The position numbers were made by a program, and so were the translations under genes. The notes below the pieces were generated by a model. The model did not search any database, had not been told where the DNA came from, and worked only from the letters and a program-made list of their open reading frames with translations. This document shows positions 1-64,000 of a stretch of 64,000 nt of DNA, piece after piece. The stretch comes from Escherichia phage phiEC1. The DNA lies in the sequence record KY608965.1, one strand, 5' to 3'. Numbering within the stretch: position 1 is the first letter of the stretch; every line of letters starts with the position of its first letter.

Positions 1-1
1 A

Positions 2-454
2 AAAAAACCTTTAGACCCTAAAGAAGGCTATGCTGTTATATTTGACGAACGCGAGCAAGAATGGGTATATGTTGAAGACCATCGCGGAAAAACAGTATGG
101 ACATATGATAAGCAAAAAATTGTTATTGACACTCCAGGTGCTCTTCAAAATGTTACTACAGAAGAACCTGGTGAATTTGACATTTGGACAGATGACGGGT
201 GGAAGGAAGATGAAGCATATAAACGTGTAGTTCAACGTGATAAGAAAATTCATGAACTCTATAAATTATTCAGTGTTTTAAGTTCTCTTATTGACGCAGA
301 GGTTGCTAATAGAGAAGAAAAACGAAAATTTAAAGAGCTCAAAAAATTCTTTGCCCTTTTAGAAAAACATGAACATCTTGGCGGCGAATTCCCTAAATTC
401 CCTGACCTTGAAAACAAATCTATTATCAAAGCGATTATAAATATCTTTAAGTAA
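2..454 (+). CDS. 38: tail fibre assembly chaperone (Tfa-like, gp38), 5'-truncated at window edge
   Basis: Open frame from window start to TAA at 452-454; contains VEDHRGKTVW, matching the lambda Tfa/T4-type gp38 family; directly precedes holin t as in T-even genomes. Confidence 0.6.
   Translation, partial: KKPLDPKEGYAVIFDEREQEWVYVEDHRGKTVWTYDKQKIVIDTPGALQNVTTEEPGEFDIWTDDGWKEDEAYKRVVQRDKKIHELYKLFSVLSSLIDAEVANREEKRKFKELKKFFALLEKHEHLGGEFPKFPDLENKSIIKAIINIFK
436..443 (+). promoter_or_regulatory. late promoter box TATAAATA upstream of holin t
   Basis: Exact TATAAATA about 20 nt upstream of the t start, inside the 3' end of gene 38; T4 late promoters use this -10 element. Confidence 0.5.
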
Positions 455-463
455 GGAGGTATT

Positions 464-1123
464 ATGGCAACACCAAAAGTGTCATTTTCACCTAGTGATA
501 TTCTATTTGGGTTGCTAGATCGTATTTTCAAAGATAACGCTACTGGAAAGGTTTTAATGTCCCGAGTAGCGGTAATTATTCTTTTGTTCCTAATGGCACT
601 AATATGGTACAAAGGAAGTATTTTGCTGGATTATTATGTAAGATCTAAGTATGATACTTATACTGAAATAATCCAAAAAGAACGAGCTTTACGTTTTGAA
701 TCTGCGGCTCTAGAACAACTGCAAATAGTTCATATCTCATCTGGTGCAGATTTTAGTGCTGTGTATTCTTTCAGACCTAAAAACTTAAATTATTTTGTCG
801 ACCTTATAGCTTATGAAGGCAAACTACCTAGCACAATTTCTGAAAAGTCCCTTGGTGGATTCCCGGTGGATAAAACGGCCGATGAATATATAATTCATTT
901 AAGCGGCCGTCATTTCTCATCTAAATCAGAATTTGCATTTTTGCCTACAAAATCTAAGACTGCTGAACTTTCTTATATGTATAGTTGTCCATACTTTAAT
1001 TTGGATAACATCTATGCTGGAACTGTGACGATGTATTGGTATAAGGGGAGTAATATACTTGAGGAAGATCGCTTAGCAGCTATATGCAACCAAGCGGTCC
1101 GAATACTAGGAAGGGCTAAATAA
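464..1123 (+). CDS. t: holin T
   Basis: 219 aa; N-terminus MATPKVSFSPSDILFG and overall sequence closely match T4 holin as recalled; AAGGAGG Shine-Dalgarno 5-11 nt upstream. Confidence 0.9.
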   Translation: MATPKVSFSPSDILFGLLDRIFKDNATGKVLMSRVAVIILLFLMALIWYKGSILLDYYVRSKYDTYTEIIQKERALRFESAALEQLQIVHISSGADFSAVYSFRPKNLNYFVDLIAYEGKLPSTISEKSLGGFPVDKTADEYIIHLSGRHFSSKSEFAFLPTKSKTAELSYMYSCPYFNLDNIYAGTVTMYWYKGSNILEEDRLAAICNQAVRILGRAK

Positions 1124-1396
1124 TTAGTTGTTAGAATACATCGCTAAATGACGATAAATATTTTCAAAACCTTCATTGAATTCACTAATCAGTGTTTTCT
1201 TTTCTTCGGCAGTTAAATTTGTAATTAGTTTTCTGAACGAATTCTGATTTAGCTGCCGACCATCTTTTTTAATTCCAATCTCATTCAAGAATCCGATGAA
1301 ACTTGCTCGGTCTTCAACAATATCTTCCCTAGAGAATTTAATCAAAATAGAAGCAATAGTAATAATTTCGCGTACGATTTCAATGTCTTTATTCAT
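1124..1396 (-). CDS. asiA: anti-sigma70 factor AsiA
   Basis: 90 aa, MNKDIEIVREIITIASILIKFSREDIV... near-identical in pattern to T4 AsiA; ATG start; convergent with t. Confidence 0.9.
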   Translation of the reverse strand: MNKDIEIVREIITIASILIKFSREDIVEDRASFIGFLNEIGIKKDGRQLNQNSFRKLITNLTAEEKKTLISEFNEGFENIYRHLAMYSNN

Positions 1397-1430
1397 AACG
1401 TTTTATTCATTCCACTTAGTTGATATGGAT

Positions 1431-1460
1431 ATAGTACCATTATCAGTGTTGATTGTAAAC
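1431..1460 (-). promoter_or_regulatory. early-type promoter (GTTTAC N18 TACTAT) for asiA
   Basis: Minus-strand GTTTAC at 1460-1455 and TACTAT -10 about 18 nt downstream, inside the 3' end of the upstream ORF. Confidence 0.4.
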
Positions 1461-1604
1461 GGCTTTTTCTACGCTTTTAACGTAATCAATGTAGTCTTCC
1501 TGTTCATACGAGTGTAAGGCCAAGAATGGAACTAATAGTTCATTATAGACTAAAGCCTCACGCTCACGTTCGGCCTCTACTACGTTCTGAAGATTATGAC
1601 TCAT
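1443..1604 (-). CDS. hypothetical small protein (53 aa from internal ATG)
   Basis: Track ORF 1443-1658 overlaps the upstream gene; first ATG clear of most of that overlap is at 1604 (MSHNLQ...). Confidence 0.35.
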   Translation of the reverse strand: MSHNLQNVVEAEREREALVYNELLVPFLALHSYEQEDYIDYVKSVEKAVYNQH

Positions 1605-1893
1605 ATCGTTCCTTATAACTATCGATGTAATCCTGTATGTCAAAGAATGACATTTCATATTCTAGGACATTAAGAGCCCGTTCTTCAGTATAGTCAGAAC
1701 CAAAGACGATAGTAATTTCACCAGGCTTCATATGATTGAAATCGACACTAAAAGGAATACGAGAACATACTTCGTCTGCCATATCTACGATAACACTACG
1801 ACACACTTCTCGGTTAACCTGATAAAGCTCTGCAAGTTCTTCACATCGAATAACAAGTTCAGTGGCAGGATTTTCTTTGATTTTAGTAAGCAT
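1594..1893 (-). CDS. hypothetical acidic protein (99 aa)
   Basis: ATG start; lies in the arn/asiA-proximal region of the T4 map; no recognisable motif. Confidence 0.5.
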   Translation of the reverse strand: MLTKIKENPATELVIRCEELAELYQVNREVCRSVIVDMADEVCSRIPFSVDFNHMKPGEITIVFGSDYTEERALNVLEYEMSFFDIQDYIDSYKERYES

Positions 1894-1967
1894 AGTCTTT
1901 ACCCTTATGTTTTTGTTTGCGTTTAGATTGAAGTTCTGATTTCTTCTTGTCCTTATGGACAGAAGCC

Positions 1968-2195
1968 TTATTGAAATCGTGTTTTGCTACAAGATTGTTC
2001 ATAATGATTTATAACCTCATTTAAACATTTGTCTGTGAAAGAAAACTTTTTAGCCACAGAACATTCGATAATGTGCTCTTTCAAATCTTTAGAGTCAGTA
2101 TAACCCATCTCAGTAATAAAGTGGCGAATTAAAGCTTTATTCTTATCATTAACAGAATTAAAATAATCTGCTTTAGAATCAATTATTCTCATCAT
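1968..2195 (-). CDS. hypothetical protein (75 aa)
   Basis: ATG start overlapping the stop of the upstream ORF by about 17 nt. Confidence 0.45.
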   Translation of the reverse strand: MMRIIDSKADYFNSVNDKNKALIRHFITEMGYTDSKDLKEHIIECSVAKKFSFTDKCLNEVINHYEQSCSKTRFQ

Positions 2196-2460
2196 CTAAT
2201 TTCCTTAATTGATATTGCAACGAGCTAATAATTTCTTCGTTAATTTTAATATACATGTCACGCAAGAAAGGTTTTAACCCATCACGAATAATTGCTAACG
2301 TATCACCTTTACATAAATTAACCAAATAAGGATGATCTAAAGCATCCCAACCAGGCTGATTAGCATACATACCATAATTTTCTTCCATCATAGCATTCAG
2401 GCGTTTGATATGATTAATGTGGGCTTCAATAGCATCAATCTGGAGTTGTTTAAGATTCAT
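2179..2460 (-). CDS. hypothetical protein (93 aa)
   Basis: ATG start; ATGA overlap with upstream ORF. Confidence 0.5.
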   Translation of the reverse strand: MNLKQLQIDAIEAHINHIKRLNAMMEENYGMYANQPGWDALDHPYLVNLCKGDTLAIIRDGLKPFLRDMYIKINEEIISSLQYQLRKLDDENN

Positions 2461-2921
2461 TAGTAAAGGTCCTCAGAGTAAAGTTCTTTTTCATTACCAC
2501 CACGTTCAATACGTACTTGTCCAGCGTAAGTTGCAATAATCATTGCTTCTTCACGTGTCCAATAATTACTATATTGGTCAATAAACCCTTGGTCATCATC
2601 ACAAACTTGTTGAGTAACTAATTGAGGTTTAACTACATCTAAAACTTCTGCCATATCTTTAGAATAATGACGAGCACCTGGAATAATAAGAGTTCGTCCA
2701 TCTTTTAATTTAAAACGGTTGGCTGCGCAGACAATTCGTCGTTGATACTTTTGGTTTTCATCCCAATACAGAGTCTGCCAACAGATTTCAGGAACTTCGT
2801 CTAAAACATTTTGTTCTGTATATTCACCACCGTAAGAAGCTAATTTAGCAGCCAGACTTTCCGGAGTCTCACGCGACAAAGCTTTATCTAACAGAGCTAA
2901 ACGTTCTTTAAAAGTTTTCAT
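2460..2921 (-). CDS. hypothetical protein (153 aa)
   Basis: ATG start; ATGA coupling with the ORF at 2918-3247. Confidence 0.55.
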
Positions 2922-3247
2922 TTAAACCATCCTTTAATACGTTGCCAAATAGATTTTTGTGATTGTTTATTTACACCAATCGAACGAATAACCGGTTGTG
3001 ACTGCTGATATTCTTTATAATCTTCTTTATAGATTTCGTAAGCTGCATCAACAAATGAACTGATCGCTGCCATGTAGTTTTTACGAAGGCCAAATGGCGC
3101 GTCATTATTTTCACGAATAACCGTATATTGGCCTGCTTTAATCTTTACAATTGTCCCTAAATAAGCCCCGTGGTACCAAATATCCCATCCTTCCTGAGTA
3201 GGTTCTGCACATTTACGAAGTTCGTTAATAATATTCAGCTTATTCAT
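2918..3247 (-). CDS. hypothetical protein (109 aa)
   Basis: ATG start immediately downstream of motA. Confidence 0.55.
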
Positions 3248-3257
3248 TATGTATTCC

Positions 3258-3890
3258 TCACAGTACGTTAGTTACAAGGGTAATGATTTCTTTGGACACA
3301 TTAGGGAAGTCAATGTAAGTATATTTACCACCGATCTTAATCTTAACATCATTTTCAAGAGAAGTAAACAGCTTTGATTCAGTTTCTGACATGTTGTATG
3401 CAAAGATTCTAAGAGCGCCATCTCGTCGAATTTCGATCTGACGAATACCTAGAACTCGTTTAGCGAATCGAACTTCTAAGTTACTACGGTTTTCACCAAT
3501 TTCTTTAACTTCAACTTTATCTTTAATATTTTCAAAAACAAAGTTTGCTAATTCATGCATTTCAGGAGTAACTCCACGTGCTTTTCTGGTGTTACGTTTC
3601 TGAAGAAGTTCTGGAGCATTTTCTTGGGCAAAGAGGTCTGCAGCTTTTTGGATAATATCCATTGCTTCGCCTGTTGCTACAAGTCCATCACCGGATTTTT
3701 CGACTAAACCTTTCTTAATCAATACACCAATGTTAGAGTTAACAACTGATGCATTGTATTCTGCTTCCAGAGCTTCACGGACATTGGCAGCAGTGGTGAA
3801 GTTGTTCTTAATGATATAAACCATTATTGCAGCAGTTTTTTCATTCAGAGCGTTTTCAGAAGCTTTGATGATGTAAGTAACTTTAGACAT
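3258..3890 (-). CDS. motA: middle-transcription activator MotA
   Basis: 210 aa; N-terminus MSKVTYIIKAS... and central NSNIGVLIKKGLVEKSGDGL segment match T4 MotA as recalled; GGAG SD. Confidence 0.9.
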   Translation of the reverse strand: MSKVTYIIKASENALNEKTAAIMVYIIKNNFTTAANVREALEAEYNASVVNSNIGVLIKKGLVEKSGDGLVATGEAMDIIQKAADLFAQENAPELLQKRNTRKARGVTPEMHELANFVFENIKDKVEVKEIGENRSNLEVRFAKRVLGIRQIEIRRDGALRIFAYNMSETESKLFTSLENDVKIKIGGKYTYIDFPNVSKEIITLVTNVL

Positions 3891-3946
3891 TTTATTTCTC
3901 CAAATTAGTATTTGTTTTGATAGGTCTATAATATCATGTTTGAAGC
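3882..3946. repeat. 65-bp direct repeat, copy A (promoter + leader + start codon of motA)
   Basis: Identical to 4201-4265 on visual alignment. Confidence 0.8.
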
Positions 3947-3956
3947 AAAAGTAAAC
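3928..3956 (-). promoter_or_regulatory. early promoter (GTTTAC N17 TATTAT) for motA
   Basis: Minus-strand GTTTAC (3956-3951), 17-nt spacer, TATTAT; part of the dispersed taggtctataatatcat module. Confidence 0.6.
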
Positions 3957-3993
3957 TTTATTTTGGGCTCTTTTTCAAAAGCCCTGGTAAAAT

Positions 3994-4209
3994 TTACAAA
4001 CTCATTTCTTTAATAAGGCCAATAAGTTTTGCCTTTTTAGAACGAAGCTTTTCTAAATGATATCCGTTTGAACCGCGAACCACTAAAGAATTGATTTCAA
4101 CTTCTAAGAAATTTAATTCTTCAACAAGTGCTTTACGAGGAGCATTCATACCAGGTTTAACTTTACCGAAACGAGTAGTTGTGTTTTGGGTTAATTTCAT
4201 TTTAGACAT
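3994..4209 (-). CDS. hypothetical protein (71 aa; motA.1-position)
   Basis: Start set to ATG at 4209 (MSKMKL...), preceded by the same GGAG leader as motA; the longer track ORF to 4269 would read through the promoter. Confidence 0.55.
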   Translation of the reverse strand: MSKMKLTQNTTTRFGKVKPGMNAPRKALVEELNFLEVEINSLVVRGSNGYHLEKLRSKKAKLIGLIKEMSL

Positions 4210-4265
4210 TTTATTTCTCCAAATTAGTATTTGTTTTGATAGGTCTATAATATCATGTTTGAAGC
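4201..4265. repeat. 65-bp direct repeat, copy B
   Basis: Identical to 3882-3946. Confidence 0.8.
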
Positions 4266-4275
4266 GCATGTAAAC
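4247..4275 (-). promoter_or_regulatory. early promoter (GTTTAC N17 TATTAT) for the 3994-4209 gene
   Basis: Same module as at 3928-3956; -35 GTTTAC at 4275-4270. Confidence 0.6.
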
Positions 4276-4284
4276 TGTTTTGTG

Positions 4285-4318
4285 AGAAAAAAATGCACAA
4301 AAGGGAGCCGAAGCTCCC
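4285..4318 (-). terminator. intrinsic terminator downstream of gene 52
   Basis: GGGAGC-UUCG-GCUCCC hairpin (4303-4318) followed on the minus strand by UUUUGUGCAUUUUUUU. Confidence 0.6.
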
Positions 4319-4393
4319 TAATCATGTTTGTCCAACCAATACAGCCAAATCACTAGTGCAGTTATTGCACCGAGAAATCCTAAGGCTAGGCAC

Positions 4394-5719
4394 TCAAAGT
4401 GCCTCCAAGTCTTTAGTGTACTCTGTCACAACATCAGTAGACTTCCAATACTCATTTTCTTCTTTCTTAGCTTTAGCTTCTTCTGCTAGTTTACGTGCTT
4501 CATCGGAAGTGATATGGAAGATGTTAAGACCTACCAGTTTATCGACATGTTCTTTGTACATTTCGATTTGTGCTAGCTCTTCAGTCAAAGCTTTACGGGT
4601 CTTGCCTTGAATCACAATTTCGCCACTGATAACTTTTTTGATGAAGTGTGCCTTAGCAAAAGCAAGTTTAAATGCTTTTTCAGATTCAATGATTTTGTTG
4701 TCAATACGTTTCTGAACGTAAGTCTTACGGACTTCAACAAAATCTTTGATTAAGTCTACTACATTATCGTAGACCGCTAATTTACCCTTTTCATTAATCA
4801 CTGTGATGTTTTGTGAACGACGTTCGATGAGACTAAAATCTTTCATGATTTTTTCATGACGTAGCTCTTCGTCATCTGGAAGCGAGTACTCTTTACGGAA
4901 CTTCACCTTAAACCCAAAGCCGTGTTCACCACAATCATCTTCCCATGAGATTAGACCTTTGTCTTCCAACGGGTCAAGAACCTTACTCACATACGTTTCA
5001 CGGTCGAATTTATATGGGATTTCAGTTATCTGCATTTGAGTACGAGATGTGAACTTGTACGTTCCGTGAATCTCATAACGCCCATCAACTTCATGCACTT
5101 CACCACGGAATTCTGGAAATTCAACTTTTGGCTTAGTGACATTTTTACCTTGAAGAGCTTGTAATACGGCCTTTTTGACTGATTTAAAACTATGAGGCAG
5201 AATATTTGTTGCGTAACCGGTTGCAATACCAGAGACGCCATTCAAAAGAACGGTCGGAATAATAGGAAGATAGAATTTTGGTGGAACGTGTTCTTTATCT
5301 TCATGAGCTGGAGCATATTCAGTATCTTTATATACGTTATAGAAATTTTTACTTACACGAGCAAAAATATAACGAGATGCTGCAGCTTTTTGGACTGTTC
5401 TAGAACCAAAGTTGCCTTGGCCATCTAACAGTGGATAGTTGTTGTTCCATGTGTTAGCCATTAATGCACCTGCATCTTGTGCAGAAGATTCACCATGGTG
5501 ATAACCTAAATCTGCAACACCGCCTGCAATTGACGCAAGTTTATGAAATTTTTCTTTATTACCACGAGCCAAATCTAACGCACGATGGACCACAAAACGT
5601 TGAACCGGCTTAAATCCATCAATCATGTTTGGGATTGCACGGTTTTCAACGGTGTACATAGCATATGCTAAGGCTTCATTATCAATAATACTTTTTAGAT
5701 TACGAGAATTCAATTGCAT
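4394..5719 (-). CDS. 52: DNA topoisomerase II medium subunit (GyrA-like)
   Basis: 441 aa; MQLNSRNLKSIIDNEALAYAMYTVENRAIP... with catalytic-tyrosine context SRYIFAR; closely matches T4 gp52 as recalled. Confidence 0.95.
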   Translation of the reverse strand: MQLNSRNLKSIIDNEALAYAMYTVENRAIPNMIDGFKPVQRFVVHRALDLARGNKEKFHKLASIAGGVADLGYHHGESSAQDAGALMANTWNNNYPLLDGQGNFGSRTVQKAAASRYIFARVSKNFYNVYKDTEYAPAHEDKEHVPPKFYLPIIPTVLLNGVSGIATGYATNILPHSFKSVKKAVLQALQGKNVTKPKVEFPEFRGEVHEVDGRYEIHGTYKFTSRTQMQITEIPYKFDRETYVSKVLDPLEDKGLISWEDDCGEHGFGFKVKFRKEYSLPDDEELRHEKIMKDFSLIERRSQNITVINEKGKLAVYDNVVDLIKDFVEVRKTYVQKRIDNKIIESEKAFKLAFAKAHFIKKVISGEIVIQGKTRKALTEELAQIEMYKEHVDKLVGLNIFHITSDEARKLAEEAKAKKEENEYWKSTDVVTEYTKDLEAL

Positions 5720-5723
5720 ATTT

Positions 5724-5864
5724 TCACCATATTAATGAACGAATATCCATTATAACATCTGAAATGAAAAGCACTACTTGGATTAGTCCAAACATCACAC
5801 CGTAGTACAGAACAGTAAGCAACAACAAGAGCCCTAAGGCTCCTGCTAAGATTTTCTTAATCAT
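5724..5864 (-). CDS. small hydrophobic membrane peptide (46 aa)
   Basis: ATG start sharing TAATG with the upstream small ORF; occupies the ac/52.1 position of the T4 map; below the track's 60-aa cutoff. Confidence 0.4.
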   Translation of the reverse strand: MIKKILAGALGLLLLLTVLYYGVMFGLIQVVLFISDVIMDIRSLIW

Positions 5865-6010
5865 TACTCGCCTTTTAATACGTTAAGAAGAGCTAAGACC
5901 GCTAAGGTACCTTGTGATACGGCCTGTTGAAATACTGTTGTTTCGCCTGTAACTAAAGTGTTAACTAATAAAAACGACCAACACAGCAATGCAATAATCC
6001 ATGCTACCAT
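5864..6010 (-). CDS. small hydrophobic membrane peptide (48 aa)
   Basis: ATG start; single predicted transmembrane stretch; between ndd and gene 52. Confidence 0.4.
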   Translation of the reverse strand: MVAWIIALLCWSFLLVNTLVTGETTVFQQAVSQGTLAVLALLNVLKGE

Positions 6011-6062
6011 TTTAATTACCTCAAAAATAAATTAAAGGCCTAACTTAATAGGCCTGTATAAA

Positions 6063-6509
6063 TTAGTAACTCTGCAGAATAAATTTGAAATTATCGGCCA
6101 GAAGACGGTTCATTTCAGTGAGTGTTTGATATTCTGATGTATGGTTGCGAGTGAACGCTAGAGCCAATTGTCCTTTACCATAACCAGTAGTCAGGGGTTT
6201 CATGTTCTTGGCTGAAACAAAGATTACGTCATATTCAATATTATTAGTGCCCATGGTACGGGCGAGTTGCGAACGGCCTTGACGAATGTGAGAAAGAATT
6301 GCATCCAACCCTTGTTTAGAACGTTGACGTCCTACAAAGAACCGTGCTGCTACTTGTCGCCAATCAGATGAACCTTTAACAAAGAAGTAAAAACCTTCAC
6401 GAGAACGAAACTCTTTAGAAACTTCAGAACCGTATTCGCCATTACGAACTACTGCAACAACTTCACCGCCAACTGCCAGAAGGTCTTTACGAGTTAAATA
6501 TTTGGACAT
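6063..6509 (-). CDS. ndd: nucleoid disruption protein Ndd
   Basis: 148 aa; ...FYVGNQRSKQG...LSHIRQ.RSQLART...[37 protein letters not shown] pattern matches T4 Ndd as recalled. Confidence 0.85.
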
Positions 6510-6553
6510 GCTAATTTCCTCAATTGATTAATGTTTTTGTAATCCATGAGAGC

Positions 6554-6582
6554 ATTATACTCTGCTCTCAAGAGTTTGTACA
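6554..6582 (-). promoter_or_regulatory. early promoter (TGTACA N17 TATAAT) for ndd, with -10 inside a GAGAGC/GCTCTC hairpin
   Basis: Minus-strand TATAAT in the loop of the inverted repeat at 6548-6569; -35-like TGTACA. Confidence 0.5.
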
Positions 6583-6585
6583 ATT

Positions 6586-6786
6586 TTATTCGGCTATATC
6601 AGAACGTTCAAAAAGCTCTTCAACAGTTAAACATTCAGTGTCATCTTCAATAAAGAATCGAGTCCAACACGTTGGGGCGATGCAGTTATGAGTTTGTCCG
6701 GCTATAGAAGCTACACGAATAAGCTGCTGTCCGTTATTCAGAACAAATTTTTCACCAATTTCAACATCTTTAAAAAGCTTAGCCAT
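6586..6786 (-). CDS. hypothetical protein (66 aa)
   Basis: ATG start with GAGGA SD; ndd.x position. Confidence 0.5.
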   Translation of the reverse strand: MAKLFKDVEIGEKFVLNNGQQLIRVASIAGQTHNCIAPTCWTRFFIEDDTECLTVEELFERSDIAE

Positions 6787-6815
6787 TTTGTGTTCCTCAT
6801 GTTTCAGTAGGACTA

Positions 6816-6844
6816 CTATACCATAATCCTACTGTGTTGTAAAC
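6816..6844 (-). promoter_or_regulatory. early promoter (GTTTAC N18 TATAGT)
   Basis: GTTTAC at 6844-6839; -10 TATAGT inside the TAGGACT...ATCCTA inverted repeat. Confidence 0.45.
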
Positions 6845-7036
6845 AATTAAATTACATTAAAATATGTTAAAGCCAACCATGTTCCAGTGAACGAACATGC
6901 AATGTAAAAACCCGTATCACAAATTGTTCTTAGTACAATAAGAAGTGCATTTTTCATAAGTACCTCAACACAATTGAAAATATTATACAAATCATTGGGA
7001 TACTAAGCAACCATATTCCGATCCACATTTTAGAGC

Positions 7037-7300
7037 TCATATCTCAACTTCCGCGAGTTCCATATATCCTTTGTTGATAACCTCTTTAAGGTCTTTAGAA
7101 AGAATAACACCAAAATGGTCGTTCATATGTCCGTTAACTAAACGAGTTATTTCAGCTTCAGATGACATATAAGGCACGTCTGAGTCCCAATGAGATAGAC
7201 TTAAATGAGTATAAATCATCCCTTCGTCATCTGCGGTGTTGTACATTGAAACAAATTCGCCTGTTACTTTATGTTTTGCGTAGAAAAATTTAAATTTCAT
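7037..7300 (-). CDS. hypothetical protein (87 aa)
   Basis: ATG start, SD AGAGGA. Confidence 0.5.
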   Translation of the reverse strand: MKFKFFYAKHKVTGEFVSMYNTADDEGMIYTHLSLSHWDSDVPYMSSEAEITRLVNGHMNDHFGVILSKDLKEVINKGYMELAEVEI

Positions 7301-7326
7301 GATGTTATCCTCTTTTAGATAGGACT

Positions 7327-7356
7327 ACTATATCATAGTCCTACTTAGTTGTAAAC
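7327..7356 (-). promoter_or_regulatory. early promoter (GTTTAC N18 TATAGT) within AGGACTA/TAGTCCT hairpin
   Basis: GTTTAC at 7356-7351; inverted repeat 7321-7342 encloses the -10. Confidence 0.5.
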
Positions 7357-7368
7357 ACTTTTATGAAA

Positions 7369-7926
7369 TTAAAGATGAAGATACCAGCCGTTGTAGTTGC
7401 TCTTGCGGACGGTTTTCTTTAGGTCTTCATGGTCTCCCACGAACTTTATAGAATAAGAGAAGACGTCAGGTGAGGTTTCTTTGACATCTAATATAATAAT
7501 GCAATCTGCGACTCGATGGTTCAAGAAGGGCCCTATATTGATTCCATTACCACCCGGATAATCACCACTGTATCCTGTGGTAACCGAAATCCATTTCGAA
7601 TCCATCTGATGGGTCTTTACTTCTACGCGTAGACCACAGTACTTAGGATGAGCTAAAACGTCCCATGCATACGTGTACGGGTCTTCTACGTCTTCAATAC
7701 CTTTATTAACATATCCGTCTAGCCAATTTGCTACTACATACTCGGCAAAGACTGCAACCTTACAACGTCGAACTACGTCTTCTTTTATTTGACCTGGATC
7801 TTGTTTCAACGAGTACCGAGCGGTATCAGCGATCTTCACCTTCATTTCGCTAGTCAAAAACTCATTCGACAGGATAAATGTCGGAAGATTCTTCAGTCTC
7901 AACAGCCCCAAGTTCGTCTTTACCAT
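7369..7926 (-). CDS. denB: probable endonuclease IV (DenB)
   Basis: Start set to internal ATG at 7926 (AGAGGT SD), giving 185 aa, the size of T4 DenB at the same map position; the longer track ORF starts at 7989. Confidence 0.45.
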   Translation of the reverse strand: MVKTNLGLLRLKNLPTFILSNEFLTSEMKVKIADTARYSLKQDPGQIKEDVVRRCKVAVFAEYVVANWLDGYVNKGIEDVEDPYTYAWDVLAHPKYCGLRVEVKTHQMDSKWISVTTGYSGDYPGGNGINIGPFLNHRVADCIIILDVKETSPDVFSYSIKFVGDHEDLKKTVRKSNYNGWYLHL

Positions 7927-8149
7927 AGATACCTCTGATGTGTAGTTCGCCAAAATAAATGCGGTCTCCTTCTTCAAGATATTCTGCATCTACAGGCGGG
8001 ATTTCAATAACAACTTCGTCGCATTCTAACCAGCCGTAGTGTGCATCACCAGGATGTTTTACCAATTTAGCACAATAAACTGATTTACACTTATGATGAC
8101 CACGAAGATTAGCAATTTTGGATTCTGATACGTCAAATGGATGAATCAT
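7862..8149 (-). CDS. hypothetical Cys/His-rich protein (95 aa)
   Basis: Track ORF begins with TTG inside the rIIB terminator; first ATG with AGGGG SD is at 8149; contains HHKCKSVYCAKLVKH; overlaps denB start by 65 nt. Confidence 0.35.
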   Translation of the reverse strand: MIHPFDVSESKIANLRGHHKCKSVYCAKLVKHPGDAHYGWLECDEVVIEIPPVDAEYLEEGDRIYFGELHIRGIYGKDELGAVETEESSDIYPVE

Positions 8150-8161
8150 AATTACCCCTAA

Positions 8162-8186
8162 AGAAAAAAAGGGGACCGAAGTCCCC
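8162..8186 (-). terminator. intrinsic terminator downstream of rIIB
   Basis: GGGGAC-UUCG-GUCCCC hairpin followed by UUUUUUUCUU on the minus strand. Confidence 0.65.
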
Positions 8187-8191
8187 AATTA

Positions 8192-9127
8192 TTATTCTGC
8201 AAATAATTCAGTAACGTCTGAAATTACTTCATAACGACAAGTACGCATCTTAGCATCACCATAGTCAACCGGGATGGATACAACATCACGTGGATGAACT
8301 TTAACTTTCACAACTTTATCTGAGCTTGAACCAAAGTGGCGAATATAAGATTTAGCACAAACGTGGAGACCGCGAGAACAGGTTTGAGTATCATCGTCGT
8401 TAACTCGAGTACGAGGCATTGAAACAACTTTACCTGGGGAGTTATCAAATGTACCACTATAGCAGTCTAAATAGTCCTTACGAACTACTTTCCACGCATA
8501 GAAATACCCATCTTCAGTGATTTCAATATCGTTTGCAACCAAGAAGTCGAATAAACGTTGTACAGCTTTTTCGCTTGGGTTTTCTAACAGGTTTTCAAGG
8601 AATGGCAGATAGAATTTAAAGTCTTCACCTTTTTCCATGGAATCAATAATACGGTTAACCAGTCCTGAACGAATCTCTATACCTTGATAAAATAAACTAC
8701 CACCTTCAATAGTAACATTACCATCAACAAACTTAGTAATAGCTTTCTTGATGTTAATAAGTTCGACAGCTTTACTAAGGTTTCCTGCGACCAGATTAGC
8801 TTTAATTTCTTCAAAATTTGCATGACTTGATGGGGTCGCATTGTATGCTACGCGTCCTTCAATAATTGAAATAAATTTAGATGACGCGTTCCATACGATT
8901 TCAGGACGATGTCCGCCGATAATAGGTTCATTATTTTCTTGGACCTGTTCTTCGTCTTCAAATTCAGCTGCTTTCTCTTCAGCTTTAAAGTTCTTAACAA
9001 TCTTACGAAGAGTGTCAGTGGAAATATTGAAGTAATCAGCAATTTCCCGACGGGTCCATTGGCCTGATTTAACCAGACCGTAAGCTTCTAACTGTTCTTC
9101 TTGAGACAAGCATTTAATATTGTACAT
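8192..9127 (-). CDS. rIIB: rIIB protein
   Basis: 311 aa immediately downstream of rIIA in the conserved rIIA-rIIB arrangement; ATG start. Confidence 0.85.
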   Translation of the reverse strand: MYNIKCLSQEEQLEAYGLVKSGQWTRREIADYFNISTDTLRKIVKNFKAEEKAAEFEDEEQVQENNEPIIGGHRPEIVWNASSKFISIIEGRVAYNATPSSHANFEEIKANLVAGNLSKAVELINIKKAITKFVDGNVTIEGGSLFYQGIEIRSGLVNRIIDSMEKGEDFKFYLPFLENLLENPSEKAVQRLFDFLVANDIEITEDGYFYAWKVVRKDYLDCYSGTFDNSPGKVVSMPRTRVNDDDTQTCSRGLHVCAKSYIRHFGSSSDKVVKVKVHPRDVVSIPVDYGDAKMRTCRYEVISDVTELFAE

Positions 9128-9136
9128 AATGTTTCC

Positions 9137-11350
9137 TTATTTGGCTGCTTCCACAGCCTTCATGAATTTAACGATTTGAGCGACTTGTTCTTTAGAAAGA
9201 GTACCACGTCGTCCCATGTAGTCTGACACAATATGATAATTGGTTTCGAATTCAATAACCATTTTATCATCATTATCGTAAGCATTATCTTTAAGCTTAT
9301 CGAAAATTTTAGCACACAATTCTAACTTCTTATTCAGGTCTGTATTAGTAGCACCTGCGAATCGATTCCATCCCCAACGATTATTTACTGTTGAGAGTTT
9401 TGCAAAGTCTTTACTGATTTCTTTGTTTTTAGAGCTAAAATACTTACTAAGGAAGTTAAGCTCTTCATTACGAGTAATATGATTCAAATAAGGCTGTGCT
9501 CTACGACTTGGTGATACATACTCATCATAATCCACTTTATCGATTAGCGTAATATAGTCATTAATTGATTTTTCGAACAAGCATTCTACTTCACCAAGTT
9601 TACGAACTTTCTTAGCAATCTGTGGACGAACTACAGTGAACTCTTTAATACCTGACAAATCAGCAATACGGGTCAAGAAATTGGAGTCATAGTTCAACCA
9701 ACCTTTATCTGCGTCAAGACATTCAGCATTAGAACGATTACGAACTATAGCATAACCTTGGATTTCATCTGCTTCACTTGCCGGAATAAAGAGATCTTCT
9801 GATACCCAAACGTCGTTTTCATTCTTAAAGAATCGATGAGCACTTGGCGATTTAGGACGAGGCTCATTAGTCCGTTTCCTGACTTCAATCCATGGCTTAA
9901 CGATTTGTAAAAGCTCTGAAGTCTTGTACATGTTAATGTTGTCGCCATCAAAGATAACTTTAAGGCGTTCCAGAAGTTTCATTGCATCTTCGTCTGTAGG
10001 GTCAACGAATAGTACACTTTTACCAAAACCGCGTGGAACTTTACCAGTTAATTTAACCTCGTCTTTAGACATTTCAATTGAATTAAGAGCTCGCATTAAT
10101 GGAACGCGTCCCTTAACGTCGTCAATAACGATTTCAACATTTTTAATGTTAATGCCAATCAGGCTGTTAATTGAAATGGTCGATGATGAGCTACCACTTT
10201 CACGAATACGACGAAGACGAGGGGATTCAACGATATCATATACGACGCCAAGATTACACCACTCAGGCCCCATTTTAAAACGTTTGTACAACTCAGAATA
10301 AGTTAGTTGTTCTTTAGAGTATTTCAGTGATTCAATATTAGACCCAGCCTTTTCCATGTATTTACGAGCGGTATAACCAAGAGAATCAATTTCACGGAAC
10401 ACATGACGTGGGTATTTACAATCAATCCATTTCTTAGAATCTTCAGCGAACAATTTAGCATCAATTTCTGCAACGCGTTTATGGATATTTGCTACCGTAC
10501 GTTTATCAAATGACAATGCTTCACGAGACGGAGCTACATCTAGTTCACCCATAGGGAATTTAATATAAGCTGTAGTGCATCGTGTCATCATCCATGTTTG
10601 TTCTTTAATAACACTTCCGATTGGATATACAATACCACCGTAAACAGCCATGATATTACCGCGTTCACCCCATGGAGCTTCCTTGGCCAAATATACATCG
10701 TCAAATTCAGGGAAGTATTTGATATCTTTAACACCACGAACTTCTGCAATATCGCCGAGAGGACGCATAACATAAGCAATTTCGGATGCAAACTTTTCAA
10801 AATCTTCCGGGTTAACCGGTACGACTACTTCTACACCAGTACGGTCATCAGGACCCATCTTATCTACAAAGGTCGGCTTAATTTGTGGACCTGTGTCATC
10901 TTGGTAGATTACGTAACCACGAACTTCACCATTGTGATAAGATGTAAGGTTAAACGTATCGGTATATGCTAGTGGAGCTTTAGAGCCGAGTCCAAATCCA
11001 CCAATGAAATCGTTACTCGATGTTTTAGTTGAAGCAAAATATGAGTTATAGATTCCTGGCTCTTCGTCATTACCTCGAATGGTGAAATCGCTCATACCAG
11101 GACCAAAGTCTCGAACTACAAAACGTGGGTCTAAACGACCTGGAGCCTGAACAATAAACTTATCAGTGCAACCATTAAGAATTTGTCCATCAATACAGTT
11201 TGTGATTAATTCACGTACACAAGCCAATTCTTTGTTTGTATAAAGGTCATTAGACAAAATCTTATAAACTTTGCTATTGCCTTGAATAGTGAATGCTGTG
11301 CTCTTACCACCAGAACCAATAATCGTTTCTTTAGCCGTTTCAATAATCAT
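9137..11350 (-). CDS. rIIA: rIIA protein (GHKL ATPase-like N-terminal domain)
   Basis: 737 aa; size and position match T4 rIIA; N-terminal ELITNCIDG...DFGPGM resembles a GHKL ATPase fold. Confidence 0.9.
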   Translation of the reverse strand: MIIETAKETIIGSGGKSTAFTIQGNSKVYKILSNDLYTNKELACVRELITNCIDGQILNGCTDKFIVQAPGRLDPRFVVRDFGPGMSDFTIRGNDEEPGIYNSYFASTKTSSNDFIGGFGLGSKAPLAYTDTFNLTSYHNGEVRGYVIYQDDTGPQIKPTFVDKMGPDDRTGVEVVVPVNPEDFEKFASEIAYVMRPLGDIAEVRGVKDIKYFPEFDDVYLAKEAPWGERGNIMAVYGGIVYPIGSVIKEQTWMMTRCTTAYIKFPMGELDVAPSREALSFDKRTVANIHKRVAEIDAKLFAEDSKKWIDCKYPRHVFREIDSLGYTARKYMEKAGSNIESLKYSKEQLTYSELYKRFKMGPEWCNLGVVYDIVESPRLRRIRESGSSSSTISINSLIGINIKNVEIVIDDVKGRVPLMRALNSIEMSKDEVKLTGKVPRGFGKSVLFVDPTDEDAMKLLERLKVIFDGDNINMYKTSELLQIVKPWIEVRKRTNEPRPKSPSAHRFFKNENDVWVSEDLFIPASEADEIQGYAIVRNRSNAECLDADKGWLNYDSNFLTRIADLSGIKEFTVVRPQIAKKVRKLGEVECLFEKSINDYITLIDKVDYDEYVSPSRRAQPYLNHITRNEELNFLSKYFSSKNKEISKDFAKLSTVNNRWGWNRFAGATNTDLNKKLELCAKIFDKLKDNAYDNDDKMVIEFETNYHIVSDYMGRRGTLSKEQVAQIVKFMKAVEAAK

Positions 11351-11362
11351 ATTTTTCTCTCA

Positions 11363-11563
11363 TCACAAGTTACGTTTAAAAATTTCTGCTACTTCAAGAA
11401 GTTCTTCTTTAGTAGCTGTATCGGTTTGTATTTTATATCGAATTTCTTTAAAGCGTTCTTTAAAGGACTCTGCTGATTCGATATCAAAAAATCTTTGGAT
11501 AAGCCGGAATTCCCGGAGCACTGCTTTATCAAAAAGTTCCAAGTCCACGTTATATGTTCTCAT
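11363..11563 (-). CDS. hypothetical protein (66 aa; rIIA.1 position)
   Basis: ATG start; immediately upstream of rIIA. Confidence 0.5.
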   Translation of the reverse strand: MRTYNVDLELFDKAVLREFRLIQRFFDIESAESFKERFKEIRYKIQTDTATKEELLEVAEIFKRNL

Positions 11564-11586
11564 AATATTCTCTTCAGTAGATTCCT

Positions 11587-11641
11587 AGGGCACTATTACT
11601 AAAGACCATATAATCTATCATCTTATGTGTAATAGTGCCTC
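11587..11641. other. long inverted repeat (11-bp perfect arms GGCACTATTAC/GTAATAGTGCC, 29-nt loop)
   Basis: Arms at 11589-11599 and 11629-11639; loop carries a TATAAT-like hexamer; sits between the glycosyltransferase gene and the rIIA.1-like gene. Confidence 0.5.
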
Positions 11642-11655
11642 AGGCTATTCAGGAT

Positions 11656-12756
11656 TTACGCTGTGAAGATTTTATCCCACATCGCAACAACTGCATCTCG
11701 GTTATACTTCTTCCATACTGCTTCAGCACGTTTAACTCGAGCTTCGTATGTGTCAGTGAATTCTAATACAGCTTTTGTGTAAAGCGCAACTACTTCTTTC
11801 TTAGGAGTAGAGGAATCAATTTCTACACGCACAGTATCTGGGTCATATTCGAATGTCGCGTGCGGATAATCCTTAAAAACTAACTGAATCACAGGGACAC
11901 CTTTAGAGATGGCTTCAATAGAACTATTCTCTACCGTACCCGTGTCAGGACACGTATTGATAAGTGCTTTAGCTGTTTTAAGACGTTCCATGATTTCACT
12001 GTGTGGAGCATCAATAATAACAGGATATTTAGCTGGTGGTGCCCATTTACTAGGACAGTATCCTGCGCCATTTTCGCCTAGTGCTTTAATCGCTTCAAGA
12101 GCAACATCAGTACGACGCATTTTAGTGTCATAACGTTGTGCACTAATAATCAGATCAGTCGCCGGAAGAACTTCAGGTTTCTCATTCAAACAAATAACCG
12201 GATAATCTTCGGCTTCAAACAACGGATTTGCTCGCCAATAATCATAATCAATTTTGTCAGTCAGACCTGAAGTCATATAACAATATTTACGTTCAAATTC
12301 ACGGAAGGCTTTAGTAGGAGCATAGCTCTTACCACCATTCTTATGAATTTGAATAGTCTGGTCCCAAATTTGAACAATGCCACGAGATACCGGTTCAAAT
12401 GGTGTTGCCATAAAATTCTTATGAACTTTAGAGAGACCTGCGTCTTTAATTGCCTGAACGGTTAGTTTAGTCGGTTCCATAGTAACAACAAAATCGTATT
12501 CATGGATGCCGGCTAGTTCAACAATCTTACGAGCCATAGTATAACTCATACCTAGACTGAATTTAGTCAGATGACCAACAGGATGATGATTAACCTTCCA
12601 ATCACCAAATGTGTCATTATCAAAACCGATATAATCAATATCAGCACCGATGGACACAAGATATTTCAACACATTTAAATGTACTGCTTCAAGACCACCT
12701 TGTACACGTTCTGGGTTAAATGGGACCGCACGAGATGGGATAAACATAACTTTCAT
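11656..12756 (-). CDS. GT-B fold glycosyltransferase (GT4-like); candidate DNA hydroxymethylcytosine glycosyl(arabinosyl)transferase
   Basis: 366 aa; N-terminal MKVMFIPS...GGLEAVHLNVLKYL and C-terminal E.SSIEAISKGVPVIQ resemble the GT4 donor-binding region; located between rIIA and gene 39 where T4 has 60/mobA. Confidence 0.6.
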   Translation of the reverse strand: MKVMFIPSRAVPFNPERVQGGLEAVHLNVLKYLVSIGADIDYIGFDNDTFGDWKVNHHPVGHLTKFSLGMSYTMARKIVELAGIHEYDFVVTMEPTKLTVQAIKDAGLSKVHKNFMATPFEPVSRGIVQIWDQTIQIHKNGGKSYAPTKAFREFERKYCYMTSGLTDKIDYDYWRANPLFEAEDYPVICLNEKPEVLPATDLIISAQRYDTKMRRTDVALEAIKALGENGAGYCPSKWAPPAKYPVIIDAPHSEIMERLKTAKALINTCPDTGTVENSSIEAISKGVPVIQLVFKDYPHATFEYDPDTVRVEIDSSTPKKEVVALYTKAVLEFTDTYEARVKRAEAVWKKYNRDAVVAMWDKIFTA

Positions 12757-12761
12757 AATTA

Positions 12762-12800
12762 AGCCTTATTAAAATTAAAATGAAGCTCCTGAAGGAGCTT
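12762..12800 (-). terminator. intrinsic terminator downstream of gene 39
   Basis: AAGCUCCU-UC-AGGAGCUU hairpin (12783-12800) followed on the minus strand by CAUUUUAAUUUUAAU. Confidence 0.5.
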
Positions 12801-12814
12801 AGGACATCTATCAA

Positions 12815-14635
12815 TTAACCAAGCATCCAGTCTTTACGGAGTTCAGGGTCGTTACCCATGAGCATTTCAAATAGTTCTTTCCAATTTTCAGGAAGTTTAA
12901 CTACGTCGTACACAGGGTTTTGAATCATTTCTTTATATTCATCCCGCTGAAGTGAGCCCAATCCCTTGATGTATCGAATACTATGCTTAGGCAGCGTATC
13001 TTTAGCTTCTTCATACTCAGCTACAGTATAAAACCATTTTTGAGTTTTGCCAATTTGTGCAATAATTACAGGTGTTTTAACAAAGCGAATACGTCCTTGT
13101 TCAAACAATTCAGGCCAATTACTAAAGAAAGCAAGCAAAGCAGGATAAATACTTCCAAGGCCGTCATGATCGGCATCGGTCATAATTGCAATATTACGAT
13201 AGTTCGTATTCTCTGCCTTTTCACCAAGAATAAGACCTGTGATAGCACAGATATCAAAGAGCTCTTTGTTCTTCATCATATCAGCATATGACATACCCCA
13301 GCTATTCATCACCTTACCACGTAATGGGAATCCACCGTGTAGTTCACGGTCACGAACATCAATGAGATAACCAATTGCCGAATCACCTTCTGTTAAAAAC
13401 AATGTCGTATCTGCATCTTTACCACATTGGTTAGCTTTAATATGCTTATGAACCTTAGCTTTAGTTGCCTTTTTAGCTGCTTTAGTTTCTGCAGCCTTTT
13501 CTGCTGCCAATTTACGAGCTAATGCTGCTTCAACAATAGGCATAATCAAGGCTTCGTTTTTAAGAAGCGCCTGAGCAATTTTCTTAGCATCTAATTGGAT
13601 ATGATTACGAATATCACCATACGTTGACGTTAAACGTTCTTTAGTCTGAGAATCAAAACGCATGTTGCTCATGTCTCTAATAAACATCAACATTGTGAGA
13701 CATTCTTTAACACGAGCTTTAGTGACTTCAATACCCTTATATTTCTTTTTAATACCGGGCAAAAGATGTTCGCAGATATCATCCATTACACATTCAACAT
13801 GATGACCACCATTTTTAGTATGGATGTTATTCACATAAGTTAAATGACGGAAGCCATCTGGTGATGTTGTGAATGCTATAGAGACTTTATCATTTTCTTG
13901 AATGATGTTATCTTCGCCAAATTGTTTAGCAAATCGTTTAAAATTACCATCAACCTTTTTACCATTAAATGTGAACTTGATATCAGGATAAACGACTGCC
14001 AATGTTTGAAGCCGGTCTAAAGTAATATCTAAATAAATTTGAGATAAATTATGTTCTTCAAATGAAGAGAAATCAGGAGTGAAGATTACTTTAGTGCCTT
14101 TACCTTTAGATTTCTTAGAAGACCATGATTTGTTTTCCATTCCGTTTGAACAGTTAACAGTGATTTCATTTTCGCCATCTGACGTGATGCCTGTAAACAA
14201 CGTAGAGAAGATATTAGTTAAACTACTCCCGACGCCGTTCATACCACCAGTCTTGCGTTCAGAATCATCGCCAAAGTTACCACCAGCCTTTGGAATAGTC
14301 CAGGCTGCTACAGGCCCAGGAATTTGTTCACCTGTTTGGTCGGTAACTAAACCTTGAGGAATACCACGTCCGTTATCTTCCACCGAAACTTGATTATTTT
14401 TAATTTGCACATCAATTTTATTTGCAAACTTAAATGATGTACGAATAGCTTCATCAACCGAGTTGTCAATAATCTCATCGATTAATTTAACCAGACCAGG
14501 AACATATTCAACTTGTTGATATTTACCAAACAAAAAACGCTCATGTGCTTCTTTAGCCGAAGAACCAATATACATACCACTGCGTTTCTTAATATGTTCT
14601 ACATCTGACAATACCTTAATTTCATTTTTAATCAT
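12815..14635 (-). CDS. 39: DNA topoisomerase II large subunit (GyrB-like), fused gene 39 (no separate gene 60)
   Basis: 606 aa continuous ORF; MIKNEIKVLSDVEHIKKRSGMYIGSS... with GHKL ATPase and Toprim signatures; T4 splits this into 39 plus 60. Confidence 0.95.
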   Translation of the reverse strand: MIKNEIKVLSDVEHIKKRSGMYIGSSAKEAHERFLFGKYQQVEYVPGLVKLIDEIIDNSVDEAIRTSFKFANKIDVQIKNNQVSVEDNGRGIPQGLVTDQTGEQIPGPVAAWTIPKAGGNFGDDSERKTGGMNGVGSSLTNIFSTLFTGITSDGENEITVNCSNGMENKSWSSKKSKGKGTKVIFTPDFSSFEEHNLSQIYLDITLDRLQTLAVVYPDIKFTFNGKKVDGNFKRFAKQFGEDNIIQENDKVSIAFTTSPDGFRHLTYVNNIHTKNGGHHVECVMDDICEHLLPGIKKKYKGIEVTKARVKECLTMLMFIRDMSNMRFDSQTKERLTSTYGDIRNHIQLDAKKIAQALLKNEALIMPIVEAALARKLAAEKAAETKAAKKATKAKVHKHIKANQCGKDADTTLFLTEGDSAIGYLIDVRDRELHGGFPLRGKVMNSWGMSYADMMKNKELFDICAITGLILGEKAENTNYRNIAIMTDADHDGLGSIYPALLAFFSNWPELFEQGRIRFVKTPVIIAQIGKTQKWFYTVAEYEEAKDTLPKHSIRYIKGLGSLQRDEYKEMIQNPVYDVVKLPENWKELFEMLMGNDPELRKDWMLG

Positions 14636-14680
14636 GTTGTCTCCTCGTTATGAAGGTATTCTATCATCCGAAATCTAAAG

Positions 14681-14698
14681 CAAAAAGGGCCGAAGCCC
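14681..14698 (-). terminator. intrinsic terminator (GGGC-UUCG-GCCC) downstream of the 14699-15142 gene
   Basis: Short GC hairpin with UUCG loop directly after the stop codon, followed by a U-rich tract. Confidence 0.5.
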
Positions 14699-15142
14699 TT
14701 ATTTAAATTTAATTTTCTGAAGTGCATCAATTGCAGCTAAACGCCCTTGTTCACTTTTAACTGTAATGACCACATCGCCTGATACGATCACCGAACCATC
14801 AACAAATTCTATAGAGCCTTTTTTGAAATCAACAGCTGTATCTGGTTCCGGAACTTCTTCAAAGAATTTAAATTCTGCACCATAAATCAGAATATCACCT
14901 TGCATACTAATGATTGTACGTCCAGGTCCATCGGTTTCGGCGGCAATCATTGAAACACCGTAACCAATCATCTCTTCTACAATAAAATCTCTTGATAATA
15001 AAACTGTATGCAGAGTAGTGTTAAGACGTTTACCAGTTGTATTAAGAATTCTCAAGAAATTATCTTCCTGACCTTTGATAATACGGTATTTCTTACCAAC
15101 TTCAAAACCTTTAAAACCTTTAAAAGCCGTATTAAAAGCCAT
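14699..15142 (-). CDS. hypothetical protein (147 aa)
   Basis: ATG start; 39.1/39.2 position. Confidence 0.55.
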   Translation of the reverse strand: MAFNTAFKGFKGFEVGKKYRIIKGQEDNFLRILNTTGKRLNTTLHTVLLSRDFIVEEMIGYGVSMIAAETDGPGRTIISMQGDILIYGAEFKFFEEVPEPDTAVDFKKGSIEFVDGSVIVSGDVVITVKSEQGRLAAIDALQKIKFK

Positions 15143-15144
15143 AA

Positions 15145-15324
15145 TTAACCCTTCTTAAGTAAGTCGTAAAAACCACCATTCACATGTTTAGGAGCAGAAA
15201 CCCGACGAGTAGACAGACGATGACATTCAGGGCAAACATCGTTTTCTCGTTCAGAAATCCTTTTAATTTTTTCATATTCATGACCACAATCTTCAGATTG
15301 GCATTTATAGTCGTATAATGGCAT
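15145..15324 (-). CDS. zinc-ribbon protein (59 aa, two CxxC pairs)
   Basis: [15 protein letters not shown]...CPECHRL; ATG overlaps upstream stop as TAATG; below track cutoff. Confidence 0.5.
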   Translation of the reverse strand: MPLYDYKCQSEDCGHEYEKIKRISERENDVCPECHRLSTRRVSAPKHVNGGFYDLLKKG

Positions 15325-15737
15325 TATTGTTCCTTAAAGTGAGCTTTCAACATTTGATACAAAGACCATGCCTGGTCGTTATTTTTGATAGTAATCGTCA
15401 TCGCAGGAAATTCAGACAATTCGTCAAGTTCGCCAGAATCTTGCTCTTCAGACTCTTGATATGGATTTCCAACTTCGTCAAAGAACTCTGCTTCATTCGT
15501 GGAGAGCCAGATAAAGTTTTCATCAAGGATATCACCGCCTGTTGCGTATCCAACCATGCCAGTAGATGTCACAATTTTAGTAGGACGTCCAAGATGGTCA
15601 ACATCTAATACTTTAAATGGTTCCATGCCAAGACGTCGTGCATAAATCCCATTATCAGTGTGGTCTTTAATAAACTCTTCTTGGGCACGTTTATCTTTAA
15701 ATTGGTACCATGAGTTAACGCGGAATTTATTAGCCAT
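15324..15737 (-). CDS. hypothetical protein (137 aa)
   Basis: Track start is TTG; first ATG (MANKFRV...) at 15737 has AAGGAA SD and TAATG coupling. Confidence 0.55.
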
Positions 15738-15964
15738 TAGTAAGTTTCCTTCCAATAAGTTGTACCATTTTCAGTGATTTCACGGAAGATACCATAGATA
15801 GGCATTTCATCACCGAGTTTTTCGTAAACGTAAACCACTTCGGTGTAGCATAAAAATTCGGTCCAGCTTTTCTGTACAACAACTAAATCAGGATTAAACA
15901 GAACATCTTCAAACTCATCGATGTTTGAATCAGTAGTTACGTTTTTAATGATTTGACGTTTCAT
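15737..15964 (-). CDS. hypothetical protein (75 aa)
   Basis: Start set to ATG at 15964 (MKRQII...) with AGAGGAG SD; the longer track ORF would run through the promoter hairpin. Confidence 0.5.
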
Positions 15965-15992
15965 AATATTCTCCTCTTGTTTTGATAGGTCT

Positions 15993-16022
15993 ATAGTATC
16001 ATAGACCATAGTTGTTGTACAT
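15993..16022 (-). promoter_or_regulatory. early-type promoter (-10 TACTAT in loop of GGTCTAT/ATAGACC hairpin)
   Basis: Inverted repeat 15988-16007; -35-like ATGTAC. Confidence 0.4.
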
Positions 16023-16546
16023 CATTTTAGCAAAATAAAATCAACTTGTTCTGCCAATGAACGTCTAAACATTAATTGACAACTTCCGAGGATGAAATCA
16101 GGTGCTTCATAGACCGCGATGTAGTATCCTTTAGCTTTCAAGAGTTCAACATCCACCTGGTCATCAAACCATGCATAAACCGCGTCAACGCTTTCAAATC
16201 CAAAATAGAACCCTTGAGCCCAATCTTTGTTCAATTCAAATGTGTGCTCAATTCTATGGTATCTTAAGATATTTTGTTCAAGGAGTTTGTCTTCATTTAC
16301 TGTAGGACGATTAGGGACATTATAGTTGTCGCCGTGATGGTAGAAGTTACCTGAGATTATTCCATGTTTATCAAGGAACTCCCATGTTTCTTCAGAGTTG
16401 TCAGTGCCAGACCAACCGTAAGGTGAGCGAGGTTCTTTATTCCAAGAGGTTTCCCAAATTCTGACGGCTTTACCGTCTTCGATAACAATTCCTGGTAATG
16501 ATTCACGTTGAGTACAAAAACTACGTTCTACGCGATAAACTAACAT
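16022..16546 (-). CDS. hypothetical protein (174 aa)
   Basis: ATG start with AGAGGAG SD. Confidence 0.55.
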   Translation of the reverse strand: MLVYRVERSFCTQRESLPGIVIEDGKAVRIWETSWNKEPRSPYGWSGTDNSEETWEFLDKHGIISGNFYHHGDNYNVPNRPTVNEDKLLEQNILRYHRIEHTFELNKDWAQGFYFGFESVDAVYAWFDDQVDVELLKAKGYYIAVYEAPDFILGSCQLMFRRSLAEQVDFILLK

Positions 16547-16572
16547 ATTATTCTCCTCTGGTTGATATGGTT

Positions 16573-16601
16573 ATAATATCAAAACCAGAGGAGAAGTAAA
16601 C
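16573..16601 (-). promoter_or_regulatory. early promoter (GTTTAC N17 TATTAT) with -10 in loop of SD-sequestering inverted repeat
   Basis: Arms CTCCTCTGGTT/AACCAGAGGAG (16556-16592); the 3' arm contains the GAGGAG SD of the 16022-16546 gene. Confidence 0.55.
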
Positions 16602-16605
16602 AACT

Positions 16606-17025
16606 TTATGCGAAAGCAGCTGGGCTATATTTTTTAATTTGGAATTCAGGAACTACCATGAACTGCCCGGCAAAAACAATGTTATAAAGCTTGACACCAT
16701 CTTCTACCCAACGGTCGCTAATAAATCCAGCGATTTGCTTAGTTTTCCATGGCGTTCCATCAGTTGCCGCAGCAATAGTGAATTCATGGTCTTTTTCAAC
16801 AGAAACTGATCTGCATAGTCCCCATTTGAACGCTTTTTCTTCTGGCTCAATGAACTGGCTTTTAACGTAACCAATGTTGCCATCAGCATCACGAACTTTA
16901 ACTTCATTACGACCAAAAACCGGATCACTCACAGAAAGAACTTCAACCAACTTCCCGGCAACTTTAGAGCGAGAAGCAACAGATACATATACGTAATCAC
17001 CTGTAGAGAGATTTACAATATTCAT
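16606..17025 (-). CDS. hypothetical protein, member 1 of a tandem paralogue triplet (139 aa)
   Basis: Shares N-terminal ASRSK.AG.LVEV and C-terminal GFISD.WVEDG.KLYNIVF.G.F.VV motifs with 17035-17490. Confidence 0.55.
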   Translation of the reverse strand: MNIVNLSTGDYVYVSVASRSKVAGKLVEVLSVSDPVFGRNEVKVRDADGNIGYVKSQFIEPEEKAFKWGLCRSVSVEKDHEFTIAAATDGTPWKTKQIAGFISDRWVEDGVKLYNIVFAGQFMVVPEFQIKKYSPAAFA

Positions 17026-17034
17026 AATAATTCC

Positions 17035-17490
17035 TTAAGCTTTACGAGGAGACACATAGCGAGTGATTTCAGATTCTTTAACAACTCGGAAGTCACCTAA
17101 GAATACGATATTGTATAACTTTTCACCATCTTCAACCCATTGGTCACTGATGAAGCCGCACATAATATCAGTTTTGTTTGGATAACCATATTCGTCGATG
17201 AAATCAAATTCTTTATCAGTCCGGAATTCAACGCCTTTGCAAAGGGCCCATTTGAACTGTACATTAGGTTCAGTAGAAGCAAAATGAGCGCTCACATGAG
17301 TTTCCAAGAATTTAGGACTTACGTAAGCGTACTGAGTTTCAGTTTTTCCAGAACTAGGAATGATTCGAACTTTAACTTCTTTAACACGTCCGGTACCATT
17401 AGTACGAAGTCCTACCACTTCAACTAGACGACCTGCAGCTTTAGAACGAGATGCAGACGATACACGCTTAATTTCACCAATAGTAATCAT
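17035..17490 (-). CDS. hypothetical protein, member 2 of the paralogue triplet (151 aa)
   Basis: Conserved C-terminal GFISDQWVEDGEKLYNIVFLGDF motif; ATG start. Confidence 0.55.
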   Translation of the reverse strand: MITIGEIKRVSSASRSKAAGRLVEVVGLRTNGTGRVKEVKVRIIPSSGKTETQYAYVSPKFLETHVSAHFASTEPNVQFKWALCKGVEFRTDKEFDFIDEYGYPNKTDIMCGFISDQWVEDGEKLYNIVFLGDFRVVKESEITRYVSPRKA

Positions 17491-17522
17491 AATTTCTCTC
17501 TCTCTTTGTTTAAATTGAATTC

Positions 17523-17551
17523 ATTATACTCCATCCATCCTTGGATGTACA
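17523..17551 (-). promoter_or_regulatory. early promoter (TGTACA N17 TATAAT), repeat family 2
   Basis: Within the ttatactccatccatccttggatgtaca module. Confidence 0.5.
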
Positions 17552-17554
17552 ACA

Positions 17555-18049
17555 TTAATTAAGGATATTAACCACAGCACTACGTGGAACCACACTAAAA
17601 TCACCGGCATGAACAACGTTCAGAAGTTCAACACCGTCTTCAATCCACTGATCAGTTACCCATCCATTTACTGGACCTGCGAACGGACGTCGAATTGAAA
17701 CATATTTACACAACAAATCAGTAGGCTCAATAGGCTTAATCAGAGTACCGTACATACAAGCGATATCCATATCAATACAGATATCTTTAACGGGTTCTAC
17801 TTCTTCAATCAACAGTTCAAAGTCGGTGCTTGGAAGGGCGGTAGTAGAAATTGTACCATATGAATTTTTAATTTCTAAGAATAACCAAGGGCCTTCAACT
17901 TGTTTGATGAAGTTAACAATAGTGAAACTATTACCTTGAGTGGCACCTAAAATTTCACAAAACTTTTCATAAGCTCGCACTGAAGCACCATACCAGTTGA
18001 TTTGGTTTTCATCTTTCAGGATGTAAGTAGCCGTAGTATTGATATTCAT
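17555..18049 (-). CDS. hypothetical protein, member 3 of the paralogue triplet (164 aa; MotB-position)
   Basis: Track start is TTG; ATG at 18049 (MNINTT...) with AGGAAA SD; C-terminal GWVTDQWIEDGVELLNVVHAGDFSVVP motif; sits where T4 has motB. Confidence 0.5.
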   Translation of the reverse strand: MNINTTATYILKDENQINWYGASVRAYEKFCEILGATQGNSFTIVNFIKQVEGPWLFLEIKNSYGTISTTALPSTDFELLIEEVEPVKDICIDMDIACMYGTLIKPIEPTDLLCKYVSIRRPFAGPVNGWVTDQWIEDGVELLNVVHAGDFSVVPRSAVVNILN

Positions 18050-18079
18050 AATGTTTTCCTGTTTGGTTAAGATAGAAAG

Positions 18080-18109
18080 ATTATACTCCAACCATCCTTG
18101 GTTGTAAAC
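18080..18109 (-). promoter_or_regulatory. early promoter (GTTTAC N18 TATAAT), repeat family 2
   Basis: Module gttaagatag...ttatactccaaccatccttggttgtaaac at 18066-18109. Confidence 0.5.
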
Positions 18110-18113
18110 TGGT

Positions 18114-18791
18114 TTATCGCTGTTTTACACTTAACGGGTCAGGATTCTCAGGGACATCTTCAAGGCCAAGCGCATAACGCTGAGCATATTTTAACATCAA
18201 AATATCTTTAGCACAATCATGAATACTATCATGGGCAACGAATCCTTTTAGCGTACCCATCGGTAATGGACACATACTTAATCCTCGTGTCAACGAGTAA
18301 GCTTCGATTGCCGTACGAATATCACGTTGAGCCCAGAATTTAACCGGTTCTAATTTATCAGTATCAATATCTGGTTCAAGAACACCTTCATCACGATAGA
18401 GGTCACGAATCAAATCGACCAATATCGGGAAGTCAAAGCTCATACCACGGCACCACATCTGTGATTTCCATTGGTCAACTTTATTAGCTCGACAATAATC
18501 TAAAAAGATTTTAATGCCTTCAAGCGTAGTGACATCGTCTTCAGACGGGGCCAAGTTTTTACGTGCTTCAGCCGATTGTTCTTTCCACCATTTCATAGTG
18601 GATTTAGCGAAAACTCGCTTCCCTTTCTGAGAAGCTAAATTAAATTTAATTCGCTTACCTCGTTGAACAAGTTCTTCAAATGATTCAACAACTTCAGGGT
18701 CGGAATTATATGCAATAACCGCAAGGTCAATAACAGCCGCTTTTGATGTATTGCCGAATGTTTCAAAATCTATAATAACATCAGTGCTCAT
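18114..18791 (-). CDS. dexA: exonuclease A (DnaQ-like 3'-5' exonuclease)
   Basis: 225 aa; IIDFETFG...AVIDLAVIA and C-terminal HDSIHDCAKDILM motifs match T4 DexA as recalled. Confidence 0.9.
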   Translation of the reverse strand: MSTDVIIDFETFGNTSKAAVIDLAVIAYNSDPEVVESFEELVQRGKRIKFNLASQKGKRVFAKSTMKWWKEQSAEARKNLAPSEDDVTTLEGIKIFLDYCRANKVDQWKSQMWCRGMSFDFPILVDLIRDLYRDEGVLEPDIDTDKLEPVKFWAQRDIRTAIEAYSLTRGLSMCPLPMGTLKGFVAHDSIHDCAKDILMLKYAQRYALGLEDVPENPDPLSVKQR

Positions 18792-18800
18792 AATTTTCTC

Positions 18801-20114
18801 TCAAATAAAATGGACGTCAAAACGACCACGAGTTGTGCCGACATATAATAACTGTTTAGCTAATTCTGAATCGGCATAATGGATACACGGTGTATAAACA
18901 AAGGCCGTGTCAACAGACATACCCTGGGCCTTATGGAAGGTTGATACTGGTAGTGCCTTCACCTTAGTGAACATACGTTTAGCATCCCAGAATTCGCTCC
19001 ATGGAGCTTTACCACCTTTATTCCAAAATTTGTATGTTTCTGCGGTCTTAGCCAAAAACAAATTGAATTTATAAAGCTCTTCTTCGGAAGAAATAACCTT
19101 TATATCTTCGCGGATGTATTCTTCATCATCCCCATATGTTTCTACTGTAAGATTCCAGTATCGTATCATATATTCGCCTGAAACACCGCGTGCTTTAACG
19201 AATGTAGACGTTTCTACAGCGTCTCGAATACGAACGAATTGCCCGTTATTGAAAAGCATTTCGGTCATATTTTTGCCATCTAGCTTATATGTCTTAGTAA
19301 GTGGCTCTTGTAGAACAATGACTTCGTCTTTAATAAATGGCTTTTCTGTTTCAAGAAGTTTTCGGCGAATAATTGAATTCAACTTATCTACTGACTTATT
19401 TGTGAATGCCATCATTCGATTTTCGAAAAGGTCTTCAGGAGTTTTAACGACATTAAAATAGTTCATCATATACGATTTAAGGTCTGTATATCCATGAACA
19501 CCATGCCCATCAACTACTTTATCATAAATCCATTTGCCATTACGAATATCAGTCGCAACATCAATAATTGGTGCATTGCTACGTTTAACTTCTGTAAGGT
19601 TGCATTGCACGAAGTCTTTGTGAGTGAAGAAAGGACTTAGATACGCAGTTGATTCGCCTGGGTCTACCGGTCGAATCTGACATCGGTCACCAATTCCAAT
19701 TACTGTGCACCATTTAGGGATACTAGCTAACATTATTTTAAACAGAGAACGGTCGCACATTGACGCTTCATCAAATAACAGTACACGGCACAAGGCTAAG
19801 TCGGGAACCTTTTTCTGTTCAAATAATACGTTTTCTTCGTATGTAGTTGGGTTGATTTTAAGAATGCTATGAATAGTCGATGCTTCTTGACCTGCAAGTT
19901 TGCTTAGAACCTTTTTAGCAGCATGTGTAGGGGCTGCTAAAATAATACCTGATTCTCCAGAAGAAATAAGGGCTTCAACGATGAATCTAGTAAGGGTTGT
20001 TTTACCTGTACCAGCAGGCCCGTTAATAGTTACGTGATGTTTCTTTTCTTTAATAGCTTTCATAACAACGTTGAAGGCGTTTTTCTGGCCTTCGGTCAAA
20101 TCATCAAATGTCAT
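18801..20114 (-). CDS. dda: Dda DNA helicase (SF1)
   Basis: 437 aa; MTFDDLTEGQKNAFNVVMKAIKEKKHHVTINGPAGTGKTT Walker A; closely matches T4 Dda as recalled. Confidence 0.95.
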   Translation of the reverse strand: MTFDDLTEGQKNAFNVVMKAIKEKKHHVTINGPAGTGKTTLTRFIVEALISSGESGIILAAPTHAAKKVLSKLAGQEASTIHSILKINPTTYEENVLFEQKKVPDLALCRVLLFDEASMCDRSLFKIMLASIPKWCTVIGIGDRCQIRPVDPGESTAYLSPFFTHKDFVQCNLTEVKRSNAPIIDVATDIRNGKWIYDKVVDGHGVHGYTDLKSYMMNYFNVVKTPEDLFENRMMAFTNKSVDKLNSIIRRKLLETEKPFIKDEVIVLQEPLTKTYKLDGKNMTEMLFNNGQFVRIRDAVETSTFVKARGVSGEYMIRYWNLTVETYGDDEEYIREDIKVISSEEELYKFNLFLAKTAETYKFWNKGGKAPWSEFWDAKRMFTKVKALPVSTFHKAQGMSVDTAFVYTPCIHYADSELAKQLLYVGTTRGRFDVHFI

Positions 20115-20422
20115 CGTAAAGTCCCTGCAATTGGAATACTAACAATACGGCCAGTATCTAGAATTCGTTGATACAATCTTTGCGTCTCTGCATCCAGTTT
20201 AACGTGTTTCATTTCAAGCTTATTAAACCAGAACTTACGCGGAGTTTCGACCATTCTTAGAACTCCCATTTTTAAATCTGTTTTATACTGTGTTTTCAAA
20301 GTATCGAAAACTTTATCTGCAATATCCTTTCTAAAAAATACTGCAGGACGATGCTCATCAAGTGGAACCGGGACAGTAAATCCTTCCATATCTCGATAAA
20401 CTATTGCATATACATAAACCAT
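20111..20422 (-). CDS. hypothetical protein (103 aa; dda.1 position)
   Basis: ATG start; ATGA coupling to dda. Confidence 0.55.
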   Translation of the reverse strand: MVYVYAIVYRDMEGFTVPVPLDEHRPAVFFRKDIADKVFDTLKTQYKTDLKMGVLRMVETPRKFWFNKLEMKHVKLDAETQRLYQRILDTGRIVSIPIAGTLR

Positions 20423-20424
20423 AA

Positions 20425-21171
20425 TTAACCTTTAATAAGTTGGAATAATGATGCGCTAAGTGGTAAGCCACGTTTCAATTTTAATTTACCAATGAAACCA
20501 ATCTTTTCAAAACGTCGCAGACCTTGGATAACTTTATCATATGTATCGAAAAGCGATTCAGCATCAGTTAATTTAGTTTTAGTTTTCCAGTCAGAGCCTT
20601 TAAGAAGAACGTTGAGTTTAGTAAGTTCATGGCCTTCTGCTTGATGTGAGCCATTAATGCGTGCTTTCAAAGCAACAATTCTAAGTTTAGATTCGTTAGA
20701 TAAAGGTTGATTTTTCATCATGTTCGCCATATGCTTAACACGATTTTCACGTTTTGCTCGGATTTTTAAAATAGTACCATAAACCTTTTTAATTTGGGCC
20801 CATTTCTTCTCGTCGAGATTAAGTTTCTCTACTTTACGGACAGAAGGATTAGCGATACGTCTTGCAATGGCATCGCGTTTCCCAATAAGTTCTTCTAATG
20901 TTAAATCAGAACGAGCAGTGTTATATTTTTTCTTAACCGGGATAACATTACCTTTAATGTAGCCTATATCATTATTAAAACGTTCTAAGGATAATTTCTC
21001 ACCTTCAACAGAGTTATTGAAAGATTCACCTGAGTAAGCGCAGACCTTTTGATCAAGAATGTTTTTAAGGTAATTAAAGTCTAAGTTAAAATCCTTAGAG
21101 CGTCTCTTCGCAGAAGCTCTGGTGTGGTCAAGACGACGATTGATTTTGTTAATTTTATTATTTGATAACAT
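20425..21171 (-). CDS. srd: basic protein, probable Srd homologue
   Basis: 248 aa, highly basic; between dda.1 and modA as T4 srd is; assignment by position and size only. Confidence 0.45.
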   Translation of the reverse strand: MLSNNKINKINRRLDHTRASAKRRSKDFNLDFNYLKNILDQKVCAYSGESFNNSVEGEKLSLERFNNDIGYIKGNVIPVKKKYNTARSDLTLEELIGKRDAIARRIANPSVRKVEKLNLDEKKWAQIKKVYGTILKIRAKRENRVKHMANMMKNQPLSNESKLRIVALKARINGSHQAEGHELTKLNVLLKGSDWKTKTKLTDAESLFDTYDKVIQGLRRFEKIGFIGKLKLKRGLPLSASLFQLIKG

Positions 21172-21221
21172 AATATTTTCCTCTGTCTTACGGACGTTAA
21201 GGTCATTTAGCTGATAGGTCT

Positions 21222-21250
21222 ATAATATCATGCCCTCAGGTAGTGTACAC
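21222..21250 (-). promoter_or_regulatory. early promoter (GTGTAC N17 TATTAT) for srd
   Basis: taggtctataatatcat module copy. Confidence 0.5.
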
Positions 21251-21324
21251 TCTTTTTTCATAAAATGCTTTAATTTTTTATGTGTTATAATGGTTCTGAG
21301 TTCCATCCGGTTATTCCAATTCAG

Positions 21325-21933
21325 TCAGTAACTGACAATAGACAGATTCCAGATTGTATAACGTCCATCTTGAATAATAGAATCTACACGTAGTGTAGTC
21401 CCTATAGGGAGCATAAATTCGCATTCGTCAGATATAAGTCTAGCATTAGACCGTCTTGTCGCTTCAGGGAAAGCTCCATTGAACTCACAAGATGGCGCAG
21501 CCAGAATCATGTTAAGCATATGTTCACGGAAGTTGAAAGCAAATGGTGCATCTTTGATGCAGAACATATTAAATGTTCCGTAAAAATTATACGAAGCAAA
21601 GTTACGTGCTACACCGAACACTGGACTAAAGCTCATTACTCTGTCAAATTTAATAATACTACCAATGCTTTTATCATCGAGTGTGGCCATAGTTTTCTTA
21701 GAGATTCCACGATACATTGTCTCAGGAACTGAAGACGTCCAATTTCTACGAACGATTGAACTTAACTCCTGTTGAATACAGTCTGGCTTGTTTTCCATAC
21801 ACTGCCAAAGGATGCTTTGTTCATTATCGTTGAATTGACTATCAATTTCGTACTGCAATTCATCTTGATATTCGGGGCATTGAGCACGGCGAACCATTTC
21901 CTCAATTTCACATTCATTATACGGCATAAACAT
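21325..21933 (-). CDS. modA: ADP-ribosyltransferase ModA-like
   Basis: 202 aa with Arg (MYRGIS), Ser-x-Ser (MSFSP) and Glu-x-Glu (DECEFM) ADP-ribosyltransferase motifs; map position of modA. Confidence 0.6.
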   Translation of the reverse strand: MFMPYNECEIEEMVRRAQCPEYQDELQYEIDSQFNDNEQSILWQCMENKPDCIQQELSSIVRRNWTSSVPETMYRGISKKTMATLDDKSIGSIIKFDRVMSFSPVFGVARNFASYNFYGTFNMFCIKDAPFAFNFREHMLNMILAAPSCEFNGAFPEATRRSNARLISDECEFMLPIGTTLRVDSIIQDGRYTIWNLSIVSY

Positions 21934-21990
21934 TTAGGTTTCTCCTGTGGTTGATAAAGGTATAGTATCATCGTCGGTAGAGTTTGTACA

Positions 21991-22572
21991 CTAAAAATTC
22001 AACATTTTTAAATGAATGATTTTGTATAGTCGAGATAAAGGGTCATATTCTAAGTCTTCAATTTCCACAATCTCAAATCTAGAGATACCTGAGACCATGT
22101 ACTCTTGTTCAGATTCAATCATATCTAGGACATCAACACGCGTTTCTTCCATAACATGCTTAGGATTCTTTCCGGCAAGTACAATGTTAACCATGTTTTG
22201 GTAGTAATCAAAAATGAATGGAGCATTCCTGAGACTAAGAATAGTGTACGTCTGATATTCCCATCTCCCAGAGAATTGACGAGCTGTACCGAAATCAGTT
22301 GTGAACGATGTTACTCGTCCGGGAGACCAATGACATCCAACAGAAAGAAGGGAAAGACGTTCTACTTCTTCTGGAGTTACACCACGGTAGAGTTCTACTG
22401 GTACTGTAGAAGTCATATGCTTACGAACAAGACGGTCTAATTCATAGTGGAAATCCGGGTCTTCCTTAGAATCGGTGCAAGCCCAGAGAATGTTTTGTTC
22501 TTGGCGGGTGAATTTGCTATCAATAAGATTTGTTAGGTATTCGCGTTCTTGAAGTTCAGATTGACATGTCAT
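21991..22572 (-). CDS. modB: ADP-ribosyltransferase ModB-like
   Basis: 193 aa with YRGV, TSFTT and EQEYMV motifs; paralogue of the preceding gene. Confidence 0.6.
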   Translation of the reverse strand: MTCQSELQEREYLTNLIDSKFTRQEQNILWACTDSKEDPDFHYELDRLVRKHMTSTVPVELYRGVTPEEVERLSLLSVGCHWSPGRVTSFTTDFGTARQFSGRWEYQTYTILSLRNAPFIFDYYQNMVNIVLAGKNPKHVMEETRVDVLDMIESEQEYMVSGISRFEIVEIEDLEYDPLSRLYKIIHLKMLNF

Positions 22573-22599
22573 GATAGACCTCCATTTAAAGATAAGCCT

Positions 22600-22628
22600 A
22601 TCATAACACGAGAGGAGGGAATGTAAAC
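22600..22628 (-). promoter_or_regulatory. early promoter (GTTTAC N17 TATGAT) for modB
   Basis: Spacer carries CCCTCCTC, complementary to the downstream GGAGG SD. Confidence 0.5.
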
Positions 22629-22780
22629 TACTTTTTAAGCTTTCCTACTAAAGGACCATCTGGGCCAGGTTGTTCTAACATGAATAAGGACGCTTTAAAA
22701 AGCAATGTCAACCCTTTCACCATTCGATACCATGTCTCAAAGTCTTTTTCCTTGATTTCTAGTAAGAATTTCTCTTTCAT
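22628..22780 (-). CDS. hypothetical small protein (50 aa)
   Basis: ATG overlapping upstream stop (ATGA); below track cutoff. Confidence 0.3.
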   Translation of the reverse strand: MKEKFLLEIKEKDFETWYRMVKGLTLLFKASLFMLEQPGPDGPLVGKLKK

Positions 22781-22956
22781 TTCCAAGGACTCCATGGTGG
22801 AGGGTCGTCATAATAAGAGGCAAGGTCTTTCAGGGCTTCGACAGGTAAACTAAAGCCGTGTCGTTGTATAATACTATCTAGTTCATCAACAAGTTCACTA
22901 CGATGCACTTTAGGAGCCTCAACTTCAGGCTCGTCAAACATACTCATAAGGTCCAT
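22777..22956 (-). CDS. hypothetical acidic protein (59 aa)
   Basis: Track start is GTG; first ATG (MDLMSMF...) has AGGTGA SD. Confidence 0.4.
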   Translation of the reverse strand: MDLMSMFDEPEVEAPKVHRSELVDELDSIIQRHGFSLPVEALKDLASYYDDPPPWSPWK

Positions 22957-22957
22957 A

Positions 22958-23422
22958 TTATTCACCTAAATAAAAACTAGGCTGCTCGGAGAATGTTTCT
23001 AGCGCTACACCTTTTGTCTTAAAAAATTTCCAAATAGCTCGTTGCAAATGGACTAAATCTGCTAATGATGTAATAAAGTATTTTTTGGCAAAATACTTAT
23101 GGTCCCGCTTTTCAAACAGGTCTAAACGCTTTTCAGGATTCACATAAACAGCATTTTCTGTAGATTCGTACCCTAAATCCTTTATGCCTTCTTCAAGACT
23201 AAACGGAGAATTTTTAGAACGAGTAATAGCTCCAACTCGCTCTACACGAATTTTGTAACCTTTAGGAATCTGCAATTTGCAGAATTCTTCTACGATATAT
23301 TGCGGATTATTTAGACTTTTGTTAATGAGAATAGCTATTTCTAGTGGAGTCTTATCTTCTACTGGTATATGTTTAAACGACTTGGCTTCAAGCAAATACA
23401 TTTTAAATAACATAGCATCCAT
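22958..23422 (-). CDS. hypothetical protein (154 aa)
   Basis: ATG start. Confidence 0.5.
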   Translation of the reverse strand: MDAMLFKMYLLEAKSFKHIPVEDKTPLEIAILINKSLNNPQYIVEEFCKLQIPKGYKIRVERVGAITRSKNSPFSLEEGIKDLGYESTENAVYVNPEKRLDLFEKRDHKYFAKKYFITSLADLVHLQRAIWKFFKTKGVALETFSEQPSFYLGE

Positions 23423-23601
23423 TATAATTTCCTCGATGGTTCACCCATATAAAGTTTTACAATACGTTCGCCTTCATCTTCGACGAGCTTTTCTTCATGT
23501 TTCTGGAATTCTTTAGCCATATTCTCTTCAAGAACATCCAGCCAATCTTCTGGACCGACACCATCGTCCCAGCTTTTAAACCATTTAACTATCTTGTTCA
23601 T
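23422..23601 (-). CDS. hypothetical protein (59 aa)
   Basis: Track start is TTG; ATG at 23601 with AGGGAG SD; ATGA coupling. Confidence 0.4.
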   Translation of the reverse strand: MNKIVKWFKSWDDGVGPEDWLDVLEENMAKEFQKHEEKLVEDEGERIVKLYMGEPSRKL

Positions 23602-23801
23602 TCGCAGCTCCCTGAGCTTGAACCACAATCAGAATAACTTGACCCAGAATCACCTGACCCAGAATCACCAGGCCAAGACGATACGTATGAATGATTATAA
23701 CTTGAAGAGTTTGAAGCAGACTTAGGACGAATAACTTCTTCCATCATGCCGTCGCCAATGTATTCCCAACTTTTTTCGTGTGTATCAGGAATAGGCATCA
23801 T
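23598..23801 (-). CDS. hypothetical protein with Ser/Gly-rich C-terminus (67 aa)
   Basis: Start set to the tandem ATG at 23801 after the upstream stop; C-terminus DSGSGDSGSSYSDCGSSSGSCE. Confidence 0.35.
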   Translation of the reverse strand: MMPIPDTHEKSWEYIGDGMMEEVIRPKSASNSSSYNHSYVSSWPGDSGSGDSGSSYSDCGSSSGSCE

Positions 23802-23814
23802 ACCTTCGCCTGGT

Positions 23815-24042
23815 TTAACAGCAAATAACTTCTTCAGTATCGTAAGCATTAATTGTTCCTCGAACAAAACGAACACCACCATCATCCCAACGGATTTCGG
23901 CATTAAATTTGACGTCTTCACCATCCATCATGAATGAGTGTACGACTACATCATCGTAATATCCAAGACCGTATTTCAACGAAACTTCTTGAGCAATCAA
24001 AGCACCTAATGTGTTATTAGGTTTAATCCAACGATTTAACAT
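23815..24042 (-). CDS. hypothetical protein (75 aa)
   Basis: ATG with AGAGGAG SD. Confidence 0.5.
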   Translation of the reverse strand: MLNRWIKPNNTLGALIAQEVSLKYGLGYYDDVVVHSFMMDGEDVKFNAEIRWDDGGVRFVRGTINAYDTEEVICC

Positions 24043-24070
24043 ATTGTTCTCCTCTTGAGTAAGTAAGAAT

Positions 24071-24100
24071 ATCTTAACACAGTTTTTAGTGGATGTAAAC
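24071..24100 (-). promoter_or_regulatory. promoter-like module (GTTTAC N18 TAAGAT)
   Basis: Shares atcttaacaca...ggatgtaaac with the module at 53458-53487. Confidence 0.35.
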
Positions 24101-24104
24101 TCTA

Positions 24105-24136
24105 GAAACGAAAAAAGGAATCCCGAAGGATTCCTT
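24105..24136 (-). terminator. intrinsic terminator downstream of soc
   Basis: AAGGAAUCC-UUCG-GGAUUCCUU hairpin followed by UUUUUUCGUUU on the minus strand. Confidence 0.65.
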
Positions 24137-24143
24137 AAATTAT

Positions 24144-24380
24144 TTAACCACTTACTGGTGTAGGGGTAAACATTGCAGCGTTCTTAGTTTTCCAAGTTGC
24201 TGCATCAGAAACGACATCAGAATAAGCTGCCTTTTCTGATGGAAAGATTTGGTAATGAGAATCTGCAATCCGATGTTCGTTTGAATAAATCTCAAACGGA
24301 ACAGAAACTTCCATACCTTTAACTTCTTTGCCTTCACCAGCAGGATGCGTAAAGGTTTTGATGTTTACATAACCACCCAT
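24144..24380 (-). CDS. soc: small outer capsid protein Soc
   Basis: 78 aa; GYVNIKTF...HYQIFPSEKAAYS matches T4 Soc as recalled; AAGGAG SD. Confidence 0.75.
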   Translation of the reverse strand: MGGYVNIKTFTHPAGEGKEVKGMEVSVPFEIYSNEHRIADSHYQIFPSEKAAYSDVVSDAATWKTKNAAMFTPTPVSG

Positions 24381-24382
24381 AA

Positions 24383-24604
24383 TTAACTCCTTTGTTGTTT
24401 AATTACAGGTTTATTTATAATGAATTCCTGTGGAACAGTAAAATATCCGAATTTAGCTAATACAACAACATCATTAATGATTACTGGAGAATAATCATCT
24501 GAGTTATTAAATTTCCAATGAAGCCTGTCATCATATCCATCAGAACCAAATGCTCGAGTAGCCGGTCTCCCGGCTTTTTGCCATGCGTAGAAATCAAATT
24601 TCAC
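24383..24604 (-). CDS. questionable ORF (73 aa, GTG start only)
   Basis: No ATG in frame and no clear SD; contains the soc late promoter. Confidence 0.25.
   Translation of the reverse strand: MKFDFYAWQKAGRPATRAFGSDGYDDRLHWKFNNSDDYSPVIINDVVVLAKFGYFTVPQEFIINKPVIKQQRS
24412..24419 (-). promoter_or_regulatory. late promoter box TATAAATA for soc
   Basis: Plus-strand tatttata gives minus-strand TATAAATA about 30 nt upstream of the soc ATG. Confidence 0.55.
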
Positions 24605-24626
24605 TTTGAATGCTCTATAATTAATT

Positions 24627-24794
24627 TTAAAGCTTCTTCACTGACAAAATTTCGTCAGGACCTTCTATAACTTCAACCATACGAAGTTGATTAGTTAAGA
24701 GCTCACACACGAGCTCTTTGTTATAATCTTTAAATAGCTGGTCAATACGTTTCTTATGGGCTTTCTTGAGCTGGCGTTTATTTAAACGAGCCAT
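24627..24794 (-). CDS. hypothetical basic protein (55 aa)
   Basis: ATG overlapping the gene 56 stop as TAATG; below track cutoff. Confidence 0.35.
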   Translation of the reverse strand: MARLNKRQLKKAHKKRIDQLFKDYNKELVCELLTNQLRMVEVIEGPDEILSVKKL

Positions 24795-25315
24795 TAATAA
24801 CCTCGGTCTTGACGTGCGAAATTTTCAGCATTTTTCAAGTAGTAAAGTTTAAAGATTTCTTCTGCTGTAAGACCAAGACCTTGGAACATGTTCAGAACGA
24901 AATGGAGAATATCAATCATCTCAAATTTAATTTCAAGCTGGTCTTCAGGAGACAGTTCATCGATACGACGATTTCGATATTCAACATGTTGTGCTTTCCA
25001 TGGCTTCCATACAGAGCTAGCGGCTTTTTCACCATTGCTCATACCACCAAGTGAAGTCAGCAGTTCACGGAATTCATCATCAATATAATCTTTCTGATTA
25101 CGCAGCCAATCAACAACATCACCAGCAGTAGCCAATTCATCAGGATGTTTGTTATGTTCAGGCTTGTCATTTGCCAGACGAACCTGTAAAGATTTCTGCA
25201 TATCAAGCATTACCTGCAGTGGGTCTTTATCTTCGTGAATCAGAGCATTAAAATAAGCTTCTTCTGCTTTATCAACACCAGAAATAAGTTGTGAACATTC
25301 GTTAAAGTGTGCCAT
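24794..25315 (-). CDS. 56: dCTP pyrophosphatase (dCTPase/dUTPase)
   Basis: Track start is TTG; ATG at 25315 gives MAHFNECSQLISGVDKA..., matching the T4 gp56 N-terminus as recalled; AAGGAAA SD. Confidence 0.9.
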   Translation of the reverse strand: MAHFNECSQLISGVDKAEEAYFNALIHEDKDPLQVMLDMQKSLQVRLANDKPEHNKHPDELATAGDVVDWLRNQKDYIDDEFRELLTSLGGMSNGEKAASSVWKPWKAQHVEYRNRRIDELSPEDQLEIKFEMIDILHFVLNMFQGLGLTAEEIFKLYYLKNAENFARQDRGY

Positions 25316-25403
25316 TATTTTTCCTTTCAATTCAGTATAAGAAAGTTAATTCTACCATTAATTTTATAAAGCGTAATAAATAATAGGTAACTAAGGAGAT
25401 ATT

Positions 25404-25601
25404 ATGTTTAAACTTCCATCGTTAATCAACGCTATTAAAGGCAATAAAAAGAAAACTGCTATCGCTGCAATAGTTGTAGGTGGCATTATTTCATGGAACT
25501 TCGGGATTGCACCATTGTTAGTTGCCCATGGTGTTATGGTTCCTTCTGTTCCATTGGATACTGTAGTTGATTTGGCCTTTGCTATTATAGGGCTTGTTTA
25601 A
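25404..25601 (+). CDS. small membrane protein (65 aa), opposite strand to neighbours
   Basis: ATG preceded by TAAGGAG SD; two hydrophobic segments; fills the 56-61 intergenic gap where T4 encodes dam. Confidence 0.5.
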   Translation: MFKLPSLINAIKGNKKKTAIAAIVVGGIISWNFGIAPLLVAHGVMVPSVPLDTVVDLAFAIIGLV

Positions 25602-26620
25602 ATCTTCGAATAACGAGATAATCTCATTTTAGCATGCAACCCACTTGAAATATTCTGTTTCATATATTCTAAAATTTCTTGTGGTGTTGCATTTTCTTTC
25701 ATTACAATATCATTCACATCCTTTGATCTCCATGGAGCTCGGTCCCAGAACATGACACGTTCGCCTGCATCAACTAATCGCTTCATGCGAGCTATAGTAT
25801 CCGGATGCCTAGGTTCATTATCCATTACCCATACCCGACGTTCTTTAAATGGTACCACATCTAAATCTATCGAGCCGCCTGTAATAGCGATTGCATTGGG
25901 TATGAATAAACTATCAATAGGGCCTTCCATTACCCAGACGTCTCCTTCCTTAACACGTTCAACACCATAAATTTTTGTTGCAGACTCAAACGCTTTAATA
26001 GTGATATATTTCTGAGGAGCATCTTTACGAAGTGCACGTCCTTGGAATGACTCGGCCTTCCCATCTTTATTAAAAATAGGAATCACTAAACGCGGTTCAG
26101 GAATCTCTTTCTTATACGTACCAGGTTGAATCTTGTTGACCAATTTGGGCCATTCTAATGTGAACCATAATCTGTTCCACGATTCTTTAGGAATACACCG
26201 AGACTTAACATATTTCACAATAGGATGCTCTTCAGGCAGCTTGTCCAGACGAGAACAAGACGGCAAAGAATTTATAGTCTTTTTCTCCGGTTCTGGTTTA
26301 TGTTCAGGAACCTTTTCAATCTTTGGTTCCATTCTAGCTTTTTCTTTACGAACTTCCATTAGATATTCACGGTAAAGCTCTTCGTCATACTCTTTTAAGT
26401 ATCCAGAAATTGTATTATGATATTGACAGTTATAGCAATGCACATTACCTGGAGTACCGCCATAATACCATCCGCGAGCTTTCATTGCATCCGTCTGAGA
26501 GTCGCCACAAACTGGGCATCGAAATGTTAATTTAAATGTGCTTGAATTATTGATTTGTCTAAAACGAGGTAGGTGAGAAAACGCACGATAAGCAAATTCA
26601 TTATCTATCCATTCAGCCAT
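25598..26620 (-). CDS. 61: DNA primase
   Basis: 340 aa; N-terminal zinc ribbon CPVCGDS...CYNC and Toprim region match T4 gp61 as recalled. Confidence 0.95.
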   Translation of the reverse strand: MAEWIDNEFAYRAFSHLPRFRQINNSSTFKLTFRCPVCGDSQTDAMKARGWYYGGTPGNVHCYNCQYHNTISGYLKEYDEELYREYLMEVRKEKARMEPKIEKVPEHKPEPEKKTINSLPSCSRLDKLPEEHPIVKYVKSRCIPKESWNRLWFTLEWPKLVNKIQPGTYKKEIPEPRLVIPIFNKDGKAESFQGRALRKDAPQKYITIKAFESATKIYGVERVKEGDVWVMEGPIDSLFIPNAIAITGGSIDLDVVPFKERRVWVMDNEPRHPDTIARMKRLVDAGERVMFWDRAPWRSKDVNDIVMKENATPQEILEYMKQNISSGLHAKMRLSRYSKI

Positions 26621-26659
26621 AGTATTCTCCAGAGGCCTTAAATTAATAAGGCCATCATA

Positions 26660-27127
26660 TCACAACTTATTAATATTTACTTTAATTCGCTTTCTTTTCT
26701 TGGAAGGAATTTGTTCTGGACCTTTATTTACGACTGCACCTGTAGTTGTTCCTGATGCAATAGCTTGAGGGCTGCCACCTGAATCACCAGCAACCATATC
26801 CTCAAATAAAGGGAGTTCTTTAAATATTTCTTTCTGTTGTTCTTCAGTAATGTTATAGCGTGAAGCTACAGCACTCCAAGCAGACATCATTGAGGCCATT
26901 CCATTAAGACCCGGAACAGTGCTCATCATTCGCTTCATTGAACGAACTGAAGCATGAAAAGGTGTATAAGCCGCTTTCTCTTCGGGAGTAGAAGGACGTT
27001 TAAGAACACTTCCACGTTCGTCGATGATTTTGGCTTCGTATGCTTTCCATTCTGTAAAAGGTTTTTGCATTAGTCGAATAAACTTATATGCATAAACTGA
27101 ATCTATTGCAGTGTTAATAATACCCAT
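26660..27127 (-). CDS. hypothetical protein (155 aa; 61.1 position)
   Basis: Track start is TTG; ATG at 27127 with AGGAGG SD. Confidence 0.5.
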   Translation of the reverse strand: MGIINTAIDSVYAYKFIRLMQKPFTEWKAYEAKIIDERGSVLKRPSTPEEKAAYTPFHASVRSMKRMMSTVPGLNGMASMMSAWSAVASRYNITEEQQKEIFKELPLFEDMVAGDSGGSPQAIASGTTTGAVVNKGPEQIPSKKRKRIKVNINKL

Positions 27128-27146
27128 AGGTACCTCCTGAGTATAT

Positions 27147-27344
27147 TTAATCAATCACAAAGATCGCTTTATCACCGTTCGCATCTGTGACTTCATATGT
27201 AGTGTCTTCATAGTGTGGAATATTCCAAATTACGCCATCATTAGCTTTTACGCTAATATGGCATTGGTGTTTTGAAACAACTTCATAATCTTCAAAACTT
27301 GTAAAAACACTAATTTTAGAACCAGTGCAAATTGCAGTAGTCAT
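27147..27344 (-). CDS. hypothetical protein (65 aa)
   Basis: ATG start. Confidence 0.45.
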   Translation of the reverse strand: MTTAICTGSKISVFTSFEDYEVVSKHQCHISVKANDGVIWNIPHYEDTTYEVTDANGDKAIFVID

Positions 27345-27345
27345 T

Positions 27346-27996
27346 TTAACCTCGATTCATAAATGCATTAAATATTTGGTCATCAACAGAAATTTCTAAT
27401 TCGACTTCAATTGCTTCAACCTTTTCTTCAGGTGGTAATTCGTATCCACACACTACAATTTTTTCATCGATATCAAAATATACAGAAGCAATACGATTAA
27501 TGTTACTTTCAGTTAAGTCTAAATCAACATCAACATCTTTTTGACCTACACTTAAAGGATAACTAATACGGGTTATTTTATTATCTTTAACAAAGAGTCC
27601 ACCAACATACTCTGTACTACGTTTAAAGTTTACACGTTTCCGAATTGAAAGATATGATACATCTTTACCGTGAGCTCGGCTCATAGGACATAATGAATAG
27701 CTAGAATAAGAGATGTCAAATCCTACACCTTCAATATGAGCCAGAGTATCATGAGTAAACCAATTATAGTCGTATGCCAAATCCATTAAATTATAATATG
27801 TGAACGGAACAGGATTAACATCATATGTTGTACCTTTAAAATCTGCCCAGGCAACGATTTCGTTATCTTTAACAATTACAAAAATTACACCAATATGGTA
27901 TCCGTTATTATTTTCATTCGGCGTTATATTATAACATTGTGCATTAGGAAATTTACCATATTTAAATGGCGCGTTTTTGTGCATATAATAAATCAT
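27346..27996 (-). CDS. hypothetical protein (216 aa)
   Basis: Track start is GTG; ATG at 27996 with AGGTGA SD. Confidence 0.5.
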   Translation of the reverse strand: MIYYMHKNAPFKYGKFPNAQCYNITPNENNNGYHIGVIFVIVKDNEIVAWADFKGTTYDVNPVPFTYYNLMDLAYDYNWFTHDTLAHIEGVGFDISYSSYSLCPMSRAHGKDVSYLSIRKRVNFKRSTEYVGGLFVKDNKITRISYPLSVGQKDVDVDLDLTESNINRIASVYFDIDEKIVVCGYELPPEEKVEAIEVELEISVDDQIFNAFMNRG

Positions 27997-27997
27997 A

Positions 27998-28291
27998 TTA
28001 TTCACCTGTGATTTCGGTTACGATATCTTTGTTATCGAAATTAGGGTCACAATACAAAACATAGTTGTACTGCATGATACCACCAGACTTAAGTTGTTCA
28101 ACAACTTTATTAACCATATTAGGACGGTCTCGTTTAGTAATGTTCATGATATCAGCGAAGATTTGATGTTCAACATCTTCTTGATTTGCAGTCATTGACC
28201 ACTCACAGAGGTCTTTATCATAACCTGCCGTAACTGGAGCCGGTGCACATGATACTGCAAGTAAGATTGCTGCCAATGATAACTTTTTCAT
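27998..28291 (-). CDS. sp: periplasmic protein Spackle-like (superinfection exclusion / lysozyme inhibitor)
   Basis: 97 aa with signal peptide MKKLSLAAILLAVSCAP and ...GYDKDLCEWSM...SGGIMQYNYVLYCD resembling T4 Sp as recalled; 61.3 position. Confidence 0.6.
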   Translation of the reverse strand: MKKLSLAAILLAVSCAPAPVTAGYDKDLCEWSMTANQEDVEHQIFADIMNITKRDRPNMVNKVVEQLKSGGIMQYNYVLYCDPNFDNKDIVTEITGE

Positions 28292-28320
28292 TTTAACTCC
28301 TTAGTTGATTTGATAGGACT

Positions 28321-28350
28321 ACTATACTATAGTCCATCTATAATGTAAAC
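28321..28350 (-). promoter_or_regulatory. early promoter (GTTTAC N18 TATAGT) for sp within AGGACTA/TAGTCC hairpin
   Basis: Same aggactactata module type as at 7321 and 6809. Confidence 0.5.
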
Positions 28351-28354
28351 AAGT

Positions 28355-28603
28355 TTATTCTTTTTCGCGAATAATAATTACTTGTTGAGGCTGCTGAGCA
28401 GATTTCTTTTCGGCAACGATAGACCAAATTAAAGTTCCAATCCAACCAACCATCGTCCAGTTAAAGAGTAAAGATACAAAGAAGATTGCTGTTGGGCTTT
28501 TTGTGCCACGAATAAGTGCGATTACCCAAGGCAACATGTAAATGATGATTGAACCAATACCTGCGATTAAAACTGCTACCGAACTAGCTACGAATAATTC
28601 CAT
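28355..28603 (-). CDS. small membrane protein (82 aa)
   Basis: Two predicted transmembrane segments; ATG start. Confidence 0.5.
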   Translation of the reverse strand: MELFVASSVAVLIAGIGSIIIYMLPWVIALIRGTKSPTAIFFVSLLFNWTMVGWIGTLIWSIVAEKKSAQQPQQVIIIREKE

Positions 28604-28664
28604 GTTAATTTCCTCTTGATTTGTTATGTTTATAGTATCTTGTTTTAACTTTGACGTAAACCAA

Positions 28665-29033
28665 TTAATTAAATTTGTTTAAACGTTCAACACACTGGAC
28701 GTAGTTATTCGCGATTTGTTTCTGGGTAGGCTCTTTACCAGTTGTTTCAACATAGCGAATGAATGCGATTTCAGTAGCCTGTAAGCAATGTTCTTTAACG
28801 CGTTGTTCTTTTGACAATGCTACAGTATCAGAGTCACGATAACGTTGAGCATGGGCATCAGCTTGAATCATTCGATTACCTACAGTAACCGGGTCTTCTA
28901 CTTCAACTTTAGGTTGTTCATATTGTTTAACATTAGGATTGTAAATCAATTGGCCGACATTATTAGGGATAAAGCCGTGAGCACCACATCCGGTTAATCC
29001 AAATACCATTGCTAAAGCGATTAATTTTTTCAT
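28665..29033 (-). CDS. putative lipoprotein (122 aa)
   Basis: Signal peptide with lipobox LTGC (MKKLIALAMVFGLTGCG). Confidence 0.55.
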   Translation of the reverse strand: MKKLIALAMVFGLTGCGAHGFIPNNVGQLIYNPNVKQYEQPKVEVEDPVTVGNRMIQADAHAQRYRDSDTVALSKEQRVKEHCLQATEIAFIRYVETTGKEPTQKQIANNYVQCVERLNKFN

Positions 29034-29104
29034 TTCAATTTCCTCTGTAGTTGATAGAAAGATAGTAACACAGTATGTGGTGCTTGTAAACAGTTATTTT
29101 AAAA

Positions 29105-29293
29105 TTATCGAAAATCAGCTTCAAAAACTTTCTCGTCATTAATAAATGCTTTAACTAATGCATTGTTCACTTCAGCAAGTTGTACTGCAACCCACTCGAT
29201 TTCTTCACGATCACCTGATAACATGATATCTTTAGTGAACATCTCACCGCTTTTAAACCAGCCAATAAAAGTAACTTTAGTTAATTTGCTCAT
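29105..29293 (-). CDS. dmd: possible Dmd-like antitoxin (62 aa from second ATG)
   Basis: Position just upstream of the helicase-proximal genes as for T4 dmd (61.5) and similar size; ATGA-coupled ATG with GAGGAAA SD; sequence similarity is a weak recollection. Confidence 0.35.
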   Translation of the reverse strand: MSKLTKVTFIGWFKSGEMFTKDIMLSGDREEIEWVAVQLAEVNNALVKAFINDEKVFEADFR

Positions 29294-29607
29294 ATTTCCT
29301 CGCAAAATGCCCATTCAGCGTGATAAACTGTAGCACCTTTAGTATCATTCATTTGAACTACGTCTACCGGAGAAATTACTCGATAGAGACGTGGTTCACC
29401 TCCATAAGAGCGTGCTGCTCGTCCTGCATAAATCTTTGCTAAACCGATATCTTCAGTAAAGAATACACGATTCAAGTTTTTCTTACGTCCAGTTTCAGAC
29501 AGAACTCCTGTTTCCTCAGGAGGACAAAGCATGTTTTCGATGTTAGCTGAACTACTTGAACCGTGATAAAAAATCTTAAATTCTTCTTTACAATCGATGG
29601 TTTTCAT
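29290..29607 (-). CDS. hypothetical protein (105 aa)
   Basis: ATG start with GGAGAA SD. Confidence 0.5.
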   Translation of the reverse strand: MKTIDCKEEFKIFYHGSSSSANIENMLCPPEETGVLSETGRKKNLNRVFFTEDIGLAKIYAGRAARSYGGEPRLYRVISPVDVVQMNDTKGATVYHAEWAFCEEI

Positions 29608-29633
29608 TTTGTTCTCCAGTAGTTGATAGGTCT

Positions 29634-29662
29634 ATAATAACACAACTACTGGAGAAGTAAAC
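29634..29662 (-). promoter_or_regulatory. early promoter (GTTTAC N17 TATTAT) with -10 in loop of 10-bp SD-sequestering inverted repeat
   Basis: Arms CCAGTAGTTG/CAACTACTGG (29617-29652); the 3' arm overlaps the SD of the 29290-29607 gene. Confidence 0.55.
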
Positions 29663-30037
29663 TTAAAAACGTAATTTAGATATATCTGCGTTGATTTCGT
29701 TTTGGTTTGCGTCGTATGCAATTAAACGAACCGCTTTAGATGGGTCATTCAATGCATAGAAATGATGGAACATTGCTCGAACGATATCGCCATTTACGAG
29801 TTCTACCTGGATAGGAGAACCTTTTTCGAGTTGGAAATGTTCATAAGCTTTGATGGTTCGCAGATAATCAAGTTTTTGATTTCCGGCTCCAACGATTTGT
29901 ACGATACGTTTGCCCATGTTTTCCATACGAGATACAATAGATTTAGGAGCAAGAATAACGTAGGTTGCCAGCGGAGAAACTACTTCAACAGTTGTGTTTT
30001 CGGTGATTGCAGTAAAAATTGCTTGAGACATATTCAT
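29663..30037 (-). CDS. hypothetical protein (124 aa)
   Basis: ATG with AGAGGAAAA SD. Confidence 0.5.
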   Translation of the reverse strand: MNMSQAIFTAITENTTVEVVSPLATYVILAPKSIVSRMENMGKRIVQIVGAGNQKLDYLRTIKAYEHFQLEKGSPIQVELVNGDIVRAMFHHFYALNDPSKAVRLIAYDANQNEINADISKLRF

Positions 30038-30103
30038 AATGTTTTCCTCTTGGTTGGTGTAAGTACATCATATCATGCCTAGAGGAAGATGTAAACCCCG
30101 AAA

Positions 30104-30127
30104 GGAGACCGAAGTCTCCTTTTTATT
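30104..30127. terminator. terminator-like hairpin GGAGAC-CGAA-GUCUCC directly after gene 41
   Basis: Perfect 6-bp stem; the U-run (TTTTTATT) is on the plus side, only UUUCGGGG on the minus side, so direction is ambiguous. Confidence 0.45.
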
Positions 30128-31568
30128 AAAATTTTAACTCATTGGCTAAGCTATCTAGGTCAGCACGTGTTGCTTTGGCTTTACCTACGCGTTCCGTACG
30201 ATTCACCTCTGCCTGACGCATCTGAGCACCTGCGTTTTCATTTACCGTGTTAGGTGTGTTCATGCCTTCTTGCTCAATCTCAACCCATTTCTGATTGCCT
30301 TTACGTACACCCATCAAGAACTTGTTCCACTTATTCTTATCGCCATATCGTGATTTGATTTGTTTGATAAGTTGTTGTTCAGCTTGTGCAAGTTCTTCGG
30401 TTTCAATTACAGCCAACATGAAATCTGCCGTTGCTGGTAAACCTGCTGATTCTGCAATATCGCTCATGTTCATGTCTGAAGCATCCCATGCTGCACGTCC
30501 TACTTGAGCTGCAGTCCATAGAACTGTTTCAGATTCTACTGCTAATGCACGAAGTTCTTCTGCGATAGCTTTAACTAATGTGTAACTATTTTCAGTGTAA
30601 ACTCTGATACGACAAGACCCACAAATACCTAAGTAATCGACTATAATTACAGACGGCACAAAGTTCTTCTTGAGTTTCAATTCATTAAGCAATGCACGGA
30701 ATGTATTAGCATTAGCTCCGCCAGTAGGATACTGTTTGACTACTAAACGTCCTAATGTGGATTTTGAACGCCATTTTTCCATCTTGGCTTTATATTCAGC
30801 ATAAGATACGTTACCATCATCGATATCATCAAGTGATACGTCAAGCATGTTTGCATCTATACGCTTAGCACAAACTTCTTCAGCCATTTCCATGGAAATA
30901 TAAAGAACATTATGTCCTGTTTGAAGATAATCTGCAGCAAGTGAACAAAGGCCTAAAGATTTACCAACGTTAACACCGGCCATTAAAACATTCAGTGTAC
31001 CGGTTTCAGCACCACCTTTAGTGATTTTATTCAGAATGTTTAATTTGAACGGGACCTTACGTGCTTTATTTAGATAAGAAAGCCAGCGTGCTTCATAGTC
31101 TTCCATCCAGTCATGACCAACATAACTATCAAACGAAATTGAAAGTGCTTGACGCATAATATCAGGAATAGCTCCTACGTCAGGCATTTTCTTGTTACGT
31201 TGTTCTGGAGGTAGTTCAGCATTAGACTGAATCTCAATGATTTTGGATGTAGCATTATACATCGCTTTTTGCTGGACATATTTCTCAGTTTCTTTAACCA
31301 ACCATTCATGGTCTTCAGGAGTATCAGCCAATTTTTCAATTAGGTCTGAAGTTCCTTTATATTCGGCTTCAGTTAAAGAACTGTTATCTAAAGCCACCTT
31401 TAATGCATTAATGGATGGCATTGCGTTATATTCGTTAACGTGGTTCTTTATAATTTTAAAGACATTTTTTGCCGGTCCACGCTCAAAGTAATCAGAATCC
31501 ATATAAGGCCAGACCTTAGAAAAATAAGCCTGGTCATATACGAGATGAGACAAAATAATTTCTACCAC
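30126..31568 (-). CDS. 41: replicative DNA helicase (DnaB-like)
   Basis: 480 aa; MVEIILSHLVYDQAYFSKVWPYMDS... matches T4 gp41 as recalled; the start codon reads GTG, preceded by AAGGAG. Confidence 0.95.
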   Translation of the reverse strand: MVEIILSHLVYDQAYFSKVWPYMDSDYFERGPAKNVFKIIKNHVNEYNAMPSINALKVALDNSSLTEAEYKGTSDLIEKLADTPEDHEWLVKETEKYVQQKAMYNATSKIIEIQSNAELPPEQRNKKMPDVGAIPDIMRQALSISFDSYVGHDWMEDYEARWLSYLNKARKVPFKLNILNKITKGGAETGTLNVLMAGVNVGKSLGLCSLAADYLQTGHNVLYISMEMAEEVCAKRIDANMLDVSLDDIDDGNVSYAEYKAKMEKWRSKSTLGRLVVKQYPTGGANANTFRALLNELKLKKNFVPSVIIVDYLGICGSCRIRVYTENSYTLVKAIAEELRALAVESETVLWTAAQVGRAAWDASDMNMSDIAESAGLPATADFMLAVIETEELAQAEQQLIKQIKSRYGDKNKWNKFLMGVRKGNQKWVEIEQEGMNTPNTVNENAGAQMRQAEVNRTERVGKAKATRADLDSLANELKF

Positions 31569-31577
31569 GATAACTCC

Positions 31578-31919
31578 TTAAAAGAATTTAAATTTTTTCT
31601 TGGTTCGTTCATTAAAAGCTTGTTGTACCTGCATTGTAACACATTTTTCAACATGTGGTGCAAGTTCTGCTTTTCTGTCCTGGTCAAGAACTGCAAAGTC
31701 CATTACGATTTTACCATCAACCCAGTCTAGTTTTGTAATATAGACTATATGATGAGAACCATCTTCAAGTGTAATCAGAATCTCTTGAATGACATTTTCC
31801 ATTGCTGAACGGATAATTTTAAGAGATTCATTAAACACTCGTTCTTTGCGAATGTCTTCCCCTTCCGAAGAAGGGGATTCATCAACGATTTCTAGATTTA
31901 AATCATCGAGATTATTCAT
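31578..31919 (-). CDS. 40: gp40-like protein (113 aa; head vertex assembly chaperone position)
   Basis: Start set to ATG at 31919, overlapping the uvsX stop; the longer track ORF would overlap uvsX by about 150 nt. Confidence 0.5.
   Translation of the reverse strand: MNNLDDLNLEIVDESPSSEGEDIRKERVFNESLKIIRSAMENVIQEILITLEDGSHHIVYITKLDWVDGKIVMDFAVLDQDRKAELAPHVEKCVTMQVQQAFNERTKKKFKFF
31859..31876 (-). other. stable hairpin CCCCUUC-UUCG-GAAGGGG inside the 5' end of gene 40
   Basis: Perfect 7-bp GC-rich stem with UUCG tetraloop about 40 nt downstream of the gene 40 start; no U-run follows. Confidence 0.5.
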
Positions 31920-33084
31920 CGAAATCTTCCATTTCGTCAAGGTCGTTTTCAATATCTGCTGCAGACGGAGCATCAGAAGCTTTAACCGGAACTTTAGTTG
32001 TTGCTTTGCAATTAATAAGGTCGTTAACAGCGTCATCAACTTCTTTAATAGAAGAGATAGCACCTAGTTTATATTTAGTTTCAATTGCATCTCGGAAAGG
32101 TTTGTGTTTAAACAAAGGTCCCCAGAATTCTACGCAATCAGTAGCTTTAGCACGCCATGATTTCTCTTCACGAATCATTTCGCCTGTTTCTTCGTCAAGG
32201 AATTCGCGAGCATACCACCCGGCTTTAGGCTTAACTACAAAACCAATTTCAGTTGCCATTTCTAGCAAGCCACTGAATGGGTCGATACCGCCATCAAAAT
32301 TAACTGTGATCGGGAAAGTAGATTTCTCTTTAACTGTACGAGATTTTTCTGCTTTCAACGTGAAGTCATAACCGGTCAATTCTGTACCTTCTTTAACCTG
32401 ACGTTTAGAGATAAAGAATACAGTGTTAGCAGAGTAAAGAATACCTGTACCACCGCCCATAATCTCTTTAGGATATAGTCCGCCGATTTCCATTGCTGTA
32501 TGGTTGATTGCAACACATGGAATATCTTTAATAGTCAGATACGGGGTTACAATACGGAAAAGAGATTTAAGTGCCTTAGCACGAGACATATCACCTACGA
32601 CTTTCTCGTTCAATGCATCTTCGGTTTCTTTCTTAGATGCAGTATTACCGATTGAATCGATAAAGATAATAACTTTATCACCGCGTTCAATTGCATCAAG
32701 CTGATTAGTCATATCAACTTTAAGTTGTTCGACGGACTGAATTGGTGTATGAACTACACGGTCTAAATCAACACCCATTGAACGGAAGTAAGATTCTGAA
32801 GCACCGAATTCTGAGTCATAGAACAAACAGATTGCATCTTTATATTTCTTCATATACGCTGCAACCATAGTTAGTCCAAACAATGTTTTAAAATGTTTAG
32901 AAGGTGCAGCAAAAATAGTCAAGCCTGATTGCAATCCTGCATTCAGAGCACCACCTAGTGCAATATTCAACATCGGAATACGAGTAGGGACTTCATCACG
33001 ATTATTAAACAGCTTAGACTTAGTCAAGTCTGCAGTCATTTTAGAAGTAGAAGCTTTAATCAGACGAGATTTTAAATCAGACAT
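31912..33084 (-). CDS. uvsX: recombinase UvsX (RecA-like)
   Basis: 390 aa; MSDLKSRLIKASTSK... and Walker motifs match T4 UvsX as recalled. Confidence 0.95.
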   Translation of the reverse strand: MSDLKSRLIKASTSKMTADLTKSKLFNNRDEVPTRIPMLNIALGGALNAGLQSGLTIFAAPSKHFKTLFGLTMVAAYMKKYKDAICLFYDSEFGASESYFRSMGVDLDRVVHTPIQSVEQLKVDMTNQLDAIERGDKVIIFIDSIGNTASKKETEDALNEKVVGDMSRAKALKSLFRIVTPYLTIKDIPCVAINHTAMEIGGLYPKEIMGGGTGILYSANTVFFISKRQVKEGTELTGYDFTLKAEKSRTVKEKSTFPITVNFDGGIDPFSGLLEMATEIGFVVKPKAGWYAREFLDEETGEMIREEKSWRAKATDCVEFWGPLFKHKPFRDAIETKYKLGAISSIKEVDDAVNDLINCKATTKVPVKASDAPSAADIENDLDEMEDFDE

Positions 33085-33183
33085 TGTATTTTTCCATAGG
33101 CATCATTATATTTTACTCATGTTTAAAAGATAAGATGATTATATACTAAGAGTTATACAGCATTTAAAACTTTAAACAGGCTC

Positions 33184-33732
33184 TTAACGAGCCCATTTGA
33201 TAATTTCTGTAATCAAATTATTACGTTCGCTTGCATTAAATCCTATAACTTTGTTAGCACCATCATGATTAAGTAATTGATACGTTTGGATTTTGTTATG
33301 AATTGCAAACTCTTCAAAATGTGAAATGACTGTATTAAAACCGAATGAAGACAAAGTAATAAGGTCGTCTTCAAAACTTTCAGTCATTTCATTACGTGTT
33401 AAAATAATTGTGAACACATCATGGTTTTGGCAAAGACGAACATAATCCTGTTCATAAACATCAAGAACCGAGTCCGCATCTTGTCGAATACGTCCATAAA
33501 CCCAGTTACTAATATATCCACGGTCTAACAGATAAATCTTAGTAGGGTCTAAATAATTCAACATCGTTTCGAAACAGCCAACTTCATTTCGAGACTTAAC
33601 ATCGAAACGTCCATCAACTGTTCGTTTAGGGAAATCAATCTTTACATATCTTTCACTAATTTCCATTATGTCATTAATGAAAGTTGTTTTACCGGCATTA
33701 TCCGGGCCGTCTACTAAAATAATTTTAGCCAT
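33184..33732 (-). CDS. P-loop kinase (thymidylate kinase-like fold)
   Basis: 182 aa; Walker A VDGPDNAGKTT and LLDRGYIS (DRY-like) motif; occupies the beta-gt interval of the T4 map. Confidence 0.5.
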   Translation of the reverse strand: MAKIILVDGPDNAGKTTFINDIMEISERYVKIDFPKRTVDGRFDVKSRNEVGCFETMLNYLDPTKIYLLDRGYISNWVYGRIRQDADSVLDVYEQDYVRLCQNHDVFTIILTRNEMTESFEDDLITLSSFGFNTVISHFEEFAIHNKIQTYQLLNHDGANKVIGFNASERNNLITEIIKWAR

Positions 33733-33733
33733 T

Positions 33734-34633
33734 TTATTCCTCGATTACGACATCTTCGTATTTAGGTATATTATACGGCGAAGAAATTAAAGCATTAAAG
33801 TAGATGAACTCACCAAGACCTGGATGGAATACTTCTTCAGGATTTTCGAAATATTGAATCTTCGGACGTCCTTTAAGAATTTGATAGTACTCAGTTTTAG
33901 TTGGATTAAAAATTCGAATCAGCGCTTCTTCAGGATACTTATTTCTGTCGAAGCTATTATTTGGATCGGTTATATAAAGCGGTTGACCTAATTGAATTGC
34001 GCATTCAACCACTTGTTCAAAACGATAACACGGGTCACTAATTCGAAATGGATGAAAAATACCATCTAGATGAATAGGAGCCAAATCACCTACAAGACGC
34101 TGCATGACGGAAGGACGTATAACTTTCTGCGTTACGATAATCTTATTACCATCGGCACCTGCGTTAACCAGCACTTCCTTTTGACGTTCATTCAACACAG
34201 TAGTTTGAAGTGAACGATTAACAGACAACATGTCGGTTTTTAAGAATTCATCAATATAAAAACGTGGTTTATTAGGGTCTGCAGTGATATTGAAATTGAA
34301 TTCTACGTCAAAAGCGCCATCATATCCAGTGATATCTGTGATTAGAAAATCACAATCATAATAAGCAATTAATGAATCAACCACAAATTCATTTTCAGAC
34401 CAAAAATATTTACGAGTGTTATATGCGTTATCTTTATACCATAATGGAACAAACTTAAATTCCGGGAAAAGACGTTCACATTCTTTAATATCAGATGCAT
34501 TACGTGGATATGTAATCACATCACCTGGATTAGCACGGTGCAAATGAAGTTGGAAGTTGCCATCCTTAAGGATAGCATACTGTCCAGTTTCATAAGACCG
34601 CATACTCAAGATAGGTACGCGGAAAATAGCCAT
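33734..34633 (-). CDS. hypothetical protein (299 aa) in the beta-gt interval
   Basis: ATG start; TAATG coupling to the gene 42-like ORF; no similarity to T4 beta-glucosyltransferase recognised. Confidence 0.5.
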   Translation of the reverse strand: MAIFRVPILSMRSYETGQYAILKDGNFQLHLHRANPGDVITYPRNASDIKECERLFPEFKFVPLWYKDNAYNTRKYFWSENEFVVDSLIAYYDCDFLITDITGYDGAFDVEFNFNITADPNKPRFYIDEFLKTDMLSVNRSLQTTVLNERQKEVLVNAGADGNKIIVTQKVIRPSVMQRLVGDLAPIHLDGIFHPFRISDPCYRFEQVVECAIQLGQPLYITDPNNSFDRNKYPEEALIRIFNPTKTEYYQILKGRPKIQYFENPEEVFHPGLGEFIYFNALISSPYNIPKYEDVVIEE

Positions 34634-35349
34634 TAGTCAAGGAATCCTTTAACATAATCAAAATCACGTTCAAACACATGGGCACTTACCATGGTATGAG
34701 TATAATCACCAACTTCTACACCGCATTCGTTAGCGATATAATGAAGTAATTTTCCTTGGAGATAAAAATCCAACTGCATAACAACAGCACAGTTCTGAGA
34801 ACGCATATGGCAGTGGGTATAAAGCTTACCATCACGAATATAATAAGTCACTGAGTCAGTACATGGATATTCAAGTGTTTCGTCCGAATCAAGCAAAGCC
34901 TGATCAGAACTTTCTAGAATTTGGAACACAACTCTTCGAGAGTTAGGTTTCTCTTTAAGTTCTTTTAGAAGAGCTGGTAATTGGGCCACAATGCGAGGAC
35001 CATAGAAAGTGTTGAAGTTCGCAGGCAAAGCATCTGATTTTGGTTTAGAAATGAATTTAGCGACATTAGGATATGCCTTAAACGCTTCTTCTGCATCAGT
35101 ACCACCAGAAATCATAAACTTCCAGAAGTCTTCGGCATATTCATAAGAGATGCGGTTAATACGTGGGTCGGTCATTTTGAACGATGATGGATTGTCAACA
35201 ACTACTGTCATGGACCCGATTTCATTACAACGTCCAATACGAGAATCAGTTACGAATTCCGGGTTTTCTAAAATTTCACGATTGACTGCTTTAAATGCGG
35301 TTTGAAAATCTGCGGCTTTGATATATTTCATTGTGTTATGTTTTCCCAT
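34633..35349 (-). CDS. 42: thymidylate synthase-family pyrimidine C5-modifying enzyme, probable dCMP hydroxymethylase
   Basis: 238 aa; NSRR, YPCT (Pro-Cys nucleophile), HMRSQ and IANECGVEVGDYTHT motifs of the ThyA/dCMP hydroxymethylase fold; Asp (not Asn) in the MQLDFY region suggests cytosine specificity. Confidence 0.55.
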   Translation of the reverse strand: MGKHNTMKYIKAADFQTAFKAVNREILENPEFVTDSRIGRCNEIGSMTVVVDNPSSFKMTDPRINRISYEYAEDFWKFMISGGTDAEEAFKAYPNVAKFISKPKSDALPANFNTFYGPRIVAQLPALLKELKEKPNSRRVVFQILESSDQALLDSDETLEYPCTDSVTYYIRDGKLYTHCHMRSQNCAVVMQLDFYLQGKLLHYIANECGVEVGDYTHTMVSAHVFERDFDYVKGFLD

Positions 35350-35391
35350 GTTTACCTCAATACAATTTATTATATACTCAATTCATAAAGC

Positions 35392-35631
35392 TTATTTGAA
35401 TTTCTTGGCAATGTTGATATAACGTAAAGCTTCAGAATCTATACTTCCAAGAACACTATGAAGAAATGCATCAGCGTAGTATTCCAATTGAACAGGTTCT
35501 TTAATCACTTTAGCCGCTTTGGTTTCAAACAGGCCCATCAGGGCCTTTTTAAGAATTTGTTCATTAGTGTTCAGTTTTATAGTCAAAATCTCTTCATTAA
35601 GTTGGTGGTTAAAAGTTTTTCTAGAAATCAT
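35392..35631 (-). CDS. hypothetical protein (79 aa)
   Basis: ATG start; ATGA coupling to the upstream ORF. Confidence 0.45.
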   Translation of the reverse strand: MISRKTFNHQLNEEILTIKLNTNEQILKKALMGLFETKAAKVIKEPVQLEYYADAFLHSVLGSIDSEALRYINIAKKFK

Positions 35632-36797
35632 TCCGGGTACCTCAAAGCGTCATCAGAGTTAGTTATATCAATAATAGATATAGAGTTTTCTGATAACCCA
35701 TTTTTAGATAACTGACGTTTATAATATCTTTCACAATATGTACACGTCGTCCCGCAGATTTCATTAGCACAATCGAAATCTGGATGTCTGAACCACCTTT
35801 TTTCTAAAAAGCCATCTAACAAAGAGGTTTCAATATTTACTGTATGTGAAAACTCAGTTTCGTTTTCAAGAGTGAAAATAGTCTCTAAAGGCTTCCACAG
35901 TTCTAACAAATTACCTTCAAACTTTTCAGAAGCGTATGCTTCAAGAACTTTCAAAATGTAGTCTGTGCTACCTGTACGTCCTGAAACTTTGAATTGAGTG
36001 ATACCAATATCATTATAAAGTTTCAAATCTTGAGGACGAACAAAACGAGTTCTCAACCAGTTAAATGGGTCTGTATCACGAGCTTTAATACAGTGCTGCA
36101 TAGGATATCCGTTTAAGGATTTAGCATCATCAGCTGTAACATCAGTACTATGGAAAATATAGCAAGAGTCACGATAGCTACAATGTGTTGTATACCCTTT
36201 ACCAGCATTAGAACAGAACTCATTTACAAGAACTTCAAATATTATATTGTTCTTATTGCAAAACTCTGCTGCACGCTTCAGGAAAGAAACTGAACGGTTC
36301 TTATGAATTCCGCAACAGACTTTTTTGATGTTATATTGGTCGTGCAAGTATTTGATTTGAGTTACGGCATCAACATGTAGAATTGTTGAAACTTCAATCT
36401 CAATATCTTTATTGACTTCACGAACAATTTCCATAACAACAGGGTTAGCGATAGTAATACGCCATACGCCTATTGACCAAAGATACTGAACATAATCCTG
36501 AATAGCTTTCTTCTTCCACTCAACTAGTTCTCTTTTTGAACCAGGATTTATCGTGTTGAGTGTATAGTTAAAGCAAATACCTAATTCGTTACAACGTTTA
36601 ACGTAGTCTTCTAACATCTTTTTGTCAACGTCAGGAAGCCTAAAATCAGGTCTGGCTGCTACAAAAGCCATTTCTCTTGTAGAGCCATATACTTCGTTTA
36701 TCAAGCTATTAGGATAGGTTTTATTGAGCTCTACGATTTTATCAAGAAGAGCTAAATCAAAATTCGTTCCGATTTTAAAAGTATTCATTTTTTGCAT
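35628..36797 (-). CDS. Cys-rich enzyme of unknown family (389 aa; possible TIM-barrel sugar isomerase/epimerase-like or U32-like Fe-S protein)
   Basis: N-terminal FKIGTNFD...; C-terminal cluster DFDCANEICGTTCTYCERYY; family assignment is tentative. Confidence 0.35.
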   Translation of the reverse strand: MQKMNTFKIGTNFDLALLDKIVELNKTYPNSLINEVYGSTREMAFVAARPDFRLPDVDKKMLEDYVKRCNELGICFNYTLNTINPGSKRELVEWKKKAIQDYVQYLWSIGVWRITIANPVVMEIVREVNKDIEIEVSTILHVDAVTQIKYLHDQYNIKKVCCGIHKNRSVSFLKRAAEFCNKNNIIFEVLVNEFCSNAGKGYTTHCSYRDSCYIFHSTDVTADDAKSLNGYPMQHCIKARDTDPFNWLRTRFVRPQDLKLYNDIGITQFKVSGRTGSTDYILKVLEAYASEKFEGNLLELWKPLETIFTLENETEFSHTVNIETSLLDGFLEKRWFRHPDFDCANEICGTTCTYCERYYKRQLSKNGLSENSISIIDITNSDDALRYPE

Positions 36798-36844
36798 CTC
36801 GCGTTAATTGATGCGATGGTTTTTTGCAGGTCTTACTTAAATTA

Positions 36845-37231
36845 TTATAGATTCGGTTTATATGATTTAAATGTTTCGAATTCGCCTTTATTCATAAGAG
36901 CTTTGAATTCGTCAGGACGCATAGCTTTGTCGTCGATAATCCAATCATATACTGGTTTATGTGTTAGCAAATTATGATACTTCAAACCAATGTTTTCCAA
37001 GTTCTGAATCAGACTTGGGAGAATGTCAATTGCTATACGTCCAGGACCTACTGACTTCATACCGCGTGCAGTATAAAGCGTTATAGTATGCCCTGCATCA
37101 TACAGGGCATTAATGGCGGTCACCATTTCGACGTCTGGTTTGAAGTTCACATAATCACGATTGTTATTCCACTCTGTTATACAATCATCGACATCAAAAC
37201 AAAGATTAAGCATGTTTTCTACACGGTGCAT
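36845..37231 (-). CDS. HAD-superfamily phosphatase
   Basis: Start set to ATG at 37231 (TAATG coupling); HAD motif I FDVDDCI near the N-terminus and a C-terminal DD pair. Confidence 0.55.
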   Translation of the reverse strand: MHRVENMLNLCFDVDDCITEWNNNRDYVNFKPDVEMVTAINALYDAGHTITLYTARGMKSVGPGRIAIDILPSLIQNLENIGLKYHNLLTHKPVYDWIIDDKAMRPDEFKALMNKGEFETFKSYKPNL

Positions 37232-38916
37232 TAGATTCGTTCCCATTGATGAGTGATATCGCCACCGATTGGACGATAGGAAACACCAGTTTCTTTATCA
37301 GTTAGTACCCATTTACCAGGATTTTTTGTAATCAGAGTAGCCGTTACAGGTTCTGCTACGTCATAACTAATAGAGCCGTCTTGAAGTACACGGCCCATGT
37401 TACGTAATTGCTTAGTCAGAAGTTCCATACCTTTATAATATGCGGCAACCGCTTTAAGTGGATTATTCTTGAAATAACCACCTAATGCAATCCAAATAAT
37501 TGCTACAGCCAAATGATGATACTCGTTAAACGAACTCATCTTTCCATATTTGTAAACTAATGGATTGATGTTAATAGTCACATTACAAGTTGTTTCATCA
37601 ATAGTAAACTGTCCCCAGGTCGGATTAGCATTGAATTCATCATAACCTGAAACAGCATAAAGCACTTTAGCTTCATCATACAATTTTGGCCCGTAAATCT
37701 TGGTTTCACCAAAATATCCACGAGGGTCGATAAACTTGACTTCGCCGTTATCAGTAATCATAGTATTACTGAAGTTTGGGTCACCGTGAATAACAGAGTA
37801 CTGTCCCTGAGAACGGTTATGATAACGAATAAGATGTTCTAAAGCTTGTTTCAACATTGGCTTCAGACGTCCAATCTTAGTGTAGTTCACGTGTGTGATT
37901 TTACCAAATGAATCAATCAATGGCTGAATGCTTTCACAACGATCAATAACTTTCGTATAGAACTCTTTAGTGAAATCACGGCGAACAGTTTCAGGACTTA
38001 CAAAATAAGTGTCTGTGCTGAATTTCAGTGCATCTAAAATTGCATCAACAATTTGTGGACGAGCAAGACTTGATTTGGATTTAATATATTCAAATGCCGG
38101 CTTACCTTTAATACGTTCCATTTCAAAATTATTTTCATTTACCGAAACTAACTGAGGAACTGAATCTGATTTCACTTTCAAATACCATGAAATCTCATCT
38201 TTTTGAAGAGCTCGACCTTGTTCGGTTAACGCGAATTTAGTTACAGTTTCTTCGCCAATTTCAACTGCATTAAAACTACGATTAAGTTCACGAACTTCAT
38301 GAGCTTTTTCAAGTTTAGGCATATCACCTAAATCAATTAGATTCATAAGCTCTGATTTATTGAATGCACTGCCGTAAAGGAATTCTACGAAATCACGTCC
38401 TTTGCAGTATTCGTGAATTTCCTCGTCAGTAGAACCCATGTAGAATTCCCAGTCTTTGAACTGATAAATTCCTACAACATTACCGCCTGTTGAACCTACG
38501 TTAGTGATATTTTCACCATCGAAATTATATCGACATTCATCACCCTTAACATAGATTGCGTTAACATTCCAAGACCATGAACCAAAATCAGGAATAATAT
38601 CACACCAGTTAACAATTACATTATGGCCATCTAAATCTTTGTATAATTTAGCAAGAGCATAAGCAGAACCATACGCTTCATCAACTGTACGAATAGTCAC
38701 ATTGAACCCTTCTTGCTCACAATAAGCTCGAACAGTTTCAGCAAATTTTGAATGAACTACTACAATAATTTCATCTGCGCCAAGGTCAGAATAAATTGTA
38801 TACAAATTGCTCAGAATAGTGTCTTGCTTATAGTTCACAAGAACTTTTGGAATATGGTGAGTAATTGGATATAAACGAGTTGCCAATCCAGCACCAAGAA
38901 TAACAGCTTTTTTCAT
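37231..38916 (-). CDS. bifunctional sugar-1-phosphate nucleotidyltransferase (RmlA/MurU-like, N-terminal) / anomeric sugar kinase (APH/AmgK-like, C-terminal)
   Basis: 561 aa; N-terminal KAVILGAGLATRLYPIT (G-x-G-T-R-x-x-P-x-T nucleotidyltransferase signature); C-terminal HGDPNFSN and FIDPRG kinase catalytic-loop motifs. Confidence 0.65.
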   Translation of the reverse strand: MKKAVILGAGLATRLYPITHHIPKVLVNYKQDTILSNLYTIYSDLGADEIIVVVHSKFAETVRAYCEQEGFNVTIRTVDEAYGSAYALAKLYKDLDGHNVIVNWCDIIPDFGSWSWNVNAIYVKGDECRYNFDGENITNVGSTGGNVVGIYQFKDWEFYMGSTDEEIHEYCKGRDFVEFLYGSAFNKSELMNLIDLGDMPKLEKAHEVRELNRSFNAVEIGEETVTKFALTEQGRALQKDEISWYLKVKSDSVPQLVSVNENNFEMERIKGKPAFEYIKSKSSLARPQIVDAILDALKFSTDTYFVSPETVRRDFTKEFYTKVIDRCESIQPLIDSFGKITHVNYTKIGRLKPMLKQALEHLIRYHNRSQGQYSVIHGDPNFSNTMITDNGEVKFIDPRGYFGETKIYGPKLYDEAKVLYAVSGYDEFNANPTWGQFTIDETTCNVTININPLVYKYGKMSSFNEYHHLAVAIIWIALGGYFKNNPLKAVAAYYKGMELLTKQLRNMGRVLQDGSISYDVAEPVTATLITKNPGKWVLTDKETGVSYRPIGGDITHQWERI

Positions 38917-38957
38917 GTTGAAGTCCTCATTGGTAAGTAGGTGTATTGTACACTATT

Positions 38958-39101
38958 CTAGTTAAAGCATTCATACTTTGCTTGTAGTCCAATCATAATC
39001 CATCCAATTACAAGTGTTGGAATCATTACTGGAGCCGTTAAGCTCCAGTAGATAGTCATGACAAGCATCAATAGTAAAAGTCCTATTGTTATTGCTTTCA
39101 T
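38958..39101 (-). CDS. small membrane peptide (47 aa)
   Basis: ATGA-coupled to the SIS gene stop; single hydrophobic helix; below track cutoff. Confidence 0.35.
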   Translation of the reverse strand: MKAITIGLLLLMLVMTIYWSLTAPVMIPTLVIGWIMIGLQAKYECFN

Positions 39102-39733
39102 TGTTCGCCTCGTAACATGGCACCTAGTGCACCGCCTGGATGGAACTTAAGGAAGTCATTAGAGGTAAATCCACGTTCAGACGAAAGGTTGATAGCAAAC
39201 GTATCGATAAGCGCTAACAACAATGTAGTGGACATGGTCGGAGCCAGAGAATTCTCGTCAACCTCTACCGCGATACCGGTACAGAACGTATAATCAAAAA
39301 GAGCTTCGTATTCTTGCGGAATGTCAGGGTTACAATGTAACAGAATCTGTTTAACCTGAGGACGAATCATACGAAGATGTTTAGCAACACCTATCATTTC
39401 TTCAGTCTTACCAGAACGACTGATGTGAACTAATACATCATTGGGTGCAATAAATCCTGCATCCCCATGAGAATAATGCCCAGTGTTCAAGTACATACTC
39501 GGGATACCGAGTGAAGCAAAAGTCTCTGAAGCTTTAGTTGCGATATTAGCGTTCTTACCAACACCTGTAATAATTACACGACTTTCATAATTACTCAGTC
39601 CAGGGCGACGAAGAGTTTCAAGAATAACATTATATCGGGCAGAGTTTTGACTAATTACTTTAGCCATAGTGGCAAGAGATGAAGCTTGTTTTACGATTGC
39701 GTCAATAGCGATAGTGATTGGTGTAGTTTTCAT
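39098..39733 (-). CDS. SIS-domain sugar-phosphate isomerase (arabinose-5-phosphate isomerase KdsD/GutQ-like catalytic domain, no CBS domains)
   Basis: 211 aa; ITGVGKNANIA, HGDAGFIAP, ISRSGKTEE, LAPTMSTT and HPGGALG motifs characteristic of KdsD-type SIS domains. Confidence 0.7.
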   Translation of the reverse strand: MKTTPITIAIDAIVKQASSLATMAKVISQNSARYNVILETLRRPGLSNYESRVIITGVGKNANIATKASETFASLGIPSMYLNTGHYSHGDAGFIAPNDVLVHISRSGKTEEMIGVAKHLRMIRPQVKQILLHCNPDIPQEYEALFDYTFCTGIAVEVDENSLAPTMSTTLLLALIDTFAINLSSERGFTSNDFLKFHPGGALGAMLRGEQ

Positions 39734-39773
39734 ATTTCTCTCATTTAATTAGTTGGCCGTCCTTGGCATTATA

Positions 39774-42485
39774 TCAAAAATCGAACATATCGAACAGAGA
39801 TGCTTTCTTCTCGTAATCGAGTTTCGCTGCTGATGTGAATCCTTCAAGTGGTTTAATAAATGTCTTCTCAAGGAGAACAGTGTAGTCCATCCAATGAAGT
39901 ACGTCGTCTTTAATTAAATCTGTGATTTCAGTACCAGAAGGCCATGCGATACATTTATCACCGAACGGGTTTCCATCACGTAAAGGCAGAACGTATACCT
40001 TTTCGCCTTCTACAACTTGTGGAGCATCAATATTACCTTTGATAGCCCGGTTATATGTCAGAATTCCACGAATATGGAACGGACATTTAGGACCAGGGAA
40101 TCCACCAACGTCATATTTAGCAATGTTATTCGCAGAAGATACCGACGCGATGCTAATATAATTCAATTGACGGAATTCTTTTTCAAACTCTTTAAAATAT
40201 TCTTGTAATGATTCTTCACCTTCTTGAAGCATACGACGAATACATTCTTTAAGAGCTTTCTGTACTGCTTTAGGGGTCGAAGATTTCTGAGTCTCTAGAC
40301 CCATGATTTTGAGTTTAGGCTCAGCGTAACGAGTACCTTCCATATCCCACACGTTTAATGCGTAACGTTTCTTACCAGTCCAGAATCCACCAATACCTTT
40401 AGAACCGAGCGGAGGACCAGCGATAGCTTCTCGGTCCATGAACATTAAGTGTTGTTTATTGTTCATGTATTCACACATTTCACGGAAACCTCTATCAATA
40501 GCTGGTTCCATACGTTCACGTGCAAACTTATCTAAGAAGTCTACCCAATGGTTGGTATCACGGAATTTAGATTCACCAACCTTATCAATAATTTTATCTG
40601 CAGATACATAAATGGAGTCTGTATCACCATATAGAACGAAAGCTTCACCTTCTGTACCACAAACTTCATTCAGATATTCATTAACTTTACGTTCAATCCA
40701 CTGTAAAGCCATTTGTCCAAATGTTGTGATTGCAGTAGCATTACGCAAATCATAATAACGGAACCAAACGTTGCCAAGTGCACCATAAAGTGAGTTGATA
40801 AGCAATTTACGGTTAATTTGTGCAGTCATACCTGCAACTTCAGTACGTTGAGCTCTAAACAACATTTCATTAAGAGATTTAGCAGACAACTTTTTAATCT
40901 TTTCTTTAATCTCGTCAGTGAAGTCGAAACGATAATCAACATCTAATGGTTCGTCAACAGAAAGATTAGGATTATGCAATGCCTCTTTAATTATTTCACC
41001 ATTACGTTGAGCCGCAAGCATGTAACCTTTATGTTCTTTACGTTGATTAAAGACCTTAGTGATTTCAGTTGGAACTACACCGTCACGGTCTTTATAATAC
41101 ATCATGCCGTTAGGAGAGCAACTGTACACATCTGAAGGACGTTCAGCGATTGCGTTAATATAATCATGCAGTGGAGCTACTTTAAACGTTCCTGCTATTG
41201 TTTCTGGGCTAATATTCACTTGGCGAATAATACTTGGATACAGAGATGTAAGGTCGAAACTCATTACATATTTGTATCGATTTGGAATAGGTTCCTTAAC
41301 AAAAGCGCCAGGATAAGGTTGAACCGGGTGAGAACGACCTTGTGGAATCACCTTGTTTTGTTCTTTAAGGCTATTAAAAATAATAGCATCCCATGTTTTA
41401 ATTGGGCTAAACACAGATTGAATCTGTATCTTAGCATAATAACCCATGTCCAAACTCAAGTTGATGAACTGACGCTTAGCATCAATTTGCAATACACGAT
41501 ACACGTCGATAATGTTATAAGAAATATATCGTTGGTGATTGCTTTCACGAAGCTTAGAAATAGGACCGTCATATTTCAGTTTACCGACATTCAATTCAAA
41601 TTCTGAAATGTAATCCAGAGAATACGACGGTTGATTGGTAAAAGAGAATTTTTTGTAAAGGTCAATGTAATCAAGAACAGAGATACCGAACAATGTAATG
41701 ATTTCACGAGAACCATACATGTTTTCGATAACTTTAACACGAGTTTTACGATGTGGTGATAAACGTTTCGCAGTAGATTCGCCAAAAATATTCTTGATTC
41801 GGTTATACACATATGGAATATCAAATGACTCAACGTTCCATCCAGTCAAAATGACAGGAGTTTTCTGTTGCCAGAAGTTGAGATATTCCATCAACAATTC
41901 TTTTTCGTTATCGAACGGCATATAAATGATTTTATCAATAATTTCGGATGGAACTTCATCACCACCTTGTTCTTGAAGCTTAGCTGCAATTTCGATAGAC
42001 CATTCTTCTACATTACCATATGGAGAATTCAATAGATCAAATACGTAGAACCTGTCGTCAATTGAGTCATAATGGGTGATAGCATCAATCGGATGTTTTG
42101 CTTGTGACGGCTCAGGAAACCCATCCGGAGATGTTACTTCGATGTCGAAGTTAGCCACACGAATTTTTGTATGGTCGTATTTGATTTCATAGTTATAAGT
42201 GTCAGACAAATACGCTAATTTGAAATCGTCCATGCCAAGTGCTTCAAGACCGATATCTTCCATGCGTTTAATCCATTGAGACGCATCACGCATATTAGCG
42301 AACAACTTACGAGTACACGGCTTACCGTAGATATCGAAATATTTCGTAGCTTGACTTTCCGGACAATGAGCAAACAGTGATGGTTTATATTCTACTTCAC
42401 GAGTACGTTCACGGCCATTAGAATCGATGTAACGTTCAAAAATTGAATCACCAATCTGTTCAACCGTTAAGTAAAATTCTTTCAT
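39774..42485 (-). CDS. 43: DNA polymerase (family B) with 3'-5' exonuclease
   Basis: 903 aa; MKEFYLTVEQIGDSIFERYIDSNGRERTREVEYKPSLFAH..., exo motifs FDIE and YNIIDV, polymerase motifs SLYPSII and YGDTDS; N-terminus is the RB69-type sequence as recalled. Confidence 0.97.
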   Translation of the reverse strand: MKEFYLTVEQIGDSIFERYIDSNGRERTREVEYKPSLFAHCPESQATKYFDIYGKPCTRKLFANMRDASQWIKRMEDIGLEALGMDDFKLAYLSDTYNYEIKYDHTKIRVANFDIEVTSPDGFPEPSQAKHPIDAITHYDSIDDRFYVFDLLNSPYGNVEEWSIEIAAKLQEQGGDEVPSEIIDKIIYMPFDNEKELLMEYLNFWQQKTPVILTGWNVESFDIPYVYNRIKNIFGESTAKRLSPHRKTRVKVIENMYGSREIITLFGISVLDYIDLYKKFSFTNQPSYSLDYISEFELNVGKLKYDGPISKLRESNHQRYISYNIIDVYRVLQIDAKRQFINLSLDMGYYAKIQIQSVFSPIKTWDAIIFNSLKEQNKVIPQGRSHPVQPYPGAFVKEPIPNRYKYVMSFDLTSLYPSIIRQVNISPETIAGTFKVAPLHDYINAIAERPSDVYSCSPNGMMYYKDRDGVVPTEITKVFNQRKEHKGYMLAAQRNGEIIKEALHNPNLSVDEPLDVDYRFDFTDEIKEKIKKLSAKSLNEMLFRAQRTEVAGMTAQINRKLLINSLYGALGNVWFRYYDLRNATAITTFGQMALQWIERKVNEYLNEVCGTEGEAFVLYGDTDSIYVSADKIIDKVGESKFRDTNHWVDFLDKFARERMEPAIDRGFREMCEYMNNKQHLMFMDREAIAGPPLGSKGIGGFWTGKKRYALNVWDMEGTRYAEPKLKIMGLETQKSSTPKAVQKALKECIRRMLQEGEESLQEYFKEFEKEFRQLNYISIASVSSANNIAKYDVGGFPGPKCPFHIRGILTYNRAIKGNIDAPQVVEGEKVYVLPLRDGNPFGDKCIAWPSGTEITDLIKDDVLHWMDYTVLLEKTFIKPLEGFTSAAKLDYEKKASLFDMFDF

Positions 42486-42545
42486 TTAATTTCCTTTAGA
42501 CGAGTTATTGTCTTTTGTTTGTTGATGAACTTATTATACTCCAAA

Positions 42546-42561
42546 TGGGACCGAAGTCCCA
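42546..42561 (-). terminator. terminator-like hairpin (UGGGAC-UUCG-GUCCCA) downstream of regA
   Basis: Perfect stem with UUCG loop; only a short U-run follows. Confidence 0.35.
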
Positions 42562-42566
42562 TTGCT

Positions 42567-42935
42567 TTAATTACCAATTGTATATTTTGCTTTCAAAGTC
42601 CAGTCATCTTTCTGTTTAAAAGAGATAACACGGAAGTTATTAGTCAGGCTAAATAGATCTTCACGAGCAGAGTCTTCAATAACAATCAATCCCCAGTCTT
42701 CAAGCAACTGAGCAATCGAATCACGTCGCTGATAGTCTTCACCATCGATATCAACTTGACGTCCGTCCATACGCAGCATTTCTTTAAAGTGGACGATGTA
42801 GTATTTACCTTGCTTTTGGAGGATATGACAGGACTGATAAAGGATTTTATCCTTGTTATTAGCGATGCCCATACGGGTCAAAGTCTCTTTGACTTTCAGA
42901 AAATCTTCAGGGTTCTTCAATTTAATTTCAATCAT
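42567..42935 (-). CDS. regA: translational repressor RegA
   Basis: Start set to ATG at 42935 (MIEIKLKNPEDFLKVKETLTRMGIANNKDK...), giving 122 aa as in T4 RegA. Confidence 0.9.
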   Translation of the reverse strand: MIEIKLKNPEDFLKVKETLTRMGIANNKDKILYQSCHILQKQGKYYIVHFKEMLRMDGRQVDIDGEDYQRRDSIAQLLEDWGLIVIEDSAREDLFSLTNNFRVISFKQKDDWTLKAKYTIGN

Positions 42936-42937
42936 TT

Positions 42938-43501
42938 TTACCATTCCAATGCTAATTTTTTAAATTGTTTTTGTTCTTTTACGTTTTTAGTAACTTCTTT
43001 GAGAAATTCATCAGTGACCATGGCCTTCAGTTCTTTAAGGACTATTGGCAGCTTGTTATTTTTTTCAAGGAGCCGCTTATACTCGGTAGCATCATTCATG
43101 TTGATTGTGTAATGTTTCATCAACAGTTTGATAACTAGTAACTCTGAAGTGTCTTCGACTAGTTTAGCCCATTTAGAGAATCGACGACCACGCGGAATTG
43201 CCGCCATCATATAGTTGAAGTGTGCTTCATCGCTTAATTCAGAACCGACTAAGTTCATCATGTAAACGGCTGGCATACATTCTGGAAACTGGGATAATGA
43301 GTTCTCAACCATAAATTTTGAGTAGTCGACCTGAGCAATTGACATAGATTTCTTTTCATTAATAGCATTAATGATTTTAAAGAATTCATTCTCAGGTTTT
43401 TCTTTAAACATATCAGCACATTTTTGAATCGCATCAGCGTCATTAGACTTCCATGCAATTTGGTGCTCGTTAAGCTGGACGTCATCATCGAATAAGTTCA
43501 T
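42938..43501 (-). CDS. 62: clamp-loader subunit
   Basis: 187 aa, same size and position as T4 gp62. Confidence 0.9.
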
Positions 43502-43502
43502 A

Positions 43503-44465
43503 TTATTTCCAAGTCAGTTCACAGGTCAGTTGAAGAAGCATATACATAACATGTAATTCAATATTACTTGCTAATCCGTGAAACTTATTATTTTCGCCTG
43601 CAATTTCATAAAGCGAAATAATACTTTTACCAGGTGCAACTTGGTCATAACATTCTGAAACTAATTTATCGATGAACCATGAATAATCTGCGGCATATTT
43701 TGGAGCTAATGCACGAAGCTGTTTTATATCTTTGTTCTTCATTGCTTCGATAACGTCAGAGACTGTGCCACGGTCATTAGTTACGATAGACAAAATACCA
43801 GCATCAAGAACACCTTTAGACGAGTACTGGTCTAATTGACCAATTGTACGACGAAAGTCCGGGAAGTTCTTTTTAACCAGAGCTGCAACAACTTTCATAT
43901 CAGCGATTTCGATATTTTCGTTCTTACAGATTTCAACCATACGATGAATCATTTTCTTCATCATCGAGATTTTATCTTCTTCGGTTGGACGTCCGAATTC
44001 GATAACTCGACAACGACTACGTAATGGTTCAATAATTCCATCGATGTTGTTAGCAGTAATAACAATAGAGCAGTTACTAGAGAATTCTTCCATAAACGTA
44101 CGAAGGTGACGTTGTGATTCGGCGAGGCCACTACGGTCAAATTCATCAATAACAATAACTTTCGGCTTGCCTTCCATTGAGACTGAACGAGCGAATGCAG
44201 TTAACGGACCACGCACAAAATCAATCTTACAATCAGAACCATTGACAAACATCATTTCGGCATTGATATCATTACATAATGCTTTTGCTACGGTTGTTTT
44301 ACCTGTACCAGGAGAAGGAGAGTGCAAAATAATATGAGGAAGTTTTCCTTTAGATACTAAAGACTTGAATGTTTCATGGTCATACGCAGGCAGAATACAT
44401 TCGTCAATGGAAGAAGGACGATATTTCTGTTCTAGAATGTGTTCTTTGGAATTGATAGTAATCAT
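43503..44465 (-). CDS. 44: clamp-loader ATPase subunit (AAA+)
   Basis: 320 aa; Walker [11 protein letters not shown], Walker [12 protein letters not shown] motif. Confidence 0.95.
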
Positions 44466-44540
44466 GTAATTTTCCTCATTATCATTAAACTGGAGGATTT
44501 CTCCTCCATAATCGTACTACATTAAACGTAAAGCTTTGAC

Positions 44541-45227
44541 TTAGAAGTCGTGAGTAGAATCGGCTTCCATTGCAATAACATAACTTACTTGAGAGCTTTC
44601 AAACTTGGCTGCAACTTTATCACCAGCTCCCCACAACATTACTTTATAGTTACCTGGCTGGATTTTCATATTAGCCATATTGATTACAAAGTTAAAGTTA
44701 TTAGAACCATCATAATCGGTAAGAGTCAAAGAATACTTAGGACGAGTTAGTCCAGAATCTTCAACTTTATTATAACCATTGATAACAATTTTACCATCTT
44801 TATTTGTAATAGCAATTGTATCAATCTGGAGACCACGTGAAACTCGAAGCAATTGTTGAAGGTCTTCAGCTTTAATTTCAGTAATCACAGAAGCCACTGG
44901 GAATTGAATTGGCTTATTAGGAAAAACAATGGTGCTCTTGTCGGCAGCAGGCCAATAAACTGTGGAACGTGTATCTGCAATTTTAATATTGCCATCAGTG
45001 TGCATTGAAATTTCAGCATCATCAGACACTAGACTCAAAATGCTTAAGAAGCTATTCAAATCATAAAGTGCTACGTCAAAATCAATTTCATCAGAGATAT
45101 TTGCTTCCGCATAAGTGGTGCCATTAACTGCACGGGTCATAATAAATTTACCTTGACTCAGCAGAATACCGGAGTTAATAGAGGCAAAGTTTTTCAGAAT
45201 AGCGATAGTATCTTTAGACAGTTTCAT
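44541..45227 (-). CDS. 45: sliding clamp
   Basis: Start set to ATG at 45227 (MKLSKDTIAILKNFASINSG...), 228 aa as in T4 gp45; AAGGAAA SD. Confidence 0.9.
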   Translation of the reverse strand: MKLSKDTIAILKNFASINSGILLSQGKFIMTRAVNGTTYAEANISDEIDFDVALYDLNSFLSILSLVSDDAEISMHTDGNIKIADTRSTVYWPAADKSTIVFPNKPIQFPVASVITEIKAEDLQQLLRVSRGLQIDTIAITNKDGKIVINGYNKVEDSGLTRPKYSLTLTDYDGSNNFNFVINMANMKIQPGNYKVMLWGAGDKVAAKFESSQVSYVIAMEADSTHDF

Positions 45228-45267
45228 TTTATTTCCTTTCAAGACAATTCAAAGTTTAACAAATTTA

Positions 45268-45684
45268 TTATGCAGCAACCATCTGCTTTTTAATAGCTTC
45301 AGGCAGTGATTCAATATATTCTGGAATTTTAGAAGCAACAATTTCGCCAGCTGCAATTAATTGTTCGTCGGCATCAACACAGTAGAAATCTTCCAGACGC
45401 TCAGAACCATCTTTATCAAGAACGATTTTTCCACCAGCTTCAATAGAATCTTTATAGTGCTTACGCATCAGATGAATCCACATATCAGATACATCATTAT
45501 CAATAAAACCATAAATCATAAAACGAGTTTCTTGTGGCAAAGATTGAAGCTTTTTAGCACTTGCGTCATCACAATGCAGGACCCATGCTTTACGAACACG
45601 ATTATGGTTATGTGGGTTAGCGTCAGTACGGATAGAAGTAACTTTCAGATCAGCAGCAGTGAAACCTTTAGCAGTAGTAAACAT
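45268..45684 (-). CDS. rpbA: RNA polymerase-binding protein RpbA-like
   Basis: 138 aa between 45 and 46 as in T4; assignment by position. Confidence 0.5.
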   Translation of the reverse strand: MFTTAKGFTAADLKVTSIRTDANPHNHNRVRKAWVLHCDDASAKKLQSLPQETRFMIYGFIDNDVSDMWIHLMRKHYKDSIEAGGKIVLDKDGSERLEDFYCVDADEQLIAAGEIVASKIPEYIESLPEAIKKQMVAA

Positions 45685-45696
45685 ATTATTTCTCTC

Positions 45697-45885
45697 TTAT
45701 TCGTAGAAGTCAGTAACTGTCCATGCGGAATTGCGATTAGACATTATTTTATTATACTCATCTTTAAAAGCAGATTTGAGCATTTGTTCAGTAACAATAT
45801 GTTCTTCACCTGAAAACGTATTGGTCAAAACATATTTTTTAATTTCAGGGACAACAAGAAGATGTTGTCCGGTTGAATACTCCAT
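45697..45885 (-). CDS. hypothetical protein (62 aa; 45.2 position)
   Basis: Start set to ATG with GGAGAA SD. Confidence 0.45.
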   Translation of the reverse strand: MEYSTGQHLLVVPEIKKYVLTNTFSGEEHIVTEQMLKSAFKDEYNKIMSNRNSAWTVTDFYE

Positions 45886-45939
45886 GTTGTTCTCCATTTA
45901 ATTTGATGTGGTCATTATAACCACATCGTGTTAAAGCGT

Positions 45940-47628
45940 TTATGAAACAGTCATCACAGTAAATCGTCCAACTTTGCTCATTTGAAGATGTTGTCCATAA
46001 GCTTGTGGGTCATGGTCTCTGTGACTAATTATAAACACGTTTGCATCGGTTAGAGAGTTAAGAATTGTTGAAATAGCTTTAATACCTTCAGAATCAGTCG
46101 CGGAATCCATGACTTCGTCCATAATTAATGTATTGATTCTAACACCAGAGATCTTTTCAGCAATATCTCGCCATGTAAACAACAATGCGATATCGATACG
46201 TGCCTTTTCACCTTGACTAAATGAAGCATAACTAAAATCTTCACGACCACGTGATTTTATAGATTCATTGAATTCTTCGTCAATAGAAAACACATAATCA
46301 GCTTCCATGATTTTAAGGTAATGGTTAATCTGCTTGTTGAACAGAGGCACATATTTTTTAATGATAGCACCTTTAATACCAGAATCTTTTAACATATCTG
46401 TTATAATACCACGATGGTATTTTTCAAGAACGATATCTGATTTTGTTTTAATGATTTTATCAAGTTCTTTTTGAAGCAAAGCTATCTCATCGGCATGGTC
46501 GATAAATTCCGCCGAGGCTTGTTCTATTGCAGCTTTAACTTTCTTAGCTTTATCAATAGTGGCAATCATTGCTTGTTTCTTAGTACGAATATCAGATGCA
46601 AGGTCCTGCTTAGTCTTAACATTAGCTCTATATTCGTCCACTAGGACACTCAGATTATCTCTGTGGCAGGTAAGTTGCTCGAATGAGTGATTACATTCAT
46701 GAAGCTTATCGGTAATCTTAGAGACAATAGGATCACCCTGGTGCAACTGTGATGCACAAGTAGGACATGTACCGCCATCATGATACATCTTAATAACTTT
46801 GTTATATGAGTCAATTTTAGATTTAATCAAGAATGCTTCTTGTCCTATCTTGTTGAATGCCTCAGTAGGGTCTTCGTCAAGAACGATATTAAGTAGACGC
46901 TCGTTAGCTTCTTCGATTTCTGCTTTTAATGAACGAGCTTCTTTAGCCAGGTCGTCATACATATTCTGTAGACGCGCTACATTATCACCAGATAATTTCT
47001 TTTGACGTTCGATATTCTCGTTATAAATCTTAATTTGTTGGATAATACCATCTTTCTTGGCATCGAGAACTTGCCCCTGGGAATTAAGTTCTCGAACTTG
47101 AGACTTATTGATTTTATCCATTTCAGCGAGTGTGCCAACTTCTAAAAGGTCTTCGACAAGTTTTCTACGAGCAGGGGTGCTAAGAGCCATGAAAGGGGTA
47201 TACCCTGCCGTCCCAAGCACAACGATTTGTTTAAAAGACGCGTATGACATTCCGATGCTACGTTCAAATTCTTCTTGGAAGTCACGACTGCTGGCAGATT
47301 CATCAAGACGAACACCGTCAACGGAGATTTCGAAAATATTGGGCTTTTGGCCACGTTTAATGAAGTATTTTTTACCATCGAATTCCATCCAAAGCTCAAC
47401 TAAGAGCTCTTTCTTGTTCGTGCTATTAATGATTTGTCCTTTCTTAACATCACGAAATGGTTTACCGAAAAGTCCGAAAGTAATGGCTTCTAACATCGTA
47501 GATTTACCACCGCCATTTTTACCTGTGATTAAGGTCTTTTGGACTTTATCTAATTGGATATCGATAAAATTTTGCCCAACAGACATTATATTTTTATAAC
47601 GAACACGATTTAATTTAAATGTTTTCAC
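45940..47628 (-). CDS. 46: recombination endonuclease subunit (SbcC/Rad50-like)
   Basis: 562 aa; Walker A GKNGGGKST, coiled-coil middle, CPTC zinc hook, signature/D-loop LIMDEV; start codon reads GTG preceded by GAGGAAAA. Confidence 0.9.
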   Translation of the reverse strand: MKTFKLNRVRYKNIMSVGQNFIDIQLDKVQKTLITGKNGGGKSTMLEAITFGLFGKPFRDVKKGQIINSTNKKELLVELWMEFDGKKYFIKRGQKPNIFEISVDGVRLDESASSRDFQEEFERSIGMSYASFKQIVVLGTAGYTPFMALSTPARRKLVEDLLEVGTLAEMDKINKSQVRELNSQGQVLDAKKDGIIQQIKIYNENIERQKKLSGDNVARLQNMYDDLAKEARSLKAEIEEANERLLNIVLDEDPTEAFNKIGQEAFLIKSKIDSYNKVIKMYHDGGTCPTCASQLHQGDPIVSKITDKLHECNHSFEQLTCHRDNLSVLVDEYRANVKTKQDLASDIRTKKQAMIATIDKAKKVKAAIEQASAEFIDHADEIALLQKELDKIIKTKSDIVLEKYHRGIITDMLKDSGIKGAIIKKYVPLFNKQINHYLKIMEADYVFSIDEEFNESIKSRGREDFSYASFSQGEKARIDIALLFTWRDIAEKISGVRINTLIMDEVMDSATDSEGIKAISTILNSLTDANVFIISHRDHDPQAYGQHLQMSKVGRFTVMTVS

Positions 47629-48475
47629 TTAAATTTTTCCTCATGAATTCAGAAACTAAAGCCTGTAAAGAACTTTGTATAGGATATCCTAAATTGACTA
47701 AATTTTTAGAAAAAGTCACATATTTAGGTTTGTTCATTTTAACCCATTCAACGTAAAGCATATCAAAATTTTCCCAATGATATCCTTTTCTTCTAGATTT
47801 CAAATGAGTGTCTCTAACTTTAGGATTTTTCCAACTGCGTGAAACTCCAGCCGATAATGATTCTCTATATTCGGCTGTTTTAGATATTTTACGACAAGCA
47901 TCCAAATGTTTTTGTTTATTAATAGGGTCACTAAACCACTTTTGGGTCATAATAGAGACGGTTTCTTTAAATTCCTTTGAACTTGTCATAATTCTGTGTT
48001 TCTTTAAATTTTCCGGATTTTTAAACCATGCTTTTAAAGCTTGACTAATCTTAATTCTATTATCCTGATTGGAATAGTATAATGTCATTTTTATAGAATT
48101 AACTTTACAAACATTTTCGAATTCTAAAGAATACGCCTCGGCTATATTATTTAGTTCATGCGTTGTACAATTTAAATTAAATCGCCCGGTATACATTCTT
48201 TGAAGCGCGTTAATCATCTTGTGGTTGCCAGTTTTTGCCAAAATGCTATGTGCAATAAAATGGTTATAATGACTTAAATGACACAAGTTCCATTTACATG
48301 TTTTAAAATCTGGAAAAATAGATTTTGGTAGTATATGGTGAACCTGAGTCAGTCCTTTTACTTTATTAGTGGAATTAGTTTTTATAAAGTTTAAATACTC
48401 ATCAAGTCCTTCCCACGAAGGGAAGGAGGTTTTAAGAATTTTATAAATTTGAGTTTCATAATCAGTCTTCGTCAT
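47615..48475 (-). CDS. free-standing HNH homing endonuclease with C-terminal repeated DNA-binding motifs (mobile element)
   Basis: Track start is TTG; ATG at 48475; HNH core VHHILPKSIFPDF...NLCHLSHYNHFIAH; three S...W.NP....KH repeats; overlaps gene 46 start and the upstream ORF by 14 nt each. Confidence 0.6.
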   Translation of the reverse strand: MTKTDYETQIYKILKTSFPSWEGLDEYLNFIKTNSTNKVKGLTQVHHILPKSIFPDFKTCKWNLCHLSHYNHFIAHSILAKTGNHKMINALQRMYTGRFNLNCTTHELNNIAEAYSLEFENVCKVNSIKMTLYYSNQDNRIKISQALKAWFKNPENLKKHRIMTSSKEFKETVSIMTQKWFSDPINKQKHLDACRKISKTAEYRESLSAGVSRSWKNPKVRDTHLKSRRKGYHWENFDMLYVEWVKMNKPKYVTFSKNLVNLGYPIQSSLQALVSEFMRKNLSENI

Positions 48476-48719
48476 TATACGCGTCCTCAATACATGCTTC
48501 AGCCATTTTAAGAATAGAACCAGGAGTATCGTTGTCCATTATATTAAAGCTAAATTCAATAGCCCAGTCTGTGCAGACATGAACTGCTTTAACTTCATTG
48601 CCTTCAACGCGTAATGGCTCGATCCAATACTTGATAGTGTTCTCGAATCCATCATCATCTTTAACGTCCATTTCGACTTCAAGCCTGAGTCCAGCATTGT
48701 TAAATTCATCTAAAGTCAT
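48462..48719 (-). CDS. hypothetical acidic protein (85 aa; 46.1 position)
   Basis: ATG start; ATGA coupling to gene 47. Confidence 0.5.
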   Translation of the reverse strand: MTLDEFNNAGLRLEVEMDVKDDDGFENTIKYWIEPLRVEGNEVKAVHVCTDWAIEFSFNIMDNDTPGSILKMAEACIEDAYNDED

Positions 48720-49735
48720 TGTGTTGCCTCAATATAAAGTTCGTTGGAATATTTGACCAGCGCTTCTCTGTCTTCATCTGAGATATCTGGAATCGCGTCA
48801 ATATATTCTTTAATGATATCTTGAAGTGATTTAATCTCGATTTCCTGGTCGTCATCAGATTCAACACTGTTATCAACTTTAGAAACCATACGAAGAGAGT
48901 GAACTACTTTTTCAAGTTCAGATTCAAACTTAGTCAACTCTGAATCAATTTCTGATACTATAACACGTAAGGCTAGATTAGTATAATCAGAATAATTGAT
49001 TTTGCCTTTAAACGGATAAGTGATTCGTCGATGCCATGTTGTTTCATTAGGAATAAATTCCATACGTTCAACATCAGTGTCAAATACCCAGAATCCGCGC
49101 GGGTCGTTCTCATCACCTGCAGTAAGTGTCCATGGTGTCCCAATATATTTGACGTTAGCAGCTTCAGAGATTGTGTGGAAGTGGCCGGACCAGACTTGTT
49201 TATAGGTCTTTAAGAAATCAGGTTCAAGCCCATGAGACTTCATTCCTTTATAGAAATAAAAGCCATTCAGTTCCCAGTGCCCAACACAATACGCGGCAGA
49301 AGAAGTCTTGATGTGCTCTAAGATTTCACCTGTATTTTCTTCACACATCCATGGAACGATATCAATTAGACATCCGTCAAAATCTACAGTAGTTGGATGT
49401 TCGTAAATAGTAAAGTTTTCAAATTGAGTTAACAATTCAGAAACAGTGTTAGGTGTTATTGTATTCTTAAACGCCATGTCATGGTTTCCTATCGTGACAT
49501 GAACGTGAATGCCTGCTTTAGAAATCATATCAACTATTTCACGATTGAATTCCATTGTACGATGTGTAATTGCTTTACGGACGTCGAACCAATCACCGTA
49601 CTGAATCCAAGTTTTAATCCCGTGTTTCTTAGAGTATTCAATTGCTTGACGAATACCATCACGTTGAATATCTTGAACCCATGGGTCATCTTGTTTGACT
49701 CCGATATGGAAGTCGCCTAAGTGCAAAATTTTCAT
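48716..49735 (-). CDS. 47: recombination nuclease subunit (SbcD/Mre11-like)
   Basis: 339 aa; phosphoesterase motifs LHLGDFH, GDWFD, GNHD, GHFH. Confidence 0.9.
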   Translation of the reverse strand: MKILHLGDFHIGVKQDDPWVQDIQRDGIRQAIEYSKKHGIKTWIQYGDWFDVRKAITHRTMEFNREIVDMISKAGIHVHVTIGNHDMAFKNTITPNTVSELLTQFENFTIYEHPTTVDFDGCLIDIVPWMCEENTGEILEHIKTSSAAYCVGHWELNGFYFYKGMKSHGLEPDFLKTYKQVWSGHFHTISEAANVKYIGTPWTLTAGDENDPRGFWVFDTDVERMEFIPNETTWHRRITYPFKGKINYSDYTNLALRVIVSEIDSELTKFESELEKVVHSLRMVSKVDNSVESDDDQEIEIKSLQDIIKEYIDAIPDISDEDREALVKYSNELYIEATQ

Positions 49736-49780
49736 ATTATTTCCTCATTAGTTAATTCATTCTATCATCCGTTTATAAAG

Positions 49781-49807
49781 CAAAAAAAGGAACTCCGAAG
49801 AGTTCCT
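49781..49807 (-). terminator. intrinsic terminator upstream of gene 47
   Basis: AGGAACU-CUUCGG-AGUUCCU hairpin followed by UUUUUUUG on the minus strand. Confidence 0.6.
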
Positions 49808-49979
49808 ATCCACATAGTACACCGTACAGAGGCTCATTTGAACTTTTAAATCGAATGGGCTTGTATGTAATAGTTCCTTCGGCTTTAGCTTTATCATAAG
49901 ACTCTTTAAAACGTCTCATTCTTTCTGCTTTGCCTTTACGGATTTTATCGAAATTTTCAGAAGTCGGGATGTTCGTCAT
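49806..49979 (-). CDS. hypothetical basic protein (57 aa)
   Basis: ATG start; below track cutoff; stop overlaps the terminator stem. Confidence 0.35.
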   Translation of the reverse strand: MTNIPTSENFDKIRKGKAERMRRFKESYDKAKAEGTITYKPIRFKSSNEPLYGVLCG

Positions 49980-50018
49980 GCATAAGCACCTCTCAGAAAA
50001 TGCCTAAATCAATTTCTC

Positions 50019-50225
50019 TCATCGTTTCCACCATTTCTTAACTTGAAATGAATCGACCCACACGAGTTGTTTTGGGTCTGCCTTTACAATAGGCGGACAA
50101 ATTTCTGTAATAGAACCGTCGTGATATTCCTTTTCGGAAATTTTAACACAAAGAGGACCACCCAATTTAATGGTGAACCCTGCGTTCAGCTTCAGACGTT
50201 TAAACTTTGTTTGAACTAGCGCCAT
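50019..50225 (-). CDS. hypothetical protein (68 aa)
   Basis: Track start is TTG; ATG at 50225 with GAGGA SD. Confidence 0.4.
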   Translation of the reverse strand: MALVQTKFKRLKLNAGFTIKLGGPLCVKISEKEYHDGSITEICPPIVKADPKQLVWVDSFQVKKWWKR

Positions 50226-50523
50226 TAATGATGTCCTCAATAGCCTGACGAGTAGTAACCCACTGGATTTTAATTAACTTGTCATTATATGGTTGTCGTA
50301 GAATATCCCGAGATTTCTTAATAGCATATTCGTAAGCTTCGAAGTTGTTTTGAATTGCTGCTTCTTGAGCGTGAGCATAAAGACGGTTTAGTTCAAAACG
50401 ATTCTTTTTAAGAATCTTTTCGGATTTTTTACGTGCTTCAGCTTCATTTTTCTTTTGGATTTCTTGTAGCATTTTAGCTACTGCATCTTCTGCTTCTTTA
50501 TTTTCAATAATCTCGGTAGTCAT
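50200..50523 (-). CDS. hypothetical charged/coiled-coil protein (107 aa)
   Basis: ATG start. Confidence 0.5.
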   Translation of the reverse strand: MTTEIIENKEAEDAVAKMLQEIQKKNEAEARKKSEKILKKNRFELNRLYAHAQEAAIQNNFEAYEYAIKKSRDILRQPYNDKLIKIQWVTTRQAIEDIINGASSNKV

Positions 50524-50524
50524 A

Positions 50525-50740
50525 TTATCTCATTAAATTAAAATAAAAACGTCCATCCTCTTCAATACAGAACTCATACTCAACCGGAGTCCCATTTATC
50601 GAAAATGACACGTCATGTGGGTTCAAAGGGTCGATGTCAAAATTAATTTTAAATTCACGACCCAACAGTTTTACCAAATAAGGGATTGCTTCGTCAAAAG
50701 GTTCTTCTAAGTAGTTAGAGATGTCAATTGTCATCCTCAT
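50525..50740 (-). CDS. hypothetical protein (about 71 aa)
   Basis: Start uncertain; the track ORF begins inside gene 55; ATGs at 50740/50734 follow the gene 55 stop. Confidence 0.3.
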
Positions 50741-51281
50741 ATAAAAAATCCAAACTAGGCGAATCGCTAACAACTTCCTTCTTTTCAGCCCCAGGAGCTT
50801 TATAAGCGGATTCTTCATAATGCGTCATTTTATCGTAGATGTCTTGAATAAACGTTTCATCTACCAACGCTACCATATCATCGTCATGACTGTCGTAGAC
50901 GTTATGAACGAAGTAACTATATTTCTTTGCAACTTCCTTACGTTCTTTTTTGATACGTTGGACAAAAGCATTAAAACAAGCTCGAGTTATGTATGCATGT
51001 GGGTTATTGTACTTAGTTTCGTCGAAATTATGAAGTCCCTTAATAGAAGCTTCAATCCCGTCTGCAATCATCTCCTGCTTCCAAGACTGGGTATATCCTG
51101 AAAAGTTGAAACGTTTGGACAGGCCTTCGGCGATAAGCATAATTGCTAAACCGATGGTATCATTCTGACGAATAATTTTGTTTGGGTCTTTATTATTTAA
51201 GAGCTCCTTTTTCCACTCGATTATAGCGGCGAGAAGCTCTTTATTATTCACATAGTTATTTTTAGGTTTTTGTTCAGTCAT
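50724..51281 (-). CDS. 55: late-transcription sigma factor gp55
   Basis: Start set to ATG at 51281 ([25 protein letters not shown]...), matching the T4 gp55 N-terminus as recalled; AAGAGGT SD. Confidence 0.9.
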
Positions 51282-51318
51282 AAGTACCTCTTGGCTCAAT
51301 TCATAGGTCTATTATATC

Positions 51319-51347
51319 ATAATATTTAGAGACCTATCTTAAAGCAC
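51319..51347 (-). promoter_or_regulatory. possible MotA-dependent middle promoter (TGCTTTA box, N17, TATTAT) upstream of gene 55
   Basis: MotA-box-like TGCTTTA on the minus strand with TATTAT 17 nt downstream, flanked by the ATAGGTCT/AGACCTAT inverted repeat. Confidence 0.35.
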
Positions 51348-51436
51348 GAGATACTATCAAAGATACATAACTTTCATAAAGTTGTCGACGTAAAATTCGC
51401 CCAGCTTTTCTTCAGTTATAGCGATTCGAGATAGTT

Positions 51437-51664
51437 TCATTCTAGTTCCTTTGCTGCTTCAAGAGCAGCATCCAGCGAATCAAATTGGTCAACGAAATCA
51501 ATATTCAACGCATCGTCAACCGTAGCATATAACCACCATTGTTTGAATTCATATTCCAAAATAAATCCAGGACCTTCAATCTGAGGAAGACCTAAACTAT
51601 TTGTACCAACTTCGTAACCAGCTAGACGCAGGTCATTAATCAAAGTTTCTGTTAATACGCTCAT
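51437..51664 (-). CDS. hypothetical acidic protein (75 aa)
   Basis: ATG start; ATGA coupling. Confidence 0.5.
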   Translation of the reverse strand: MSVLTETLINDLRLAGYEVGTNSLGLPQIEGPGFILEYEFKQWWLYATVDDALNIDFVDQFDSLDAALEAAKELE

Positions 51665-51993
51665 TTTACCGCCTTAACAATTTTCAAGTCAGCGAATTTT
51701 TTCTTACGTTGATTTTTCATACGACGGATAGTTTTTTCAGAGATTTCATGTTTCTGATAAGCTTTAGATTCAACACCAAATGCAGCAACGTCAAATTCAG
51801 AAAGAATATATTGTACTAGAATTTCACGAATAGAATTACGTCCAATTTTCTGGTCGTGTTTTTGCATGATTTCATAAAGACGGAATTCCCAGGCGTCAAG
51901 AACTTGAGGAGTAACAATATTGCCAGATTCCAGAAGAGCAACAACTTTATCGAAAGCGAAAGAATTAACTACGTTTTTGATTTTAGTAGACAT
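51661..51993 (-). CDS. hypothetical basic protein (110 aa)
   Basis: Start set to ATG at 51993 with GAGGAAAA SD. Confidence 0.5.
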   Translation of the reverse strand: MSTKIKNVVNSFAFDKVVALLESGNIVTPQVLDAWEFRLYEIMQKHDQKIGRNSIREILVQYILSEFDVAAFGVESKAYQKHEISEKTIRRMKNQRKKKFADLKIVKAVK

Positions 51994-52030
51994 ATTATTT
52001 TCCTCGGTTATTTTATTATCCAACGAGAGA

Positions 52031-52060
52031 ATTATACTCATCTCTCAAGAGTTTGTATAC
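52031..52060 (-). promoter_or_regulatory. early promoter (GTATAC N18 TATAAT) with -10 in loop of GAGAGA/TCTCTC hairpin
   Basis: Same architecture and shared aagagtttgta(t)ac segment as the ndd promoter. Confidence 0.5.
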
Positions 52061-52299
52061 TATTTTTTAAGCATGAAAAGTAAGTAATTTGTATCACGCG
52101 GAGTAATATCAACACCCATATCAAAGATGCCTTTATAGATTGGGTATTTGTTTTCGGTTGTATCGAAGCTGAAACTATTTCCATCACAACTAACAGTAAT
52201 AGCATCTGTTAAAATGTCATACTCAATCCTAACGGTTGAATCGCCAATTTTAACGTCGAGGTGTTTTTTGAATTTGATAAAATCTAATTCTTGGGCCAC
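52060..52299 (-). CDS. hypothetical protein (79 aa)
   Basis: Only a GTG start is available, preceded by GAGGAAAA. Confidence 0.4.
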   Translation of the reverse strand: MAQELDFIKFKKHLDVKIGDSTVRIEYDILTDAITVSCDGNSFSFDTTENKYPIYKGIFDMGVDITPRDTNYLLFMLKK

Positions 52300-52362
52300 G
52301 ATATTTTCCTCATTTTAAGACGATAGGAAGACATGTTATTATCTTCCTACCATTGTAAACTA

Positions 52363-52563
52363 TTAACCGAACTTTTTAGCGCCTTTCCAGCCTTCGTACA
52401 TAGCTGCACAAGTCAATAGCACAGCATGTTGACATTCTTTGTATTTGTAAATCCAGAACCAGCGTAAAAAGTCTTCATCCTCAACACCGTTGAGTTTCAT
52501 ATTGGCAAAGAATTCGGCACGTTCTTCACGAAGTTGCCATGACACAATATTTTCAGGATTCAT
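52363..52563 (-). CDS. hypothetical protein (66 aa)
   Basis: Start set to ATGA-coupled ATG at 52563. Confidence 0.45.
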   Translation of the reverse strand: MNPENIVSWQLREERAEFFANMKLNGVEDEDFLRWFWIYKYKECQHAVLLTCAAMYEGWKGAKKFG

Positions 52564-52694
52564 TTTGTGTTCCACGCCCCATTTTCATCGATGAACTTAA
52601 TCCAGTCATTTACAGACCATTTAGTTGTATCACCCTTTGGATTAACATTTAAAGTATATAATCCCTGCTTAAAAAGCATTCGTTTGATATTCAT
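52560..52694 (-). CDS. hypothetical small protein (44 aa from SD-preceded ATG)
   Basis: Track ORF extends to 52787 but overlaps the upstream gene; ATG at 52694 has GAGGAAA SD. Confidence 0.3.
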   Translation of the reverse strand: MNIKRMLFKQGLYTLNVNPKGDTTKWSVNDWIKFIDENGAWNTK

Positions 52695-52701
52695 AATTTC
52701 C

Positions 52702-52995
52702 TCAACTGTAACGATAACATTCGTTAGCTTTACGTTTGGCTTCAGTATGAGAAGTATTATAATCATACTCTTCTTTACTGTAAACATCTTTTTTCAACTT
52801 ACGAACTTCTTTGCGGAGTTGTCGATTCATTTCGTTCTTGACTTCAGAATCAACACCTTTCATACGTTTCCATTTATCTGAGCGGAAGATGTTTTCAACC
52901 ATGTCTTTGTGGCTAACACCATCAGGAGCTTTACGCTTACCAAAATAGTCGTAATCGCGAACTTTCAAATCTTTACGACGATATGTTTTACCCAT
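52702..52995 (-). CDS. hypothetical basic protein (97 aa)
   Basis: Track start is GTG; ATG at 52995 with GAGGT SD. Confidence 0.45.
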   Translation of the reverse strand: MGKTYRRKDLKVRDYDYFGKRKAPDGVSHKDMVENIFRSDKWKRMKGVDSEVKNEMNRQLRKEVRKLKKDVYSKEEYDYNTSHTEAKRKANECYRYS

Positions 52996-53002
52996 AAGTA
53001 CC

Positions 53003-53251
53003 TCAGAGGTTGATTGATACGACACGTTTGATAAAATTCACTTCACTTACTGAAAGGTCTTTAAGACCGATTGATTCTAAACGCTGAGTAAGCGTCAACA
53101 TCGGGATATAATCCCATTGTGTTTTAGTCGTTTGATAAGTACGGACGCCATTAGCAATTTCAACATGTAAATCGGAAATGGTAATGAATACCAGTCGCTC
53201 GTCATTAACTTTAAGGGTTAGAACAACTTTCTTTGAGTCTAAACTAATCAT
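53003..53251 (-). CDS. hypothetical protein (82 aa)
   Basis: ATG start; ATGA coupling. Confidence 0.5.
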   Translation of the reverse strand: MISLDSKKVVLTLKVNDERLVFITISDLHVEIANGVRTYQTTKTQWDYIPMLTLTQRLESIGLKDLSVSEVNFIKRVVSINL

Positions 53252-53430
53252 GGCTTAATTTCCTTCGCAATTGAACAGAAGATACCACGGTCACAAAGCA
53301 TTTCACCAATTTCTGGATATTTGATTGAACGGTACCAAACATCCAGGCTTGAAACTCTGGTTATCTGTACTGCATTACCGTTGACAGAATAGTACTGGTC
53401 GACCTTAATTTCTTTATCTTCAATTGTCAT
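53248..53430 (-). CDS. hypothetical protein (60 aa)
   Basis: Start set to ATG at 53430 with AGAGGAAAA SD; SD lies in the 3' arm of the CCTCTATAG/CTATTGAGG inverted repeat. Confidence 0.4.
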   Translation of the reverse strand: MTIEDKEIKVDQYYSVNGNAVQITRVSSLDVWYRSIKYPEIGEMLCDRGIFCSIAKEIKP

Positions 53431-53595
53431 TTTATTTTCCTCTATAGTAGATGGTTTAATCTTAACACATCTATTGAGGATGTAAACTGTTTTATGAAAA
53501 TATTTTTGATTTGAGAGGGGCACAAGGAGATAGTGAAGTGAGGGTTCCAATAGATTATATTAGAAATGGGATAAAGAAGACCAGGCGGCACCTGG

Positions 53596-53919
53596 TCAAT
53601 CTTCTATGATATCAGAGTCGTATCCTAATGAAATCAAGGACTTTTTAAACTCTGCAATATTCTTTTGTTTCTTACCATTTAAAAATATGACAGGATAACG
53701 AATATTAAGTGAAGTGAATCCTGCACGTTTAGCAAGAGATACGATTAAAGGACGGTCATATTCAATCTTACCATTATTAGTGAGGACTTTATAAAATGTA
53801 TAAGGAGCATTGAGCTCCTTTAAAAGTTTTGTAACAGTATAACATCCTGGACAACGTCCAACTTCTTCAGGGATGCCATAGATTTCAATCTTGTTCTTTA
53901 AGTTCGAGTTTTGTTCCAC
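53596..53919 (-). CDS. nrdH: glutaredoxin-like protein NrdH
   Basis: CPGC redox motif 12 residues after KIEIYG; start uncertain (GTG at 53919 chosen); the track ORF is extended by non-ATG starts. Confidence 0.55.
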   Translation of the reverse strand: MEQNSNLKNKIEIYGIPEEVGRCPGCYTVTKLLKELNAPYTFYKVLTNNGKIEYDRPLIVSLAKRAGFTSLNIRYPVIFLNGKKQKNIAEFKKSLISLGYDSDIIED

Positions 53920-54202
53920 GAGAAATAATTCCTTGATAAGCCCAATAAGGAGGATTAACAGAATCCTCACCAGAGTTTTCTTCAGGAAAATAAACCTGGA
54001 TAACAAATCCAGATGCATCAAAGGTAAAATAAACCATAGGCAGTTCACCTAACAATTCGGCACGAGCATTAATTACTTCGAGATCTCGTTCACGTCCAGC
54101 CCAAAAACTAGGATTTAGACTACATTCGTAAAAATAATAGTCATTACCGAACATATCAAACCCCTTCCAACTCTCTACCACATACCGCTCAAAACTAATC
54201 AT
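53885..54202 (-). CDS. hypothetical protein (105 aa)
   Basis: ATG start. Confidence 0.5.
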   Translation of the reverse strand: MISFERYVVESWKGFDMFGNDYYFYECSLNPSFWAGRERDLEVINARAELLGELPMVYFTFDASGFVIQVYFPEENSGEDSVNPPYWAYQGIISRGTKLELKEQD

Positions 54203-54204
54203 AA

Positions 54205-54420
54205 TTAAGCCTTTTTATCAAGAACAGAATTCAGTTTATTAGTAATTTTGTCCAAACGTTCATTGAATTCGCTGGAGGATAAACCCTTTTCCGGAGAAAT
54301 TAAACTAATCAAGAAAAATACAACAGTAAAAGGAATAAGAAAAATAGCTCCAACTGCCATAAACAAAAAGAACGTTACAGTTGTAAGAAAATCAGCTAAA
54401 CCTTTACGAAATTTATACAT
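54205..54420 (-). CDS. small membrane protein (71 aa)
   Basis: Track start is TTG; ATG at 54420 with AAGGGT SD; hydrophobic core. Confidence 0.45.
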   Translation of the reverse strand: MYKFRKGLADFLTTVTFFLFMAVGAIFLIPFTVVFFLISLISPEKGLSSSEFNERLDKITNKLNSVLDKKA

Positions 54421-54534
54421 ATTTACCCTTAATTGGTTAACCAAGCATTGATAAGCACTAAACTACACTGTGAATAAAATTCTGGACCAAAATGAAAAAT
54501 CATATCATTTATAGTATCCATAATATAATTCAAT

Positions 54535-55005
54535 TTAATCATGTTTCCACACCCCGTTGGTATTTGACCAAAGTCGCTGATTATCTGATCCTCGCCACAA
54601 CTTTTTGGTCGGAAGATTTTTCTCATACTTACCATCAATAATAACATCAACATATTTAAGCATTTCTAGTTGTTTAATATCTTCAAACTTATATCCTGTC
54701 CACAACCAAATGCTTTTATTGGGATAAAGATTTTTAATAGTTTGTACCACAGAGTGAATCACGTCTCTGTTATCAGGATAAAGAGGGTCACCTCCAGTTA
54801 TAGTTAATCCTTCTATATAATCATTATTCAAACATTCAATTAATTGTTCTAGTGTTTCACCAGTGAATTGAATACCATTTCTAGCATTCCATGTTGATTT
54901 ATTATAACACCCTTCGCATTTATGCAAACAACCTGTAACGAAAAGAACGACCCTGCAACCAGGGCCATTCACAAAATCGCAAGGATAAAATCTATCATAA
55001 TTCAT
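54535..55005 (-). CDS. nrdG: anaerobic ribonucleotide reductase activating protein (radical SAM)
   Basis: 156 aa; CxxxCxxC cluster CLHKCEGCYN; matches T4 NrdG size and sequence pattern. Confidence 0.9.
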   Translation of the reverse strand: MNYDRFYPCDFVNGPGCRVVLFVTGCLHKCEGCYNKSTWNARNGIQFTGETLEQLIECLNNDYIEGLTITGGDPLYPDNRDVIHSVVQTIKNLYPNKSIWLWTGYKFEDIKQLEMLKYVDVIIDGKYEKNLPTKKLWRGSDNQRLWSNTNGVWKHD

Positions 55006-56819
55006 TGGTGTTTAACCCTATGCATTATTTCTTTATTTTTACCGAGATTAAATCCGCGTTCGTTCGGATTTCCCAGGTAGCCGCATGTTCTTCTTATTGT
55101 GTTCATCTTTTTAGGATCAGTTTCTCCACAAACTGAACAAACAAATCCGTTTTCAGTCGGAGTCATTTCATGGGTACTTCCACATGTAAAACATTTATCT
55201 ACTGGCATATTAACACCAAAATAATCTAAATGTTGTGCAGCATAATCCCATACAGCCTCAAGACCTTTTAGGTTATTTTTCATATCAGGAAGTTCAACAT
55301 AAGAAATGTGACCACCTGTCGCAATGAAATGATACGGCGCTTCACGAGAAATCTTTTCAAACGGAGTAATATTTTCTTCTACTGAAACATGGAAACTATT
55401 AGTGTACCAGCCTTTATCGGTAACATCTTTTACGCTTCCATATTTTTCAGTATCAAGTTTACAGAAGCGATAACAAAGGTTTTCAGCAGGAGTAGAATAT
55501 AAACTAAAAGCAAATCCAGTTCTTTCGGTCCACTGTTTAAGATGAGCATTCATTTTAGTTAAAATTTCTTGTCCAATATCACGACCAACAAGAATATTCA
55601 ATTCATGAATACCAATGTATCCTAAAGACACTGAACTTCTACCGTTTTTAAATAACTCAATTATATCGTCGTCAGGTTTAAGACGAACCCCGAATGCACC
55701 TTCTTGGTAAAGAATAGGAGCTACAGTTGCTTTAACACCCTTTAAAGAACTAATTCTACACATCAAGGCTTCAAAACACAGATCCATTCGTTCATTAAAT
55801 AGCTCAACAAATTTCTGTTCATTGAACTGTGTTCCAATATAAGAATCTAATGCAATGCGAGGAAGATTCAATGTTACAACACCGAGATTATTACGTCCAT
55901 CAAGAATTTCATTACCAGTCGAATCTTTCCATACGCTCAAGAAACTACGGCAACCCATTGGAGAAACTGGAACTGAAGAACCGGTAATAGCTTTATTATT
56001 CTTAACAGAAATAATGTCAGGATACATTCTTTTGCTTGCACACTCTAGAGCGAGTTGCTTAATATCATAGTTCGGATCGTCTTTATAAAGATTAACACCC
56101 TCTTCAACAAACATAACAAGTTTAGGAAAAATAGGAGTTATTCCATCACGACCAAGTCCTTTAATGCGGTTTTTAAGAATTGCCTTCTGAATCATTCGTT
56201 CGGTCCAATCGGTTCCTGTTCCAAATGTTATAGTAACAAAAGGAGTTTGACCGTTTGAACTAAAAAGAGTATTTACTTCATATTCATAAGCTTGGAATGC
56301 ATCGTATACGTCTTTTTCTGTTTTAGATTGAGCATAATTCAACGCATCAGCGATTTGCCATTTTTCTGCATCCTCAATATGTTTTGCATAGGTGCGTTTA
56401 ACATAAGGAGAAAGAACTTTATCGACATTAGCAAATGTAGTTCCGCCGTATTGATGGGAAGCAACTTGTGCAGTAATTTGTGCCATAATTGCAGTAGCAA
56501 CACCAATCGATTTAGGCGTTTCGATTTGAGCATTGCCTAATTTAAAACCATTCTCAAGCATCCCCTTTAAATCGACTAAACAGCAATTAGTAAATGGAAG
56601 AGCAGGAGAATAATCAATATCATGCATGTGAATGATTCCACTTTCATGCGCATTCATAATAAAAGACGGGACCATATTTTTGGCAATGTGCTTAGACACA
56701 ATACCAGCCATAAGGTCCCGTTGAGTTGGAAAAACACGAGAATCTTTATTAGCATTCTCGTTCAAAAGATCTTTATTAGTTTTATAAATTAATCCTTCAA
56801 TTTCTTTTTCAATTTTCAT
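55002..56819 (-). CDS. nrdD: anaerobic ribonucleoside-triphosphate reductase (glycyl radical enzyme), uninterrupted
   Basis: 605 aa continuous ORF with C-terminal zinc ribbon and glycyl-radical region (RRTCGYLG); no intron. Confidence 0.95.
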   Translation of the reverse strand: MKIEKEIEGLIYKTNKDLLNENANKDSRVFPTQRDLMAGIVSKHIAKNMVPSFIMNAHESGIIHMHDIDYSPALPFTNCCLVDLKGMLENGFKLGNAQIETPKSIGVATAIMAQITAQVASHQYGGTTFANVDKVLSPYVKRTYAKHIEDAEKWQIADALNYAQSKTEKDVYDAFQAYEYEVNTLFSSNGQTPFVTITFGTGTDWTERMIQKAILKNRIKGLGRDGITPIFPKLVMFVEEGVNLYKDDPNYDIKQLALECASKRMYPDIISVKNNKAITGSSVPVSPMGCRSFLSVWKDSTGNEILDGRNNLGVVTLNLPRIALDSYIGTQFNEQKFVELFNERMDLCFEALMCRISSLKGVKATVAPILYQEGAFGVRLKPDDDIIELFKNGRSSVSLGYIGIHELNILVGRDIGQEILTKMNAHLKQWTERTGFAFSLYSTPAENLCYRFCKLDTEKYGSVKDVTDKGWYTNSFHVSVEENITPFEKISREAPYHFIATGGHISYVELPDMKNNLKGLEAVWDYAAQHLDYFGVNMPVDKCFTCGSTHEMTPTENGFVCSVCGETDPKKMNTIRRTCGYLGNPNERGFNLGKNKEIMHRVKHQ

Positions 56820-57289
56820 TTTAAACTCTTTCTAAGCTGCTTTTTGAATGAAGCTATTAATTGTGTTTTAGTATCAGATTCATTATATTCAAATCCTCTT
56901 TGAAGCATCTCGGTCATCATTTCCTCTTTACCTAGTCTTGAGAACTCTTTAGTTTTGTCTGGAACAAAATTAGGATGGATATTATTATCAGAATAATCTT
57001 GTTTCAAATAAGCAAGAAGAGCTTCAAGCCATTCGAGGTAATCAACGTTTTGACCTTTAAGACCAGAACGGTTGAACTTATGCTTCATTTGACCTTCTGC
57101 TGCATTGCACAGGTTACATAGTAAACCACGAACCTTACCAGCTTTTGGCCCGTTTAATTCGTGGTCGTGGTCAAGATGGTTACCTTGAACATCAGGGTCT
57201 AATTCACGGTGGCAAATAGGACACTTACCATTCTGTGCGTCATAAAATTTTTGTTTTTCTTCTTTGTATTTTGCGCCTGATAATAACAT
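56816..57289 (-). CDS. 49: endonuclease VII (Holliday junction resolvase)
   Basis: 157 aa; MLLSGAKYKEEKQKFYDAQNGKCPIC...HLDHDHELNGPKAGKVRGLLCNLCN matches T4 gp49 as recalled. Confidence 0.9.
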   Translation of the reverse strand: MLLSGAKYKEEKQKFYDAQNGKCPICHRELDPDVQGNHLDHDHELNGPKAGKVRGLLCNLCNAAEGQMKHKFNRSGLKGQNVDYLEWLEALLAYLKQDYSDNNIHPNFVPDKTKEFSRLGKEEMMTEMLQRGFEYNESDTKTQLIASFKKQLRKSLK

Positions 57290-57293
57290 GATA

Positions 57294-57317
57294 TACCCTT
57301 ACCTTAAATAGATAAGG
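57294..57317 (-). promoter_or_regulatory. SD-sequestering hairpin upstream of gene 49
   Basis: ACCCTTA/TAAGGGT inverted repeat; the 3' arm contains the AAGGG SD of gene 49. Confidence 0.35.
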
Positions 57318-57324
57318 GTATTTA

Positions 57325-57738
57325 TTAACTTAAACGTCTTTCTAAATATTCAATGTATTCTGCGGCTGCTTGCATCAGATTACCTTCATAGCCGTCGTTA
57401 TTTTCTTGTCCGGCTAATTTAGCTAATGCATAAGAAATTCGTTCACCTTCGAATTCGCCAAGTCCACCATCACAAACTACTTGGTCAATTTCTTCGAGTT
57501 CATCTATTGAATGGGATTCCCAGAAGCACCAAAGACAAGTATCACGGTCATAGATGCAAAGTTTCTCACCTGTGTTCAACATCACTTCGATAATGCCATG
57601 GTCGCCATAACCATCTTCGGTAGTAGTACCAATTACCTTGATGATTGTTCCTTTCTTTAATTCAGGAAACTTGTCTTGTAGTTCTTCGTCTTCTTTAACA
57701 ATCTTGAACCATTTACCGCGAGTTTCAGAAATATTCAT
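57325..57738 (-). CDS. hypothetical acidic protein (137 aa from internal ATG)
   Basis: Track ORF extends to 57876 but overlaps the upstream small gene; ATG at 57738 follows its stop. Confidence 0.4.
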   Translation of the reverse strand: MNISETRGKWFKIVKEDEELQDKFPELKKGTIIKVIGTTTEDGYGDHGIIEVMLNTGEKLCIYDRDTCLWCFWESHSIDELEEIDQVVCDGGLGEFEGERISYALAKLAGQENNDGYEGNLMQAAAEYIEYLERRLS

Positions 57739-57739
57739 A

Positions 57740-57910
57740 TCAATATTCTCTATAAAAGTTACGATGAGAACGTTTAGCTTTGCGAAGCTGACGTTTAGTA
57801 GGACGAACTGTAAATGGTTGTCCAGAGAAAAAATTCGGATCGGTTTTAATAAGCAAATACCAATCATGCTTGCCATTTTTTAATAAACGGTACAATAATT
57901 TAACTTGCAT
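57740..57910 (-). CDS. hypothetical basic protein (56 aa)
   Basis: Track start is TTG; ATG at 57910 with GGAAGAGA SD. Confidence 0.35.
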   Translation of the reverse strand: MQVKLLYRLLKNGKHDWYLLIKTDPNFFSGQPFTVRPTKRQLRKAKRSHRNFYREY

Positions 57911-58038
57911 AATAATCTCTTCCCATTTCCATATCAATTAATTCATTTATTGAAGGTTCATCATAACATGGTTCTTCGTCGTTGTAAACAGTTTCGACGT
58001 CTGGCTCGACAGTCTCCCATCGAGCAGAATACCACGGT

Positions 58039-58395
58039 TTAACCCCGGAGTTTATTGAGCTCTTCATAATCAATCCAGGATTCTAGTCCGGATGGCAGGT
58101 CACATTCAATGTTCCACAGAAGCTCTTCAATGGCTTGCAGGCGATTATATTCTTCAACGGTAATGGTAACCATTGGTGCAACCGGTTCTGCCTTTTTAAC
58201 CATTATATCGTTCATCAGGACGTAAAGGTCATCACGAACGACGGTGTCGTTCCAACCCCATGATTTGGCTTCGTAAGCTAATGATGAAGGGAGCACATTT
58301 AAAACTTCAATAATAGTTGGAGCATCAGGACCAAGTTCATTGGCACAAACTTCGTATACATCTTGGAAATCTTTAAGATTTAATGAATATGTCAT
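58039..58395 (-). CDS. hypothetical acidic protein (118 aa)
   Basis: ATG start; ATGA coupling to nrdC. Confidence 0.5.
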   Translation of the reverse strand: MTYSLNLKDFQDVYEVCANELGPDAPTIIEVLNVLPSSLAYEAKSWGWNDTVVRDDLYVLMNDIMVKKAEPVAPMVTITVEEYNRLQAIEELLWNIECDLPSGLESWIDYEELNKLRG

Positions 58396-58655
58396 TTAAA
58401 ATATTCTCGTAGTTGGTCAAAGCCACCAATCGAAGTTCCATCAGGAGCAAACACTTGGGGCATAGTCAATCCGACTTGTGATTCACGTCCAAGCTTAACC
58501 AGAAGCTCAGCAATTTTCTCATCATCAAAAACACCTTTTTCTGGCATAACATTAATGAATTCAAATGGCTGTTTCTTAACAGTCAGCAATCGTTTCGCAT
58601 TATCACAATAAATGCATTTATGAATAGTAGAGTCGTACCCGTACACTTTAAACAT
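58392..58655 (-). CDS. nrdC: thioredoxin/glutaredoxin NrdC
   Basis: Start set to ATG at 58655 (MFKVYGYDSTIHKCIYCDNAKRLL...), 87 aa as in T4 NrdC; CIYC active site. Confidence 0.85.
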   Translation of the reverse strand: MFKVYGYDSTIHKCIYCDNAKRLLTVKKQPFEFINVMPEKGVFDDEKIAELLVKLGRESQVGLTMPQVFAPDGTSIGGFDQLREYFK

Positions 58656-59061
58656 TATTTTTCCTTTCATCGATTAAATATGCAATGCCAAATACAATAC
58701 ATGTAATAAAACCTGTGATACAGATAGAAACCAACAACACTGTACCAAAGAACCAAATCAAGTTATCTTTAGTAGTTTGTTTGATATCCATCTCACGAAT
58801 TTCTATAGCTATCGTATCACCTTTATTCAGAAGCGTATAAAACGATGGTGATACATGCCTGTCAAAAACTCGTCCTTGCTCATCTTTATAGACTGCAATA
58901 AATTCTAATTTAGAATATTTTCCTGTAGATTGACCTGAAATTAATTCCACTACCTCCACAGGAATTACTTTAGTTTCCATGTAAGTATTCTGGCTGTTCC
59001 AAATGAATGGAATAATAGCAAAAACTAAAGCTGCGATAAAACAACGAAGGCTATATCTCAT
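58648..59061 (-). CDS. membrane protein (137 aa, N- and C-terminal transmembrane helices)
   Basis: ATG start; TAATG coupling. Confidence 0.5.
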   Translation of the reverse strand: MRYSLRCFIAALVFAIIPFIWNSQNTYMETKVIPVEVVELISGQSTGKYSKLEFIAVYKDEQGRVFDRHVSPSFYTLLNKGDTIAIEIREMDIKQTTKDNLIWFFGTVLLVSICITGFITCIVFGIAYLIDERKNNV

Positions 59062-59366
59062 TATAATGTTCTCTCAAATTTGTGGAAGCATTTACGGCAT
59101 TTCAATTTCAAGTTATCAGTGGTCCAGTTAACCAGTTGGACTTGGATAGTTCCACATTCCGGGCATGGATGTTTTGCTGCCGATTTGGCAGCATTTTCAC
59201 GTCGTTCAACCATTTTCATTATTTCGTTCCATGCCGGAGGAACGAACTCTTCTTCACCATGAATTTTATCTCGCTGAACAAATTCAATCTTTGAACTATC
59301 ATCAATAAACTTAACTAAGCCATGATTAGTGCTCATATCAATATCCTCTAGAAGACGTAGGTTCAT
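59061..59366 (-). CDS. zinc-ribbon protein (101 aa)
   Basis: CPECG...CRKC motif; ATG start. Confidence 0.5.
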   Translation of the reverse strand: MNLRLLEDIDMSTNHGLVKFIDDSSKIEFVQRDKIHGEEEFVPPAWNEIMKMVERRENAAKSAAKHPCPECGTIQVQLVNWTTDNLKLKCRKCFHKFERTL

Positions 59367-60316
59367 TATAACACCTCAATGGCATTTCGTAAACCGTCCG
59401 CTTTCGCATTCAGAGCTTTTAACGATTTAGTTTGTTCTGCAATCTGGGCTTCGACTTCTTTCAGACGAGATTTGAGGTACTCACGTTCTTCGCTCAAGTT
59501 GTCAACTTTTTCTACTTTAGGTTCTTTAATAGTCTTAAGTTTATACTCGTTAGGGTTCTTCAACTTAATTCGGGTACGAGAACTATATAACATTGATCCG
59601 TTATCTTCGGATTCGTCGAACGTTTCAACAACATCCATAGTCTCTAACAATGTAATAAGTTTATAAGACAACGAACGAATAGTTTTGTTGTGCTTATTAA
59701 TTTCTTCGGCTTTCATGGTACCGAGATTACGTGAGTAGTAATAAGGAACCTGGATATCAATTGATAATGATGCGTTACCATTACCAGTTGGTTTGAATAC
59801 TGCAGTAACCCAATCTTTAACATGAACTTTATTTGTACGGCCATCACCGCCAGTGAATAATTTACGAGAATGTTTAAAAAGCATATTCACTTGTTTATTG
59901 AATTCACAAGCAAATTTATCAGCAAATTTAGTTTCAGGAATGGTAGATAACCAATCAGCCAAATGAGTCTTTTTAACATCATTAACAATAGTGAATTCAA
60001 CCAAATCGGTTTTAGATGTCACAGATTTAATAAAGCTCGGCTTCATAAAGTTTTTGATGTTATCACGAGCTACAGTAGAAGATAATAAACGAGAACGTTT
60101 GAACCATTGAAGCAGGGTCCCTAATGAATGAGAATACGCATTCTGAGTATCTTTACAGATATGATTTTCTTGGCCTGTGTATGTACCAAAATCGCGAAGA
60201 ATACCACTTACTACATCTCGGTGTGGAACATCAAATCCTAGTGCACCAACAGCGCGCTGGGCATGAACGTTAGCGATAAGACCGGCAAAGTATTCAATGT
60301 AATGTGAACGTGTCAT
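59366..60316 (-). CDS. hypothetical protein with C-terminal coiled coil (316 aa)
   Basis: ATG start; C-terminal heptad-rich segment; family-2 promoter module upstream. Confidence 0.5.
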   Translation of the reverse strand: MTRSHYIEYFAGLIANVHAQRAVGALGFDVPHRDVVSGILRDFGTYTGQENHICKDTQNAYSHSLGTLLQWFKRSRLLSSTVARDNIKNFMKPSFIKSVTSKTDLVEFTIVNDVKKTHLADWLSTIPETKFADKFACEFNKQVNMLFKHSRKLFTGGDGRTNKVHVKDWVTAVFKPTGNGNASLSIDIQVPYYYSRNLGTMKAEEINKHNKTIRSLSYKLITLLETMDVVETFDESEDNGSMLYSSRTRIKLKNPNEYKLKTIKEPKVEKVDNLSEEREYLKSRLKEVEAQIAEQTKSLKALNAKADGLRNAIEVL

Positions 60317-60344
60317 AATATTTTCCTCTCGTTAAGATAGATTC

Positions 60345-60374
60345 ATTATACTCAAACCATCCTTGGTTGTAAAC
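60345..60374 (-). promoter_or_regulatory. early promoter (GTTTAC N18 TATAAT), repeat family 2
   Basis: Module gttaagatag...ttatactcaaaccatccttggttgtaaac at 60331-60374. Confidence 0.5.
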
Positions 60375-60378
60375 TGAT

Positions 60379-61335
60379 TTATGATTTTAATGCATTCATT
60401 GCGTTAAAAAGTTTAGAGTACTGCAACTGGAGATTGGTCACCACCTGTTGAGCATCACGAAGCTTAGCTTGTGCCTTATCAAGTTCAGCAGACAGTTGGT
60501 CTACAGTAGCCTTGATTTGATTGTAATGATAATCTTCAGCCGGAAGAAGGTCATTAGAAACATTTAGTTTTACTGCCGACAGTTTGCACACATTTGGCGA
60601 ACCTTTAAACATACCAGATTGTGCTGGAGAATATGCGCCTAGAACCTCTGCATTACCGACTGGTGTTGCTGTAATATTGCCTTCAAACAATGCATTTTCC
60701 TTTTTAAGATTTTGATAGTATTCAGAGTCTTTGTGCCACCATGGTGCAGGAACCTTTTTACCAATAGATACACGAGCCTGGATAGCGATATGGCCCTTAT
60801 TCTTGATAACGTCGATAATATTAAGCTCACGAGAATAAATTGCTTTAATCTCGTGGATATTATCACCTAAAACTTCCAACGCTTGATGGAATACACGAGC
60901 AACGTTATCATTCTTAGGTTTATACGTAAGAGTAAACTCATTCTCACTGATAACCATGATTTCTAACTTATCGTAAGTATATTTCAAATGTTTCATGTTA
61001 ATTGCTTGAGGACGAATACGAGAAGCAATGGCCATCAAATTGTTAAGGTTATTTCTGAACTGTTTAGCAAAATATTGTCCATAACCGCCAATACAAAAAT
61101 TACGAAGTTTCTGTTTGGCCAGTAAACGGCTGAACTCACCATTTTTAATGAACTCTTTAACGGGTGTGTTAGTAACACATTCAAATTGAGTAAACTTACG
61201 AGAATTAATCCCATAATACGAACAGATTTCCTCAATCTCTTCAGGAGTCTTTACAGGCATACGGATAGGATTAGGTCCTGGAGTATATGCGTTCGAGGTA
61301 AATTCTTTGATAAGTTCTCTACGTGTAATAGCCAT
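60379..61335 (-). CDS. hypothetical protein with C-terminal coiled coil (318 aa)
   Basis: ATG start; C-terminal coiled coil. Confidence 0.5.
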   Translation of the reverse strand: MAITRRELIKEFTSNAYTPGPNPIRMPVKTPEEIEEICSYYGINSRKFTQFECVTNTPVKEFIKNGEFSRLLAKQKLRNFCIGGYGQYFAKQFRNNLNNLMAIASRIRPQAINMKHLKYTYDKLEIMVISENEFTLTYKPKNDNVARVFHQALEVLGDNIHEIKAIYSRELNIIDVIKNKGHIAIQARVSIGKKVPAPWWHKDSEYYQNLKKENALFEGNITATPVGNAEVLGAYSPAQSGMFKGSPNVCKLSAVKLNVSNDLLPAEDYHYNQIKATVDQLSAELDKAQAKLRDAQQVVTNLQLQYSKLFNAMNALKS

Positions 61336-61362
61336 TTTATATTCCTCATGTTGAAAAATTTA

Positions 61363-61391
61363 TTATACTCCAACCATCCTTGGTTGTACAT
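61363..61391 (-). promoter_or_regulatory. early promoter (-10 TATAAT), repeat family 2
   Basis: Module ttatactccaaccatccttggttgtaca. Confidence 0.45.
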
Positions 61392-62386
61392 CATTCCTTA
61401 AGAAGTTTTACTACTTGAATAAGATTAGCTCGTTCTGTTTTATTTTTACCGTTTAAGCCTGCTAATCGTGAGATTTCATCGTCAGTCTGTTGAATAGTTA
61501 CATTAAGTTCGTTAATCAAAGCTTCAAAGTATTTGATTTGCTCAGCATGTTTTGATTCAAATTTCTGAACCGGAATAACGTCTTGGTTTAGTTCGTCAAT
61601 AAGGTCTTTAAGAGCATCTTCTTGGTTGATATCGTATTCAACTTCTTTTATTTCTTCAACGAGCTCGTCTTTATATCTAACGTCTTTTAGTCCTGGAGCT
61701 GGTCCTGAAATCTCTTCTTTAAGAGTACAAACATACCCAATACGGTATCCAATGCCGTCTCGCTTGATATCAACTTCGTCGATAAATCCACAATGTTTAA
61801 GACCAGAGCCGATTATGTCAAAATATCCTTGACGTCGTCCTTCAAACGTTACACGAACTACTAAGACAGTTTTGCCACCGACCTTTTGAAGCTCACATTT
61901 ATAAAAGTTTGTTGAACCTGAATAACGTGGATGAGTTTTAAAGTTCATCTGACGATCTAAGCCCATTTGTAAACGTGCTGTTACAGCCATAAAACGTGTT
62001 TGGTTCTCGTTAAGATGAGCAACGATCCATTTCAAAGGCATTTTACACTGTTCACGTCCGAACAAATCAGTACGTCCTAGATTACGCAGGATGTTGTTAG
62101 AGTTAATCATCGACAGAACGTTAAGTTTATTCAGCGCGCTGAAGATTCCATCAGCCATTGATTTTCCATAACCTTTACACGCTTTAATAAGCGCTCGCGG
62201 CAGATTAGTATAGATTTCAGACGGCATATGAAAATCAAATTTACTAGTCAGTAATTGATGAACTTGGATAGCAATTTGCTCATAATTAAGTGCTCTGCGA
62301 TCGTTATGGTCTTTAAACCACACTTTAATCTGTGAAGCACATAAACCGTTAATTTCATGTTTTACCGCATCAGATGTAATGCTCAT
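61391..62386 (-). CDS. hypothetical protein with C-terminal coiled coil (331 aa)
   Basis: ATG start; C-terminal coiled coil. Confidence 0.5.
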   Translation of the reverse strand: MSITSDAVKHEINGLCASQIKVWFKDHNDRRALNYEQIAIQVHQLLTSKFDFHMPSEIYTNLPRALIKACKGYGKSMADGIFSALNKLNVLSMINSNNILRNLGRTDLFGREQCKMPLKWIVAHLNENQTRFMAVTARLQMGLDRQMNFKTHPRYSGSTNFYKCELQKVGGKTVLVVRVTFEGRRQGYFDIIGSGLKHCGFIDEVDIKRDGIGYRIGYVCTLKEEISGPAPGLKDVRYKDELVEEIKEVEYDINQEDALKDLIDELNQDVIPVQKFESKHAEQIKYFEALINELNVTIQQTDDEISRLAGLNGKNKTERANLIQVVKLLKE

Positions 62387-62448
62387 AACTATTTCCTCAG
62401 ATTGAATTGGAACTCAAAACCATTATAACCCGTCCTTGGGTAAAGCGT

Positions 62449-62976
62449 TTATGCGTGAACCGTCTTTAAACGTTCTTCAAATTTCCTAAGAGTACTAATA
62501 CGTTCTGCTTTCTGTTTTGTGTAGTTTGCAATACGTTCTGAAGTGAGAGCGTATCGTTCGTTTACTGTTTCTTTCATGAAGTCAGGGATTTCACGAGAAG
62601 CTTTAATTTCATCAAACTTATCAAGTACTGCCTGATCTTCAGCGATTAAATTTTCGTACATCTCGATATCTTTCTTGATGAAGTCGATATCTTCCTGGGT
62701 TACTTTGGATAAACGAGATGCTTTATCCTTTTTGTACTGCTCGTTAGTTTCACGAGACCAGAATAATGTACGTTTTTTGTTAGTGTTTTTGTAGACTTCC
62801 ACAATTCCAACTGAATCGATGATAACAATCCAATTCCAGCGAGATTTGAAAATCTGACCTCCATCCACGGTAATCTCGTTACCATAAGCAACATCGTTAA
62901 AGAACTTGCTTTGTGCTTCAGATTTAAATTTACCGTCGTTATAATTTACCAGGTTGAAAATATCTTTAGCGTTCAT
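62449..62976 (-). CDS. hypothetical protein (175 aa)
   Basis: ATG start with GGAGG SD. Confidence 0.5.
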   Translation of the reverse strand: MNAKDIFNLVNYNDGKFKSEAQSKFFNDVAYGNEITVDGGQIFKSRWNWIVIIDSVGIVEVYKNTNKKRTLFWSRETNEQYKKDKASRLSKVTQEDIDFIKKDIEMYENLIAEDQAVLDKFDEIKASREIPDFMKETVNERYALTSERIANYTKQKAERISTLRKFEERLKTVHA

Positions 62977-63003
62977 GTTTTACCTCCAGTAGTTGATAGG
63001 TCT

Positions 63004-63032
63004 ATAATAACATAACCATAGACCTTGTAAAC
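63004..63032 (-). promoter_or_regulatory. early promoter (GTTTAC N17 TATTAT)
   Basis: Shares the 27-mer ccagtagttgataggtctataataaca with the promoter at 29617-29643. Confidence 0.55.
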
Positions 63033-63034
63033 AA

Positions 63035-63322
63035 CTAAAAGAAACTTTTTTCGGTATTTTTTCCACTGAACCAAACAGACTTCGGGATTTTTTGTAATTT
63101 TTCAGATTTAAGTTTCTCTTCCTGTTCTTTCTTATATACACTCTTGTCGTACTGGAGCATCTCTATGGCATTCTTTTGCAAACGATCTAAGGTAATTAAG
63201 GCTTTAGTTTTTCCTTTCAAGGAAGAGTCCTGGCGAACCTCCTCGCTATATTGCATTGTAGAACTAACCATACGATGAGCATAGAGTTCGACTGCAGCTT
63301 TAATTTTTTGCATAAAATCCAT
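63035..63322 (-). CDS. hypothetical protein (95 aa)
   Basis: ATG with AAGAGGA SD. Confidence 0.45.
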   Translation of the reverse strand: MDFMQKIKAAVELYAHRMVSSTMQYSEEVRQDSSLKGKTKALITLDRLQKNAIEMLQYDKSVYKKEQEEKLKSEKLQKIPKSVWFSGKNTEKSFF

Positions 63323-63460
63323 AACATATCCTCTTTGATTTGTACATCATTATTTTTAAATATTTCTATGCCCTCAGTAGGTTCCTGGTGTCCTTCTTTG
63401 AGGTAAGCCATATGATTATTCATCTTTATGGCTTTTGTTACCTCAGAACTTCCTATAAGC

Positions 63461-63928
63461 TTATTTCAGTAAAGTTACTTCGGAGATTTCCTCCCAACCA
63501 TCTTTATCAGTTGAAATAAAATCTGCTACATAAAGAGCCGTACGTAATGATACATTGCGAAGACGAGATACGTTAGCCTTCATCCAGGACAATGCTTTGT
63601 ACGTTTCAGCATCAGTCAGACCACGTTTCTGCATCATGTCAGTAGATAATATTACGTCTTCAACTCGAACCATAATCTCTTCATTAGAGTGTACTCCAAG
63701 GTCGAGATACACTGAACGAGATACTAAAGCTTGAAGGTGTGGGGCAAGTTTCGAACCACGTTCTAACTCTTTATCGATATCAACGTTTGTAATGAAAACG
63801 ATAGTACCTTCAAACTCAAATTCTTTATCGATACCCTTATCATCAAGATAAGATGATGCAGTGCTCCAGCAAACTTTGCGTTTATCACCGGTATCTAATG
63901 CTGCTTTAAGAAGGTTCAAGATGTCCAT
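63461..63928 (-). CDS. hypothetical protein (155 aa)
   Basis: ATG start with an in-frame stop upstream at 63953-63955, so the gene is complete; the 3' end of a further upstream gene probably occupies 63956-64000. Confidence 0.5.
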   Translation of the reverse strand: MDILNLLKAALDTGDKRKVCWSTASSYLDDKGIDKEFEFEGTIVFITNVDIDKELERGSKLAPHLQALVSRSVYLDLGVHSNEEIMVRVEDVILSTDMMQKRGLTDAETYKALSWMKANVSRLRNVSLRTALYVADFISTDKDGWEEISEVTLLK

Positions 63929-64000
63929 ATCCGAGAATACGTCAACGTCGTCGATTAAGAGAACGCTGTCTGCATCACGGTTGAGCCAAAGTTGTTCGTA

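Follow-up and report, generated by a model that had tools for sequence, protein, structure and literature searches.

The closest described systems to the locus examined here are the promoter-early stem-loop (PeSL) cassettes of T4-type phages (RB49/phi1, PST/T4, nt-1/KVP40), in which a stem-loop is joined to an early promoter, a Shine-Dalgarno (SD) sequence and an ATG, and which flank ORFans (Arbiol et al. 2010, PMC2839356; Comeau et al. 2014, PMC4122927). PeSL-flanked ORFans are excised as mini-circles, a chimeric PeSL stays behind, and the crossovers fall between the -10 hexamer and the ATG (PMC2839356, PMC4122927). For PeSLs of the PST/T4 type, the promoter consensus is TTTACW-N17-TAYWAT (PMC4122927). 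The recombination system of phage T4 is reported to need homology patches of < 50 bp (Singer et al. 1982, as cited in PMC2839356).

We analysed a 64-kb stretch of DNA (the window) belonging to an RB69-like, T4-type Mosigvirus genome, in which a perfect direct repeat is found in front of motA and of the small gene next to it, ORF X. We consider it highly probable that the locus consists of tandem early-promoter cassettes with ORF X in between, and that this arrangement is ancient, exchanges sequence between its copies and is prone to losing one unit through homologous recombination of the phage.

Repeated expression modules in front of ORF X and motA

Sequence self-comparison confirmed that positions 3882-3946 and 4201-4265 form a direct repeat identical at 65/65 nt; the exact 65-bp identity claimed in the first-pass annotation was recovered on recounting with zero mismatches, and in a scan of the whole window the pair was the top direct repeat of the 64 kb by both length and identity. 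Similarity between the copies reaches 84 nt at 93% identity (3882-3965 / 4201-4284). No third copy was detected in the 64-kb window when up to 3 mismatches were allowed, and 100 dinucleotide-preserving shuffles returned 0 matches to the 65-nt repeat. On the plus strand, both copies are followed by GTAAAC (3951-3956 and 4270-4275), corresponding to a -35 hexamer GTTTAC on the minus strand. This had been described as standing after a 5-nt variable block: the hexamer is there in both copies, but the block separating it from the exact repeat is 4 nt long (AAAA versus GCAT, with 3 of 4 positions differing).

Transcription of the locus runs along the minus strand in the order gene 52, ORF X, motA. 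Gene 52, the medium subunit of topoisomerase II, occupies positions 4394..5719; ORF X (71 aa) lies at 3994..4209; motA, the activator of middle-period transcription (phrog_1345, E = 4.8e-90), lies at 3258..3890, and the neighbouring arn.4 at 3247..2918, all on the minus strand. The repeat had been placed in front of motA and its "downstream neighbour", which is accurate as far as the two genes are concerned; the word "downstream", however, holds on the plus strand only, ORF X being upstream of motA in transcription.

ORF X is optional in the genus, and profile and fold searches did not assign a function to it. It matches phrog_6200, a family without known function, over its full length (residues 1-71 of 71, E = 2.2e-39), and produced no Pfam match above threshold (one sub-threshold). 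Its homologues form only 8 clusters, each 72-98% identical, which correspond to the Mosigvirus and Dhakavirus groups. The AlphaFold model (pLDDT 76.6) predicts a disordered basic tail (residues 1-22) and a helical hairpin (23-44 and 50-70); no match with E < 0.8 was obtained when this model was compared with PDB folds. A possible likeness to ribosomal protein L29 found no support in Pfam, and a uL29-type chain appeared only at rank 10 (E = 3.6). T4 motA.1, a small ORF with an overlap at the gene 52 end, was likewise rejected as a homologue.

In the direction of transcription, on the minus strand, the 65-bp repeat covers the greater part of a T4-type module for early expression, with the -35 hexamer just outside. 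Copy 1 (3882..3946, minus strand; motA module) comprises 13 of the 17 spacer nucleotides, the extended -10, the predicted start site, a 5' UTR of ~31 nt, GGAG and ATG TCT AAA; copy 2 (4201..4265, minus strand; ORF X module) is identical to it. The first-pass reading of a duplicated promoter, leader and start codon is thus sound, with -10, leader, ribosome-binding site and ATG present in both copies and only the -35 lying beyond the exact repeat. The motA copy reads, on the minus strand, CAAAATAAA GTTTAC TTTTGCTTCAAACATGA TATTAT AGACCTA TCAAAACAAATACTAATTT GGAG AAATAAA ATG TCT AAA. Its -35 (GTTTAC, 3951..3956) and -10 (TATTAT, 3928-3933) are separated by 17 nt, with the TG of the extended -10 at 3935-3936, and the ORF X promoter repeats this layout on the same strand (-35 GTTTAC, 4270..4275; -10 TATTAT, 4247-4252; 17-nt spacer). 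The extended -10 is TGaTATTAT in both copies, and A/T-rich tracts (CAAAATAAA and CACAAAACA) stand ahead of the two -35 hexamers. Transcription is predicted to start ~7 nt past the -10, near 3921 for motA and 4240 for ORF X, and the folding prediction gives an unstructured leader (-2.1 kcal/mol, z = -0.06). Across the window, GTTTAC-N16-18-TAnnnT is found just upstream of an SD and an ATG at 15 minus-strand sites. These features suggest that both copies fire as immediate-early promoters. A promoter-like TAGACA-16-TAGTAT on the plus strand inside the repeat was dismissed as chance-level (10 sites versus 10.5 expected).

The SD of motA (GGAG within GGAGAAAUAAA; 3898..3901, minus strand) has its twin in front of ORF X (4217-4220, minus strand), with a gap of 7 nt to the ATG in both copies. 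That the two genes begin with the same SD and the same MSK start, as had been noted, proved correct: GGAG is followed by ATG TCT AAA in each. RegB recognises the consensus GGAGRAYARAA, a single-stranded 11-nt site in the ribosome-binding sites of early mRNAs, and the motA transcript of T4 is described as a good substrate for it (PMC1702504); RegB of the RB69 type has been reported to be divergent (PMC3014915). GGAGAAAUAAA agrees with the consensus at 9/11 positions, with mismatches at 7 and 8, and both GGAG motifs are candidate RegB cleavage sites on the basis of their sequence. The ribosome-binding site common to the two mRNAs might accordingly be regarded as a candidate RegB target.

A stem-loop is located upstream of each of the two promoters. 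The one preceding the ORF X promoter, which it abuts on the upstream side, is the intrinsic terminator of gene 52 (4302..4319, minus strand; AGGGAGC-UUCG-GCUCCCU with a U-rich tail at 4286-4301). Within a 60-nt fold it reaches -17.2 kcal/mol (z = -3.26), and the same stem-loop is marked as a terminator in the annotation of PhAPEC2. A search of positions 3700-4500 against Rfam gave nothing except a far sub-threshold match at this terminator. The second stem-loop, SL1 (GGGCUUUUGAAAAAGAGCCC; 3965..3984, minus strand), stands between the ORF X stop codon and the motA -35 and has an 8-bp stem without a U tract (-12.3 kcal/mol, z = -4.07). Its form is conserved in Dhakavirus, and it vanishes along with ORF X in genomes that lack the cassette. 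With no U tract in SL1, transcripts begun at the ORF X promoter may also run on into motA. SL1 is, in addition, a GGGC...GCCC inverted repeat.

We propose that gene 52, ORF X and motA are each served by a compact regulatory cassette composed of stem-loop, A/T-rich tract, early promoter, leader, GGAG and ATG, and that the 65-bp repeat is the stretch comprising the leader and the promoter-proximal sequence in two tandem cassettes, those of ORF X and motA. If both copies fire as immediate-early promoters and the common ribosome-binding site is cleaved by RegB, the onset and the end of ORF X expression would coincide with those of MotA. Recombination between the copies would lead both to their homogenisation and to deletion of the unit between them, and re-insertion could occur via the reciprocal circle or in crosses with cassette-less phages.

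Presence and absence of one repeat unit among relatives

Relatives were drawn from GenBank phage records, since IMG/VR offered only two related loci. Approximately 154 phage records were 95-99% identical to the window across positions 3200-4450, and none was identical. Presence or absence of ORF X was scored in 156 phage records covering at least 80% of positions 3200-4450, with a cut-off of at least 95% nucleotide identity for ORF X. By this measure the gene was present in 76/156 records; the others, RB69 included, matched in two pieces, spanning 933 bp as opposed to 1251 bp. What is missing from RB69 and from about 80 further Mosigvirus records is exactly one repeat unit, 319 bp long in the window (3947..4265; the register is arbitrary within the repeat). 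The comparison with related genomes that had been recommended for the intervening gene therefore returned a clear polymorphism, in which the gene and one repeat unit are absent together.

Repeat copies in the relatives were located with blastn-short, as a substitution-only search misses the second copies owing to a 2-nt indel. This indel separates two alleles of a leader block situated between the SD and the -10 (3904..3910, minus strand), which on the plus strand read AAATTAGT--ATTTG (A) and AATTTGGTTGTTTTG (B). The window carries A here and at 4223-4229. Nine cassette-less genomes were aligned, and each has a single chimeric promoter/leader, the upstream part of which is of the gene-52-proximal type and which runs straight into motA. 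When positions 3947-4265 were removed in silico, the product aligned colinearly with RB69 through the junction; over 482 nt there were 10 mismatches and 1 gap column, and 4 of the 10 mismatches correspond to an inverted terminator loop. Two classes of junction exist among the nine, with a single A leader in RB69 and pEK20 and a single B leader in the remaining seven. Crossovers located within either of two blocks shared by the copies, one of 37 bp and one of 22 bp, would be expected to yield these two types.

On neighbour-joining (NJ) trees of both flanks, which carry no bootstrap values and were built from sequences with few differences, genomes with and without the cassette are interleaved. 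On the motA side, pEK20, which has no cassette, is separated by 3 differences in ~964 positions from ST0, which has one, and by at least 29 from every other cassette-less genome; RB69 shows 7 differences from the cassette-bearing SHSML-52-1 and Mizar and 18 from its nearest cassette-less relative. With pEK20 and RB69 both nearest to cassette-bearing genomes, the cassette-less state is not monophyletic. This interleaving fits either repeated deletions or one old indel polymorphism reshuffled by recombination between co-infecting phages. The suggestion in the first-pass annotation that the repeat provides a substrate for deleting the gene at 3994-4209 is supported by the absence of one unit, with the junction inside the repeat, in RB69 and about 80 further records.

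Age of the arrangement and exchange between the copies

Seventeen Dhakavirus records, among them CLB_P2, JS98 and IME08, carry an ORF X homologue in this slot. In Dhakavirus JS10 the slot contains an unrelated 75-aa ORF between the two copies of an exact promoter/leader repeat of 48 bp, a finding that supports gene-cassette exchange at this site, one of two origins initially put forward for the repeat. Divergence between Mosigvirus and Dhakavirus is nearly the same for ORF X and motA (dS 1.11 versus 1.13; nucleotide identity 70.8% versus 71.1%), and the dN/dS of ORF X is 0.23; together, the dN/dS and a dS equal to that of motA indicate that ORF X is a real gene and was resident before the genera split. 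When the promoter copies were aligned, the sequence around the -35 proved to be position-specific and orthologous between genera, and the spacer and -10 states were genus-specific and common to both copies. As judged from these sequence comparisons, the tandem arrangement is shown to be older than the split between Mosigvirus and Dhakavirus.

This divergence argues against the idea that the cassette was gained, according to which a single promoter, as in T4 and RB69, is ancestral, ORF X, SL1 and a promoter copy arrived by integration of a PeSL circle or by recombination with a donor phage, cassette-bearing genomes are derived, and the perfect repeat reflects a recent re-insertion. The gene 52-motA interval of T4 does contain just one promoter, a homologue of these, integration of PeSL circles has been proposed (PMC2839356), and an A-type circle entering an RB69-like A genome, or a misaligned crossover, would generate exactly the A/A state. 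Yet the dS match with motA places ORF X in the common ancestor of the two genera, and the gene was never encountered at another site: it occurs at one place per record in 93/93 records, giving no sign of the cassette moving to other promoter sites. We therefore regard acquisition as an unlikely explanation of the locus, while it is a possible origin of the A/A state in the window's own lineage.

The distribution of leader alleles bears on what has happened since. Of the 11 cassette-bearing relatives fetched, 7 combine an A-type motA copy with a B-type ORF X copy, the two being ~91% alike with a longest exact block of 37 bp. The A/A combination is seen in the window, in ST2 (where the exact repeat is 66 bp) and in NHEP29, the latter two being the only genomes with > 95.8% identity to positions 4160-4300 of the window. 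NHEP10 is B/B, and its B-type motA copy is matched at 98.7% identity or above by PHB12, NHEP11, UGJNEcP1 and UGJNEcP2. A rare -10 variant, TAGTAT, belongs to the motA promoter in NHEP29, to that of ORF X in NHEP10 and, in mar005P1, to the only copy present. At the level of these alleles, the two copies are shown to swap sequence, that is, to evolve in concert, the cross-genus case for which comprises two diagnostic promoter-core sites only. The ORF X copy of the window carries the motA-type (A) leader allele, and the perfect identity is, on this allelic evidence, a recent homogenisation of the copies in the window's lineage.

A direction for at least one such exchange can be read from the start codons. 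ORF X begins with its own SD and ATG AAT AAG (MNK) in Dhakavirus, and with the SD of motA and ATG TCT AAA (MSK) in Mosigvirus, whereas MotA begins with MSK in T4, Dhakavirus and Mosigvirus alike, indicating that the motA copy was the donor and the ORF X copy the recipient, with the exchange reaching three codons into the gene. As the A leader at the ORF X copy leaves 65 bp of uninterrupted homology, versus 37 bp in typical relatives, loss of ORF X is expected to come more easily to the phage of the window than to A/B relatives. A more far-reaching reading would make the motA module the dominant donor, repeatedly overwriting the initiation region, first codons included, of whichever small ORF is in the upstream slot and so imposing MotA-like immediate-early expression and RegB-type shut-off on it; the upstream copy would act as a second promoter feeding motA, and the ~50:50 polymorphism, instead of being neutral gene loss, would persist because selection acts on the dosage of MotA or on a host-takeover function of ORF X. 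We hold this reading to be decidedly doubtful.

Selection on promoter strength, on the leader or on the ribosome-binding/RegB site could in principle keep the copies identical without any exchange, and part of the repeat does look like a constrained consensus: the promoter core and the -10/start-site stretch TATTATAGACCTATCAA recur at the unlinked early promoters at 29662 and 63032. A shared spacer and leader, however, are found only in the two repeat copies among the 15 minus-strand early-promoter sites, the other early promoters of the window having unrelated spacers and leaders. Moreover, alleles A and B occur at either position and in all combinations (A/B, A/A, B/B, single A, single B), and the rare -10 variant sits at different copies in different phages. 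Selection acting alone is consequently a very improbable account of the identity.

A recent de novo tandem duplication, which would have put the promoter, leader and start of motA onto the neighbouring gene, was the other origin first suggested, and perfect identity over 65 bp in a compact genome is what such an event would leave. This does not stand against the comparative data, and we consider it exceedingly improbable: 76 Mosigvirus and 17 Dhakavirus records share the tandem layout, ORF X and motA have diverged in step, the copies are only ~91% identical and differ by an indel in most relatives, and the -35 flanks are position-specific and orthologous between genera. The first-pass annotation had also stated that diverged repeats in relatives with the same arrangement would mark the repeat as ancient and not recombinogenic; it is indeed ancient, and diverged in most relatives, but the exchange and loss described above speak against the second half of that statement. 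Finally, although assemblers can be misled by short repeats, a collapsed or chimeric assembly has a negligible chance of being the explanation, given unique coding sequence between the copies in 76 independent records and the A/A state in two independent isolates, ST2 and NHEP29.

Comparison with PeSL and other T4-type systems

All sequence-level defining features of PeSL are found at the motA locus. Both promoters (GTTTAC, 17 nt, TATTAT, plus the upstream TG) fit TTTACW-N17-TAYWAT; stem-loops (SL1 and the gene 52 terminator) lie just upstream of them; an A/T-rich tract precedes each -35, and an SD and start codon form the 3' end. Repetition, an ORFan and an indel are represented by similar promoter families across the window, by the occurrence of ORF X in 76 of ~156 records and by its replacement in JS10. 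Within the collection of papers searched in full text, none pairs PeSL with RB69, and Arbiol et al. 2010 (PMC2839356) names neither RB69 nor motA; the gene 52-motA locus thus appears to be undescribed, and the mechanism is already known. The locus reveals no new mechanism.

Its value lies rather in the ~156 sequenced records, which make up a natural data set for promoter-cassette recombination in T4-type phages. One and the same locus displays the intact tandem, the two types of deletion junction, homogenisation in either direction and the replacement of a cassette in a sister genus. For annotation, it explains why RB69 is without a gene found in half its genus, why ORF X annotations sometimes start at a false ATG further upstream, and why both proteins begin with MSK. 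In phage engineering and in therapy stocks, ORF X deletion variants are predicted to be commoner with the 65-bp repeat than in relatives with 37 bp.

As in the PeSL systems, two composite elements flank a small ORF, close relatives keep a single chimeric element, the crossover zone lies between the -10 and the ATG, and a different ORF is found in the same slot of a relative (JS10). Unlike in those systems, one of the elements here is the promoter of a regulator gene, motA, and not of another ORFan; the homogenised tract enters the coding sequence (codons 1-3); the downstream one of the two stem-loops, SL1, is without a U tract; and no movement of ORF X between sites is seen. Compared with the PeSL mini-circles, it is only the reciprocal product, the deleted genomes, that is known here, from sequence. 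T4 motA shares with the motA copy of the window its position after the gene 52 terminator, a GTTTAC-type -35, the GGAG and a start of ATG TCT AAA GT., but it has one copy of the module, in which the spacer is 18 nt long, the -10 reads TACTAT and the leader differs.

Two further systems, as discussed in later papers, show partial parallels. The internal-protein (IP) loci of T-even phages, as summarised from Repoila et al. 1994 in PMC2839356 and PMC4122927, likewise combine T4-type early promoters and weaker stem-loops with small exchangeable genes at a fixed locus; the locus and the genes differ from those described here. Deletions in T4 between short direct repeats and GGGC/GCCC motifs, as cited from Singer et al. 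1982 and Mosig et al. 1998 in PMC2839356, resemble the present case in the use of homology patches of < 50 bp and in the GGGC...GCCC form of SL1. According to that account, the T4 deletions arose in the laboratory and at other loci, whereas the evidence at the gene 52-motA locus comes from natural variation among isolates.

Early-promoter copies within and beyond the locus

A variant of the -10 hexamer, TAGTAT in place of TATTAT (at the position equivalent to window 3930 / 4249), was carried by the motA copy of the early-promoter and leader module in NHEP29, by the copy preceding ORF X, the small gene between gene 52 and motA, in NHEP10, and by the single chimeric module of mar005P1, which lacks ORF X. 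Because the paralogous copy that bears this -10 differs from phage to phage, it provides further evidence that variants transfer between the motA and ORF X promoter copies.

In JS10 (3190-3760), a member of the sister genus Dhakavirus, the slot between gene 52 and motA is occupied by an unrelated 75-aa ORF, flanked by promoter/leader copies with 48 exact bases in common, and the stem-loop SL1 (window 3965-3984) is conserved between JS10 and CLB_P2 despite the different ORF.

Elsewhere in the window, another two early promoters stand in tandem, 512 bp apart (6808-6853 and 7320-7365; 83% identity over 46 nt), on either side of an 87-aa ORF (7037-7300, minus strand), and together they may represent another cassette of the ORF X kind. 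Two further early-promoter pairs are dispersed, at 18066-18117 / 60331-60382 (90% over 52 nt) and 29614-29677 / 62984-63047 (75% over 64 nt, including the leader 'agacctatcaactactggag'); with such long common stretches, these pairs are potential substrates for larger rearrangements.

Database records of the locus

ORF X is annotated as 330 nt in NHEP29 (PQ511150), starting from an in-frame ATG within the promoter, and was likewise over-extended in the window (3994..4269) by automated ORF listing. The ST2 record (OM982647) is labelled Guernseyvirinae/Kagunavirus, yet its genome is 171-kb and Mosigvirus-like.

The gene 52 terminator and exchange of flanking sequence

In the window, as in most relatives, the 4-nt loop (4309-4312) of the gene 52 terminator (4302-4319) reads CGAA on the plus strand (UUCG in the transcript); RB69, JS09, PhAPEC2 and LF82-4 have TTCG there, on the same stem. 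Judged from sequence, this difference is an inversion of the loop within the terminator's perfect palindrome, which fits the expectation for hairpin-mediated template switching.

Just past the terminator, pEK20 (2760-2910, corresponding to window ~4320-4400) ceases to be homologous to other Mosigviruses. The 3' end of gene 52 in pEK20 shows only 90.6% identity, and its stop codon is overlapped by a 34-aa ORF, as it is by motA.1 in T4. The promoter/terminator cassette would therefore also be a junction for the exchange of flanking sequence.

Follow-up and report, generated by a model that had tools for sequence, protein, structure and literature searches.

The modified base of RB69 DNA has been identified by mass spectrometry and NMR as beta-D-Araf-(1-3)-alpha-D-Araf-5-hydroxy-dC (PMC13326640, NAR 2026), and it is established that in RB69-type DNA the arabinose is ether-linked to 5-hydroxycytosine, without the hydroxymethyl group (PMC13326640, PMC13390438). 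Related phages carry variations of this chemistry: Mosigvirus NP contains mono- and di-arabinosyl-dC at 1:4 (PMC13390438), the DNA of Bas46 and Bas47 is doubly arabinosylated (PMC12923530), and Thanatos is mono-arabinosylated and has a single arabinosyltransferase (PMC13326640). In vitro, gp76 and gp77 of the Acinetobacter phage DLP3, supplied together with UDP-Araf, attached a third arabinose to RB69 DNA, while each of these transferases was inactive alone (PMC13326640). A further transferase, encoded between rIIA and the topoisomerase gene, has been proposed as a second arabinosyltransferase ('beta-arabinosyltransferase 2' or Aat) (PMC13326640, PMC13390438), the role of its RB69 representative, gp3, being marked as proposed (PMC13326640). 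As reported in PMC13216743, which cites Mahler 2025, deleting Aat made Bas46 more susceptible to a defence system.

The 64-kb window, i.e., the whole stretch of phage DNA that was analysed, carries a gene of this type. Indeed, the ORF scan of the window returned a 366-aa frame with an ATG start and a TAA stop at 11656..12756 on the minus strand, exactly where the initial annotation had placed a glycosyltransferase between rIIA and gene 39, and this frame is a genuine gene rather than a chance ORF. On one side lie rIIA (9137..11350) and rIIA.1 (11363..11563; Pfam T4_RIIA1, E 2e-30), and on the other an unsplit gene-39-type topoisomerase II large subunit of 606 aa (12815..14635); in T4, the corresponding slot holds gene 60, 60.1 and mobA. 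The GC content of the transferase gene (0.38-0.42) is similar to that of its surroundings. A recent foreign insertion, considered on the grounds of composition, was rejected since the GC content resembles that of the neighbouring DNA. Around the gene, a promoter scan found sites no more numerous than in shuffled sequence. In the 58-nt spacer between the stop of gene 39 and the transferase start, a terminator-like match on the minus strand (12783..12800) consists of a short GC-rich hairpin and, after it, a T-rich run, and its fold is no better than that of shuffles (z -0.97). The same spacer is a homing-endonuclease insertion site in some relatives: p000v has a 798-bp homing endonuclease gene there, one is likewise found between the transferase gene and gene 39 in phiC120, phiE142 and a20, and the window has none. 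On the other side, the 92-nt spacer from the transferase stop to rIIA.1 (11564..11655, minus strand) contains a hairpin with a perfect 11-bp stem, GGCACUAUUAC...GUAAUAGUGCC; its RNA fold reaches -28.6 kcal/mol (z -4.3; none of 200 shuffles was equally stable), and no U-run follows the hairpin.

The gene is already known: it is the proposed Mosigvirus DNA arabinosyltransferase designated RB69 ORF003c, gp3 or 'Aat', and it is not new because it has been published, annotated and structurally solved. The 366-aa protein is 99.5% identical over 366 aa to RB69 ORF003c (NP_861693.1), for which Thomas et al. had proposed an arabinosyltransferase function in 2018 (PMC6024577), as the initial annotation correctly stated. 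Bas46_0103, which we read as the 'Aat' of Mahler et al. 2025, occupies the same genomic slot, is identical at 364 of 366 positions and is named "putative hmC-arabinosyltransferase" in GenBank. About 98% identity links the protein to PDB entries 9iqz and 9ir0, released in July 2025 as "phage HY126 glycosyltransferase" in the apo form and with UDP, and these two entries were the sole matches when phmmer and a family profile were run against all PDB sequences. The family is present in 211 phage records, about 155 of them at 95% amino acid identity or more and 56 at about 42%, and only in phages possessing a DNA-arabinosylation cassette. A k-mer-seeded homolog search gave five clusters, and when all 1.84 billion representatives were searched exhaustively with an HMM, only 12 matched, the strong ones relatable to phage sequences only. 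Divergent metagenomic members (P0007-P0010) have no closer cultured relatives and lie on contigs too short for context, and a scan of IMG/VR for the family retrieved the same isolates and nothing further.

Regarding the fold, the 98%-identical crystal structure establishes the GT-B architecture and the UDP binding of the 366-aa protein. The AlphaFold2 model is poor, the alignment being shallow (pLDDT 61, with residues 115-188 below 50), and the solved structure was therefore relied on instead; despite the low pLDDT, the model superimposes on 9ir0 with a TM score of 0.72. The next-best Foldseek matches are GT4-type UDP/GDP-sugar GT-B enzymes, namely BshA, PimA and WaaG, as well as tll1591 (E ~1e-7, probability 1.00), these scores being approximate because the model is of low confidence. 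The glycosyltransferase fold predicted by the initial annotation is hence borne out, and the GT4-like signatures that it described hold for the motifs as well as for the fold. At the level of motifs, the conserved G20-G21, R208...R214 and E281-A-I-S-K-G-V-P-V align with bacterial Glyco_transf_4/Glycos_transf_1 proteins, the EX7E motif being incomplete: its second Glu is E281, which is invariant, T272/G273 stand where the first Glu would be, and another invariant residue, E276, precedes E281 by five residues. At the level of family models, scans of the protein gave no Pfam family even at E<=1, so that Glyco_transf_4 and Glycos_transf_1 are not matched at gathering score, and no NCBIfam family; in PHROGs, it matches phrog_8302 (E 9e-223, positions 1-366 of 366), an entry without functional name. 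Weak profile matches alone connect the family with established GT4 proteins (P0015, P0016; E 1e-4). The comparison with characterised phage transferases that the initial annotation had advised yielded no similarity between the protein and T4 a-gt or b-gt (blastp E >= 5, hhalign probability below 1%), and blastp and hhalign gave none to a 299-aa transferase also encoded in the window. Shared ancestry with these three enzymes is therefore not demonstrable by sequence.

The 299-aa transferase gene, located 21 kb from the 366-aa transferase gene, belongs to a complete arabinosylation cassette (33184..39733) that fills the b-gt slot, from gene 43 to uvsX. All on the minus strand, its genes encode a 182-aa nucleotide (thymidylate-type) kinase (33184..33732; phrog_761 thymidylate kinase, equivalent to RB69 gp45 in Table 1 of PMC13326640); the 299-aa protein itself (33734..34633), which has no Pfam, NCBIfam or PDB relative, is equivalent to RB69 gp46:47 and is the putative first, base-proximal alpha-arabinosyltransferase, as proposed in PMC13326640; and a thymidylate-synthase homolog assigned as the 5-hydroxy-dCMP synthase (34633..35349; Pfam Thymidylat_synt), near-identical to the HY126 enzyme in PDB 9iqc, 9ir2 and 9iqu. 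Further along are a 389-aa Peptidase_U32-family protein (35628..36797; PF01136, E 7e-11, with a weak NCBIfam match to UbiU), found in 221 phage records, all at 80% identity or more, and absent from Acinetobacter phages and JS98; a 133-aa HAD-like phosphatase (36845..37246; phrog_1238) equivalent to AfhF and RB69 gp51, for which PMC13326640, citing He et al. 2026, gives the reaction from Araf-1,5-P2 to Araf-1-P; a 561-aa bifunctional sugar kinase and UDP-arabinose pyrophosphorylase (37231..38916; equivalent to AfhE and RB69 ORF53_52c, function from PMC13326640) with an N-terminal Pfam NTP_transferase domain, a kinase-like C-terminus and NCBIfam nucleotidylyltransferase matches; and a 211-aa SIS-domain arabinose-5-phosphate isomerase (39098..39733; Pfam SIS, E 8e-10; RB69 gp55 equivalent, PMC13326640, Table 1). 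The link to the genes near gene 43 that had been left as a conjecture is real, the 366-aa protein belonging to the DNA arabinosylation system encoded there, and the polymerase is of the RB69 type, as had been noted (2094 bits over 903 aa against RB69 polymerase structures). The statement that the T4 glucosyltransferase slots hold unrelated genes needs more nuance: the window has no homolog of a-gt or b-gt (tblastn best E 1.9) and the a-gt slot, between gene 47 and gene 55 (49736..50723), contains small ORFs only, but the cassette in the b-gt slot is functionally related.

With a probability of about 0.78, we propose that the RB69 gp3-type GT-B enzyme adds a second arabinose onto arabinosyl-5-hydroxycytosine in DNA. 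Its acceptor base would be 5-hydroxycytosine, and hmC, as assumed in the initial annotation, is excluded by the published MS and NMR data (PMC13326640, PMC13390438) together with the thymidylate-synthase homolog of the window, whose RSQN motif corresponds to D169N in E. coli ThyA numbering while T4 gp42 has RSND and keeps the Asp; both this signature and the 5-hydroxy-dCMP synthase activity are described in PMC13326640. The distribution of the two transferases points to the step. The 299-aa enzyme is found in 348 phage records from at least 15 host genera, including Shewanella phage Thanatos; the 366-aa family is limited to Mosigvirus-type phages, with one copy, and to Acinetobacter phages, in which two copies lie in tandem within the cassette, directly adjoining the kinase and the 299-aa transferase. 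Across the few phages that are chemically characterised, 0, 1 or 2 copies of the 366-aa family track mono-, di- or tri-arabinosylation (Thanatos; RB69, NP, Bas46 and Bas47; DLP3). A second-step role is most likely because of the D169N signature, the presence of the 299-aa enzyme in all arabinosylating phages and the restricted occurrence of the 366-aa family.

It is quite unlikely that the 366-aa protein is instead the primary transferase placing arabinose directly on the modified cytosine, be it hmC or 5-hydroxycytosine. This reading agrees with the 2018 proposal, which was based on HMM/HHpred similarity of ORF003c to T4 a-gt and GT4 enzymes, with the GenBank name of the Bas46 ortholog and with the fact that the first-step enzyme was not reconstituted in vitro in PMC13326640. 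However, beyond the exclusion of hmC, at least 137 phage records, including JS98-like, Klebsiella, Enterobacter, Serratia, Yersinia and Proteus phages, have the 299-aa transferase and the cassette and no 366-aa homolog (E<=1e-3), the rIIA.1-39 slot of JS98 being an unannotated 588-bp gap, and Thanatos, which is among them, is still arabinosylated. As the 299-aa transferase occurs in every arabinosylating lineage and the 366-aa protein only together with two or three arabinoses, the direct arabinosylation of the base suggested by the initial annotation is probably wrong.

Indirect support for the transfer of a second sugar comes from this distribution, from the biochemistry of the Acinetobacter paralogs and from the proposals in the literature. 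The 366-aa protein shares 43% and 41% identity over its full length with the tandem paralogs of DLP1 (genes 075/074), and synteny with these genes identifies DLP3 gp76 and gp77 as the equivalent pair. The finding that the DLP3 paralogs are active only as a pair hints at cooperative complexes in the family, and the 366-aa enzyme might accordingly be processive or of dual specificity, installing both arabinoses, or extend the first sugar only in complex with the 299-aa transferase. We regard this as very unlikely, since the two transferase genes are 21 kb apart, there is no sign of such a complex in Mosigvirus, and the alpha and beta linkages argue for two separate catalytic sites. Least probable of all, and very nearly negligible, is a target other than DNA, be it a glycan of the host envelope, a protein or some small molecule. 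Such a target could be suggested by PimA, BshA and WaaG, the nearest relatives by structure beyond the family itself, which act on lipids, thiols and LPS, and by sub-threshold Pfam 'GT4-conflict' matches on distant family members. Against it, the Acinetobacter paralogs lie inside the DNA-arabinosylation cassette and are active on DNA in vitro, and the family is confined to cassette-bearing phages and has just 12 representatives among 1.84 billion proteins.

Within the preferred second-step scheme, the flavin- and O2-dependent thymidylate-synthase homolog would produce 5-hydroxy-dCMP, so that dC in DNA would be replaced by 5-hydroxy-dC, and ribulose-5-P would be converted to UDP-D-arabinofuranose by the isomerase, the bifunctional kinase/uridylyltransferase and the HAD phosphatase. 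The 299-aa transferase would place alpha-D-Araf on O5 of the base, and the 366-aa enzyme, with UDP-Araf as donor, would add another D-Araf at O3 of that sugar. This would yield beta-D-Araf-(1-3)-alpha-D-Araf-5-O-dC, which is the main modified base in RB69-type DNA, and its second sugar would broaden protection against DNA-targeting host defences. The order of action, the second-step role, the linkage and the stereochemical mechanism given here for the 366-aa protein are to be read as probable assignments. GT4-type enzymes are canonically retaining. The alpha and beta arabinoses originate from one UDP-D-Araf donor, so that retention by one GT-B enzyme and inversion by the other must be involved. 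That the 366-aa enzyme is the one that inverts is a tentative and rather unlikely reading; if so, it would represent an atypical mechanism for the GT4 fold, with a furanoside carried by DNA as its substrate. In the same tentative vein, the single Mosigvirus copy may act as a homo-oligomer, in place of the heteromeric paralog pair on which the Acinetobacter phages depend.

The extra arabinose would enlarge a hypermodification of the DNA by which RB69-like phages are protected against restriction enzymes, CRISPR-Cas and DNA glycosylases, and would also affect which modification-dependent defences still detect them, which is relevant for the choice and engineering of therapeutic coliphages. Instead of hmC arabinosyltransferase, a better annotation is putative second-step DNA arabinosyl-5-hydroxycytosine arabinosyltransferase. 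Automated pipelines will go on naming the gene hypothetical because Pfam, NCBIfam and PHROGs assign it no function.

Among known systems, RB69 ORF003c, Bas46_0103 and the HY126 transferase are essentially the same protein as the one studied here, with 98-99.5% identity across the full 366 residues and only 1-7 substitutions, in the same rIIA.1-39 slot and with the same gene 43 cassette. The Acinetobacter proteins (DLP3 gp77/gp76, DLP1 ADLP1_075/074 and Acj61 p076/p077) belong to the same family and have the same conserved motifs, and the DLP3 pair likewise acts on arabinosylated 5hoC-DNA with UDP-Araf (PMC13326640). They differ in that DLP3 has two tandem copies inside the cassette, required as a pair in vitro and adding a third arabinose in beta-1,5 linkage, whereas Mosigvirus has a single copy located 21 kb away. 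PimA (2gej), BshA (3mbo) and WaaG (2iv7) share with the 366-aa protein the two-Rossmann GT-B fold, the nucleotide-binding C-terminal domain, the R...K/R pair and the E-A-x-x-x-G-x-P-V helix, but at 11-14% identity, and the 366-aa family lacks a conserved first Glu in EX7E and has the invariant E276 instead. Unlike bacterial GT4 enzymes, the 366-aa enzyme is proposed to act on a DNA-borne sugar, and its product is reported as a beta-furanoside. T4 a-gt (CAZy GT72) and b-gt (GT63) are, like it, phage GT-B enzymes that use a UDP-sugar on modified cytosines of duplex DNA in a post-replication counter-defence. However, they are without detectable sequence similarity to it, their donor is UDP-glucose rather than UDP-Araf, and they glycosylate the hydroxymethyl oxygen of 5hmC, while the 366-aa enzyme would use a sugar hydroxyl on ara-5hoC. 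The nearer functional analogue among T-even phages is the beta-alpha-glucosyltransferase of T2 and T6, which converts glucosyl-hmC into gentiobiosyl-hmC.

The 366-codon ORF found by window ORF analysis at exactly 11656..12756 (minus strand) is a real and correctly located feature, and its product is a GT-B transferase belonging to the RB69 arabinosylation system. The gene is already known: its proposal dates from 2018 and its GenBank annotation from 2021, a structure was released in 2025, and its role and chemistry were revised in 2025-2026. When nucleotides 11000-13200 were compared with phage genomes, 153 Mosigvirus-type matches of 95-99% identity were obtained, the best being p000v (98.6%). 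By tblastn, the proteins of vB_Eco_mar005P1 and TH12 are 100% identical to the 366-aa protein, RB69 ORF003c is 99.5% identical, and about 155 records reach at least 95%; a second group at ~42% identity comprises 56 records, nearly all from Acinetobacter T4-like phages with two per genome. The DNA polymerase is RB69-type, as the initial annotation noted for its N-terminus, and, together with these protein and DNA relatives, establishes that the window derives from an RB69-like Mosigvirus. NCBI has the exact sequence under a number of accessions, nearly all of them named 'hypothetical protein', and PHROGs places it in phrog_8302 ('unknown function'); in Bas46 the same slot holds an ortholog (364/366 identical) that carries the annotation 'putative hmC-arabinosyltransferase'. 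The family is tiny: 1.84 billion clustered proteins yielded 12 representatives, and a search of IMG/VR returned no further diversity.

Regarding the fold, the protein matched no Pfam or NCBIfam family, permissive thresholds included. It is ~98% identical over its full length to PDB 9iqz ('phage HY126 glycosyltransferase'), and 9ir0 is the same HY126 protein 'with UDP'; both entries were released on 2025-07-16 and are attributed to He et al. 2026 (Nat Chem Biol). A weak AlphaFold2 model (pLDDT 61), built on a shallow six-sequence alignment, superposes on 9ir0 with a TM of 0.72, its next-best matches being UDP/GDP-sugar GT-B enzymes of GT4 type (BshA, PimA, WaaG, tll1591; E ~1e-7). G20-G21, R208, R214 and E281-A-I-S-K-G-V-P-V are invariant in family alignments, and these motifs align with their counterparts in two weakly matched bacterial proteins carrying Pfam Glyco_transf_4/Glycos_transf_1. 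In place of a conserved first glutamate, as expected from the GT4 EX7E motif, the family has an invariant E276. The proposed 'GT-B, GT4-like' assignment thus holds for fold and motifs and not for formal GT4 membership by profile.

The chemistry of the system has been revised. Thomas et al. (2018) found arabinose in RB69 DNA, described the base as arabinosyl-hmC and put forward the 366-aa ORF003c as the responsible transferase (PMC6024577), exactly the 2018 proposal invoked by the initial annotation. Later MS/MS and NMR work established that mono-/di-arabinosylated 5-hydroxy-deoxycytidine takes the place of cytosine in RB69, the major base being beta-D-Araf-(1-3)-alpha-D-Araf-5-O-dC, without a methylene bridge, and that 5-hydroxy-dCMP is made by a thymidylate-synthase (TS) homolog marked by a D169N change (Lee et al., NAR 2026; PMC13326640). 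The Durham-collection paper reports the same bases in Mosigvirus NP, with a mono:di ratio of 1:4 (PMC13390438).

In the window, the DNA-arabinosylation cassette is complete between gene 43 (39774..42485) and uvsX (31912..33084), in the order SIS-type arabinose-5-P isomerase, 561-aa nucleotidyltransferase+kinase, 133-aa HAD-like phosphatase, Peptidase_U32 protein, TS homolog, 299-aa transferase and nucleotide kinase. Its TS homolog reads RSQN, for RSCD(169) in E. coli ThyA and RSND in T4 gp42, and is near-identical to PDB 9iqc/9ir2/9iqu; the Acinetobacter phage homolog shares the N at position 169. D169N and this near-identity indicate that phiEC1 makes 5-hydroxycytosine (5hoC), not 5hmC, contradicting hmC as the acceptor base. 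No a-gt or b-gt homolog was found anywhere in the 64-kb window, and the a-gt slot holds small ORFs only.

Sequence comparison of the 299-aa transferase (33734-34633, minus strand; phrog_3891, 'unknown function') with Pfam, NCBIfam and PDB gave no relative. It occurs in 348 phage records; besides Mosigvirus and Dhakavirus, these cover phages of Klebsiella, Enterobacter, Serratia, Yersinia, Proteus, Edwardsiella, Shewanella (Thanatos) and Acinetobacter. For the 366-aa protein the count is only 211, from Mosigvirus-type and Acinetobacter phages. The ratio of the two in Mosigvirus is essentially 1:1 (153 vs 155 records at ≥95% identity). Acinetobacter phage DLP1 has two paralogs in tandem, with 43% and 41% identity to the 366-aa protein, inside the cassette, directly adjoining the kinase and the 299-aa transferase, which gives a genomic basis to the link with the gene-43 cassette that was initially only surmised. 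Across chemically characterised phages, 0, 1 and 2 copies of the 366-aa family track 1, 2 and 3 arabinoses (Thanatos; RB69/NP/Bas46/47; DLP3), while the 299-aa transferase is universal. Bas46 and Bas47 are doubly arabinosylated according to one citing paper (PMC12923530), and according to another, Bas46 lacking the arabinosyltransferase 'Aat' is sensitised to a defence system (PMC13216743). RB69 gp3 appears in Lee et al. as putative 'beta-arabinosyltransferase 2' and gp46:47 as putative first transferase; their assays showed that RB69 DNA gains a third arabinose when DLP3 gp76 and gp77 are supplied jointly with UDP-Araf (PMC13326640).

Because copy number tracks arabinoses, the 299-aa transferase is universal and paralogs act on arabinosylated DNA with UDP-Araf, second-step transfer of D-Araf from UDP-D-Araf to O3 of the first Araf is the best-supported mechanism (probability about 0.78). 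UDP-D-Araf would be bound in the C-terminal Rossmann domain, where R208, R214 and E281 are conserved and UDP is present in 9ir0, and the sugar would pass to the base-proximal alpha-D-Araf on duplex DNA. No in-vitro reconstitution of the 299-aa transferase was found in the accessible literature; this presumed first, base-proximal enzyme is therefore the less-characterised of the pair, and the same gap at step one leaves a small probability that the 366-aa protein acts directly on 5hoC. Such a primary role is nevertheless improbable, as many arabinosylating phages lack the gene and, for hmC, the base itself is wrong given D169N. A non-DNA acceptor is very unlikely. The initial claim of a DNA arabinosyltransferase hence survives as membership of the arabinosylation system, not as primary transferase on hmC, and 'arabinosyl-5-hydroxycytosine DNA arabinosyltransferase (second sugar, putative)' is a better label than 'hmC arabinosyltransferase'. 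For this putative second-sugar enzyme, stereochemistry adds a constraint: with an alpha first sugar, a beta second sugar and one donor for both, as reported for RB69, one transferase must invert and the other retain. The clan of the 366-aa protein is canonically retaining, yet the protein's EX7E motif is altered, and the assignment turns on which anomer of UDP-D-Araf the phage makes.

The Peptidase_U32 protein (389 aa; 35628-36797, minus strand) is far more conserved than its cassette neighbours: 221/221 phage records are at least 80% identical, and identity is 82% in Shewanella Thanatos-2 vs 47.5% for the Thanatos-1 counterpart of the 299-aa transferase. It weakly matches UbiU. The U32 family includes UbiU/V and the O2-independent hydroxylases RlhA (ho5C in 23S rRNA) and TrhP (ho5U in tRNA). 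The phage protein could provide an oxygen-independent route to 5-hydroxycytosine complementing the O2/flavin-dependent TS homolog. Lee et al. only guess at a 'sugar or heterocycle reductase' (PMC13326640). The gene is absent from all cassette-bearing Acinetobacter phages and from JS98. As JS98 is an E. coli phage, the latter absence argues against a simple aerobe/anaerobe split. The JS98 (Dhakavirus) cassette lacks both the U32 gene and the SIS isomerase, with a 166-aa orf43 in their stead (6805-7305 of JS98 locus L015), and its gene content, without a 366-aa homolog, predicts mono-arabinosylated DNA and possibly another arabinose-5-P source.

Finally, ORF and Pfam analysis confirmed the gene between the rIIA side and gene 39. 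In the direction of transcription it is followed by rIIA.1 (11363..11563; Pfam T4_RIIA1, E 2e-30) and rIIA (9137..11350) and preceded by gene 39 (12815..14635, minus strand). Base composition over the transferase gene is unremarkable. The 92-nt spacer 3' of its stop (within 11564-11660, minus strand) forms a very stable hairpin whose stem is 11 bp long and perfect (-28.6 kcal/mol; z -4.3; 0/200 shuffles equally stable). The hairpin lacks a U-run and is therefore no canonical terminator; possible roles are in RNA stability or processing, or it may be an insertion-boundary relic. Shigella phage JK45, classed as Tequatrovirus despite its Mosigvirus-type locus, has between its full-length transferase and rIIA.1 an extra 136-aa ORF (721-1131 of locus L014) that matches the family by tblastn and is apparently a partial tandem duplicate. 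A homing endonuclease gene of ~800 bp separates transferase and gene 39 in the close relatives p000v, phi25-307, a20, phiC120, phiE142, SQ17 and F27, at the same hotspot as T4 mobA and the gene 60 split; the window has a short hairpin and T-run there instead. In p000v it lies at 2300-3097 of locus L003, equivalent to window 12757-12814. In JS98 only an unannotated gap of 588 bp separates rIIA.1 from gene 39 (2437-3024 of locus L013). Since JS98 combines this gap with a cassette and no 366-aa homolog, the transferase gene is a lineage-specific occupant of a slot shared with the p000v endonuclease and T4 gene 60/mobA; the equivalent T4 interval holds gene 60 and mobA, as initially annotated, and also 60.1. 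Gene 39 itself is of the 39+60 type, a single 606-aa ORF for an unsplit topoisomerase II large subunit spanning ATPase, Toprim and C-terminal regions, whereas T4 has the gene 60 split and a 50-nt translational bypass, both absent here.

Follow-up and report, generated by a model that had tools for sequence, protein, structure and literature searches.

Anti-Shine-Dalgarno sequences within a subset of early promoters of a T-even phage: predicted masking of ribosome-binding sites in read-through transcripts

There is precedent in bacteriophage T4 for promoters that lie within hairpins and thereby decide which transcripts are translated. In the case of e, soc, 49 and I-TevI, the Shine-Dalgarno (SD) sequence and/or the AUG is held in a hairpin, so that long transcripts are silent and promoter-proximal transcripts are active (PMC3014915). 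Gene 49 is among the cases in which the ribosome-binding site is sequestered in this way, and for T4 lysozyme the same logic brings translation from long transcripts down 100-fold (PMC3014915). According to two reviews, every promoter-in-hairpin case known concerns a late gene under a late promoter (PMC2988022, PMC3014915). A second described system consists of the promoter-plus-stem-loop (PeSL) cassettes, in which the published stems are formed by a G-run and a C-run or by AGNA/TCNT and are located in or overlapping the promoter (RB49) or upstream of it (PST/T4); these stem-loops have been read as terminators and recombination sites, and the SD lies outside the stem (PMC2839356, PMC4122927). 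A third is the RegB endoribonuclease, which inactivates T4 early mRNAs at the SD sequence GGAG, with structure protecting the GGAG from cleavage (PMC3014915).

The window analyzed here is a stretch of 64,000 nucleotides from Escherichia phage phiEC1 (KY608965.1). It is the early region of a Mosigvirus, an RB69-like T-even phage, and nearly all of its genes lie on the minus strand. A 1.8-kb probe spanning the first site in Table 1 shares 98% identity with genomes of Mosigvirus, among them FP43, SHSML-52-1 and LF82-4, and the annotation of LF82-4 gives the gene order as asiA-motA-52-rIIB/A-39-cef-motB-dexA-dda-srd-modA/B-mrh-56-61-sp-imm-dmd-41-40-uvsX and, after a gap, 43-45-46-47-55-nrdG/D-49-pin-nrdC. 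Scanning the minus strand for GTTTAC (with at most one mismatch), a spacer of 16-19 nt and a TATAAT-like hexamer, followed by an SD and an ORF, identified 21-22 early-type promoters, among them predicted promoters of the form GTTTAC-N17/18-TAnnAT at 16601, 29662, 53487, 22628 and 30096. A search of the whole window against Rfam 15 at the gathering score returned zero matches.

A preliminary description of this DNA had placed five inverted repeats at early promoter modules, with the -10 element in the loop and the ribosome-binding site in the 3' arm. All five repeats exist; they lie on the minus strand, as does every hairpin feature reported here, and all coordinates were checked one nucleotide at a time. 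An early promoter module of the form GTTTAC-N17-TAnnAT is present at four of them (gene starts at 16546, 29607, 53430 and 22572; sites 1, 2, 3 and 4 in Table 1). The fifth, at 57294-57317, belongs to gene 49; we looked for an early promoter at this site and none is present, the local promoter being late-like. The gene 49 hairpin (duplex -15.0 kcal/mol, ranking third among 112 gene starts) is the known T4 late-gene case and stands outside the early-promoter class. We also identified a weaker early case, with its gene start at 30037, that the preliminary description did not include.

Table 1. Positions of promoter elements, start codons and pairing arms in the window (promoters and arms as predicted; SD, Shine-Dalgarno sequence)
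Feature	Position	Strand	Sequence	Remark
Site 1, early promoter module	16544..16601	-	GTTTAC-N17-TATTAT	MotB.2-like gene
Site 1, -35	16601-16596	-	GTTTAC	
Site 1, 5' arm (anti-SD)	16595-16583	-	TTCTCCTCTGGTT	within the 17-nt -35/-10 spacer
Site 1, -10	16578-16573	-	TATTAT	
Site 1, 3' arm	16563-16551	-	AACCAGAGGAGAA	bears the SD (AGGAG)
Site 1, start codon	16546-16544	-	ATG	
Site 2, early promoter module	29605..29662	-		105-aa ORFan upstream of dmd; promoter scan and folding
Site 2, -35	29662-29657	-		
Site 2, 5' arm (anti-SD)	29656-29643	-	TTCTCCAGTAGTTG	within the spacer
Site 2, -10	29639-29634	-		
Site 2, 3' arm	29625-29612	-	CAACTACTGGAGAA	bears the SD (GGAG)
Site 2, start codon	29607-29605	-	ATG	
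Site 3, early promoter module	53428..53487	-		60-aa ORFan
Site 3, -35	53487-53482	-		
Site 3, 5' arm	53480-53468	-	TCCTCAATAGATG	
Site 3, -10	53464-53459	-	TAAGAT	
Site 3, 3' arm	53453-53438	-	CATCTACTATAGAGGA	
Site 4, early promoter module	22565..22628	-		ModB-like ADP-ribosyltransferase
Site 4, -35	22628-22623	-		
Site 4, CT-rich tract	22619-22614	-	CCCTCC	
Site 4, 5' arm	22610-22595	-	CGUGUUAUGAUAGGCU	overlaps the -10
Site 4, -10	22605-22600	-	TATGAT	
Site 4, 3' arm	22580-22565	-	GGUCUAUCAUGACAUG	
Site 4, start codon	22572-22570	-	AUG	
Site at 30037, early promoter	30035..30096	-		124-aa ORFan downstream of gene 41; weaker case
Site at 30037, 5' arm	30088-30078	-	CTTCCTCTAGG	
Site at 30037, 3' arm	30053-30044	-	CCAAGAGGAA	
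Gene 49 (endonuclease VII) hairpin	57287..57326	-		Pfam PF02945 and PF09124
Gene 49, late-promoter-like element	57326-57319	-	AATAAATA	
Gene 49, 5' arm	57321-57311	-	ATACCCTTATC	
Gene 49, 3' arm	57303-57293	-	GGTAAGGGTAT	
Class B promoters, examples	6786, 7300, 28291, 52299, 52694, 51993, 62976	-		stem with the SD free

The two strongest examples are found at sites 1 and 2. At site 1 the arms are perfectly complementary (13 of 13 positions) and are continued by an inner helix (MFE -23.9 kcal/mol, z -7.3); the duplex has an energy of -22.5 kcal/mol, compared with -8.5 +/- 2.5 kcal/mol for shuffled spacers (p 0.002), and the predicted cost of opening the segment from the SD to the AUG is 16.8 kcal/mol in read-through RNA versus 1.5 kcal/mol in the local transcript. 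The 174-aa product of the downstream gene is 34% identical to T4 MotB.2 (E 3e-16) and carries the MotB.2 annotation in several Mosigvirus records. Across Mosigvirus an 8-bp core of the stem (UUCUCCUC/GAGGAGAA) is invariant, and the inner half has accumulated uncompensated SNPs, giving a C.A mismatch in three phages and a U.C mismatch in one. At site 2 all 14 positions of the arms are complementary (MFE -21.7 kcal/mol, z -5.5; duplex -22.9 kcal/mol, p 0.002 against shuffled spacers), with predicted opening energies of 14.7 kcal/mol in read-through RNA versus 2.0 kcal/mol in the local transcript; the 105-aa product belongs to PHROG 2110, a family for which no function is given.

The helix at site 3 is weaker and consists of two parts, TCCTC/GAGGA and TAGATG/CATCTA (MFE -12 kcal/mol, z -2.7; duplex -12.3 kcal/mol, p 0.007 against shuffled spacers). 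One relative (L036) shows a compensatory change from G-C to A-U in this stem and another has an A.C intermediate, and the Dhakavirus orthologue retains an 8-bp pairing (TCTCCTCA/TGAGGAGA). At the 30037 site the duplex is of similar strength (-12.8 kcal/mol, p 0.007-0.01), but the difference in opening energy is just 3.2 kcal/mol and the z score of the whole module is -1.3.

It had been proposed that at each site an anti-SD in the spacer, or just upstream, can pair with the SD of the downstream gene, and at sites 1, 2 and 3 we find such a pairing from the spacer. At site 4 the main 5' partner is instead the -10 region: a 16-bp stem dominates the fold, and its 3' arm covers the 3' part of the SD together with the AUG (MFE -22.5 kcal/mol, z -4.8). 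The spacer-only pairing of CCTCC with GGAGG does exist at this site, yet we rejected it as the main structure given a p value of 0.24 against shuffled spacers. The gene at site 4 encodes a 193-aa protein with 38% identity to T4 ModB (E 4e-28).

We assessed the role of chance in three ways. When each spacer was shuffled 300-500 times and the energies of the spacer:leader duplexes were compared, a significant pairing with the 3' arm on the SD was seen at 16546, 29607, 30037 and 53430 (p 0.002-0.01), and the binomial probability of four such cases among 22 promoters is about 7e-5. When all 112 gene starts of the minus strand were put in order of the strongest duplex that the SD region can form with the preceding 50 nt, the five sites of the preliminary description ranked 1, 2, 3, 4 and 9 and the 30037 site ranked 5; duplexes of -11 kcal/mol or below occurred at 5 of 21 promoter-bearing starts versus 3 of the 91 others (Fisher p 0.006). 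Finally, we calculated an opening ddG, defined as the energy needed to open the SD to AUG segment in a read-through context (-120 to +30) minus that in the locally initiated RNA. The top four of the 22 promoters are the four early sites of the preliminary description, each requiring 7-15 kcal/mol extra (15.3 at 16546, 13.9 at 22572, 12.7 at 29607 and 7.4 at 53430); the next highest values are 5.4, 4.8, 3.7 and 3.2, and the median of the 22 is about 1 kcal/mol. We conclude that the inverted repeats are real and not due to chance.

Two further elements of the preliminary description hold up well. Transcripts starting at the local promoter were said to lack the 5' arm, an outcome that the geometry forces, and the predicted local leaders are unstructured, with fold energies of 0 to -3 kcal/mol versus -12 to -25 kcal/mol for full modules. 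Read-through RNA was said to be capable of folding a hairpin that buries the SD, in agreement with predicted stems of -12 to -25 kcal/mol over the SD or AUG and with an SD to AUG opening energy of 8-19 kcal/mol in the long context.

The claim that the architecture occurs systematically at early modules did not survive. The SD is masked in only 4-5 of the 22 modules, or about 20% of early promoters (class A), and 5 of 21 spacers contain an anti-SD 4-mer (background 7.5-8.4%). The same picture emerges from the combination of motif search and RNA folding that had been suggested as a check, which when run on the window gave four ddG outliers among the 21-22 promoters and left the rest mostly unmasked. 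In some 7 promoters (class B) a non-random stem encloses the -10 in its loop and has a 3' arm that ends before the SD, leaving it free, and about 9 have no notable stem; a stem across the -10 that is either non-random or strong is present in about 12 of the 22 modules. Since class B stems are equally non-random while the SD is free, SD masking cannot account for all of the promoter hairpins, and a more general role for them is possible. With regard to strand, the sense fold was more stable than the antisense fold over all 42 modules (Wilcoxon p 0.019); the same comparison confined to the 13 significant hairpins was not significant (p 0.11), and the two perfect stems of the window are strand-symmetric and cannot on their own separate an RNA role from a DNA role. 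A permutation of cognate versus non-cognate arms (p 5e-5) was set aside as biased, the modules having been preselected for pairing.

The identical ddG scan was applied to 26 kb of T4 and 40 kb of a Dhakavirus, with further relatives drawn from alignments and from the phage GenBank collection. Both scans pick out the same two genes, modB and motB.2, for which orthology was confirmed: in T4 the values are 10.4 kcal/mol for modB and 7.6 for motB.2, with all other promoters at or below 1.2, and in the Dhakavirus they are 13.5 and 13.3, with all others at or below 6.6. The motB.2 arms are UUCUCCUCUGGUU/AACCAGAGGAGAA in the window, UUCUCCUCAUG/CAUGAGGAGAA in the Dhakavirus and UUCCUCGGUUAGUUGUGG/CCAUAGCUACUGAGGA, with G.U pairs, in T4, where the sense fold has an energy of -23.7 kcal/mol versus -14.5 kcal/mol for the antisense fold. 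In one orthologue (L019) the SD is GGAGGA and pairs with UCCUC in place of UCUCC.

For modB we added six genera or genus-level lineages (Moonvirus, Marfavirus, Winklervirus, Karamvirus, Jiaodavirus and Gaprivervirus), and each has a stem of 10-19 pairs that joins the -10 region to the SD to AUG segment (z -1.7 to -8.9). The modB hairpin is thus found in nine genera or genus-level lineages, with an opening ddG of 12-20 kcal/mol, and the sense fold is more stable than the antisense fold in eight of the nine genera. Each of the -10 variants (TATGAT, TAGTAT, TATAGT and CATAAT) has its match in the sequence from SD to AUG. A Klebsiella phage module pairs through UUUCCUCGA/UUGAGGAGA together with GGGUU/AACCC. 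Orthologues in three relatives (L016, L017 and L040) have another promoter module that is devoid of the anti-SD; the alternative module of some orthologues is a GGGG-GTGTAC-CCCC-TTTTT terminator with the -35 in the loop.

Stem registers differ from genus to genus, which leaves little signal for covariation by alignment column: in an 11-sequence alignment of motB.2, RNAalifold reported double changes in 2 of 17 pairs, and its covariation term was +0.14. For this reason each sequence was instead folded on its own and judged by its opening energy. That masking is found at orthologous genes whose arm sequences have changed argues for selection on pairing in the read-through RNA.

Given these data, we favor a model in which translation is licensed by the promoter from which a transcript originates, and we think it probable that such licensing would confine the proteins concerned to the immediate-early burst. 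At a subset of sigma-70-type early promoters, the DNA just 5' of the presumed transcription start matches, in reverse complement, the SD (in some cases the AUG too) of a gene about 25-30 nt downstream; this stretch is the -35/-10 spacer at some promoters and the -10 hexamer with its flank at others. RNA initiated at the promoter itself is expected to start about 7 nt past the -10. It cannot hold the 5' arm, because the arm lies between the -35 and -10 of the predicted promoter or overlaps the -10, and its leader would be open and unstructured. RNA from any upstream promoter, on the other hand, would hold both arms, and a hairpin of 10-16 bp would form once the SD emerges and would block 30S binding. 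SD stems of such strength are known to cut initiation by orders of magnitude. The MotB.2-like and ModB-like proteins, along with two or three ORFan products, would then be made only for as long as their own early promoter is firing, and their synthesis would end at early-promoter shut-off despite continuing read-through and middle-mode transcription.

The existence of read-through RNA is plausible because the terminator scan found no intrinsic terminator on the stretches that lead from the closest promoters upstream to 16601 or 29662. Translation of upstream ORFs should leave the stems intact, since these ORFs stop 6-16 nt ahead of the 5' arms, too far for a ribosome terminating there to be expected to open the pairing. 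Rho-dependent polarity is known to act on T4 early transcription units (PMC2988021). Read-through RNA that goes untranslated might likewise be open to Rho-dependent termination, in which case the element could also insulate neighboring early units, and an interplay of RegB with the hairpin may be envisaged as well. A wider version of the model, which we offer as conceivable rather than probable, is that of a conserved T-even "promoter-of-origin licence", above all at modB and motB.2, whereby the untranscribed promoter core would encode the anti-SD of its own gene and act as a timed shut-off and factor-dependent insulator; this would explain part of the PeSL "terminator" activity.

The main alternative is that these elements are generic PeSL-type stem-loops, acting as an attenuator or terminator, as a processing site or as 3' protection for the upstream cistron, and that the overlap with the SD is incidental and stems from very short leaders. 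Class B hairpins, which have the 5' arm in the same position and the SD free, are at least as common and share the sense-strand bias, as would be expected from such a role. In addition, an RB49 PeSL stem-loop gave terminator-like activity (Arbiol et al., PMC2839356) and the modB hairpin is annotated as a terminator in the record of Citrobacter phage Moon. We nevertheless consider this alternative unlikely. Our reasoning is that: (i) class A stems have no U-tract and the terminator scan gives no match there; (ii) across genera, pairing with the SD or AUG is kept while the remaining stem, the register and the loop size vary; (iii) loops of 17-19 nt are ill-suited to a generic stabilizing hairpin and (iv) in the energy needed to open the SD, the four sites stand well apart and do not form the tail of a continuum.

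It could also be argued that the inverted repeats are features of the DNA that have no function in RNA, having either arisen from cassette recombination or served it as a substrate (by way of cruciforms or hairpins, or of template-directed correction of quasi-palindromes). The modules are indeed dispersed repeats: TATNATAGACCTATCAA is present in 8 copies versus 0.04 expected, and an 84-nt module is duplicated at 3882-3965 and 4201-4284, flanking a 71-aa ORF that phage phi25-307 lacks. Moreover, ST2 and phi25-307 are without the MotB.2-like gene and have a chimeric module whose crossover point falls within the promoter; in this module UUCUCCUCU still pairs with AGAGGAGAA. The two strongest stems of the window are, furthermore, perfect Watson-Crick palindromes. 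Against this, G.U pairs leave many of the stems much weaker on the opposite strand, and masking is kept across nine genera at the same two genes while sequence and register turn over. Loops of 17-19 nt are also unfavorable for cruciform extrusion. We regard a purely DNA-level origin as quite improbable.

Translational coupling, in which ribosomes finishing the upstream ORF open the hairpin so that downstream translation on read-through RNA depends on upstream translation, has in its favor that upstream ORFs end immediately 5' of each promoter (at 29662 the stop is 6 nt from the 5' arm). With stops 6-16 nt upstream, a terminating ribosome would, judging from its footprint, open at most 3-4 of 14 pairs, and the distance of 55-60 nt from stop to start is long for re-initiation; on geometry we judge coupling very unlikely. 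Two other candidates were rejected outright, namely a common protein operator or binding site, as the arm sequences differ between modules, and an intrinsic (Rho-independent) terminator, as what comes after the 3' arms is UAAUAUG, CAAAAUG or AAAUAAAAUG, with no U-run, and the scan lists none.

If licensing by promoter of origin is correct, the textbook early-to-middle switch of T4-type phages would gain a further layer of control, one that acts in cis on translation. ModB-type proteins would be made only during the firing of their own promoter, whatever transcription crosses the gene later, and the co-variation of the modB -10 hexamer with the SD-to-AUG spacer across nine genera would be explained. 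Some PeSL cassettes would be translational gates and not terminators. The arrangement would also offer a compact design for synthetic circuits, in which a promoter licenses translation of its own transcript only. T4 itself bears the feature at motB.2 and modB, and hence the model is directly testable.

With regard to known systems, the PeSL cassettes of RB49/phi1, PST/T4 and nt-1/KVP40 resemble the modules described here in having a strong early promoter, A/T-rich upstream DNA and an SD and ATG at the 3' end, as well as an associated stem-loop, many dispersed copies and ties to ORFans and to indels between close relatives (PMC2839356, PMC4122927). In the window this layout (sigma-70-like promoter, A/T-rich upstream DNA, 3' SD and ATG) is exemplified by CATAAAGTTGTTTAC...TATTAT...GAGGAGAATAATATG, with the stem-loop in, overlapping or adjoining the promoter and with dispersed repeats tied to indels and gene swaps. 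The link to PeSL cassettes drawn in the preliminary description is reasonable in view of the dispersed repeats and of the deletions and chimeras with crossovers inside modules. The stems differ: SD pairing is not described for the published ones, whereas in class A of the window the 3' arm is the SD itself and no U-tract follows. The likeness to RegB is that both would be post-transcriptional, directed at the SD and limiting for immediate-early proteins, restricting them to a short burst. RegB, however, is a trans-acting enzyme that works on open local mRNA, whereas the window hairpin would act in cis on read-through RNA.

The closest counterparts are T4 e, soc, 49 and I-TevI, with which the window sites share an SD or AUG in the 3' arm and a 5' arm upstream of the start of a nearby promoter. 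As in T4, the SD or AUG is predicted to be base-paired in RNA started upstream, and the transcripts of the predicted window promoters themselves would be without the 5' arm. One of these T4 cases has its direct orthologue in the window, at the gene 49 site (57326-57287). The T4 cases are late genes with late promoters (TATAAATA), whereas the five early sites of the window have sigma-70 early promoters; TATAAATA is not found at these early sites, and only the gene 49 site is late-like (AATAAATA). A further difference is that the 5' arm at the early sites is inside the -35/-10 spacer or the -10, unlike in the T4 late cases. The temporal logic would also be reversed, in that the hairpins would stop later translation of immediate-early genes and not early translation of late genes. 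Our search of the literature found no description of early promoters in which the spacer or -10 encodes an anti-SD, with the proviso that the older subscription literature may differ. What appears to be novel, then, is that the SD-masking logic of T4 late genes would here be placed at early promoters.

Besides the hairpins in which a 5' arm in the promoter core pairs with the Shine-Dalgarno sequence (SD) of the downstream gene, the window contains promoter hairpins that leave the SD unpaired (class B). Here the spacer between the -35 and -10 elements holds the 5' arm, and the 3' arm either directly follows the -10 element or overlaps it. With p values of 0.003-0.05, several class B hairpins depart from chance as clearly as those that mask the SD, and the sense strand gives them the more stable fold. 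One of them (63032-62976) shares its leader and SD with site 29662, the early promoter of a 105-aa ORFan upstream of dmd, but its spacer pairs with AGACCU and not with the SD; the two sites form a natural contrast pair. The motif TATNATAGACCTATCAA, made up of -10 element and leader, is a dispersed repeat, observed in eight copies in the window where 0.04 would be expected.

Coordinates of promoter-linked features and compared regions
Feature	Coordinates	Strand	Remark
Class B promoter hairpins	6844-6786, 7356-7300, 28350-28291, 52360-52299, 52785-52694, 52060-51993, 63032-62976	minus	
Copies of TATNATAGACCTATCAA	3917, 4236, 15982, 21211, 28310, 29623, 51300, 62993	minus	
modB promoters compared	22622-22606; L028 about 13180-13163; L043; L055-L060		
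Direct repeat, 84 nt	3882-3965 and 4201-4284		93% identical
71-aa ORF	3994-4209		
MotB.2-like gene comparison	15964-16601; L003 (ST2) 20040-20150; L004 (phi25-307) 11560-11650		
Perfect GTTTAC-N18-TATAAT promoter	59394-59334	minus	within end of upstream ORF
Extra ORFs relative to LF82-4	24383-24794 and 47615-48475		
Exact late promoter TATAAATA	24419-24380	minus	soc-like gene
8-bp inverted repeat ATAGGTCT...AGACCTAT	51345-51281	minus	upstream of gene 55
UUCG-loop stem-loops	24136-24071 and 30120-30067	minus	directly before early-promoter -35

In every modB promoter compared (nine genera), a CT-rich tract (AUCCUCCUCUC, AUCUCCUCCC, UUACUCCCCUCC and others) opens the spacer directly after the -35 element. 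This tract is a potential second anti-SD, additional to the stem that joins the -10 region to the SD and AUG. Upstream of gene 55, the 19-nt loop of an inverted repeat contains TATAAT and the repeat is preceded by a MotA-box-like TGCTTTAA; this may be a middle-type promoter that shares the hairpin habit.

We also found signs that promoter modules are duplicated and exchanged. The 84-nt repeat comprises an early promoter, a leader and three initial codons (ATGTCTAAA); motA and a 71-aa ORF are each preceded by a copy. Phi25-307 lacks this ORF between gene 52 and motA, which looks like the insertion or deletion of a cassette. The MotB.2-like gene is absent from both ST2 and phi25-307, where the promoter is a chimera whose 5' half is that of the 16601 module (the early promoter of that gene) and whose 3' half is that of the cef module. 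The crossover is close to the -10 element, and the cef SD AGAGGAGAA is still paired by the anti-SD.

Further observations concern gene content and a gene start. Relative to LF82-4, two extra small ORFs separate the soc-like gene from gene 56. A further extra ORF, of 286 aa, separates genes 46 and 47; LF82-4 has a small ORF at that place and an HNH endonuclease after gene 47. The perfect GTTTAC-N18-TATAAT promoter is directed at an ATG (59336) that has a good SD and may be the true start of the gene; in relatives the annotated start lies 30 nt further upstream (59366).

With regard to known systems, T4 soc has an SD-masking hairpin, whereas none is predicted at the soc-like gene of the window (SD pairing probability 0.18). 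Of the two UUCG stem-loops, AAGGAAUCC-UUCG-GGAUUCCUU is terminator-like, with a U run behind it; GGAGAC-UUCG-GUCUCC, which has only a short stretch of U, was not among the calls of a terminator scan of the window. Their position before the -35 element is the arrangement of PST/T4-type promoter-early stem-loop (PeSL) cassettes, and the class B form is also present at the T4 dmd and motB promoters.
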